36,230 bases of DNA from an uncultured Gammaproteobacteria bacterium (GCA_964590345.1 CAZPVP010000006.1:1-36230), one strand, 5' to 3'. Shown: positions 1 through 36,230, counted from the first letter of the stretch. The notes: generated by a model from the sequence alone, not told the origin. Numbers and translations are program-made.

Positions 1-66
1 AGTTATTTCTTAGATATCTTCTATTATACCTGTGACTTTTGCTTTATTATACCCTATTACAAGGCG

Positions 67-95
67 TTGACAAAACACGAAAAATGTGCTATAAT
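67..95 (+). promoter_or_regulatory. sigma70-type promoter, TTGACA-N17-TATAAT with extended -10 TG
   Basis: ttgaca 67-72, 17-nt spacer ending in tgc, tataat 90-95; upstream of ORF 153. Confidence 0.8.
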
Positions 96-152
96 GCAAG
101 TATCAAAATAAAGTGCTTTAAATAAATCAAACTTTAGCAAAGGGGGCCTTTC

Positions 153-560
153 ATGAAAAAATTCTTAACTAAAATCGCCAACGAAATGAACACCACGTCC
201 AGAACTATCCTATTAGTCCTAATCGGCCTTGTGGGATTTACTGCTTCCATTATCATCGCCAGAGATATGCATAACTCCCGTCTTTCACCCACTTCTCTGC
301 CAAATGAAATAAAAAGCTATGAAGGCCGAACAATATTAACTGGTGAGGTGACGGGTATGCCAGTCTATTTATCTGCCGAAAGCGGATTAGGACTTGTCAC
401 TGTCAAGGTTGATGGCATTGCCAAGAAAAACATTGTCACTGCCATAATCAACCTAGATAAAAAAATTACTGACGGTGACAAGGTTGCACTCAAAAGCTAC
501 AACATCTCTCCGCAAAGCAATTTCGGCGATCAATTCCGAATAGCTGAAAAGATTCATTGA
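153..560 (+). CDS. hypothetical protein with one N-terminal TM helix and a small beta-rich soluble domain
   Basis: 135-aa ORF; hydrophobic segment ILLVLIGLVGFTASIII; G-rich RBS (agggg); own promoter and terminator. Confidence 0.8.
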   Translation: MKKFLTKIANEMNTTSRTILLVLIGLVGFTASIIIARDMHNSRLSPTSLPNEIKSYEGRTILTGEVTGMPVYLSAESGLGLVTVKVDGIAKKNIVTAIINLDKKITDGDKVALKSYNISPQSNFGDQFRIAEKIH

Positions 561-578
561 CCCAAATTTACTAAATTT

Positions 579-602
579 AAGGACGCATCCGCGTCCTTTT
601 TT
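579..602 (+). terminator. rho-independent terminator
   Basis: aaggacgc-atcc-gcgtcctt followed by a T tract. Confidence 0.8.
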
Positions 603-710
603 CTTTTTCTGGAAAATTTTGGTAAACTTAAAAGGCAAGCGGATGTACAAATTTTTTACTAATTTTACAAATTTGTATATTTATACCTTATTCGTAAATT
701 CGCCTTCTTT

Positions 711-1247
711 ATGAAAATCGCCATCATTTCTGACTCTCATGATAATTGGCCTAATATTGAAAAGGCCATAAAATATTTAAACAGACAAAAAATCCGCGTA
801 ATTATTCACTGCGGAGATGTTTGCGCTCCTTTGACTTTGGAAGAAATGACTAAATTATTTAAAGGCGATCAAATTCACTTAGTTAACGGCAATGTAGACG
901 GTGACATTGAAGGATTTAAACGCGTTGCTAAAAAATATAAAAAACTTAAATTTTACGGCCAAACCGGCAAAGTTGAGATTGCCTGCCCGCCAAAGCCCGA
1001 AGAGCGAAGGCGGGATGGCTTAAAAATGGTTTTTTGCCATTTTCCTTTTGTGGCAAAAAAAATAGCCAAATCCGGCAAATACGATTTTGTTTTTTATGGC
1101 CATACGCACAAACCATGGACTGAAAAAATCAAACAAACAGAAATATTAAACCCGGGTACTTTAGCCGGACTTTTTTCCAAAGCTACCTTTGCAGTTTTTG
1201 ATACTGAAACCCAAAAAGCAAATTTAATCTTACTCGAAAAGATATAA
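711..1247 (+). CDS. YfcE/MJ0936-family metallophosphoesterase
   Basis: Motifs ISDSHDN, HCGD, GNVD, FCH, YGHTH, NPG; carries an 11-aa insertion ACPPKPEERRR. Confidence 0.92.
   Translation: MKIAIISDSHDNWPNIEKAIKYLNRQKIRVIIHCGDVCAPLTLEEMTKLFKGDQIHLVNGNVDGDIEGFKRVAKKYKKLKFYGQTGKVEIACPPKPEERRRDGLKMVFCHFPFVAKKIAKSGKYDFVFYGHTHKPWTEKIKQTEILNPGTLAGLFSKATFAVFDTETQKANLILLEKI
982..1014. repeat. GC-rich palindromic REP-like element inserted in frame in the phosphoesterase
   Basis: cctgcccgccaaagcccgaagagcgaaggcggg; cccgcc/ggcggg inverted arms; related copy at 1296-1325. Confidence 0.75.
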
Positions 1248-1295
1248 AAGCATTTTGCCTGACGAAAAATTATTCGTAGATTCGTTGCCTATTCG

Positions 1296-1325
1296 CCTGC
1301 CCACCGAAGCTTTAGCTAAAGCGGA
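1296..1325. repeat. second, intergenic and degenerate copy of the same REP-like family
   Basis: cctgcccaccgaagctttagctaaagcgga; same cctgccc-cc-aagc start as 982-1014. Confidence 0.7.
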
Positions 1326-1346
1326 TAGTAGATTCGCATTATATAT

Positions 1347-1375
1347 AAAAAAAGACGTCTTGGGGAAAGACATCT
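1347..1375 (-). terminator. rho-independent terminator (minus strand)
   Basis: Minus strand agatgtctt-tcccc-aagacgtct-tttttt; one U-G pair forms only on the minus strand. Confidence 0.7.
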
Positions 1376-1485
1376 AAAAATTGGACAAAAGGACGAAGCA
1401 TGCTCCTTTTTAAAAAATTCTGCGCAGAAACAGAATGAGATTAAACCCCCAAGGGATTGGCAAACCCTTGTCCCATTCGATTATT
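1347..1485 (-). ncRNA. candidate structured small RNA
   Basis: Upstream TGtTAAAAT extended -10, three to four hairpins inside a ggac/gtcc closing helix, then a terminator; no family recognised. Confidence 0.3.
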
Positions 1486-1538
1486 TATATTTTAACAAAT
1501 TAAAAGCGCTTCATTAAAGAAGGATTCTTTTGTTTAAC

Positions 1539-1745
1539 CTACTGGCCGACAGACAGAGCAAAGCTTAATGAACGTAATTGATTAATATCAAAAATTTTTT
1601 TGCACTTGGCACAACGCACCTCAAGTAAATTACAGGTCGTTAACTTTTCTCCGCACAAAGGGCAACCTTTTTTAATTATTTTCTCTTGCAATTTGATTAA
1701 GCGATCGTATTCTAGCCCCATTTTTTTTATTTGTTCTTTACTCAT
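1539..1745 (-). CDS. small zinc-ribbon-like hypothetical protein
   Basis: CPLC...CAKC pairs; strong RBS aaggaggg just upstream of the ATG. Confidence 0.75.
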   Translation of the reverse strand: MSKEQIKKMGLEYDRLIKLQEKIIKKGCPLCGEKLTTCNLLEVRCAKCKKIFDINQLRSLSFALSVGQ

Positions 1746-1878
1746 TTTCCCTCCTTGTGATTTGTGGCTTCAATTCTTTTCATTGCCTTTTAATTTTACA
1801 AAAAAAGACAAAATGTTTTTAGAATTCAAAGCCTATGTCCAGCAAACTTTTAAATTTTTTGCTATACTATATATAACA

Positions 1879-1964
1879 TACGAAATTACTAATTATATAC
1901 GAATATGCAAATTACTCTGTTTTTATGAATATTCGTATATTTGTAAAAATTTCGTATTTTCGTA
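1879..1964. repeat. imperfect 34-bp inverted repeat built from TACGAAT/ATTCGTA units
   Basis: Left arm 1879-1912 tacgaaattactaattatatacgaatatgcaaat pairs with right arm 1931-1964; similar units near 645-703 and 1271-1336. Confidence 0.65.
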
Positions 1965-2058
1965 AGGATAAAGGCGTAATCAATTATCATTATATTATTC
2001 TATCACAAACCATAAAATTATCCAATAAACATTTTAATTAATATTAATTTTGTAAACT

Positions 2059-2532
2059 ATGATAGAAATTTTAATTATTACCGGTAAATTGGCCTTGGCT
2101 ATTGCTCTCGGCTGGGTTATTGGCTTGGAGCGCGAACTTTCAGGCAAAGAAGCTGGCACCAGAACTTTAGCTTTAGTCACAATGGGCTCAACTTTGTTTA
2201 CTGTAATATCCCTCTATGGCTTTGGGCAATATTCTAATGTTGACCCCAGTAGAATAGTCGGCCAAATTCTTGTCGGCATTGGCTTTATTGGCGCCGGCTT
2301 AATTATCTTTGAAAAGCATCGTGTTGAAGGACTAACAACAGCAGCGGCTTTATGGGCTACAGCTGCTGTAGGTGTGGCTGTTGGTATTGGCTGGTATCTT
2401 GTGGCTATAATTTCTTCCATCTTAATCTTTGCTTTACTTTTTATTATTGGCCGAATGGAATATAAATATCTTAAGAAAAAAACATTATGGGGTTTATTCG
2501 AGAAAAAACAAAAAAAGAAGTGGTGGTTTTAA
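2059..2532 (+). CDS. MgtC/SapB family membrane protein
   Basis: IGLERE...AGTRT, DPSRI...GIGFIGAG, GLTTAAALW motifs. Confidence 0.93.
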   Translation: MIEILIITGKLALAIALGWVIGLERELSGKEAGTRTLALVTMGSTLFTVISLYGFGQYSNVDPSRIVGQILVGIGFIGAGLIIFEKHRVEGLTTAAALWATAAVGVAVGIGWYLVAIISSILIFALLFIIGRMEYKYLKKKTLWGLFEKKQKKKWWF

Positions 2533-3272
2533 TTAAAAAAACTGGTCACGTTTTATTAAAAGAACTCCAAAAAGGCACCCGGCCAAAAGCTAAATTCAAA
2601 AGCAAGCATGAAATTGTTACTCGCGCTGATTTTTTAGCTGAAGAAATTATTTTAAAAAAATTAAGGGCTTTAACACCTAATTGGCAGATTGTTTCCGAAG
2701 AAAAAGGTGATAATCATAAAAAAGCTGACTATCTTTGGCTAGTTGATCCACTTGATGGCACGACTAATTTTTATATGGGCAATCCATTATTTGCCGTCCA
2801 AATTGCTTTAATCTATAAAAATGAACCTCTTTTGGCTTATCTTTATGCTCCTGCTATAAATGAATTTTATTTTGCAGAAAAAGGCAAAGGCGCTTTTTTG
2901 AATAATAAAAAAATCAGGGTTTCTAATCATAAAACACCTGATGTGCTTTTAACTTATTGCCATGGACATAATCAAGCTGCTAAGAAAAAAGCCCTTAAAC
3001 TTTATACGCATTTCAAATTAAATAATTTTAAAATTCGTCTTTTAGGCAGCGCTGCAATTGAATTTGCCTGGGTAGCGAAAGGGCGAACAGATGCTTATTT
3101 TTCACCTGGTGCCAGCCTTTGGGATGTTGTGCCAGGTGTTTTATTAGTTAAAGAAGCTGGCGGTAAAATTTATAATTTTAAAGGGCAACCATGGGATTTA
3201 AAATCTAAAAATGTTTTTGCTAGTAATGGCAAAATTGACAAACAGCTTTTAAAATTTTTAAAAACAATCTAA
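2487..3272 (+). CDS. inositol monophosphatase (SuhB-like) family protein; start uncertain because it overlaps the MgtC gene by 46 nt
   Basis: VTRAD, SEE, WLVDPLDGTTNF, GSAA, WDV...EAGG motifs. Confidence 0.92.
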   Translation: MGFIREKTKKEVVVLIKKTGHVLLKELQKGTRPKAKFKSKHEIVTRADFLAEEIILKKLRALTPNWQIVSEEKGDNHKKADYLWLVDPLDGTTNFYMGNPLFAVQIALIYKNEPLLAYLYAPAINEFYFAEKGKGAFLNNKKIRVSNHKTPDVLLTYCHGHNQAAKKKALKLYTHFKLNNFKIRLLGSAAIEFAWVAKGRTDAYFSPGASLWDVVPGVLLVKEAGGKIYNFKGQPWDLKSKNVFASNGKIDKQLLKFLKTI

Positions 3273-3284
3273 TTTATTAAAATT

Positions 3285-3557
3285 ATGCTAAGAACAATTA
3301 TCACCATTATTGCCTTTTTATTTTTTGCTGTCTTTATTGCTATTATCTTTACTTTATTTTTTACACCAAAAGAAAAACTACGCTATGAAGGATGCGTTCT
3401 TCTACAAAATCCAAAAACTCTAGAAGTTGACTGCTTTGGCTGCGCCAATGGTGTTTGTAAAGATGCACCCAAAGATTGGGTTTTATATGAAAAACCAGAG
3501 ATTGGCGCTCCTTACGCTTGTTACGAAACAGAACAAGGTTGCCAATTAGCTCAATAA
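3285..3557 (+). CDS. small membrane-anchored protein with a six-Cys extracellular domain
   Basis: N-terminal TM helix, then CVLL...CFGC...C...C...C. Confidence 0.8.
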   Translation: MLRTIITIIAFLFFAVFIAIIFTLFFTPKEKLRYEGCVLLQNPKTLEVDCFGCANGVCKDAPKDWVLYEKPEIGAPYACYETEQGCQLAQ

Positions 3558-3594
3558 TTGCGGAATAAAAAATTAAATGGTAAGAATAAAAAAT

Positions 3595-3825
3595 ATGATT
3601 GAAAAAATTTATACTATTAAAGTAATTCCCAACTCAAAAGTTAATAAAATTGTTGAACAAAAAGATGATTTTTTAAAAATAAAACTAAATGCTTTGCCCA
3701 AAAAAGGCAAAGCTAACCGTGCTTTGATAGAATTTTTAAGTCAGGAATTTAAAATTACAAAAAATAAAATTCAAATACTAGCTGGTGAGATGTCTCGAAT
3801 AAAAATGGTAAAAATTGATTTTTAA
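3595..3825 (+). CDS. DUF167 (YggU/UPF0235) family protein
   Basis: IKVIPNS...KIKLNALPKKGKAN...I.ILAGEMSRIK; start at 3595 preferred, 3577 possible. Confidence 0.9.
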   Translation: MIEKIYTIKVIPNSKVNKIVEQKDDFLKIKLNALPKKGKANRALIEFLSQEFKITKNKIQILAGEMSRIKMVKIDF

Positions 3826-3841
3826 TCTTTCACAAACAAAC

Positions 3842-3868
3842 AAAAAACCGCCGTAATTGGCGTTTTTT
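3842..3868. terminator. bidirectional terminator between convergent genes
   Basis: aaaaaccgcc-gtaatt-ggcgtttttt. Confidence 0.6.
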
Positions 3869-3899
3869 ATTTACAATTTTTTTTCATAATGCTGAAAAT

Positions 3900-4181
3900 T
3901 CATTCCTCATGCTCTTCAGGGACTGGATCGTGGCCGCCTTTTGACCATGGATGACAACGAATTAATCTTTTTAACCCCAACCAGCTGCCCTTAATAACTC
4001 CATATTTTGAAATCGCTTGGAGAGTGTATTGGCTGCAACTCGGATAAAATTTGCAGCCCCAAAAGGGGAATATTTTAGCTAAAGGCCCATGATCAAAAGA
4101 AAGGGTTTTTTGATATAATTTTATAGCCAACAAAACTGCTAATTTTATTTGATAACTTAAAAATTTAAAAAGTTTTTTCAT
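3900..4181 (-). CDS. yidD: membrane protein insertion efficiency factor YidD
   Basis: [10 protein letters not shown]...G...[17 protein letters not shown]; follows rnpA. Confidence 0.95.
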
Positions 4182-4528
4182 ATTAATTGGGCTTTCTTAA
4201 AAACGTTAAATAAATTTTTTTCAATTTCTTGTTGCTTTAAAACTTTACCTTGTTCATTAATTATTTTAGGCGAAACAATAATAACAATATCATAGCCTTT
4301 TTCTGTTTTATTCAACAATAGCCTAATAATTTCTCGAATTCGTCTTTTAATCAAATTTCGCTGATTAGCCTTTTTGCTAACCTTATTGGAAACAATGATT
4401 CCAAAGCGGGAAAAAGGCAATTTATTTTTTATTCGCTTAATCAACAAAACAGGGGAATAAATAGTCTTTCCATTCATAACTGCCTCAAATTCTTTATTTT
4501 TAGTTAAGCGATATTTTTTTGCTAGCAT
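4178..4528 (-). CDS. rnpA: ribonuclease P protein component
   Basis: MLAKKYRL..., [26 protein letters not shown] (RNR motif); synteny with rpmH and yidD. Confidence 0.96.
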
Positions 4529-4570
4529 ATAACTTATTATAAAAAAACTAGGACTTTTTGCCCAGCTTTT

Positions 4571-4732
4571 TTATTTTTTACCTTTCCGCTCTTGCGAAAC
4601 CGATAATCTCGTCCTTTTCTTTTTTCTTCTGTTTTTTATAATCTGTTTACCGTTTTTATTTTTCATCCTAGCACGAAAACCATGTGTTTTTACCCGTTTT
4701 TTTCTTTTAGGCTGATATGTTCTTTTAGGCAT
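4571..4732 (-). CDS. rpmH: 50S ribosomal protein L34 (53 aa; absent from the supplied ORF track)
   Basis: Manual translation [53 protein letters not shown]; divergent from dnaA. Confidence 0.97.
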
Positions 4733-4821
4733 AATTTCTTAAATATAAAGTTTAAAAAGTGATAAAATTAAAAACACCCTTAATTAATACTTCAAATTTT
4801 AATTATATAAATCATATCACT

Positions 4822-4870
4822 TGTGGAAAAATTTGTCAAAACAAAATTTTTATATTAAAATAAATCCACA
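4822..4870. promoter_or_regulatory. DnaA boxes upstream of dnaA
   Basis: tgtggaaaa 4822-4830 (reverse complement TTTTCCACA, matches TTWTNCACA); aaatccaca 4862-4870 (2 mismatches). Confidence 0.65.
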
Positions 4871-4992
4871 AAATATTAACAAACTATAAACATTTAGCGC
4901 CCTTGACCTTGTTTTTTTATATGTTTAATTATGTTAAACTATTTTTATATAATATTATCTAAAACAAAAGCCTACTTAAATACCAGGGTACT

Positions 4993-6378
4993 ATGAATAC
5001 ACAAAAAATATGGCAAGCCGTGCTTGGCGAACTCGAGCTTTCTCTTAGCCAGGCTAATTTTACTACTTGGTTTAAAGGTACTTTTATTTTAGAAATGGAT
5101 GACAAGAAAGTAATTATCGGTGTACCCAATGCTTTTACTAAAAGTTGGCTAGAAAAAAAATATACAAGTGACATTTTAAAAGCACTTCGCAATATTACTG
5201 AAACAAATTTAAAAGAAATTGATTATAAAGTTGCTTCTATCAAAAAAAGTTCCCCCAAAGAAATCTCTGAAACCACCATTCAGGACCAAACACCACAAGA
5301 AAAAGAACTAGTAAAAAAAATTGGTCAAATTAATGGGCAAAAACCAAGTAATGCTTTTGGGCTAAATCCAAAATATACTTTTAATACATTCATTGTTGGA
5401 AAAAACAATGAATTAGCCAAAGCGGCCTCTTTGGCGGTCACTGCTAATCCTGGCTTAACTTATAACCCTCTTTTTATCTATGGTGGTGCTGGCCTTGGTA
5501 AAACTCATCTTTTACAAGCCATTGGTCATGAAACATTAAAAAATGCACCAAAAAATAAAATTCTTTATATTACCTGTGAAAAATTTACTAATGATTTTAT
5601 AAATTCTGTTTCTAATGGCAAAGCGACTAGTTTTAAAGATATTTATCGTTCGGTTGATGTCCTGCTAATTGATGATATTCAATTTTTAGCTGGCAAAGAA
5701 GGCACCCAAGAAGAATTTTTCCATACTTTTAATTCCTTGCACCAAAATAACAAACAAGTGGTTATTTCCTCTGATCGTCCGCCAAAAGCTATCCCTGCTT
5801 TAGAAAATCGGCTTTTAAGCCGTTTTGAATGGGGCATGATCGCTGATATTTCTTTGCCTGATCTAGAAACCCGGTTGGCTATTTTAGAAGCAAAAATGAA
5901 TGAAAAACAATATGCTATAGAAAAAAATATTTTAAATTATCTGGCCGCTAATATTTCTAATAATGTCCGCGAACTTGAAGGGGCGCTAAATAGAATTATC
6001 GCTTTTCATCAATTAAATAATACTACGCCAACATTAGAATCAGTAAAAAAAATCTTAACTAACTTAACAACAAATCTACAAAAAAAATCATTAACACCAA
6101 AAGATATTGTCCAAACAGTGGCCAACTTCTATGATGTTTCTGTTGACGATATTGTCGGCAAATGCCGTGAAAAAAAGCTTGTTATCCCGCGCCAAATTAT
6201 AATGTTTTTATTAAGAGAAGAAATAAAAAGCTCCTTTCCATCTATTGGTCAGGAATTAGGCGGTCGCGATCACACTACAGCTATGCACGCTGTTACTAAA
6301 ATCAAAAATGATTACGATAATGATGAAAGAACTCGTCGCGAAATAGAACAAATAAAACAACGGTTATATAATTTATAA
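4993..6378 (+). CDS. dnaA: chromosomal replication initiator DnaA
   Basis: YNPLFIYGGAGLGKTHL Walker A, LLIDDIQF Walker B, QEEFFHTFN, GGRDHTT domain IV. Confidence 0.99.
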   Translation: MNTQKIWQAVLGELELSLSQANFTTWFKGTFILEMDDKKVIIGVPNAFTKSWLEKKYTSDILKALRNITETNLKEIDYKVASIKKSSPKEISETTIQDQTPQEKELVKKIGQINGQKPSNAFGLNPKYTFNTFIVGKNNELAKAASLAVTANPGLTYNPLFIYGGAGLGKTHLLQAIGHETLKNAPKNKILYITCEKFTNDFINSVSNGKATSFKDIYRSVDVLLIDDIQFLAGKEGTQEEFFHTFNSLHQNNKQVVISSDRPPKAIPALENRLLSRFEWGMIADISLPDLETRLAILEAKMNEKQYAIEKNILNYLAANISNNVRELEGALNRIIAFHQLNNTTPTLESVKKILTNLTTNLQKKSLTPKDIVQTVANFYDVSVDDIVGKCREKKLVIPRQIIMFLLREEIKSSFPSIGQELGGRDHTTAMHAVTKIKNDYDNDERTRREIEQIKQRLYNL

Positions 6379-6691
6379 TTTGTGCAAAAAAAGTTTATAA
6401 AAAAGAAAAAACCTGGGATAAGCTCTGTAATTTATTTTTAAAAAATCCTCATAATTAGTTGATAAAAATGTTGATAAAAATAACGATTATCCCCAATAAA
6501 AAACACCTGTTCTTTTTACTAACAAATAAAACACAAGTATTTTAAAAGTTTTTTCAGAACTTATTAACAAAAATTTTGCGATCTTTTATTTTAAACTTAG
6601 CAAAAAAATAGTTTTTATTTATTTTTATTCACAGACTTTATTATTATAATTCATAAATAAATAAAATATTAATTAATAACTAACAAAGTTT
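6379..6691. other. chromosomal origin of replication (oriC)
   Basis: dnaA-dnaN intergenic region with DnaA-box-like 9-mers at 6381, 6413, 6457, 6469, 6487, 6561 and 6625 (TTATTCACA), followed by TTA/TAT trimers and an AT-rich tract; plus strand appears to shift from C-rich to G-rich here. Confidence 0.85.
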
Positions 6692-7858
6692 ATGAAAATT
6701 TCCTGTACACAAAAAAATTTAAATCAAGGTTTAAACATAGTTTCACATATTGCTAGCAAAAACACATCTTTGCCAATTTTAAATAATGTTTTAATAAAAG
6801 CAGAAAAAGGTGTTTTAAGTTTAATTACAACCAATTTGGAAGTAGGCATAAATTGTCAAGTCCGTGGCAAAATAGAGAAAGAGGGGGCTTATACGGTTAA
6901 CTCAAGGCTTTTTAATGATTATATTAATTTATTACCTAATAAAAAAGTAGATATAGAAGTAAAAGATGACTCATTGGAAATAAAAACAGAACAGCAAGAA
7001 ACAAAAATAAAAGGCAATAGTGCTGAAGAATTTCCTTTAATTCCCCAAGTCGAGAGAAAAAATGCTTATATTTGCAACGTACAGGACTTAATCAAGGCTT
7101 TTTCCCAAATTCTGTTTGCTGTTTCTGTCGCCGAAACAAGACCAGAAATTGCAGGTGTTTATTTTAATTTTAAAGATAATTTTTTAACATTAGCTACTAC
7201 TGATAGTTATCGTTTGGCGGAAAAGAAAATAAAATTAAAAGAAAAGGTAAAAGAAGAAAAAGAAGTTATCATTCCAGCTAAAACAAGCCAAGAATTGTTT
7301 AGAATTCTTTCTAATTTAGTCAGCATTCAAGAAGATTCAGATGAAGAAGAGCAAGGCCTGCAACAAATAGAAATTTATTTTGAAGATAATCAGGTGCTTT
7401 TTGTTTTTGATAACATTGAATTAGTTTCAAGAATTATTGAAGGGCAATATCCAAATTATAGCCAAATCATTCCTACTGATTATAAGACAAAAGCATTGAT
7501 AAATATTACTGACTTTATCAAGGCAACCAAAACAGCATCATTGTTTTCTCGTGCCGGTATTTTTGATATTAATTTAGAACTAAAAGACGGGGAATTGATT
7601 GTTTCCTCAACTAATAATCAATTAGGCGAAAACAAGTCAAATGTTGAAAGCAGCGTTGAAGGAGAGGATAATAAAATTGTAGTTAATTATCGTTATTTAT
7701 TAGACGGTTTACAAAATATGGACGCTTCAGAAGTTATTTTTGAAATGACTGATCTTGCCAATCCCTGTCTTTTAAAACCAGCTGAAAGCCTCCCTAAAGG
7801 AGAAGCGCCAGTAGCTTCGGAAGATTATCTTTATATTATTATGCCAATAAAGCAGTAA
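6692..7858 (+). CDS. dnaN: DNA polymerase III beta sliding clamp
   Basis: LPILNNVLI, TNLE, ATTDSYRLA, SRIIEGQYPNY, YIIMPI; adjacent to dnaA. Confidence 0.98.
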   Translation: MKISCTQKNLNQGLNIVSHIASKNTSLPILNNVLIKAEKGVLSLITTNLEVGINCQVRGKIEKEGAYTVNSRLFNDYINLLPNKKVDIEVKDDSLEIKTEQQETKIKGNSAEEFPLIPQVERKNAYICNVQDLIKAFSQILFAVSVAETRPEIAGVYFNFKDNFLTLATTDSYRLAEKKIKLKEKVKEEKEVIIPAKTSQELFRILSNLVSIQEDSDEEEQGLQQIEIYFEDNQVLFVFDNIELVSRIIEGQYPNYSQIIPTDYKTKALINITDFIKATKTASLFSRAGIFDINLELKDGELIVSSTNNQLGENKSNVESSVEGEDNKIVVNYRYLLDGLQNMDASEVIFEMTDLANPCLLKPAESLPKGEAPVASEDYLYIIMPIKQ

Positions 7859-7885
7859 TCTTTGTTTTTTCCTTTTGGTGATTAA

Positions 7886-7913
7886 AAAAGAAGCATTTTA
7901 AGATGCTTCTTTT
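7886..7913 (+). terminator. rho-independent terminator after dnaN
   Basis: aaaagaagcat-tttaag-atgcttctttt. Confidence 0.7.
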
Positions 7914-7933
7914 CGTGCTAAAATTAAAGCAGT

Positions 7934-8122
7934 ATGAAATGCCAGAAAGAAAAAAATTCCATTTCTTGTAATTGTACATATCTTTGTGATAAAAATGGGC
8001 TGTGTTGTCAATGCATTGCTTATCATAGAAAAAGAGAGGAGCTGCCAGCTTGTTATTTTACGTCGGAACAAGAAAAGACCTATGATCGCTCAATTGAAAA
8101 TTATTTAAAATTAAATTACTAA
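7934..8122 (+). CDS. small Cys-rich protein, DUF6485-like
   Basis: [18 protein letters not shown]...LPACYF...TYDRS pattern. Confidence 0.75.
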
Positions 8123-8134
8123 TTTATTAAATTT

Positions 8135-8848
8135 ATGCCCAAATTGGTTTTTGACATTGAAACCATCGGTGAGGACTGGGAAAGCATGGATGAAGCAACG
8201 CAAAAATCTTTAACATATTGGTTAAAAAAAGAAGCATATTCAGAAGAGGCTCATGAAGTGGCGTTAAAAAATATTAAAGATGGCCTTGGGTTCTCACCCT
8301 ATACCGGAGAGATTGTCGCTATTGGTGTGTTAGAAGTGGAGACAAACAAAGGAGCTGTTTATTTTCAAGCACCAGGAGCGGAGATAGAAGATTTTGAAGA
8401 AAACAACATTAAATATCGAGCTTTAACCGAAAAAGAGATGCTCTCCAATTTTTGGCAAGGCATTTTGGAATACGACGAATTTATTAGTTTTAACGGCAGG
8501 AGTTTTGATGTGCCTTTTTTAATTATTCGTTCAGCTATCCATGGAATAAAGCCAAGTAAAGACTTGATGTCCAACAGGTATTTGAACAATCAAAAATTTA
8601 ATGCTTTGCATGTTGATTTAATGGATCAGTTAAGCTTTTATGGCGCAGTGCAAAGAAAACCGAAACTCCATTTAGTTTGTCGGGCGTTTGGCATAAAAAG
8701 CCCCAAGGAGGATGGTGTTGACGGGGACGAAGTAAAACCATTATTTGAGGCGAAAGAATATAAAAAAATCGCGAAATATAATTTGGGGGATTTAAATGCA
8801 ACTAAAGAATTATATGAAAAATGGGATCAATTTATTAATATTAAATAA
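8135..8848 (+). CDS. DEDD(y) 3'-5' exonuclease, RNase H-like / PolB-exonuclease-related
   Basis: ExoI VFDIET, ExoII FNGRSFDVPFL, ExoIII YNLGD. Confidence 0.88.
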   Translation: MPKLVFDIETIGEDWESMDEATQKSLTYWLKKEAYSEEAHEVALKNIKDGLGFSPYTGEIVAIGVLEVETNKGAVYFQAPGAEIEDFEENNIKYRALTEKEMLSNFWQGILEYDEFISFNGRSFDVPFLIIRSAIHGIKPSKDLMSNRYLNNQKFNALHVDLMDQLSFYGAVQRKPKLHLVCRAFGIKSPKEDGVDGDEVKPLFEAKEYKKIAKYNLGDLNATKELYEKWDQFINIK

Positions 8849-8912
8849 ATTTAAAATTAAAAATTCAAAAGCGTAATTTGAAATTTAAAAATTAAATTTT
8901 TTAATTTAAGTT

Positions 8913-9809
8913 ATGTTGTGGCTGTATATAACAATTATTGCGTATTTACTTTTTGCCTTAGCTAATATTGGCGATAAGTTGGTCGTCAGCAAATTTAAGA
9001 CAAAGCCGATTGTCTTTGCTTTTTATGTTGGTTTTATGGGTATTGGGACATTAATTTTTGTTCCTTTTGGCGTTATAATGCCAGAATTAAGTCAAATTTT
9101 TTGGTCATTTTTAGGCGGTACAGCCTTTGTTATGGCTTTATTTTGTATGTATAAGGCAATTGATGCAGGTGAAACAACAAAAGCAATTACATTGTTGGGT
9201 AGCTCTAGCCCAATTTTTACTTTTTTTCTCTCATATTTATTTTTAGATGAACGTTTGAGCTTGAAACAGATAATAGCTTTTATTATTTTAGTTCTGGCTA
9301 TAATTACAATTTCTTGGCCACTAAAGAGCAAAAAAGAAAAAGTAAATAAAGGATTAATTTTTTGGGGGATTTTAGCTGGTTTAACATTTGCTGTTAGTTA
9401 TGTTTTGGCTAAATACGTTTATTTTTATCAGCCCTTTATTTCTGGTTTTGTTTGGATTAGAATCGGGGGTTTTTTAACAGCTGTTATAATTTTATTAATT
9501 CCAAGAAATAGAAAATTAATTAAAATTGATTGGCAAATGCCCAAAAAACAAAAAGGCATTTTGATTTTAGCCATTCAGGCTTTTGGCGGATTAGGCGTTA
9601 TTGGTCAAAATTATGCTTTTTCTCTTGCTAGTGCCACTTTGGTTAACGCTTTACAAGCAGTGCAGTACGCTTTAGTTTTTGTTTTGGCAAGCTTGCTGGG
9701 CTTTAAATACCCGGTTTTAAAAGAAAAGTTAAACTGGAAACAAGTTTTACAAAAAATTGCGGCTATAATTTTAATAGCCATTGGTTTATATTTTATAACT
9801 TTAAAATAA
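8913..9809 (+). CDS. EamA/DMT family transporter
   Basis: About 10 TM helices in two repeats; FLDERLS and LKEKLN loop motifs. Confidence 0.88.
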   Translation: MLWLYITIIAYLLFALANIGDKLVVSKFKTKPIVFAFYVGFMGIGTLIFVPFGVIMPELSQIFWSFLGGTAFVMALFCMYKAIDAGETTKAITLLGSSSPIFTFFLSYLFLDERLSLKQIIAFIILVLAIITISWPLKSKKEKVNKGLIFWGILAGLTFAVSYVLAKYVYFYQPFISGFVWIRIGGFLTAVIILLIPRNRKLIKIDWQMPKKQKGILILAIQAFGGLGVIGQNYAFSLASATLVNALQAVQYALVFVLASLLGFKYPVLKEKLNWKQVLQKIAAIILIAIGLYFITLK

Positions 9810-9813
9810 ATTT

Positions 9814-10827
9814 ATGGTTAAAGAAAAAAAGAGAAAAATATTAAAGATAATCGCATTTATTATTATTTTTTTTATCATTGCTTTTTTTATAAATTTTTAT
9901 GTATTAGCTATAAAAAGCTATGATCCCAATAGACAAATTGATTATGGCGTAACTTTTTCTCCTAAATTTGCTGAATATCTTGGTTTAGACTGGCAAGAAG
10001 CGTATTTAGCATTATTAGAGGATTTAGACGTAAAATATATTAGAATTCCGACTTATTGGGAAAAAATTGAGCCAATTAAAGGGCAATATGATTTTAAGCA
10101 AGTAGATTGGATGATTAATGAGGCAGAAAAAAATGATGCTAGAGTAATCTTGGTTATTGGTCGAAGACAGCCACGTTGGCCAGAGTGTCACGATCCTGTT
10201 TGGTTGGGATATATTAGTAAAGAAGAGCAGCGAAAAAGACTTTTGAAAAATATTGAGACAGTGGTAAATCGTTATAAGCAACGTAAAATAATTGAAATTT
10301 GGCAAATTGAAAATGAGCCGTTTTTAGATTTTTTTGGCGAATGTCCTCATATGACAAAGAAAGAGCTGCGAGAAGAGATCGATTTGGTTAAGTCTTTGGA
10401 TAAACGCAAAATTTTAATTACTGATTCAGGAGAATTAAGTTCTTGGTATCCGGCGATTAAAATGGGCGATTTGTTTGGCACAACTTTATATCGGATGACT
10501 TATAATAGATATATCGGTTATTGGCATTATTTTTTTGTACCAGCTTCTTTTTATAGAGTTAAAGCATATATTTGGCAAAAGCCCCAAGTGGCCACTTATA
10601 TTGCTGAATTACAAGCTGAGCCATGGTTCCCCGAAGGTCCTTTAGAATCACCCGTTAAAGAGCATTATAAGTCAATGAATGCCGAACAATTAAAAAAGAA
10701 CGCAGAATATGCTAATAAAACTAATTTTGAGCGAGCTTATTTTTGGGGAGCAGAATGGTGGTATTGGTTAAAAACAATGCATGAGGATGCGTCTGTTTGG
10801 GAAACGGCTAGACAATATTTTGAATAG
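9814..10827 (+). CDS. membrane-anchored clan GH-A glycoside hydrolase (GH5/GH42-like TIM barrel)
   Basis: N-terminal TM; IRIPTYWEKIEP..G.YDF; acid/base WQIENEP; putative nucleophile ELQAEPW. Confidence 0.8.
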   Translation: MVKEKKRKILKIIAFIIIFFIIAFFINFYVLAIKSYDPNRQIDYGVTFSPKFAEYLGLDWQEAYLALLEDLDVKYIRIPTYWEKIEPIKGQYDFKQVDWMINEAEKNDARVILVIGRRQPRWPECHDPVWLGYISKEEQRKRLLKNIETVVNRYKQRKIIEIWQIENEPFLDFFGECPHMTKKELREEIDLVKSLDKRKILITDSGELSSWYPAIKMGDLFGTTLYRMTYNRYIGYWHYFFVPASFYRVKAYIWQKPQVATYIAELQAEPWFPEGPLESPVKEHYKSMNAEQLKKNAEYANKTNFERAYFWGAEWWYWLKTMHEDASVWETARQYFE

Positions 10828-10891
10828 GATTGACATATTAACTTTTTTGAGTTAAAGTATTGTAATACTTAATAAAAAAAGGAGGTGGAGG

Positions 10892-11137
10892 ATGGTTTCT
10901 ATACGTAATATAGAAAAGTATTTAAACGATCATCCTGAATTATGGGCGATACGTGAATCAATCATGAAAAGAGCAAGGCAGTATGCCGAACCTAATAGTG
11001 GCATAATTTCTGGGGGGGCTGTTACTCGTTTTATTTTAGGTGAAATAGCTAAAGATTTTTTTAATGAAATCTTATCAGAGGATCTTCATCGGCAAATGTT
11101 TAATGAAGATGTCAAAAAGCTTACAAACTCTCCGTAA
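10892..11137 (+). CDS. hypothetical protein (orphan cassette)
   Basis: 81 aa; RBS aaggaggtggagg; TTGACA-N17-TAAAGT at 10830-10858; hairpin aaactctc/gagagttt plus T tract at 11125-11150. Confidence 0.75.
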   Translation: MVSIRNIEKYLNDHPELWAIRESIMKRARQYAEPNSGIISGGAVTRFILGEIAKDFFNEILSEDLHRQMFNEDVKKLTNSP

Positions 11138-11368
11138 AAAGAGAGTTTTTAAGTTCAAAAAACTTGATTTATGCACATTTTTAAATATTGGGCTATTGAC
11201 AAAACAATTAATAATTGATAAAAAGAAGATAGTAAAGAAAAAAATATGCAAAAGAAAAATAGTCTACAAATTAACACTGAAAGACATTACAGAAAGATAG
11301 TCAGCTGGCTAGGTTATTTTTTAGTATGTTTAAAAAGATAAAATTTCAAAATAGTTCAGATAGATAAT

Positions 11369-11400
11369 AAAAAATAGTCATAGCCAATGGCTATTTTTTA
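11369..11400 (+). terminator. terminator-like hairpin in the leader upstream of the peptide/M20 unit
   Basis: aaaaatagtcat-agcca-atggctattttt (one G-U pair) with a T tract. Confidence 0.6.
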
Positions 11401-11442
11401 TTTAAAAACTAGGCCGTGTTTAGGCCGGAAAGGAGGTAAATT

Positions 11443-11496
11443 ATGGACAGCATTGGTGGTCGGAGAACCGGCGGACACAAAGATGGTGGCTATTAA
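11443..11496 (+). CDS. 17-aa Gly-Gly repeat peptide MDSIGGRRTGGHKDGGY (unannotated)
   Basis: Perfect RBS aaggaggt 5 nt before the ATG; GC-rich codons; stop TAA 11494-11496; followed by a 14-bp hairpin. Confidence 0.6.
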   Translation: MDSIGGRRTGGHKDGGY

Positions 11497-11519
11497 AATT
11501 AGCCTAATAACCGGTAACC

Positions 11520-11551
11520 GCCGCGGCTGGCTCATTAGAGCCAGCCGCGGC
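11520..11551 (+). other. perfect 14-bp GC-rich stem-loop
   Basis: gccgcggctggctc-atta-gagccagccgcggc; T tract is not immediately adjacent. Confidence 0.85.
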
Positions 11552-11580
11552 ACAACCCTTTTAAATTTAATAATTTAAAT

Positions 11581-12672
11581 ATGAAAACCGAAAAAATATT
11601 AGAAAAATTAATCCGATTTAACACAGTTGAAGATAAAGAAAATCTAAAAATTAATAAATTTTTGGCTGACTTTTTAATGCCTTTGGACTTTAAAATCCAG
11701 CAGATTAAAGATAAAAGAACTGGCAGAGTTAATTTGTTAGCTAAATATAATCGGAATAAAAAAACATTTTTAACTTTTTCAGGGCATACTGATACTGTAC
11801 CGGCGAGCAAATTTTGGGCATGTGACCCTTTTAAATTAACGCAAAAAGGCCATAAGTTTTTTGGCTTGGGTACGACTAACATGAAAGGCGCGATTGCAGT
11901 AATTTTAGCTGTAGTTAAGCAGCTGGATTTAGGCAAATTGAAAAAAGGAATTAATTTGGTATTTACTTATGGCGAAGAAAAAGATTTAAGCGGTATTCAG
12001 AATTTTTTGAAAAAAGTTAAACTAAAAACCAAATATATTGTTTTGGCTGAAGATACCGGATTAAAACCTCGTGTTGCTTCAAAAGGAGCTTATGCGCTTA
12101 AAATAGAATTTATCGGCAAAGAAGCACATGGCTCAGAGGCAAATAAGGGAATTAACGCTATATTATTAGCTCAGGATTTTATAGTGCGGGTAAATAAATT
12201 ATTTGAGAAAATAAAGATTCAGAAAGATTCACTTTTTGAAATACCATTTGCAACCATAAATATAGCTAAAATTACAGGTGGCGATTTAATTAATCGTGTA
12301 CCAGCTTATTGTTGTTTAGAATTAGAATACAGAACTATTAACGAAAAACAAGGAATTAAAATATATCGGGCAATTTTGAAAATTTTGCGTTCAATGAAAT
12401 GTAAATTTAAAATTAGCTTGAATTTACAACTTCAGCCAATGATCACTAAAAATAAGAAATTTGTTAATGTTATTGCCACATTAACTCAAGCTAAAATTTA
12501 TGGTGGCAATGGGACAACTGAATGGTCGTTTTATAATAAATATGGTTATGAATGCATAATTTTAGGCCCAGGCAATGACAATGCGCATGAGCCGAACGAA
12601 TATATTACAAAAGAACAGTTAGATAGGGGTGTTGAAATTTATAAAAAAATAATTGAAAAATATTGTAAGTAA
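11581..12672 (+). CDS. M20 family metallopeptidase/deacylase (ArgE/DapE-like)
   Basis: SGHTDTV, GTTNMKG (canonical GxxDMKG), GEE, AHGS, GPG...AHEPNE. Confidence 0.9.
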   Translation: MKTEKILEKLIRFNTVEDKENLKINKFLADFLMPLDFKIQQIKDKRTGRVNLLAKYNRNKKTFLTFSGHTDTVPASKFWACDPFKLTQKGHKFFGLGTTNMKGAIAVILAVVKQLDLGKLKKGINLVFTYGEEKDLSGIQNFLKKVKLKTKYIVLAEDTGLKPRVASKGAYALKIEFIGKEAHGSEANKGINAILLAQDFIVRVNKLFEKIKIQKDSLFEIPFATINIAKITGGDLINRVPAYCCLELEYRTINEKQGIKIYRAILKILRSMKCKFKISLNLQLQPMITKNKKFVNVIATLTQAKIYGGNGTTEWSFYNKYGYECIILGPGNDNAHEPNEYITKEQLDRGVEIYKKIIEKYCK

Positions 12673-12678
12673 ATAAAA

Positions 12679-12720
12679 AGCGCCCCGCACCTTTTTGTTT
12701 GCAAAAAGGTGCGGGGCGCT
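12679..12720. repeat. 19-bp perfect inverted repeat (REP-like or bidirectional terminator) between convergent genes
   Basis: agcgccccgcacctttttg-tttg-caaaaaggtgcggggcgct. Confidence 0.8.
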
Positions 12721-12735
12721 AAGAGTATCTTTTTT

Positions 12736-15597
12736 TTAATCCAAAATATTTATTATTAAGGAAGAAGATTGGCTTTTTGTGCCGTCTTTTTCCGATATTT
12801 CAGCATAAATAGAATAATTGCCCGGTCCAGGAGAATTTTGCCAGGAAATGCTTAACAAATCATTGTTAAATTCTACAACTTCGCCAATTTGTCTGGGGAT
12901 ATTCTCTCCAGCCGGCAAGTAATAAAAAATTACCTTTTCTAATATTTTTGTCTTACTCAAAGAAAAATCAAGATTTAAAGGAAAATTAGAACTATAAAAT
13001 GAAGCATTTTGCCTTGGACTTAGCCAATTAACTTGCGGTGCAACCTTGGGCAATTTTAAATTTAATTCAATTTGTACTGAATTAGCATTATCAATGTCAT
13101 CATAAGCGGTTACTTTTAATTTGTGATAGCCATTGGCAACATCTAGGGCGTTAACCTTTAAATTAAAGGGGTGATTACGGCTAATGCCGACAACTTCTCC
13201 ATTTAATTCGTATTGTACCCGACTAATCCCTCTCAGTGCAGAAGCGTTGACTTCAAAAGTAATGGGATAATTTTCAATTGTTGCATTATTTTTTGGTGAA
13301 ATTAAAGTTATGGTTGGCATATTTTCAGGCACGTGCAAATCATCGTATTCTGTTGGTGGTTCTTCTCTGGTAAATTCTTCGCCTTTTTCTTCAGCTTGTT
13401 TTTTTAGCCAGTTTTCAATCGCTTCTTCCCAAGGTTTATACATGGGGTCTTCGGCTGGATTTTCCGGTGGCGGACCAGTCGGATCATTTTTATTTACATA
13501 ATGCAAGATACAATGATCTTGGCGATAGGTCTTTTTTTCAATATAAGATTCCGGAGTTAAAGGTGTAGCCAGTTTGCCAGAAGCCTTATCTATCTCTACT
13601 TCTACTTCACCGTTTATTTCGCCGCGCAAAACAGGATGTAAGTCCTCACTGATTGGTGCTGGATTTTTAAAATATTCAACAGGCGTATCTGTTAAAATTT
13701 TTCGCATATATTCATTCCAAACAGGAGCTGCAACACTGGCACCAGTTGCCGAGCCTTTCATGTCAGTGCCATCACTATTGCCAACCCAGACGCCAGTGAC
13801 AAAAGAAGGTGTATAGCCGATTGTCCAGGCATCATTATTGTCATTAGTAGTGCCAGTTTTGGCACAAACCGGACGATTAGGCAATGTTAAAGCAGAGCCA
13901 GCGCCAAAAGCCCAGGCTCGGGCGCTGTCATCAGATAAAACATTATTAATTTGCCTTGCGGTATTACTGCTTAAAACTTTGTGTTTTTTTTCTTGGAATT
14001 CTTCTAAAGTTTTACCATCTTTATCTTCAACTTTTAAAATTGGAGTTACTTCAGTCCGTTCGCCATCGCGGGCAAAGGCAGTAAAGGCACCGACATGATC
14101 AAGCAATTTAACTTCACAGCCGCCTAAAACTAAAGATAGGCCGCATTGACTCTTTTCATTAATAGTGGAATAACCCATTCGTTCCATTAAATCTTTAACA
14201 TTATTAATCCCAGCTAAATATAAGGTTTTAACAGCTGGAATGTTCAAAGATCCGCCAAGTGCTTTACGCATAGTGATAGGACCGCGTTCTTTTAAATCAT
14301 AATTTTTTGGTGTATAAGGTTTTGGTGTAGAAGGGAAAGTAGTTTCAACATCATATAAGACGGTTTCAGGAGTAAATCCTTTTTCAAAAGCAGCCGCATA
14401 AGCAACTGGCTTGCCAGAAGATCCAGGCTGTCGTGGCATGATTGTGACATTCACTTGGCCATCAATTTCCTCGTTATTAAAATCCATTGAACCAACCATG
14501 GCTAAAATTTCACCGGTTTTAGCATCAACCGAAGCCAAAGCAGCATTACTGGCGCCATATTCTTTTATTCTATCCTTAGCATTGTGTACGGCTTCTTCAG
14601 CGAATTCTTGTTTCTCTACATCTAATGTGGTGATTACTTTTAAGCCGCCTTGTTCCAAAACTTTTTCGCCCAATTTTTCAGCTAAAACTTCCCGGACATA
14701 AAAAACAAAATGCGGTGCTGTTATGCCAGTAATGTTTTCTTTTTTAAACTCTATTTTTTGCTTTTTGGCGGCTTCAGCCTCTTCTTTTGTGATATGACCA
14801 TCTTTAGCCATTTCGTCTAAAATCCAATGTTGACGCCAGTAAAGCTCATCAGTATGGGAACCATAAGGCGATAATCTGGTAGGTGCTTTTGGTAAAGCGG
14901 CTAAAATGGCGGCTTCTGCTAAGGTCACATCTTTAGCTGATTTGCCAAAAAAATAATTAGCCGCTGACTCAACGCCATAATTAACCGAGCCATAAGGGAT
15001 TTCATTAAAATACATTTTTAAAATTTGGTCTTTACTAAAGTTTTTTTCAATTTGATAAGCCAAAATCCATTCTTTGATTTTTCTGGAAATTTTTCTTTCA
15101 TTTGTTAAAATTGCATTTTTTACTAATTGTTGGGTTAAGGTGGAGCCTCCTCGGATACCTTTCCCGCGTAAAGGATCTATAATAACTGCTTGAAAAATAG
15201 AAAAAATATTAATACCATGATGTTCATAAAAGTGTTTGTCTTCGGCAGCTAAAGTCGCTTTTATGATGTAATTTGAAATTTCATCCAGTTCAACAATTGT
15301 TCTTTTTTCATCGCCATGAATTTCCCATAATATTGTTTCGCCAGTTCGATCATAAATTTTTGTTGATTCAGCTAAAATGCGATCAATTATTTTATCAGGA
15401 TTTGGTAAGTCTTTTGAATACCAAGCTAAAGCGCCAATAAAAAAAATTCCGCCTAGTAAAACGCCAATAATGCCTAAAACAATCAGCCAGGAAATTAATT
15501 TTTTAATTAATTTTTTTCTTTTTCTTTTTTTTCGTGTTTTAGGGCTGATTCTTTTTTTTATTTTTTTGCCACTTTTTTTTAAATGTTTAATGGGCAT
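12736..15597 (-). CDS. class A penicillin-binding protein (PBP1A family) with C-terminal Ig-like domains
   Basis: Transglycosylase AAEDKHFYEHHG, GGSTLTQQLVKN, RKIKE; transpeptidase SSGK, SLN, KTG; N-terminal TM; C-terminal ISP..N.../LKVTAYD Ig-like repeats. Confidence 0.95.
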   Translation of the reverse strand: MPIKHLKKSGKKIKKRISPKTRKKRKRKKLIKKLISWLIVLGIIGVLLGGIFFIGALAWYSKDLPNPDKIIDRILAESTKIYDRTGETILWEIHGDEKRTIVELDEISNYIIKATLAAEDKHFYEHHGINIFSIFQAVIIDPLRGKGIRGGSTLTQQLVKNAILTNERKISRKIKEWILAYQIEKNFSKDQILKMYFNEIPYGSVNYGVESAANYFFGKSAKDVTLAEAAILAALPKAPTRLSPYGSHTDELYWRQHWILDEMAKDGHITKEEAEAAKKQKIEFKKENITGITAPHFVFYVREVLAEKLGEKVLEQGGLKVITTLDVEKQEFAEEAVHNAKDRIKEYGASNAALASVDAKTGEILAMVGSMDFNNEEIDGQVNVTIMPRQPGSSGKPVAYAAAFEKGFTPETVLYDVETTFPSTPKPYTPKNYDLKERGPITMRKALGGSLNIPAVKTLYLAGINNVKDLMERMGYSTINEKSQCGLSLVLGGCEVKLLDHVGAFTAFARDGERTEVTPILKVEDKDGKTLEEFQEKKHKVLSSNTARQINNVLSDDSARAWAFGAGSALTLPNRPVCAKTGTTNDNNDAWTIGYTPSFVTGVWVGNSDGTDMKGSATGASVAAPVWNEYMRKILTDTPVEYFKNPAPISEDLHPVLRGEINGEVEVEIDKASGKLATPLTPESYIEKKTYRQDHCILHYVNKNDPTGPPPENPAEDPMYKPWEEAIENWLKKQAEEKGEEFTREEPPTEYDDLHVPENMPTITLISPKNNATIENYPITFEVNASALRGISRVQYELNGEVVGISRNHPFNLKVNALDVANGYHKLKVTAYDDIDNANSVQIELNLKLPKVAPQVNWLSPRQNASFYSSNFPLNLDFSLSKTKILEKVIFYYLPAGENIPRQIGEVVEFNNDLLSISWQNSPGPGNYSIYAEISEKDGTKSQSSSLIINILD

Positions 15598-15604
15598 AAT
15601 GGAT

Positions 15605-15735
15605 AAATTTTAAACTCTAAATCACAAATTCTAAACAAAATTTAAAATGCTTTGAATTTTATATAAACTTGGATTTTGCCAATCGTGGTTTCACCTTGAC
15701 GAAGACAAAGGTTGGTGCTTGGTTATTGTTATTTA
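15605..15735. repeat. degenerate heptamer-repeat inverted element
   Basis: aaactct-aaatcac-aaattct-aaacaaa on the left; ttggtgc-ttggtta-ttgttat on the right. Confidence 0.45.
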
Positions 15736-15768
15736 ATAAAGATAGTATAGCTTATTTAAAAAATTTTT

Positions 15769-16281
15769 TCAATTCTTAGTTTTTGTTTTTTCTATATAAT
15801 TTTTTGACTGCAGGTAAGTTAAGGCAACAGCTAAAGCGTCAGCAGCATCATCAGGCCTTGGTAATTGTTTAAGTTTTAAAATATTTTTGACCATTTGTTG
15901 CACTTGATTTTTATCAGCCTTGCCATACCCGCAGACCGCTTGTTTTATTTGTAAAGGCGTAAATTCATAAAGCGGTAATTTATTTAGAATTGCAGTTAAT
16001 AAAATCACGCCTCTGGCTTGGCCTACATTTAAAGCGGTTTTAACATTTTTACAAAAATAAAGCTGTTCAACAACAATAGCAAGAGGTTTGTGTTTTTTGA
16101 TTAATTTTGTTAAATCTTGGTGAATTTGCTTTAACCTTTCAGAAAAAGCTGTTTTGGCTGAAGTAGAAATAGTGCCAAAATCTATAACTTCTGCTTGGGG
16201 ATCTTTTTCTTTAATAAAAGCATAGCCGGTTGTAGCCACGCCTGGATCAATGCCGAGAATAATGAGGTTATTTTTGGGCAT
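15769..16281 (-). CDS. ruvC: crossover junction endodeoxyribonuclease RuvC
   Basis: ILGIDPG, VEQLYF, GQARGV, P.QIKQAV.GYGKADK.QV, PDDAADALA. Confidence 0.97.
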   Translation of the reverse strand: MPKNNLIILGIDPGVATTGYAFIKEKDPQAEVIDFGTISTSAKTAFSERLKQIHQDLTKLIKKHKPLAIVVEQLYFCKNVKTALNVGQARGVILLTAILNKLPLYEFTPLQIKQAVCGYGKADKNQVQQMVKNILKLKQLPRPDDAADALAVALTYLQSKNYIEKTKTKN

Positions 16282-16289
16282 GTTTAAAT

Positions 16290-17018
16290 TTATTCTTGTA
16301 AATTAGTATAATAATTTTCAACATCTTCTTCTCCGTCAAGCGCCTCAAAGAGCTTTTGATTTTTTTCTTTGAGATTTGGTTCAAGGTTTATTTTTTCCTT
16401 TGGCACATATTCAATTTCAGCATATTCAACATCAATGCTCAGACTTTCAATTCCTTTATTAACTTTTTGCAAATCTTCAATTTTAGTATAAATTACCCAG
16501 GAATTTTCCAGTTTATTAATATCTTGAGCACCTAAATCAATGATTTTTAGCTCTAATTCCGCTAAATTTTTGTTGCTTAATTTTTCTTTAGCGATTCTAA
16601 TTACGCCCTTTTGCTCAAATTGCCACATAACAGAATTCGGTCCGCTTAAAGAACCGCCATGTTTAGTCAAAATATTTTTAATTGTTTGAGCGGTTCGGTT
16701 TTTATTATCAGTCAAGCATTTTATAATTAAAGCAGTGCCGCCAGGGCCAAAACCTTCATAAGTTAATTCTTCGATTGCTTCGTCCTGCAATTCACCTGTG
16801 CCTCTTTTTATAGCTCTTTCAATATTATCTTTGGGCATGTTGGCGGCTTTTGCTTTTTCTGTGGCCAGGCGCAAATTAAAATTAGTGGTTGGATCACCAC
16901 CTTTTTCTTTAGCTGCCAATGTGATTGCTCTGGCTAATTTAGTAAATAAAGCAGCGCGTTTTGCATCAGCAGCACCTTTAGCACGCTTGATTGTTGACCA
17001 TTTAGAATGTCCGCTCAT
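16290..17018 (-). CDS. yebC: YebC/PmpR family protein
   Basis: MSGHSKWSTIKR, NMPKDNIERAI, YEGFGPGG, TDNKNRT; upstream of ruvC. Confidence 0.96.
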   Translation of the reverse strand: MSGHSKWSTIKRAKGAADAKRAALFTKLARAITLAAKEKGGDPTTNFNLRLATEKAKAANMPKDNIERAIKRGTGELQDEAIEELTYEGFGPGGTALIIKCLTDNKNRTAQTIKNILTKHGGSLSGPNSVMWQFEQKGVIRIAKEKLSNKNLAELELKIIDLGAQDINKLENSWVIYTKIEDLQKVNKGIESLSIDVEYAEIEYVPKEKINLEPNLKEKNQKLFEALDGEEDVENYYTNLQE

Positions 17019-17092
17019 ATAATTAGAAAGTTATTTAGATTTTACTAAATTTAAGTTAAAATTTCAAGTTGGTTCTTTTGTTATTGTTTTTA

Positions 17093-17137
17093 TTATCCAC
17101 AGAAGTCTATTGCCAATAAAATAAAAACTGTTATACT
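17093..17137 (+). promoter_or_regulatory. perfect DnaA box next to a sigma70-like promoter
   Basis: TTATCCACA 17093-17101; TTGCCA 17110-17115, 16-nt spacer, TGtTATACT ending at 17137. Confidence 0.55.
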
Positions 17138-17195
17138 AAAAACTAATAATACTTTAGGAGGCAAATATTAATTATTATAATTTAGATATGTTTAT

Positions 17196-17251
17196 AGCCC
17201 TGTTCGATTATTTTATTGCCATGCTTAATAAAATAATCAGCGGGGCTTTTA
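17196..17251 (+). terminator. long hairpin with T tract
   Basis: agccctgtt-c-gattattttatt / aataaaataatc-agcggggct followed by ttt. Confidence 0.6.
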
Positions 17252-17312
17252 TATTGATTTTTTAAATTGTCAGATAATCGGCTATGAGATTGTAAAAATT
17301 AAATAAAATCTT

Positions 17313-17939
17313 ATGATAATATTTTTAACTATAATTTTGAGTTTAATATTTTTTTTACTTTTTTTATTTTATTTGGGATTTTTAAACGCAGCATTATATT
17401 TGGCAATTTTTATTATCTTGATTATATTAATTGTTTTGCCCTTTTTTTTCTTAGAAGTTTATCGGGTTATTTTTAAAGCCAATGCGCCATATCTTTGCAC
17501 TAGCAGAAAATTAATAAAAAGAATCTTAAAAGAGATTGATTTTAAAGAAAAAGCTGTTGTTTATGATTTGGGTTGTGGTGACGGCAGGTTTTTAAGAGAA
17601 TTAATTAAAAATAAAGACATAAACGTTATTGGTTTTGAATATTTTATCATTCCTTATTTATTAGCTAAATTTTATAATTTTTTTGCTAAAAAAAAGATAA
17701 GAATAAAGTATCAAGATTTTTTTAAAGCTGATTTAAGTAAAGCCGATTATATTTTTTGTTTTTTAATAACAGAGGAGATGGTTGCTTTGGCAAAAAAGTT
17801 AAAAAAAGAAGCAAAGCCAGGAGCAATTATTATTTCTAATACTTTTAAATTTGTAAATTGGCAGCCAGAACAAATTATTATTTTGGATAAAAAGAAAAAA
17901 GGCAGTTTAAACAATAAAATTTATATTTATAAAAGATGA
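17313..17939 (+). CDS. membrane-anchored class I SAM-dependent methyltransferase
   Basis: N-terminal TM segments; APY, YDLGCGDGR motif I, DFFKADLSKADYIFCFL, ISNTF. Confidence 0.88.
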   Translation: MIIFLTIILSLIFFLLFLFYLGFLNAALYLAIFIILIILIVLPFFFLEVYRVIFKANAPYLCTSRKLIKRILKEIDFKEKAVVYDLGCGDGRFLRELIKNKDINVIGFEYFIIPYLLAKFYNFFAKKKIRIKYQDFFKADLSKADYIFCFLITEEMVALAKKLKKEAKPGAIIISNTFKFVNWQPEQIIILDKKKKGSLNNKIYIYKR

Positions 17940-17970
17940 CAGGTTTTTTTAGAATTGCTATAATTTAAGT

Positions 17971-19608
17971 ATGAAATGGCGAAATTTAGGCAAAAGATTG
18001 AAAAAACTGATTAATCAAAATCAGTTTATTTTGTATATACTGATTTTTTTCGTGGCTTATTTTGCTTACCTTTGGATACAAGCAACACCAAGCTTTTTAG
18101 ATCCGGATTCTTTTTATCATTTAAAAATTACAAAATTAATTGCTCAATACAAAGCACCAGTTTTAGATTTTCCCTGGCTGCAATATACTGTTTTAAAGGA
18201 TTATTATATTGATCATCATTTTTTGTATCATGTTTTAGGCATACCTTTTATTAAAGTTTTGGGTGATTTTCAGGGCTTTAAAATTTATACTGTTATTTTG
18301 GCTACTTTGTTTGTTTTTTTGTCCTATGCTTTTTTTAAAAAATACAAGATTAAATATGCTGAACTTTTTGCCCTTGTCTTGCTTTTTTCTTCGGCTTTTA
18401 TGTTCCGTGTTTCCCTAGCTAAAGCTTCTGCGTTTTCCTTGATTTTACTTTTTTTAGGGATTTATTGTATTTTTAAACGCAAGTATTGGTGGTTAATTTT
18501 CGTTTCTTTTTTTTATGTCTGGTCTTATGGTGGTTTCCTTTTAATTTTAGGCATGAGTATAATTTTTATCTTAGCAAATACAATTTATAATACTTTTATC
18601 AATAAACCGCTTTGGCTAAAATTAAAGCGATTTTTGTTTGATGCTAAGTTAAAAGAATATCTTATTAATTTTTTTAAAAATTTATTTGCTTTAGAGCATT
18701 TTAAGTTAATCGGTTCGAGTTTTTTAGGTCTTGCTTTGGGTTTAATAATAAATCCTTATTTTCCCCAAAATTTAAAATTTTACTGGCAACAGGTGATTGA
18801 AATTGGCTTAATAAATTATCGTGGTTTGGTTAACGTAGGTGGTGAATGGTATCCTTATCCCTTTTTAGATTTGATTTCTGATAGCGGTGTGGTTATAATT
18901 TTTGGCACTGTCGCGTTGATTTTCTTTTTTATTTTTATTAAAAAACAAAAAGCTGAAAGTTTTTTCTTTTTGTTGACAACATTGATTTTTTTTATCTTAA
19001 CTTTAAAATCTCAGCGTTATGTTGAATATTTTATTCCTCATCTAGCTTTTTTTGCTGCCTTTACTTTTAGTTTTATTTTAGAAAATATTAAAATAAAAGA
19101 ATTTTTGAAAAAATTTAAAAAAGAGAGCTATATTCTCGGGGCGCTAACGCAATTTATTTTAATCTATGTTGCTATAATTTTTCCTTTTATAATGATTAAA
19201 GATATTTATATCACACGGCAAAGTTTTAAAGGCGGGATTAGTTTTGAACGCTTTATTGGTTTTAGTAATTATTTAAAAGAAAACTCTAATGCTGGGGAAA
19301 TTGTTATGCAGACTGATTGGGATGATTTTCCTATGCTTTTTTATTATAATGATCAAAATTATTACATTGTTGGCTTAGATCCGACATTTATGTATAATTA
19401 TGATTCTGATTTATATAATCTTTTCGCTGATATTACTACGGCAAAAAAGACCGATAATTTGTATGAAGCAGTAAAGGATGGTTTTGGGGCTAGTTATTTT
19501 ATTGTTGATCAAGACAGATTGCAATTAAAAAGAAATTTGCAAAATGATGCCAACTTTATTAAAGTTTATGAAGATAAGGATGGCGCAATTTTTGAATTAA
19601 ATGATTAA
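17971..19608 (+). CDS. GT-C fold glycosyltransferase, STT3/AglB oligosaccharyltransferase-like
   Basis: Polytopic; DPDSFYH in the first external loop; SQRY loop; C-terminal soluble domain with VMQTDWDDF where WWDYG would sit. Confidence 0.6.
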   Translation: MKWRNLGKRLKKLINQNQFILYILIFFVAYFAYLWIQATPSFLDPDSFYHLKITKLIAQYKAPVLDFPWLQYTVLKDYYIDHHFLYHVLGIPFIKVLGDFQGFKIYTVILATLFVFLSYAFFKKYKIKYAELFALVLLFSSAFMFRVSLAKASAFSLILLFLGIYCIFKRKYWWLIFVSFFYVWSYGGFLLILGMSIIFILANTIYNTFINKPLWLKLKRFLFDAKLKEYLINFFKNLFALEHFKLIGSSFLGLALGLIINPYFPQNLKFYWQQVIEIGLINYRGLVNVGGEWYPYPFLDLISDSGVVIIFGTVALIFFFIFIKKQKAESFFFLLTTLIFFILTLKSQRYVEYFIPHLAFFAAFTFSFILENIKIKEFLKKFKKESYILGALTQFILIYVAIIFPFIMIKDIYITRQSFKGGISFERFIGFSNYLKENSNAGEIVMQTDWDDFPMLFYYNDQNYYIVGLDPTFMYNYDSDLYNLFADITTAKKTDNLYEAVKDGFGASYFIVDQDRLQLKRNLQNDANFIKVYEDKDGAIFELND

Positions 19609-19614
19609 AATTTT

Positions 19615-20334
19615 ATGAGAATTTTAATAGTTATCCCTACTTATAACGAAGAAAAAATAATAAAAAAGAATCTTTTGCAGCTCTTTTCTTTTTTGCGGGA
19701 AAACTTGGCCAATAATGGTTACAAGATTGTTGTGGCTGACAACAGCTCAACTGATCAGACTGCTGAAAGAGTTAAAGATTTGGCTTCAAAAAACAATAAA
19801 TTGGAATACTTTTTTTTGGATCAAAAAGGGAAAGGTCTGGCTATTAGAAAAATTTGGCAAAAATATGCCGAGGATTATGAGATTTTTGTTTTTATGGATG
19901 CAGATTTGGCTACTGATTTAAAAGCACTGCCTGATTTAATTAAGAGTATAGAATCTGATAATGATATTGCAATTGGCAGCCGTTACTTAAAGGAATCAGA
20001 AGTTGAGCGTCCTTTTTGCCGTAAGTTGTTTTCTTTAGGCTATCGTTTGTTTTTGAAAGTTTTTTTGAATACGAAAATAAAGGATATGCCCTGCGGCTTT
20101 AAGGCGGTTAATCAGAGAATTGTCAGGGAAATTTTGCCAAAGATCGAAAACAATACCTGGTTTTTTGATACCGAGATTATTTATTTGGCAGAAAGGGCAG
20201 GTTATAAGATTAAAGAAATTCCAGTCAGGTGGATTGAACCGCGCCAAGAAAAAGATAAAAGCAGGGTTAACTTATTAAAAGTCTCGCTTTTATACCTAAA
20301 AGAGGTTTTGAAACTTAAATTAAAGAAAGATTAA
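19615..20334 (+). CDS. GT2 glycosyltransferase, polyprenyl/dolichyl-phosphate sugar synthase-like
   Basis: VIPTYNEE, VADNSSTD, GKG.A, FMDADL, GSRY, D..CGFKA, WFFDTE, EIPVRW. Confidence 0.92.
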   Translation: MRILIVIPTYNEEKIIKKNLLQLFSFLRENLANNGYKIVVADNSSTDQTAERVKDLASKNNKLEYFFLDQKGKGLAIRKIWQKYAEDYEIFVFMDADLATDLKALPDLIKSIESDNDIAIGSRYLKESEVERPFCRKLFSLGYRLFLKVFLNTKIKDMPCGFKAVNQRIVREILPKIENNTWFFDTEIIYLAERAGYKIKEIPVRWIEPRQEKDKSRVNLLKVSLLYLKEVLKLKLKKD

Positions 20335-20335
20335 A

Positions 20336-21982
20336 ATGAAATTTTTTAAGCAATTATTTTGTAACAATGCTTTTTTTGTTATTTTTGTTTCTTTAATTTT
20401 AATTTTGCTGACCGAAGCAGTTTTTGTTTATGGTCATTGGATTAATGATCACGACCATTATTACACAGGCTTACATATATTAACAACTATTGACGGTCCT
20501 GTTTATTTTTCTTACATAGAACAAGTTAAAGCAGGCCATTTTTTATTTAAAGATTTATTTAATAGTAATGATAATTTTAGAGTATTTAATCCTTTTTGGC
20601 TGGCAGTCGGATTAATCGCAAAAATTTTAAAAATCTCAGCGCCAGTGGCTATTGAGATTTTTCGAATTATTTTAATCCCGATTTTTTTATTTGTTTTATT
20701 TAAAATAATCAATTTGTTTTTATCAGCCAGTGATTTTAAAAAGAAGGTTTGTTATTTGTATTCTTTGATACTTTCTGGTTTAGGTTATATATTTTTTCCT
20801 TTTATTTTGCTGCAAAATTTGACACCCGATTTTAAAAAAAATCCTTTAGACCTTTGGGCTTATGAAGCAAATAATTTTATGACCTTGCGCTATTATCCTC
20901 ATGCTATTGCTTCAACATTTTTAATTTTATTAATTTTTTATTTTTTTTATCAGGCTATCGAGGAAAAAGGTTATAAAAAGAGCATTTTAGCAGGAGTTTT
21001 AGCTTTGTTTTTGTTTAGTTTTCATCCTTTTCATGTCCCATTGATTTATGTTATTCCTTTGGTTTATATTTTAGTTTTATTTTTTTTAGAGAAAAAATTC
21101 AATTTTAATTGGCTAAAAAAATATTTGTTATTAGTTTTGATGTCTTTACCAAGTGTAATATATTATTTTTATTTACTGATCTTTAATAAAAATATTTTGC
21201 TAAAAGCCTTGCAAAATGATTGTTTAATGCCCAGCCCGTTTTTATTTGTAATAAGCTTTAGCCCGGCTATTTTTTTAGCTTTTTATTATATTTTTTTAAT
21301 TATCAAAAAAAAACAATATAGCCATGCCAATATTTTTTTAATTGTTTGGTTTTTGACAAATATAATTTTGGTTTACGGACCTTATAATATTCAAAGGAGA
21401 TTGTTAGAGGGTTTTATTGTGCCTTTGTCAATCTTGTCTTTTTACACTTTAAATTTAATTGCCAAGAAATTAAGGGAAACAGGGATATTTTTCAAAATAG
21501 TTTTAATTATTTCAGCTGCTTTTTTCTTGTCGCTATCTAATTTATTTATTTATACTCAAGAATTCAAATTTTTAAAAAAAGCTTTAGCAGGCGAAGGTAG
21601 ACATGCTCATATGGTTTATGTTAGTGATCAAATTAAAGAAGGTTTAGATTGGTATGAAAAAAAAGCTGATGAGCAAGATATAATTTTATCTTCTTATAAA
21701 ATTGGCAATATTATCCCTGCTTTGACGGGTAAAAAGGTCTATTTGGGTCATCCGATTGAAACAGTCGGCTTTATGGCAAAAAAAAAGGCCATGGAAAACT
21801 TTTTTGCATCCGACTACTTTGATCGAGAAGAAAGAGTCTTTTTAAGAGAAAATAAAATAACTTATATATTTTATTCTGATTTTGAAAAAAAAATAGGCGA
21901 CTTTGAGCCTGGCCAAAAGGATTATTTAGAAAATGTTTTTAATAATCAATCAGTTATTATTTATAAAATTAAATCAGATTAA
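20336..21982 (+). CDS. polytopic membrane protein, probable GT-C glycosyltransferase
   Basis: IDGPVYFSYIEQ loop, FHPF, QRR, C-terminal IPALTGKKVYLGH..ET and FLRENKITYIF; paralogue of the next gene. Confidence 0.65.
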   Translation: MKFFKQLFCNNAFFVIFVSLILILLTEAVFVYGHWINDHDHYYTGLHILTTIDGPVYFSYIEQVKAGHFLFKDLFNSNDNFRVFNPFWLAVGLIAKILKISAPVAIEIFRIILIPIFLFVLFKIINLFLSASDFKKKVCYLYSLILSGLGYIFFPFILLQNLTPDFKKNPLDLWAYEANNFMTLRYYPHAIASTFLILLIFYFFYQAIEEKGYKKSILAGVLALFLFSFHPFHVPLIYVIPLVYILVLFFLEKKFNFNWLKKYLLLVLMSLPSVIYYFYLLIFNKNILLKALQNDCLMPSPFLFVISFSPAIFLAFYYIFLIIKKKQYSHANIFLIVWFLTNIILVYGPYNIQRRLLEGFIVPLSILSFYTLNLIAKKLRETGIFFKIVLIISAAFFLSLSNLFIYTQEFKFLKKALAGEGRHAHMVYVSDQIKEGLDWYEKKADEQDIILSSYKIGNIIPALTGKKVYLGHPIETVGFMAKKKAMENFFASDYFDREERVFLRENKITYIFYSDFEKKIGDFEPGQKDYLENVFNNQSVIIYKIKSD

Positions 21983-23616
21983 TGGCTTATCAAAAATTAA
22001 CAAAAAAAGAGATTAGATTTATTTTGTTAGTGAGTTTAATTTTAATTATTATCACTTGCTTGCCGTATCTTTATGGTTATTTGATTAAGGGTGACTTGTT
22101 TTATGTTGGTTCTTATGTTTTTTCATCCGGGGATAATCCGGTTTATTTTTCTTTTATTGAACAAATAAAACAAGGCAATTTTTTACTGGATAATTTATTT
22201 ACTAATGAAACAGAACAAATAAAATTATTTAATCCGTTTTGGTTAATAATTGGTTTAATTGCCAAAATTTTTAAATTCTCAACGTTTTTTGCTTATCAAT
22301 TGTTTAGAATTATTTTAATTCCTATATTTTTATTTGTTTTATATAAATTTATTAGTTTTTTTCTAAGCGATTATAGTTTGCTTAGAAAAAAACTTTGTTT
22401 TTTATATTCGCTTTTTGCTTCTGGCTTGGGGATTTTTTCAGTACTTTTAAGCGGCGAAATGTCTTATAGTAATTATCATAATTTATCCATGGATTTATGG
22501 GTACCAGAAGCGAGTAATTTTTTAATTTTATCTTATTCCCCTCATTTTATTGCTTCCATTATTCTGATTATTTTAACTTTTTATTTTTTCTTTAGAGCAG
22601 TAGAAGAAAAAAATTTAAAATTAGGGCTTGGGGCTGGTATGTCTGCTTTATTATTGTTTTCTTTTCATCCATTTTTTGTGCCAACAATTTATTCCATTAC
22701 TTTTATTTATTTAATTTTTTTATTTTTAATAAATAAAAAAATAGAATTTAAAGCGGTATTAAATTATTTAGTTTTAGTAGTTGTTTCTCTGCCGGCAGTT
22801 TTTTATTATTTTTATGTAGTTTTAATTGATTCTTTTTTGCAGATAAAAGCATGGCAAAATATTTGCTTAACCCCCGGTGGTATGATTTTTTTTATCAGCT
22901 ATGGTTTTGGTTTGTTTTTCGCTGTTTTTGCTATAGGCTATTTAATAAAGAGAAAAAAAATGTCTAATAAAAACTTATTTTTAATCATTTGGTTTTGCGT
23001 TTCAATTATTTTAATTTATGCTCCTTTTAATTTTCAGCGCCGGTTAACTGAAGGATTTCAAATCCCCTTAACGATTTTGGCTTTTATTGGCTTGGTTATT
23101 AGTTATGATTTTTTAAAGATTAAAAGCAAGCTTTTTAAAAATTTAAACCTTTGGGGAATTTTGCCGGTTTTTATCTTGTTGTTTTGTTTTTCTAATGTTA
23201 TTGTTTATTTTTGGAATTTTAAATTTTTAAATTTAAAATTAGAGCCTATTTATATGCAAAAAGAAATAAAGCAGGCATTAGATTGGTATAAAGATAAAAC
23301 AGGTTTTGAAGAAACGATTTTGGCTGGCAGAATAAATGCTAATCTTTTGCCTGGGATTATTGGCAGGCGAGTTTATTTGGGACATTGGGTGGAAACAATT
23401 AATTATACTGATAAAATGATTAAATTGAATCATTTTTTTAAAGATAATCAAGATGATTTGGCTAAAAAAGAGTTTTTAAAAGAAAATAAAATAGATTATA
23501 TGTTATATTCAGAGGAAGAAAAAAAAATGGGCGATTATGACCCATCAGCAAAAGATTATTTAAAAGAGGTTTATAAAAATGAAAAAGTCAGTATTTATAA
23601 AGTTAGTTTAGATTGA
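21982..23616 (+). CDS. polytopic membrane protein, probable GT-C glycosyltransferase (tandem paralogue)
   Basis: GDNPVYFSFIEQ, FNPFW, FHPF, QRR, VYLGHWVET, FLKENKIDY; start overlaps the previous stop (TAATG). Confidence 0.65.
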   Translation: MAYQKLTKKEIRFILLVSLILIIITCLPYLYGYLIKGDLFYVGSYVFSSGDNPVYFSFIEQIKQGNFLLDNLFTNETEQIKLFNPFWLIIGLIAKIFKFSTFFAYQLFRIILIPIFLFVLYKFISFFLSDYSLLRKKLCFLYSLFASGLGIFSVLLSGEMSYSNYHNLSMDLWVPEASNFLILSYSPHFIASIILIILTFYFFFRAVEEKNLKLGLGAGMSALLLFSFHPFFVPTIYSITFIYLIFLFLINKKIEFKAVLNYLVLVVVSLPAVFYYFYVVLIDSFLQIKAWQNICLTPGGMIFFISYGFGLFFAVFAIGYLIKRKKMSNKNLFLIIWFCVSIILIYAPFNFQRRLTEGFQIPLTILAFIGLVISYDFLKIKSKLFKNLNLWGILPVFILLFCFSNVIVYFWNFKFLNLKLEPIYMQKEIKQALDWYKDKTGFEETILAGRINANLLPGIIGRRVYLGHWVETINYTDKMIKLNHFFKDNQDDLAKKEFLKENKIDYMLYSEEEKKMGDYDPSAKDYLKEVYKNEKVSIYKVSLD

Positions 23617-25483
23617 TTTGGCTAATTATTTCTTTTTTATCTAAAACATTTTTAATACTGCCAAGATCATCTAATTCTAAACCGCCAGCCAAATCAAGAA
23701 TTTTAATTTTTTCTAATTGTGGTAATGCGAAAAAATTAATTTTTACGACTTGATCTTTTTGCCATTCGCTGGTGGGATAAAGCCCATAACCCAAAGGATA
23801 AACCCTCTCATTAATTTTGATAAAATAATTTTTTTCAATATCGGATAAAACCTTAAAATATAATGAAGTAATATTTTTTTCTTCATTAGAGCCAAGAAAT
23901 AATATCTCTTGGTTTAATTTCTGCTCTTTAGCTTGTTTTATTTCTGGCAGATTATTTTTATAAATTTGATAAAGCGGAATTTTATTTGGTTGATGATCTT
24001 TTTGCCACAAAGCCAAATTTTGTTTAATTGTCTTTAATTGATAATTTTTTTCTTTTATTATCTTATTTAAATTATTATCACCCTGATAATAATAATCACT
24101 TATCCTGTTTTCATATTGAAGATGGAAAGTAAAGAAATCAGTAAAATTAATTAAAATAAAAGGCGTTTTATCTGGGATTTTATAATCACCGGCACCGTAT
24201 TGTTGCCGCCCTAAAAAAAGATAATTTAAAGAATAAATTTGAGGGCGGGAAGATAGGTTGGTAATTAAATCATAACTTGCAACTAAAGCAGCCTTTTTAG
24301 GAATTTGTTTAATAAATTCATTTTTTAATTTAAGTTCCTGATAATCAATTTTTGAAATTTTTTGGACGAAAGCAATAAAAGGGCCTAAGATTAATAAATT
24401 ATAAATTAAACCAATAATAATTATTAAATAAAAAAGGTCTTTGTTTTTTTTAAAAAAATTTAAAAATTTTTGATTAACTGTCAAGGCTTTTAAGGAAAAA
24501 ATGGCAGCTAAGCTAAAGGCAATTAAAAGAATTGTGCCATAATGTGTTCTTAAAATTAATTCACCAGAAGGCAGGCCTAAAATTATTTGCATAAACATGC
24601 CAAGGCATAAAAGCAGATATTTGGGACGGTAAAAGGGGATAAATAAGAAAACTAAGCCAAAACCAAGAATTAATTCCAAGTTGCCCAAGTAAAAAATATG
24701 TTCTAAAACCAAGTGTGGCTTAAGAAAAAAATTAATAAAGATTTCTTTAGGATTTTCACCTAGCCATTGGTAGTAAATGAAAAATTTATAAGTTTGAGCC
24801 GATGAATAATGAGCTATGATTTTTAAAGCAGTGAAAAAATAAATTAGGCTAAGAAACAGGGGTGTTAAAATCCATTTAAATCTCTTTTTGTCTAAAATAG
24901 CTATAAATCCAAACATAAAAATAATAAAAGAAACATCTTCGCGAATAAGCAAGCTTAAAATTATTAAAACCAAAAAAGGCTTAAATTGATTGTTTTGATA
25001 AAAATAAAATGTCCAGGCAATAAAAAAAGGAACAAAAGCCAAGAAATGAAATTCGTATAAGTTAATATTAAGAGTAACTGGATTAAAAAGATACAAACCA
25101 ATGATTAATAAAGTTTGCCAAGGAGTTAAATGTTTTTTAGCAATTAAATATAAAGGAATGGCAGTTAAGCCAAGGAATAGAGATTGCAAAAAAAGCAGAG
25201 TTACAGGCGATTTGCAAAGAGAATAAAAAGGCACAAGAAAAAAGAGCAACGGTGTAAAATGATCACCTAAATAAGAAGTGGGGTGAATAGTAAATTGAAA
25301 AAGATTGCCCAATGAAGAATTATAAAAAACTTGATTAAAAATAGCTAAATCCAGGCCATTATATTGAAAAGTTTGATATTTAAACAGGCAAATTCCAAAA
25401 CTAATTACAAGATAGGCAATTATTAAAATTGTTAAGATTTTAGCTAATTTTAGCCAATTTAAGTTTTTGAAATAATTAAGCAT
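23603..25483 (-). CDS. DUF2079-family membrane protein (GT-C-like)
   Basis: GLDLAIFNQ, GDHFTP, TLLFLQ, YEFH, IRED, HY motifs. Confidence 0.8.
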   Translation of the reverse strand: MLNYFKNLNWLKLAKILTILIIAYLVISFGICLFKYQTFQYNGLDLAIFNQVFYNSSLGNLFQFTIHPTSYLGDHFTPLLFFLVPFYSLCKSPVTLLFLQSLFLGLTAIPLYLIAKKHLTPWQTLLIIGLYLFNPVTLNINLYEFHFLAFVPFFIAWTFYFYQNNQFKPFLVLIILSLLIREDVSFIIFMFGFIAILDKKRFKWILTPLFLSLIYFFTALKIIAHYSSAQTYKFFIYYQWLGENPKEIFINFFLKPHLVLEHIFYLGNLELILGFGLVFLFIPFYRPKYLLLCLGMFMQIILGLPSGELILRTHYGTILLIAFSLAAIFSLKALTVNQKFLNFFKKNKDLFYLIIIIGLIYNLLILGPFIAFVQKISKIDYQELKLKNEFIKQIPKKAALVASYDLITNLSSRPQIYSLNYLFLGRQQYGAGDYKIPDKTPFILINFTDFFTFHLQYENRISDYYYQGDNNLNKIIKEKNYQLKTIKQNLALWQKDHQPNKIPLYQIYKNNLPEIKQAKEQKLNQEILFLGSNEEKNITSLYFKVLSDIEKNYFIKINERVYPLGYGLYPTSEWQKDQVVKINFFALPQLEKIKILDLAGGLELDDLGSIKNVLDKKEIISQINLN

Positions 25484-25534
25484 AAGTTATTAGTATTTTA
25501 AGCTATTTTTAAGAATAAATAAAGAGGCAAGCTC

Positions 25535-25563
25535 TTGACAAATTACTGCAAATATGCTATAAT
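25535..25563 (+). promoter_or_regulatory. consensus sigma70 promoter
   Basis: TTGACA 25535-25540, 17-nt spacer ending in tgc, TATAAT 25558-25563. Confidence 0.8.
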
Positions 25564-25633
25564 GGAATAATAAAGTAAAAAAGGTCTTTAAACTAAAAAA
25601 AAATAAAATCAAGCTTAAGAAAGGAGAACGCTG

Positions 25634-26182
25634 ATGAGAAGAGTATTGGCAGTAATAGTTATGTTTGTCTTGGGGCTGACGCTTTCCGCTTGTCCTGTGA
25701 AATACCAGGATGGTGATCGTAAAATGCTGGCTTGGAATCAGAAAGCCATGGAAACAGTGGTCAACGCACCGACACCGGATGTGCCACAGGGCGCTCAAGA
25801 TTTGGCCACCACTTTTCAAGCGGTCAATCCTCATGCTAATTTCCGCATCCATGACGGAAATGTGGAATATGAGGGCACGCCACCCCGGCCAGGTGATGGG
25901 TTACATTACGGTGCTCTGATTAACGGTTCGACCTTTAATGTAACAACAATCGCCGTCTATAACTCCATGAATGGCATCGAATTTAAACATTCGGCTTTTA
26001 AGCCAGGTTCAAAATTGGAGTTAAAACTCAAGCCCGGTAATTACATCGTTCACATTTGGAAAAAGGGCGAAACAAGCCCTCGTAAATTTACCATCATAAT
26101 TGATACAGGAACAGCTGATGTGTCCTACGACGGGCACGATTACGATTTTTACTGGCTTTTCACCGATCAAGATTTGAGATAG
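25634..26182 (+). CDS. putative lipoprotein, hypothetical
   Basis: Signal peptide with lipobox LSAC; RBS aaggag; visibly higher GC than its neighbours; beta-sandwich-like C terminus (LKPGNY). Confidence 0.82.
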   Translation: MRRVLAVIVMFVLGLTLSACPVKYQDGDRKMLAWNQKAMETVVNAPTPDVPQGAQDLATTFQAVNPHANFRIHDGNVEYEGTPPRPGDGLHYGALINGSTFNVTTIAVYNSMNGIEFKHSAFKPGSKLELKLKPGNYIVHIWKKGETSPRKFTIIIDTGTADVSYDGHDYDFYWLFTDQDLR

Positions 26183-26201
26183 TAAAATATTTTTGTAAAA
26201 T

Positions 26202-26233
26202 AAAACCACCTGAAAAAAAGGTGGTCTTTTTTT
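26202..26233. terminator. bidirectional terminator
   Basis: aaaaccacct-gaaaaaa-aggtggt-ctttttt between the lipoprotein gene and the pilin array. Confidence 0.7.
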
Positions 26234-26249
26234 ATTGAAATAATTAAAA

Positions 26250-26705
26250 TTAAGGGGCACCTTCGCCTGGCAATGGCGGGCTGTCATCCTGAGGAGGTGA
26301 ATCGCTTGGTGTTCCAGTGCCAGTGCCGCTAGTGCCGCCAAGTGTTCTAAGAATAAAATTGGTTAAAGAGTAAGAAATAAGGATAATAACAAAGCCAATA
26401 ACAGCAGTGACTATTGTGCGTTTGGCCTTTTTTAGTTTTTCTGGCTCACCAGCCGCTGTCATATACAGATAGCCCCCATAAATTATAACAGCTAAAAAAA
26501 CAATGCCTAAAAATGTCAAAACTGTTTTAATAATCAAAGCAGCTATCTCAGGCGGACTTTCCGGTGTCCCGCCATAAATCTTCTGACCATAACTTTTGAC
26601 TTCTTGAGAAACTGAAGTGGCCAAAGCATTTTCAATACAAAAAACACTGCTTATTAAAATTAAGCTAAAAAATAAAAAGAAAAACAACTGTTTTTTATAT
26701 CGCAT
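26250..26705 (-). CDS. VirB2/TrbC-like (T4SS_pilin-type) pilin with a Gly/Thr/Pro-rich tail
   Basis: Signal peptide; IIYGGYLYMTAAGEPEKLKKAKRTIVTAVIG..ILISY. Confidence 0.85.
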   Translation of the reverse strand: MRYKKQLFFFLFFSLILISSVFCIENALATSVSQEVKSYGQKIYGGTPESPPEIAALIIKTVLTFLGIVFLAVIIYGGYLYMTAAGEPEKLKKAKRTIVTAVIGFVIILISYSLTNFILRTLGGTSGTGTGTPSDSPPQDDSPPLPGEGAP

Positions 26706-26716
26706 AAATTATTTAT

Positions 26717-27085
26717 TTATTTGATAAAAATTTTAAAAATAAAGTAAGTAACTGAATAAGCACTTAAAACAATGGCTAAGCCGATAACAGCATAAAGCAA
26801 CAGGTTTTTTGCTTTTTCTATTTTTTCTTTTGCGCCAGCAGAAGTTAAGTAAAGAAAACCAGCGTAAATAATCAAGATAACGAAGAGAATGCCCAAAAAG
26901 GTTAAAAGAGTGTTTATAATCAAAGCTGCTATTGCTTGAGGCGATTGAGGGGAGCCGCCATAAATGCCCTGGCCAAAACTTTGTAAAGGCTGGCTAAAGC
27001 TAATGGCTAAAGCGTTATTGGCCAGCAAAAATATTCCTAAAAATAGCAACAAGATAGCAGTTAGTTTTATTTTTTTGCTAAACAT
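26717..27085 (-). CDS. VirB2/TrbC-like pilin
   Basis: IIYAGFLYLTSAGAKEKIEKAKNLLLYAVIGLAIVLSAY. Confidence 0.85.
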   Translation of the reverse strand: MFSKKIKLTAILLLFLGIFLLANNALAISFSQPLQSFGQGIYGGSPQSPQAIAALIINTLLTFLGILFVILIIYAGFLYLTSAGAKEKIEKAKNLLLYAVIGLAIVLSAYSVTYFIFKIFIK

Positions 27086-27115
27086 GAAATAGATATTTTA
27101 TTATATTAAAAACAG

Positions 27116-27664
27116 CTAACCGCCATAGCCCCAATTATCGCATTCAGCTTGGTGGCTGTTGTAAAAAGTTGTTTGGCTGCAGCAAGTTTCATCAACTCGG
27201 CCGTCATAAACCTGAAAACGATATTCGCAGCAGTTGATGGAATAATAATTATTATGGCTTTCATTTTCACATTCTGGATTTTGTGGGGGGATACCGCCGC
27301 CCGGCGTTTCAAGTCTAAGGGTGATAAAGTAAGTTATAGAATAGCCAGTCATGATAATAATAAGTCCAATTACAGCCGCTGTAAGAGTGTTTCTTCCTTG
27401 CTCAACTTTTTCTTCATTGCCAGCAGCAGTTAAGTAAAGAAAACCGCCATAGATTAATAAGCCCAAGAAGACAACGCCAATTAAAGTTAACAATCCTTTA
27501 ACCAAGCCAGCGGCATAAGCAGATAAGGGTTGAAGCGTCATCTGGGCCTGCGTGCCGGCTTGTTTTAATCCTTCATAAAAAGAGCCGGCTAAAGCAGTAG
27601 AGTTAACTAAAAAAAAGCTAATAATGATAAAAACGATTATTAAGATTAATACATGTTTTTTCAT
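27116..27664 (-). CDS. VirB2/TrbC-like pilin with a C-terminal C-CC-CC-C domain
   Basis: IYGGFLYLTAAGNEEKVEQGRNTLTAAVIG; six-Cys tail. Confidence 0.85.
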   Translation of the reverse strand: MKKHVLILIIVFIIISFFLVNSTALAGSFYEGLKQAGTQAQMTLQPLSAYAAGLVKGLLTLIGVVFLGLLIYGGFLYLTAAGNEEKVEQGRNTLTAAVIGLIIIMTGYSITYFITLRLETPGGGIPPQNPECENESHNNYYSINCCEYRFQVYDGRVDETCCSQTTFYNSHQAECDNWGYGG

Positions 27665-27694
27665 AATTCCATGATTGTTAATAATTCAAAAATG

Positions 27695-28120
27695 TTAAGG
27701 CGTCCATGTCTGTTCATCCTGTCCTGCATCTGTAGATGGAGCAGTCTCAATTGCTTGGCTGATAAAGTAAGTAATTGAATAAGCAGTTATAACAATAGCC
27801 AAGCCAATAACAGCATTGATAATTGTTTTTTTTGCAGCTATAATTTGTTCTTTGTTTCCTTTGGCGATCATCCATTTAAAACCGCCATAAATAAATAAAA
27901 TAAAAAAGCCAACAGAAACCAAGCCTAAAATAGTTTGTATAACATTGATTACAATGGTTGCAATATCAACTCTAGAGACATCTGCACCACCAGCAGTTAT
28001 GTTAAGAAAGTCGTTAAGATCGCTAAAACCAAGAGCAGCCAAGGCATTATTAGCCACCAAAAGGCTTGCTAAAAGGATAATTAGAAAAAAAGAAAAGATT
28101 TTTAATTTTTTATTTAGCAT
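27695..28120 (-). CDS. VirB2/TrbC-like pilin
   Basis: IYGGFKWMIAKGNKEQIIAAKKTIINAVIG..ITAY. Confidence 0.85.
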   Translation of the reverse strand: MLNKKLKIFSFFLIILLASLLVANNALAALGFSDLNDFLNITAGGADVSRVDIATIVINVIQTILGLVSVGFFILFIYGGFKWMIAKGNKEQIIAAKKTIINAVIGLAIVITAYSITYFISQAIETAPSTDAGQDEQTWTP

Positions 28121-28143
28121 TCCAATTTATTAAAAAATATTGA

Positions 28144-28608
28144 TTAATTCTGATCTGCTTGTCCTTTTGTAGCATCCTCATCAGTGTCGGAAATGTCAGT
28201 GTCAATACCGCCAGTCTTTTCTTCTTCACCACCGCCACCGCCTTGAAAAGCTCTGCTGATTATCATGCTAATGGAAAAAGCAGCAATAACAATGAAAATG
28301 CCCAAGGTGGCATAAATCATGGCTTTTTTAGCTTTGTCAACTTTTTCTTGATGACCACCGGCAGACATCCAGGTAATGCCGCCATAAATAAATAAAAGAA
28401 CAAAAAGACCGCCAGCAAAACCCATTAAGAGCCTGATTGCAGCGGCAACAATAGGAATGTAATCTTTTGTTTTAAGCTGAGCGCCTCCGGCCGTGCTTTC
28501 ATAAAAGCCAGTAGCATCGCTAAAGCTGTAAGCCAAAGCTTGGCCTGGCTGGATAGCTAAAATACTAAGCAAAGTCAATAAAATTATAAAAAAAAATATT
28601 TTTTTCAT
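28144..28608 (-). CDS. VirB2/TrbC-like pilin with an acidic Gly-rich tail
   Basis: IYGGITWMSAGGHQEKVDKAKKAMIYATLG; tail GGGGGEEE...DTDISDTDED. Confidence 0.85.
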   Translation of the reverse strand: MKKIFFFIILLTLLSILAIQPGQALAYSFSDATGFYESTAGGAQLKTKDYIPIVAAAIRLLMGFAGGLFVLLFIYGGITWMSAGGHQEKVDKAKKAMIYATLGIFIVIAAFSISMIISRAFQGGGGGEEEKTGGIDTDISDTDEDATKGQADQN

Positions 28609-28626
28609 TTTTCATTTTTTAATTTT

Positions 28627-29019
28627 TTATTGAAAGACGCTAAAGACCATATAAGTAATGGCATAAGCTCCGCCCAAAACCATAGCGCCAACAATAGCCC
28701 AAATTATTATGTTCTTACCTTTAGTTACTTTTTCTTGATTGCCGGCTGAAGTTAGAATAATAATCCCGCCGTAAACCACTAAAAACAAAAAAATTGAGCC
28801 GCTTAATGCTAAAGCAGCACCGGCAAATCTGCCCAAAAATTCAGGAATTTTTTCAGCGCTGCCATATTCTGTTAATCCTGCTTCTCCTGCTGTTTCACTA
28901 AGGCCAAAGTCATCAGCTGCTGCATTATTTAAGGGAATTAATGAAAAGGCAGTTATTAGTGAAATAATAATTAGCAATATGGTTATTTTATTAAAATAAT
29001 TGTTATTTTTTATTTGCAT
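28627..29019 (-). CDS. VirB2/TrbC-like pilin
   Basis: VYGGIIILTSAGNQEKVTKGKNIIIWAIVG...AY. Confidence 0.85.
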   Translation of the reverse strand: MQIKNNNYFNKITILLIIISLITAFSLIPLNNAAADDFGLSETAGEAGLTEYGSAEKIPEFLGRFAGAALALSGSIFLFLVVYGGIIILTSAGNQEKVTKGKNIIIWAIVGAMVLGGAYAITYMVFSVFQ

Positions 29020-29036
29020 AAAAAAGGTTGATTTTA

Positions 29037-29078
29037 AAAATTTTAAGGGTAGGGTTTAAACCCTACCCTTAAAATTTT
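29037..29078. repeat. perfect 42-bp palindrome at the 3' end of the putative major pilin gene
   Basis: aaaattttaagggtagggttt|aaaccctacccttaaaatttt; GTAGGG...CCCTAC core. Confidence 0.8.
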
Positions 29079-29442
29079 AAGTGGCATTAACAATAGACAT
29101 AACAACAAAAGTAGCAATCGCGTAAGCAGTTAGGATGATAATTAAACCGATAATACCGGCAACTAATAGTTGTTTAGCCTTACCAACTTTTTCTTCATTA
29201 CCTGCAGCAGTCATCCATTTAAAGCCGCCTAGCAAAATAATGACCACAGCTACAATACCCAAAAGCCCCATCGCAACATTAATAATACTGGCAATGGTTT
29301 CGCGAATATCTTTTGTTCCTAAACCAGTTGCTGTGCCGTATTTTATGCCGACATCTAACGAGACAGCACCAACCATCTGTGGCAAACCGATAATGCTTAA
29401 AAGGGCCAAAAAGACAACTAAATTGATTAAAAATTTTTTCAT
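29077..29442 (-). CDS. VirB2/TrbC-like pilin, candidate major subunit
   Basis: GLGTKDIRETIASIIN...LGGFKWMTAAGNEEKVGKAK; RBS gaaagg; own promoter and 3' hairpin. Confidence 0.88.
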   Translation of the reverse strand: MKKFLINLVVFLALLSIIGLPQMVGAVSLDVGIKYGTATGLGTKDIRETIASIINVAMGLLGIVAVVIILLGGFKWMTAAGNEEKVGKAKQLLVAGIIGLIIILTAYAIATFVVMSIVNAT

Positions 29443-29625
29443 GATTTTAGACCTTTCTTAATGTAAAGCCTTTAAAGACTAAACATTAAAAAATTAATTA
29501 TTAATTATTTTAATTTCCTGCGCTTAAACAGGTTTACCAAAGCCAAAACAAATTTTGGTTTGGCAATTTTTATTTAAGAAGATATTCTGAAAATAAAATT
29601 TTTAAGTTGCAAATTATTTAAGTAT

Positions 29626-29654
29626 ATTATATAATGTTTCTTTTTTTTAAGCAA
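29626..29654 (-). promoter_or_regulatory. sigma70-type promoter for the 29442 pilin
   Basis: Minus strand TTGCTT-aaaaaaaagaaacatta(17)-TATAAT. Confidence 0.55.
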
Positions 29655-29706
29655 ATAATTGCTGTGATTATTTCATTATTGTTATTTTTTTGCTTGCTGT
29701 TGGAAT

Positions 29707-30072
29707 TTAAGGCCCTCCGGCCAGGCTTTTTATAACAAAGTCAGTCAGCATATAGCTGCCGATTATAGCGATTAAACCAATTGTCGCCCAGATTAGAGTA
29801 TTTTTGCCTTTTTGGATTTTTTCTTCTGCTCCCCCGGAAGTAATCAGAGTAAAGCCGCCATAAACAAACATAAGCAGGGCCAATGAGCCAGTAAAAGTTA
29901 AAACCGCTTTAACAACCCGGCCGATAATAAGATAAACACCTTGTTCGCCAGCAGGGAAGTCACCAAAAGGACTTTCTAATTCTACTTCTGCTTGAGAAAT
30001 ATTAGGAATAATTAAAAAACAAATTAAGATTATAAAAGTTATTAAAAACGTGATTTTGAAAAGTTTTTTCAT
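29707..30072 (-). CDS. VirB2/TrbC-like pilin
   Basis: GSLALLMFVYGGFTLITSGGAEEKIQKGKNTLIWATIG...SY. Confidence 0.85.
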   Translation of the reverse strand: MKKLFKITFLITFIILICFLIIPNISQAEVELESPFGDFPAGEQGVYLIIGRVVKAVLTFTGSLALLMFVYGGFTLITSGGAEEKIQKGKNTLIWATIGLIAIIGSYMLTDFVIKSLAGGP

Positions 30073-30165
30073 GGGGTTTTTTAAGATTATTAAACTATAA
30101 TTAAGGACGGATAAAATAGTTTTTTAAGAATAGTGGCACTAAACAGCTTGATTGATTTTATGGTA

Positions 30166-30783
30166 CTATTTACAACATTTAGGCTTAATAATACAATTAT
30201 GAGGGTCCGGAATTTCATCGCCAGCAGCGCACTCTTCAGCACATTCGCCGCCTAGTGCCTCACAAGTAGGTAAACAGCATTTTGGTTTTGGATCGCTGCA
30301 TTGTTCACCTTGGGCCTGTGTCGTAAACTCATTAGTATTGCAGGATTCATTCTGCGCAATGCATAGGCCTTGTCTTTCTGTTGGTAAATCAGGACGGCAG
30401 ACATCGCCGGTTGTTGTTCCTCCTGGAGTTCCGCCTTCGCCAGTTATACCTTTAATAACAAAATCAACTGTCATATAGCTGCCAATAACCAGAGCAAAGC
30501 CTATAATTGCCCAAATTAATATTTTTTTGCCTTTAGTTACAGGCTCTTGATTGCCGTGGGAAGTCAACAAAATCATTCCGCCATAAACAACAAAAAGCAA
30601 AGCAACAGAGCCAACAACAGTTAAAAGCGATTTGATTACATTACCGATTAAAACTTGCATTGTTTCGGATCTTGGATCTAAACCTAAAGGATTAAGATCC
30701 CCAAGATTTATGGCTAAAGCATTATTGATAATAAAAAATGATAATATAACAAGAATAAAGATAATTGATAAATATTTTTTCAT
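30166..30783 (-). CDS. VirB2/TrbC-like pilin with two tandem six-Cys modules
   Basis: GSVALLFVVYGGMILLTSHGNQEPVTKGK; tail with 12 Cys, each module ending in KPKCC. Confidence 0.85.
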   Translation of the reverse strand: MKKYLSIIFILVILSFFIINNALAINLGDLNPLGLDPRSETMQVLIGNVIKSLLTVVGSVALLFVVYGGMILLTSHGNQEPVTKGKKILIWAIIGFALVIGSYMTVDFVIKGITGEGGTPGGTTTGDVCRPDLPTERQGLCIAQNESCNTNEFTTQAQGEQCSDPKPKCCLPTCEALGGECAEECAAGDEIPDPHNCIIKPKCCK

Positions 30784-30794
30784 AATTATAGCTT

Positions 30795-31271
30795 TTAATA
30801 AATATCTTTATTAAAATTTACTTGGTCAAGAATGACTACTTTTTCAGCACTAGGAGCAAAACTGCACTCTAAAGAAGTATCCCAGTTCCATTCTTCGCCA
30901 GTTACAACATTAATAAGAGTCATAACAACAAAATAAGCCAATACAACAATCATAAAACCAATAATAGAATTGATAAAAATATCTCTGCCTTTTTTAACTT
31001 TTCCTGAATCGCCGCCCGAAGTCAGCCAGACTAAGCCGCCATAAACAAAAAATAAAAGAATAATACTGCCAACAATGCCCTGAAGAAAAATACCAACATT
31101 GATTGCTATCTGAACCATATCACAGACCGAACAATCGCCTTCTGTCCGGCAGCCACCGCTAACATCTTGCCAAATGGGGCTTTGGGCAACAGCAACATGA
31201 AAAGTAAGCAGCAAAAAACTAAAAGATAGCAATAGTATAATGTAAATTTTATATTTTTTTAGCCAATTCAT
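30795..31271 (-). CDS. VirB2/TrbC-like pilin with an N-terminal C-x4-C-x2-C motif
   Basis: CRTEGDCSVCD; VYGGLVWLTSGGDSGKVKKGR; ATG 31271 preferred over 31316, which overlaps the SBP gene. Confidence 0.85.
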   Translation of the reverse strand: MNWLKKYKIYIILLLSFSFLLLTFHVAVAQSPIWQDVSGGCRTEGDCSVCDMVQIAINVGIFLQGIVGSIILLFFVYGGLVWLTSGGDSGKVKKGRDIFINSIIGFMIVVLAYFVVMTLINVVTGEEWNWDTSLECSFAPSAEKVVILDQVNFNKDIY

Positions 31272-31278
31272 ATTTGTT

Positions 31279-32652
31279 TTATAAAGTTTGGTTGATTTTA
31301 GTTGCAGCTGTTTCAATGATTTCTTCAGTTGATTTAAGGCCCAAGCGATTTTCTTTAATCATTGTTTTAAAAATTTCTTCAGCAGCTCGAGCATTTTTTC
31401 CTTTGTACCAGCTTTTAGCAGTTATTAGCTGGCTAGCAAAAGGCGCTAATTCTAGATCATCCAGCTGTTCATTGATCAATTCTCTTAAAGCCGTTGGCTT
31501 CCTGGATGCTTCTATAAATTTTTTATTATTTTCTACATCTGTAGTTATAAATGAGATAAAATCCCATGCCTCATCAATATCTTGACTTTTTTTAGAAACG
31601 GTTTCCACCCAATAATTAGCAAAATTAACAGGCTTGCCAATTTGTGGCACTTCAGCAATATCAAAATTTAATTTAGGCGCTTGAGCTTTGATTGTTGGCA
31701 GATGATAAGCATAGCCAAAAAAGAAGGCGGTTTGCCCGGACATGAAAGCTTCTAAAGAATTCGGCATTTTGGTATTCCAAGTATAAACTTGTTTAGCCGG
31801 CGAAGCAAAGCTTGTATAAAAATTAAGCGCTTCAACAGAGGGTTTGACTTCCCGAGTGTATCCTTCTGGTACTTCATTAAAAGTAGCAAAACCGCGAGCG
31901 TCAGTCATTTGAGTGCCGTTTTGCAGCATTAAAAGGCTTAAAATATCTGTTGAACGGTTAATATTGTCAGCTGTGCCAATTGCTGCGCCAGCTTGAATAA
32001 TGTTACCTTTTTGATCTTGTTTGGTTAGCTGAACAACCTGATTTTTGAACTGATCCCAGGTTTTTGGCGGTGCAGTAATGCCGACATTATTTAATAAATC
32101 GCGATTATAAAATAATGCTAAAGTATCAATACTCAAGGGTAAACCATAAATTTGACTATTAATAACTTGGTTATCAAAAACAACATCAGGGAAAAGAATT
32201 TTTAAATCCCTTAAACTAATAGTTTTTTTTGTCCGCAATTCAGTATAAGTTTCTTTTTTAACCGTACCTTTTTCTATTTGATATTCCACAGTCGTTGTTG
32301 GGGGCAAGGGCACAATTAAGGGTTGATATTCCCGCAGCCATGTTGTATGAATAGAAAAAATATCAGGTCCGCGATCTTCAGCGAATGCTCTTAATAATTC
32401 GTCTTCATATTCTTGAGCAGTAAAATTGCGATAACGAATATTAATATGAGGATGGAGCGACTGGTATTGTTCAACTAAAGGTGAAATATTAAAACTGTCC
32501 TCATGAACTTTCCAGTATTCCAAAGTAATCGGCTTTGGCTTACCCGGCGTTAAGCCTTCAGGGGGGCCACCACATTTAAAACCACCAGTAACAATGATTA
32601 AGATGATGATTAAAAAAGGGGTTATTTTTTTGTTTTTAGTTATTTTGAGCAT
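31279..32652 (-). CDS. extracellular solute-binding lipoprotein (carbohydrate ABC family 1-like)
   Basis: Lipobox-like GGFKC; GPDIFSI, IYGLPLSIDTLALFYNRDL, PPKTW, AFMSGQTAF, AWDFISF. Confidence 0.9.
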   Translation of the reverse strand: MLKITKNKKITPFLIIILIIVTGGFKCGGPPEGLTPGKPKPITLEYWKVHEDSFNISPLVEQYQSLHPHINIRYRNFTAQEYEDELLRAFAEDRGPDIFSIHTTWLREYQPLIVPLPPTTTVEYQIEKGTVKKETYTELRTKKTISLRDLKILFPDVVFDNQVINSQIYGLPLSIDTLALFYNRDLLNNVGITAPPKTWDQFKNQVVQLTKQDQKGNIIQAGAAIGTADNINRSTDILSLLMLQNGTQMTDARGFATFNEVPEGYTREVKPSVEALNFYTSFASPAKQVYTWNTKMPNSLEAFMSGQTAFFFGYAYHLPTIKAQAPKLNFDIAEVPQIGKPVNFANYWVETVSKKSQDIDEAWDFISFITTDVENNKKFIEASRKPTALRELINEQLDDLELAPFASQLITAKSWYKGKNARAAEEIFKTMIKENRLGLKSTEEIIETAATKINQTL

Positions 32653-32723
32653 ATTTTATATATGAATTATAACAAATAAATTAAATAAATCCTATAAAAA
32701 TTAAGCTTTATAAGCTTTAATTG

Positions 32724-33593
32724 TTAAATATTTAAATTTTTGATATATTTTTTTATTTCTTGGTTTATATCGTCATGTTTTAAAGCAAAATCGAGATTTG
32801 CTTTGAGCCAGCCGAATTTGGAGCCGGTATCATAATAAGCGCCTTCAACCAAGGCAGCATAGATAGCGCGTTGCTTGGAAAGATTGAAAATTGCATCAAC
32901 CAGCCATAATTCATTGCCTTGGCCGATTTTAGTCTCGGTTAAAGCTTCAAAAATATCAGGCGTTAAAATATAAGCGCCTAAAGTGCCAATGCGGCTGGGC
33001 GCTTTGGCTGGACCAGGTTTTTCAATAATAGTTTCAACTTGATAAACATTTTTTTCGACTTGTAAGCCCTTGATTACGCCATGTTTTTTTGTGCCTTCTT
33101 CGTCAATTTTTATTGCAGTTAAAATCGGATCCTGATATTTGTCAAAAACTTTTATCAATTGTTTTAGGCGTGGATTTTTTTGATTAACAAAAAGATCATC
33201 GCCAAAAATTACAGCAAAAGGTTCGTTGCCAATAATTTTTTTAGCATTTAAAACTGGCGTGCCATTGCCATAAGGCCCTTTTTGCCTGATATAAATAAAA
33301 TTAGCCATAGTGGCAATATCTTTGATTTCCTGGCGAAGCTTGTCTTTGCCTTGTTTTTTGAGCCAGCTTTGTAGTTCATAATTATAGTCAAAATGATCTT
33401 CAATTGCTCTTTTAGCCGGACCAGTTACTAAAATTATATCTTCAATGCCCGAAGCCACAGCTTCTTCAACAATGTATTGGATAACAGGCTTGTCAATGAT
33501 TAGCAGCATTTCTTTGGGAGAAGCTTTGGTGGCTGGTAAAAAGCGAGTGCCATAACCTGCCACAGGAATAACTGCTTTTCTGATTTTTGGCAT
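32724..33593 (-). CDS. galU: UTP--glucose-1-phosphate uridylyltransferase
   Basis: KAVIPVAGYGTRFLPATKASPKEML, IEDHFD, EKP, YDTGSK; ATG at 33593. Confidence 0.93.
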   Translation of the reverse strand: MPKIRKAVIPVAGYGTRFLPATKASPKEMLLIIDKPVIQYIVEEAVASGIEDIILVTGPAKRAIEDHFDYNYELQSWLKKQGKDKLRQEIKDIATMANFIYIRQKGPYGNGTPVLNAKKIIGNEPFAVIFGDDLFVNQKNPRLKQLIKVFDKYQDPILTAIKIDEEGTKKHGVIKGLQVEKNVYQVETIIEKPGPAKAPSRIGTLGAYILTPDIFEALTETKIGQGNELWLVDAIFNLSKQRAIYAALVEGAYYDTGSKFGWLKANLDFALKHDDINQEIKKYIKNLNI

Positions 33594-33691
33594 ATTCAAA
33601 TTAGTGCTTTTTTATATCTTTAATAATAGCATAAATTTGGCTTGAGATAAATAAAAAAGCAGCATTGTGGCAAAAAATTCATGTAATTTAT

Positions 33692-33720
33692 GTAGGGACA
33701 GGTTTAAAACCCGTCCCTAC
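33692..33720. repeat. GTAG-type REP-like palindrome nested within an outer inverted repeat
   Basis: gtagggacaggttt-a-aaacccgtccctac (one internal mismatch); outer arms cagcattgt 33660-33668 and acaatgctg 33727-33735. Confidence 0.75.
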
Positions 33721-33749
33721 GGCTGTACAATGCTGATTTTCTATTTTAA

Positions 33750-36068
33750 TTACCGATCAACTCGGGTATAGGTTAAAAATTCCTTTTTAGCATTTATATA
33801 AATTTCTTGTTGGTCATCAAAAAGTTTGTAAACATGAGGATAAGTATTTGCTTTCCAGTATGGCTTGATTTTAAATTCAAAAGTAATTTCTTCACCAGGA
33901 GCAATTTCTTGCCATGATTTCTCAATTGTTTTGTTGTCATGCCAAGACCAGTCGCGAAACCAGGAGTTTGTATAATCAATATCATAACTTTTTAAGATAG
34001 GATTGTCCCATGTTTTACTGCCGGTATTTTTAAAAGTTAATTTGACAGCAGGGCGCCAGTTAGTTTTAACAGCAACTGGCAGCGTGTTCTCAGTAATTTG
34101 AGCCGCATAAGGGGAAATAACTTCAATTGTTTGATCAAATTTATATAATTTTTGATCATTGTAGAGCAAAGTAAGATTATGAGGGAAGGGGGCTACGAGA
34201 TTTGGCGCTTTTAATTTAAATTCAAAAGTAGCTAATGAATTAGGCGCAATGGTTTTTTCTTTAGGCGGGATCAAAGCATATTCAGAGTACCAGGAATTAT
34301 TTCTAAAAGGTGAAATATGCTCTTTTTCATAAATAATATGCAGTTTTAATTTGTCCTGATCCCAGTTTTGATTGCCAGTATTTTTAAACTGCATTAAGAT
34401 TGGTTGCAATTTGTCGGCTGGCATTTGTCTTGGAAAAGTCGATTGAACTGGCACCCCATTGTAAATAGGGGAATTTGTCTTATTTTCTAATTGGCAAGTT
34501 GTACAAGGGATTTTGTTAATAGTAATTGAAAAGTCACTGTTAGGAAAATAACCCTTATTTTGCCAAGCCAAGGTAAAGTCTTTGCTTATTGTTTTTTTGT
34601 TGATAGGCGGAGACAAGGTTAATCTGAATTTGCCGATTTCTCCCGGATAAACATTACCTTCTAATAGTTTATAGCCAGCCAAAGGTTCGTTATCAGTATT
34701 TGTGTTTAAGGCAATATGGACAGAGCCAATTTGAGCCAGCTTATTTTTAATACTGTCATCAGTAATGAATAAGCCAGCGTCTTCATAGCCACGCCAGACT
34801 GCTTGGCCAGTATTTTTAAATTCCACAATCACATCAGCCGTTTTGGTTTCTTCAATATCAAGCTCCTTAGTGCTTATTCTGACAAATTGAGCTGAAGCAG
34901 GCAAAGGTTTTTGATAGCCCCCTAATTCTTGCAAAAGATTATAAGCTAATTGTCGGGTTTGCGGCAATTTATCATAGATTAAATCACCAGGGCAAGCTGT
35001 ATTGCCGACATCGTTGTGGCCAATAACATTAGGTAATATTTGCCCGTGAAATTCGCTTTGGCCTAGTGGATCAATGTTAAATTCACGCGATTTTTGGGCG
35101 ATTAGCTTATTAAGAGCTGTTTTACTATTTTCAGTTAATTTATCCGGAGTATTACAGTTTGAACCCTGTAAATCGCTTTTTTGGCTTTGGTAACAGCCTA
35201 AGATAGCAATACCAATAGTGTTTCGGTTTCGCATATAAGCATGACCGCCAACAATACCATCACCTCCGGCGCGGCCTTCATAGATATTACCCTTTGAATC
35301 AATTAAATAATTATAACCAATATCACCCCAGCCTCGAGCAACTGCGTGCCAATGTTGGATTGCACGAATGGTAGCCATGGGATCAGTGTTAGCGTTTTCA
35401 CCAGCTGTATGATGAATAATAAATTTTTTTGGTAAATAATATTCTTCTTCCCATAAATCTTGACCTTTTTCATCAAATTTATAATTTGGATTAGCGCCCC
35501 ATTGAGCACGAGAAATAATATTTAAAGTGCTATTAGTTCGCGAACTAATTTTATAGCTAAGTTTATGTCCTTTTGTTGTGTTTAAATAAGCAAATTCTAA
35601 ATTTTTCAAAGCAGGTTTTTTTGTGTGAGGATCAAAAATAATTTTATACTGAAAAGTATCAGTTAATTTAGTAGGAATCATTTGGCTGGCTAAAATAAAA
35701 TCACTATTATTTTTGCCATTAATATCATCGTCAAGGCGGATTTTTAACCAATCTGTCCAGCTTTCATTTAAAAATTTAACATAAATATCAAAATTTTGTC
35801 CTAAATTAACCCCATTTTCTGCTTGCCATTTGACAAATAAGGCATTAAAAGGGAAATCAGTTCTTAAAACGGGTGATTTGATTTGATTTTCGCTAATATT
35901 AGCAGAAACAAAAAAGGAACCGGATTGAGTTGGTTCTTTAATAATAATTCGGCCTTCTTTAATTTCAGTAGAAGAATTTGCCTTAACTAAAGCAAAAATT
36001 AGGATAATTGACCAAAATAAGACAAAAATAACAATAAAGTTTGTTTTTATTTTGTGTTTGTAATTCAT
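33750..36068 (-). CDS. secreted/anchored N-acetylmuramoyl-L-alanine amidase (Amidase_2/PGRP-like) with three C-terminal Ig-like repeats
   Basis: IISRAQWGA, IIHHTAG, WGDIGYNY, IYEGRAGG, GHNDV...TACPG zinc ligands; FKNTG...W repeated three times (NBR1/Ig-like). Confidence 0.9.
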   Translation of the reverse strand: MNYKHKIKTNFIVIFVLFWSIILIFALVKANSSTEIKEGRIIIKEPTQSGSFFVSANISENQIKSPVLRTDFPFNALFVKWQAENGVNLGQNFDIYVKFLNESWTDWLKIRLDDDINGKNNSDFILASQMIPTKLTDTFQYKIIFDPHTKKPALKNLEFAYLNTTKGHKLSYKISSRTNSTLNIISRAQWGANPNYKFDEKGQDLWEEEYYLPKKFIIHHTAGENANTDPMATIRAIQHWHAVARGWGDIGYNYLIDSKGNIYEGRAGGDGIVGGHAYMRNRNTIGIAILGCYQSQKSDLQGSNCNTPDKLTENSKTALNKLIAQKSREFNIDPLGQSEFHGQILPNVIGHNDVGNTACPGDLIYDKLPQTRQLAYNLLQELGGYQKPLPASAQFVRISTKELDIEETKTADVIVEFKNTGQAVWRGYEDAGLFITDDSIKNKLAQIGSVHIALNTNTDNEPLAGYKLLEGNVYPGEIGKFRLTLSPPINKKTISKDFTLAWQNKGYFPNSDFSITINKIPCTTCQLENKTNSPIYNGVPVQSTFPRQMPADKLQPILMQFKNTGNQNWDQDKLKLHIIYEKEHISPFRNNSWYSEYALIPPKEKTIAPNSLATFEFKLKAPNLVAPFPHNLTLLYNDQKLYKFDQTIEVISPYAAQITENTLPVAVKTNWRPAVKLTFKNTGSKTWDNPILKSYDIDYTNSWFRDWSWHDNKTIEKSWQEIAPGEEITFEFKIKPYWKANTYPHVYKLFDDQQEIYINAKKEFLTYTRVDR

Positions 36069-36230
36069 TTTGTTTTTATTTTTAGATAAAAAACCTAATC
36101 CTTGAACGATTAGGTTAATTAGCTTTATATAAACATTATAGCATAATTTTTTAAACTTGTAAATAGGTTATAATGGGGTATACTAAACAAAAAGAAACAG
36201 GTATAGTAAGATAATGTAAAAGAAAACCTA

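Follow-up and report, generated by a model that had tools for sequence, protein, structure and literature searches.

The window analyzed here, the whole stretch of 36,230 nucleotides, contains ten co-oriented ORFs on the minus strand (26250-31271) that form a pilin-gene array. All ten pass the curated Pfam gathering cut-off of the T4SS_pilin family (PF18895, 26.6 bits) with scores of 30.5-44.9 bits, so their family membership is not due to chance, and three Gly residues spaced G-x7-G-x17-G are invariant in the alignment of the shared core. The ten genes and common core of a preliminary description of this DNA are thus confirmed; its VirB2/TrbC assignment is borne out by the T4SS_pilin model (10/10) but not by the TrbC model (PF04956; cut-off 27.9 bits), which none of the ten reaches. 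The best sub-threshold score is that of g2 (23.6 bits, E 5.9e-5), followed by g1 (18.2 bits) and g4 (15.9 bits); g3 and g5-g10 (7/10 genes) give no match at E 0.1 or better. A whole-genome PF18895 scan returned 16 modules, every one above cut-off. The features of the locus, in the direction of transcription, are as follows.

32724..33599, minus strand: NTP_transferase (sugar-nucleotidyltransferase) gene, upstream neighbor of the SBP gene; PF00483, 92.3 bits
31279..32652, minus strand: gene of an orphan SBP_bac_1 sugar-type solute-binding protein (SBP), head of the operon; 457 aa; PF01547, 95.2 bits; lipoprotein-like N terminus
30795..31271, minus strand: g10, lead pilin, upstream class; 158 aa; PF18895, 40.8 bits; Cys loop before helix 1 and four-Cys ectodomain
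30166..30783, minus strand: g9, upstream class; 205 aa; PF18895, 37.9 bits; 88-aa tail with 12 Cys
29707..30072, minus strand: g8, upstream class; 121 aa; PF18895, 35.2 bits; no tail
29626..29654, minus strand: promoter-like site TTGCTT-17-TATAAT, 183 nt before the g7 start codon
29077..29442, minus strand: g7, candidate major pilin; 121 aa; PF18895, 44.9 bits; no tail
29037..29078, minus strand: intrinsic-terminator-like hairpin, a perfect 21+21 nt inverted repeat followed by a U run, directly after g7
28627..29019, minus strand: g6, first downstream-class pilin; 130 aa; PF18895, 33.2 bits; no tail
28144..28608, minus strand: g5, downstream class; 154 aa; PF18895, 32.2 bits; tail Gly-rich, then acidic
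27695..28120, minus strand: g4, downstream class; 141 aa; PF18895, 31.7 bits; short polar tail
27116..27664, minus strand: g3, downstream class; 182 aa; PF18895, 34.4 bits; six-Cys C-terminal knob
26717..27085, minus strand: g2, downstream class; 122 aa; PF18895, 30.5 bits; no tail
26250..26705, minus strand: g1, last pilin; 151 aa; PF18895, 36 bits; Gly/Thr/Pro-rich tail
26196..26225, no strand assigned: operon-end terminator-like hairpin ACCACC-loop-GGTGGT, T runs on both strands

Each of the ten proteins has a Sec-type signal peptide, the cleavage of which we infer, and two hydrophobic helices with a short charged loop between them (hydropathy segments of the sequences; AlphaFold2 for g7 and g3). 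The loop is Lys/Arg-rich in nine of the ten, those in which the scripted analysis found the right register. The class III signal-peptide motif of type IV pilins (PilA-type, T4P/T2SS), the prepilin peptidase site G/(F,M)-(T,S)-L-x-E, occurs in the first 60 residues of none of them. Identity over the 45 pairs is 20.4-47.5% (mean 30.7%), g1 and g2 being the closest paralogs (47.5%). Intergenic spacers range from 11 to 264 nt, the longest preceding g7; the tight spacers (11-30 nt) within the array suggest co-transcription. The hairpin at the operon end is shared with a convergent gene (25634-26182). An alternative TTG start of g10 at 31316 would overlap the upstream gene. Together, the sequence features support the identification of the ten genes as VirB2-like (PF18895) pilin proteins of an ultra-small Patescibacteria bacterium.

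VirB2-like pilin arrays of Patescibacteria are already published as a kind. The accessible text of PMC12102498 counts 441 arrays, each with 2-11 genes, across 383 assemblies, with an average identity of 25% and a maximum of 54%, and defines an array as at least two pilin genes of low mutual identity, in tandem or with at most one intervening gene; the present ten genes (spacers 11-264 nt, identity 20.4-47.5%) fall within that definition. In Southlakia epibionticum ML1, predicted pilin subunits lie inside an essential T4SS cluster, SEML1_0006-0019, as far as the text available to us describes it (PMC10633639), and the only Patescibacteria species tested cannot do without its T4SS for epibiotic growth. 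To call such genes typical of CPR genomes and of unresolved function, as was done at first, therefore understates the literature, since arrays are described and one is essential (accessible portions of PMC12102498 and PMC10633639).

Within this layout, g7 looks like the major subunit: judged from sequence, it is the most conserved and tail-less, with a predicted promoter and terminator of its own that both recur in related loci. It has the best PF18895 score of the array, and a database search returned 2736 homologs, the best 79-80% identical, some of which bear a precomputed PF04956 match. Across 13 family genomes picked by taxonomy, g7 reaches a median best identity of 64% and g6 one of 59%, with g7 higher in eight genomes, equal in four and lower in one. 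In 33 of 76 loci, a pattern comparable to the promoter-like site precedes the g7 ortholog, where shuffled sequences lead one to expect 7.6. The hairpin after g7 (19-bp) has a predicted energy of -26.4 kcal/mol (z -5.9); in 80 related loci, a strong hairpin (-15 kcal/mol or stronger) follows 67/80 g7 orthologs vs. 124/523 other pilin genes, and the gaps flanking the g7 ortholog measure 95 and 105 nt in the median vs. 8 nt elsewhere. C-terminal tails of 20 aa or more occur in 5 of 80 major-class genes, none of them Cys-rich, compared with 110 of 361 in the downstream class. These comparisons lend support to the earlier proposal of one major and several minor subunits. Both the promoter and the terminator are sequence predictions, and g6 is nearly as conserved as g7.

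In some chaperone-usher and type IV pilus operons (e.g., papA, fimA, pilA), a terminator or attenuator after the major gene sets subunit ratios. The array resembles these operons in that the major gene has strong signals of its own and a hairpin that would limit read-through into the minor genes; it differs in that proteins and assembly machines are unrelated and the major gene sits mid-operon, flanked on either side by minor genes. The AlphaFold2 model of g7 comprises a signal helix and a hairpin (H46-78/H83-119; pLDDT 77.5), with a mature protein of about 95 aa. Foldseek against the PDB gave no match at E 0.001 or better, a PDB sequence profile search recovered no pilin, and VIA-align returned generic helical hairpins only (Z about 10), a two-helix hairpin being a simple shape; structure therefore does not discriminate pilins here. 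The closest relatives of g7 in its own genome are modules of adhesin fusions encoded elsewhere (377-3771 aa): g7 scores 86-118 bits against the fusion modules on contigs C7 and C1 and 44-62 bits against its nine array neighbors, and the giant fusions carry a g7-type module. In relatives, fusions reach about 3700 aa; in these as in the fusions of this genome, the hairpin precedes large extracellular domains.

The other nine genes fall into two minor classes divided by g7, with g8-g10 upstream and g1-g6 downstream. Among related loci, g8-g10 are the best match for 118 of 138 upstream pilins vs. only 1 of 362 downstream pilins, and a comparison of array order finds both order and class conserved across genera. 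In 13/13 family genomes, the g7 ortholog is followed immediately by a one-to-one ortholog of g6 (47-64% identity); g10, the lead pilin (consensus P-x-C-x3-G-x-C-x-L-x-D), has clear orthologs in 10/13 (40-51% identity). The variety of tails in the preliminary description (none, Pro/Thr-rich, acidic, Cys-rich) is reproduced: tails are absent from g2, g6, g7, and g8, Pro/Thr/Ser-rich in g1 and, in short form, g4, acidic in g5, and Cys-rich in g3 and g9, with 6 and 12 Cys, respectively, while the 4 Cys of g10 are divided between N-terminal region and tail. Their portrayal as swappable holds in part; only the minor classes bear tails, and these are highly variable, but the Cys knob of the g3 type is a domain conserved among orthologs. 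The g3 tail is kept in orthologs (best 50% over 181 aa), with Cys145, Cys146, and Cys161 invariant or nearly so, and folds at pLDDT 90-95 in the AlphaFold2 model. The g9 tail alone recovered only itself in a search of 5.8 billion proteins.

The operon is headed, 7 nt before g10, by the gene of the sugar-type solute-binding protein (SBP), a gene absent from the preliminary description. An SBP homolog immediately precedes the array in 49 of the 67 related loci that could be evaluated, and where a locus has one, a pilin gene is right behind it in 56 of 59; an NTP_transferase homolog is present in 50 of 80 loci. Cys27 of the SBP is invariant, and the solved structures nearest to the protein belong to sugar ABC binding proteins, whose ligands are sugars and oligosaccharides. 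SBP_bac_1 is single-copy in this 95%-complete genome, as in all 14 family genomes, and no BPD_transp_1 permease (PF00528) was found in it. The permease is likewise missing from 11/14 family genomes, this one included; the other three encode permeases elsewhere, and all 14 control genomes have one. Despite its fold, the SBP is therefore probably not part of a classical ABC importer.

Secretion machinery was said to be missing around the array, and Pfam scans of 20 other large ORFs detected none in the window; for the genome this does not hold. Whole-genome scans place an AAA_10/P-loop_TraG ATPase on contig C1, the VirB4-like protein to be sought outside the window, and two T2SSE (PilB-like) ATPases on contigs C15 and C25. 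The locus on C1 reads:

C1:130729-132672: VirB4-like ATPase; P-loop_TraG 95.7 bits, AAA_10 40.4 bits
C1:132694-133347: TrsD-like ORF; weak TraC N-terminal similarity
C1:133447-133866: PrgI (VirB3-like); 40.4 bits

The genome carries the combination that defines a Patescibacteria-type T4SS, VirB4 with TrsD and PrgI/VirB3. TrbL/VirB6 matches weakly (16 bits) within a 930-aa membrane protein, and no VirD4-type coupling protein (PF02534) was found in the genome. The array and virB4 lie on different contigs and are thus coupled by genome content only. Near the C1 machinery are comF-, recG-, and radA-like ORFs, recognized by eye from their N termini alone.

From family membership, topology features, operon anatomy, conservation, and the presence of machinery, all of them observed, we hold with moderate confidence that the ten genes encode subunits of a chromosomal, non-conjugative T4SS typical of Patescibacteria, g7 being the major subunit, the rest minor, and the SBP accessory. 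The model proposes polymerization, stoichiometry, an SBP role, and host contact. Export of each pilin would go through Sec, with the signal peptide removed at an Ala-x-Ala-type site, and the mature protein would remain a helical hairpin in the membrane, its two ends facing out and its basic loop facing in. The VirB4-like/TrsD-like/PrgI/VirB6-like machinery on C1 would then extract the hairpins and build a pilus or stalk by stacking them. g7, expressed from its own promoter, would be the major building block, with the strong terminator limiting read-through into g6-g1, and g10, g9, g8, and g6-g1 would be low-abundance subunits. The N-terminal Cys loops and C-terminal tails of minor subunits would point outward and confer surface or tip properties. 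Giant adhesins with the g7-type module probably join the same polymer, and the SBP lipoprotein most likely serves the apparatus as an accessory, recognizing or capturing glycans on the surface of the host. The window itself amounts to a conserved parts list, with the g7 type as candidate main subunit, the other genes as probable low-copy surface or tip subunits, giant adhesins bearing the major-type module, and a transporter-less sugar-binding protein that travels with the array.

The hairpins might instead never polymerize and serve, independently of the T4SS, as two-helix membrane anchors for variable ectodomains displayed by the cell, such as tails, Cys knobs, and giant adhesins. Many family members are indeed fusions with the hairpin ahead of large extracellular domains, the array is unlinked to virB4, and fold searches cannot separate a pilin from any membrane hairpin. 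We nevertheless judge this unlikely: four of the ten proteins (g2, g6, g7, and g8) have nothing to display, and conservation is highest in the tail-less g7 type, which bears the expression signals of an abundant structural protein. PF18895, moreover, is defined by homology to T4SS pilins, and the available text on S. epibionticum puts its pilin genes inside the essential T4SS cluster (PMC10633639). That the paralogs form a repertoire for antigenic or host-range variation, used one at a time as alternative subunits, would suit their low identity (20-48%) and variable tails, and the idea is put forward in the accessible text of PMC12102498. Here, though, gene order and class are kept across genera, the upstream and downstream classes do not mix, g6 is one-to-one in every family genome (13/13), and the short spacers indicate co-transcription. 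Over the core, the DNA of the paralogs shares only 60-78% identity, and neither a long identical stretch for gene conversion nor, apart from the g7 terminator hairpin, a perfect inverted repeat usable as a switch was found; we consider a variation repertoire very unlikely. Alternative-subunit variation has reportedly been proposed for the VirB2 paralogs of Bartonella and Anaplasma.

A different role for the SBP would make the locus an uptake device, in which the orphan protein hands host glycans or nutrients to a pilin channel or tube replacing the ABC permease. The SBP-array linkage, the sole SBP_bac_1 gene of each family genome, the scarcity of permeases relative to controls, and the sugar-binding relatives all agree with it, but it presupposes a contact between SBP and pilin, and three family genomes do have permeases. 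We know of no T4SS that imports small solutes, and SBP folds serve also as receptors and adhesins without transport; uptake is in our estimate quite improbable. Import is raised as a possible T4SS role in the accessible part of a PNAS perspective, which calls the function of the Patescibacteria T4SS "completely unknown" (PMC11665869). A single machine combining these elements, in which a tube made mostly of g7 and studded with adhesin-bearing subunits offers its Cys-loop lead pilin as docking site for the SBP and works inward to capture and import host-derived glycans or other building blocks, is likewise a quite doubtful proposition. If true, it would explain a T4SS that is essential yet has neither coupling protein nor relaxase.

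Set against known systems, the pilins proposed here share with VirB2/TrbC/TraA of Gram-negative T4SSs (T-, P-, and F-pili) a long Sec signal peptide, two hydrophobic helices linked through a short basic loop, a small size (mature g7, about 95 aa), and weak PF04956 similarity. They differ in that all score below the PF04956 cut-off, in that their host is bounded by one membrane only, and in their number, ten paralogs in place of a single gene, with extracellular tails on many. The available text of a FEMS review credits Patescibacteria only with the 'potential to elaborate conjugative pili' and poses a conjugative-type pilus in a single-membrane bacterium as an open question (PMC12857230); a pilus of this type is not reported for any Patescibacterium in the accessible text of the literature searched. 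Newly described here are the fixed layout, the likely main subunit g7, the two minor classes, the adhesin-shared g7 module, and the SBP head. In the accessible portions of the Patescibacteria T4SS literature searched, neither the orphan SBP link nor a major-pilin cassette was found, and for published arrays there is no mention of an SBP head, of two minor classes around a separately terminated major, or of an adhesin-shared module. Unlike in S. epibionticum, where the pilin genes lie within the T4SS cluster, the array here is on a different contig from virB4. It otherwise matches published Patescibacteria arrays in its tandem co-oriented PF18895/PF04956-type genes of low identity, in a genome with VirB4, TrsD-like, and PrgI proteins and no relaxase-type context, and in the position of the operon near dnaA, about 19 kb away here.

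The minus strand between 26250 and 31271 carries ten ORFs of 121 to 205 codons, numbered g1 to g10 by increasing coordinate and thus transcribed in the reverse order, g10 first. Every one of them exceeds the curated cut-off of the Pfam family T4SS_pilin (PF18895; 30.5 to 44.9 bits against 26.6), confirming the ten-gene array of the preliminary description; the TrbC/VirB2 family (PF04956), proposed there alongside T4SS_pilin, gave only subthreshold matches in the Pfam scan, in three of the ten genes. Three glycines with the spacing G-x7-G-x17-G are invariant across the alignment of the ten proteins (A1), which share 20.4 to 47.5% identity (mean 30.7% over 45 pairs). At the N terminus of every protein, an n-region rich in Lys leads into a hydrophobic stretch and a site resembling Ala-x-Ala; type IV pilin class III signals occur in 0 of 10 genes. 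Two more hydrophobic segments follow the signal region, and the loop between the helices is rich in Lys and Arg (for g10 the loop was taken from A1, as the glycine-spacing regular expression misplaces it). Because of this composition, the positive-inside rule predicts that both ends of the mature pilin should face outward. The C-terminal tails agree with the earlier account of them as absent, Pro/Thr-rich, acidic, or Cys-rich.

Table. C-terminal tails and Cys clusters of the ten pilin genes (minus strand)
g1: Gly/Thr/Pro-rich tail
g2, g6, g7 (29077-29442), g8: no tail
g3: Cys-rich tail (6 Cys)
g4: short, polar tail
g5: tail Gly-rich, then acidic
g9: Cys-rich tail (12 Cys)
g10 (30795-31271): Cys cluster ahead of helix 1, plus one Cys in the tail

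The AlphaFold2 model of g7 (53 sequences; mean pLDDT 77.5) comprises a predicted signal helix (residues 2 through 26), a disordered mature N terminus, and a helical hairpin (46 through 78 and 83 through 119). A Foldseek search of this model against the PDB found nothing at E 0.001 or better (top match ATP synthase subunit c, E 0.8), VIA-align against 48,161 chains returned only generic helical hairpins (e.g., Snf7/CHMP4, Z ∼10), and a PDB sequence profile search with alignment A2 gave a chance match (E 0.99), with no solved pilin matched. As g7 is a two-helix hairpin, fold comparison cannot separate a pilin from other helical hairpins. In g3 the tail forms a genuine domain: 35 alignments extend at least 25 residues into it (best, 50% identity over 181 residues), Cys145, Cys146, and Cys161 vary little or not at all among 25 sequences, and residues ∼130 through 178 are modeled by AlphaFold2 as a small helical knob (pLDDT 90 to 95). 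The Cys-rich tail of g9 matched itself alone among 6 candidates in a search of 5.8 billion proteins and had no usable match in the ESM Atlas; within the related loci, 38 weak BLAST alignments (27 to 40%) extend into the tail, so "unique" would be too strong a word for it.

One gene, g7, is set apart within the array. It is preceded by a spacer of 264 nt and followed by one of 57 nt, the other spacers being 11 to 93 nt; the 57-nt spacer contains a perfect 21+21-nt inverted repeat, forming a hairpin with a 19-bp stem and then a U run (−26.4 kcal/mol, z −5.9). On the 5′ side, a promoter-like TTGCTT-17-TATAAT lies at 29654-29626 (minus strand). We compared 80 loci with g7 relatives, chosen through g7, whose ORFs were scanned with an HMM from alignment A2. 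They yield 608 pilin ORFs, every one in the orientation of the g7 ortholog, and the run holding that ortholog has 4 to 15 genes in 77 of the 80 loci, most commonly 6 or 8. In these loci each ORF was extended to its furthest possible start, which makes spacer lengths and N-terminal extensions approximate; on this measure the g7-ortholog spacers have medians of 95 nt (5′ side) and 105 nt (3′ side), versus 8 nt for 366 others. The 73 nt 3′ of the g7-ortholog stop codon fold with a median of −24.4 kcal/mol, reaching −15 kcal/mol or lower in 67/80, versus a median of −9.0 kcal/mol and 124/523 for the other pilin genes. Of 76 usable loci, 33 have a looser TTGnnn-16..18-TAnnAT 5′ of the g7 ortholog, where mononucleotide shuffling predicts 7.6. 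A C-tail of at least 20 residues occurs on 5/80 g7-type genes, and none is Cys-rich.

The 183 nt that separate the promoter-like site from the g7 start codon (29443-29625, minus strand) would form a leader, which folds with greater stability than shuffled sequences (−38 kcal/mol, z −3.7) and could be a regulatory leader of the putative major pilin gene. An Rfam scan of 25500-33000, the leader included, found nothing at gathering score; miRNA-like matches below that score correspond to the terminator hairpin.

Because the 80 loci had been chosen through g7, conservation was remeasured on 13 same-family genomes chosen by taxonomy; only this family-level comparison is free of g7-selection bias, and related genomes are nonindependent samples. 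Best identities for g7 are 79, 79, 69, 65, 65, 65, 64, 63, 63, 59, 58, 55, and 50% (median 64), and those for g6, whose ortholog lies directly 3′ of the g7 ortholog, are 64, 63, 63, 63, 62, 60, 59, 56, 55, 53, 52, 50, and 47% (median 59). Within single genomes, the g7 value exceeds that of g6 in 8 of the 13, ties with it in 4, and falls below it in 1. Judged by these values, g7 is the best-conserved array member, but its margin over g6 is not wide. Clear orthologs of g10 (40 to 51% identity) are present in 10/13.

The position of g7 divides two pilin classes. Every related pilin was classed by the window gene that it matches best. Counting from the g7 ortholog, that gene is g8, g9, or g10 for 118 of the 138 pilins at −4 to −1 and for only 1 of the 362 at +1 to +12. 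Members of the upstream class are often longer N-terminally by at least 30 residues (61/139, an approximate count given the ORF starts) or carry at least two Cys before helix 1 (95/139); in the downstream class, C-tails of at least 20 residues (110/361) and at least four tail Cys (74/361) are often found. The closest co-linear locus, L027, keeps the order g10, g9, g7, g6, g5, g4, g3, g2/g1. The pilin family is present in 31/31 related genomes, with 10 to 18 modules per same-family genome. Recombination or switching among the paralogs was considered and rejected, as no long identical repeats were found among them.

The operon is headed by a gene of 457 codons for an SBP_bac_1 solute-binding protein (SBP; 31279-32652, minus strand; 95.2 bits), which ends 7 nt 5′ of g10. 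Its Cys27 is invariant in 49 orthologs, in a lipobox-like GFGC context, and the nearest solved structures are sugar or oligosaccharide binding proteins of ABC importers (best 4qrz, E 7e-29). A homolog is found in 59/80 related loci (an NTP_transferase homolog in 50/80), and of the 67 that extend 1500 nt or more 5′ of the array's first gene, 49 have it immediately before the array on the same strand (spacers −8 to 188 nt). Some pilin gene directly follows an SBP gene in 56 loci, a count that includes SBP-pilin pairs several kb from an array whose first gene is of the g7 type. Immediately before helix 1, these lead pilins have the consensus P-x-C-x3-G-x-C-x-L-x-D in common (GGCRTEGDCSVCD in g10). 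The genome encodes exactly one SBP_bac_1 gene, that of the operon; with this genome counted, 14/14 family genomes have exactly one, and in 10/13 relatives the gene adjoins the g10 ortholog. A BPD_transp_1 permease, present in 14/14 control genomes, was not found in 11/14 family genomes, this one among them, and the other three encode it elsewhere. A single SBP, a mostly missing permease, and adjacency to the lead pilin together make the SBP look like part of the pilin operon rather than of an importer. The predicted complex of SBP (28 through 457) and g10 (30 through 158) scored 0.00, which counts neither for nor against binding. No report of an SBP-VirB2 link in Patescibacteria was found in the literature searched, where PMC12102498 was covered by its journal text.

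The genome (1.21 Mb in 68 contigs, rated 95% complete) includes the window as the entire contig C6 (36,230 bases), which also carries genes for a PBP1-type synthase, ruvC, and glycosyltransferase-related genes. Pfam scans of its ORFs found no secretion ATPase within the 36,230 bases, upholding the earlier claim that the window lacks secretion machinery; a search of the rest of the genome for VirB4-like ATPases, suggested at the same time, located one on contig C1. It was recognized through AAA_10 and P-loop_TraG, PF03135 (CagE_TrbE_VirB) and PF02534 (VirD4) having no match in the genome. There are 16 T4SS_pilin modules in all, ten of them in the array.

Table. Pilin modules outside the array, secretion genes, and replication genes
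C7:331-699 (L001): solitary 122-aa gene, pilin module
C1: fusion proteins of 392, 382, 696, and 3771 aa, pilin modules
C3: fusion protein of 377 aa, pilin module
C1: VirB4-like ATPase, 647 aa; P-loop_TraG 95.7 bits, AAA_10 40.4, DUF87 30.8
C1, immediately upstream of VirB4-like gene: TrsD-like ORF, 217 aa; weak similarity to TraC N-terminal part
C1: PrgI (VirB3-like), 139 aa; 40.4 bits
C1: membrane protein, 930 aa; weak TrbL/VirB6 match (16 bits, E 0.004)
C15 and C25: two PilB-type ATPases
Window 4993-6378: dnaA
Window 6692-7858: dnaN

The VirB4 locus is adjoined by comF-, recG-, and radA-like ORFs, recognized by eye from their N termini; such a neighborhood is given for Magasanikiibacteriota in PMC12102498, and the database names of the nearest g7 homologs, Uhrbacteria and Magasanikbacteria, agree with it. 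At C1:119019-120946 (L021:3020-4947), a gene for a DsbA-like thioredoxin stands immediately ahead of the 392-aa fusion; given how many ectodomains of the pilin family are Cys-rich, a disulfide oxidase acting outside the cytoplasm would make sense.

The closest relatives of g7 in its own genome lie outside the array. Its match to the solitary C7 gene reaches 118 bits (57% identity), and its matches to the N termini of the 3771-, 696-, and 382-aa proteins reach 111, 107, and 86 bits, versus only 44 to 62 bits for its nine array neighbors. On these similarities the adhesin-fused module is of the candidate major (g7) type, and C7:331-699 is a second gene of that type. The size trio of fusion proteins is seen again in relatives. 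The solitary gene, 330 nt from the contig end, has the best PF18895 score of the genome (50.9 bits).

The best-supported reading, which we consider fairly probable, is a T4SS-dependent surface polymer with three subunit tiers. The data establish that the genes belong to the pilin family, and also the features of their topology, the layout and conservation of the operon, and the presence of the machinery. The pilins would be exported and would polymerize with unequal stoichiometry: g7, with a promoter of its own and most of its transcripts ending at the hairpin, would supply the bulk subunit, and read-through together with transcription from the SBP end would yield smaller amounts of both minor classes. 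The outward N-terminal Cys loops and C-terminal tails of these classes may decorate or cap the structure, which the giant adhesins could join through their g7-type module. Any contact with a host might involve the membrane-tethered SBP, which would recognize or capture carbohydrate at the interface. To this extent the overall interpretation of the preliminary description, a combinatorial surface filament or adhesin repertoire for host attachment with one major and several minor or tip subunits, is partly supported: the gene layout behind it stands, and the filament and its attachment role are expectations from it.

That the pilins are pure membrane anchors for display is unlikely, since four members have no tail to show and the expression signals fall on one of these, g7. 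The missing permease lends appeal to an uptake device in which the SBP is coupled to a pilin channel, but such a device is without precedent and we regard it as quite improbable. Fixed gene order, one-to-one orthologs, and absent recombination substrates make an antigenic or host-range repertoire, its genes used one at a time, very improbable.

Compared with published systems, the array belongs to a known kind. In Southlakia epibionticum, predicted pilin subunits are encoded inside the essential T4SS cluster (PMC10633639). Quinonero-Coronel et al. (2025; PMC12102498), who used PF18895 and PF04956, describe 441 arrays of 2 to 11 pilin genes in 383 assemblies, with identity averaging 25% (maximum 54%), and T4SS genes often near dnaA or the replication origin in Patescibacteria; the window array is alike, with ten genes, 31% mean identity, and ∼19 kb between dnaA/dnaN and the pilin operon. 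A passage of a 2025 FEMS review (PMC12857230) calls the pilins "structurally conserved, but sequence-divergent." The papers searched make no mention of the operon grammar seen here, in which an orphan SBP and a lead pilin come first, two minor classes flank a putative major gene with a terminator of its own, and giant adhesins share the major-type module.

Two genes 5′ of the SBP gene, a 772-aa Amidase_2 protein (N-acetylmuramoyl-L-alanine amidase; 33750-36068, minus strand) was considered as a VirB1 stand-in and rejected, as its place is kept in 2/80 loci; the gene probably lies outside the operon. On the other side of the array, three ORFs of ∼545 aa have no Pfam match at E 0.001 or better:

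17971-19608, plus strand: ORF of ∼545 aa
20336-21982, plus strand: ORF of ∼545 aa
21982-23616, plus strand: ORF of ∼545 aa

The second and third both match one ORF of L027 (59% and 38% identity). The three stand with a GT2 glycosyltransferase and a DUF2079 membrane protein (19615-20334 and 23603-25483 included), and the genes of 17971-25483 look like a surface-glycan or wall-polymer cluster beside the pilin operon; DUF2079 comes after the array in 14/80 related loci. A 182-aa lipoprotein-like ORF with an LSAC lipobox (25634-26182, plus strand) is convergent with g1 and has a terminator hairpin in common with it; it has no Pfam match and a homolog in 0/80 related loci. Among the related loci, L028, L030, L031, L033, L034, L036, L098, and others carry this Patescibacteria-type operon in records titled Gammaproteobacteria, Acutalibacteraceae, Vicinamibacterales, Binatia, Udaeobacter, or Nanoarchaeia, which look like mislabeled or contaminated metagenome bins.
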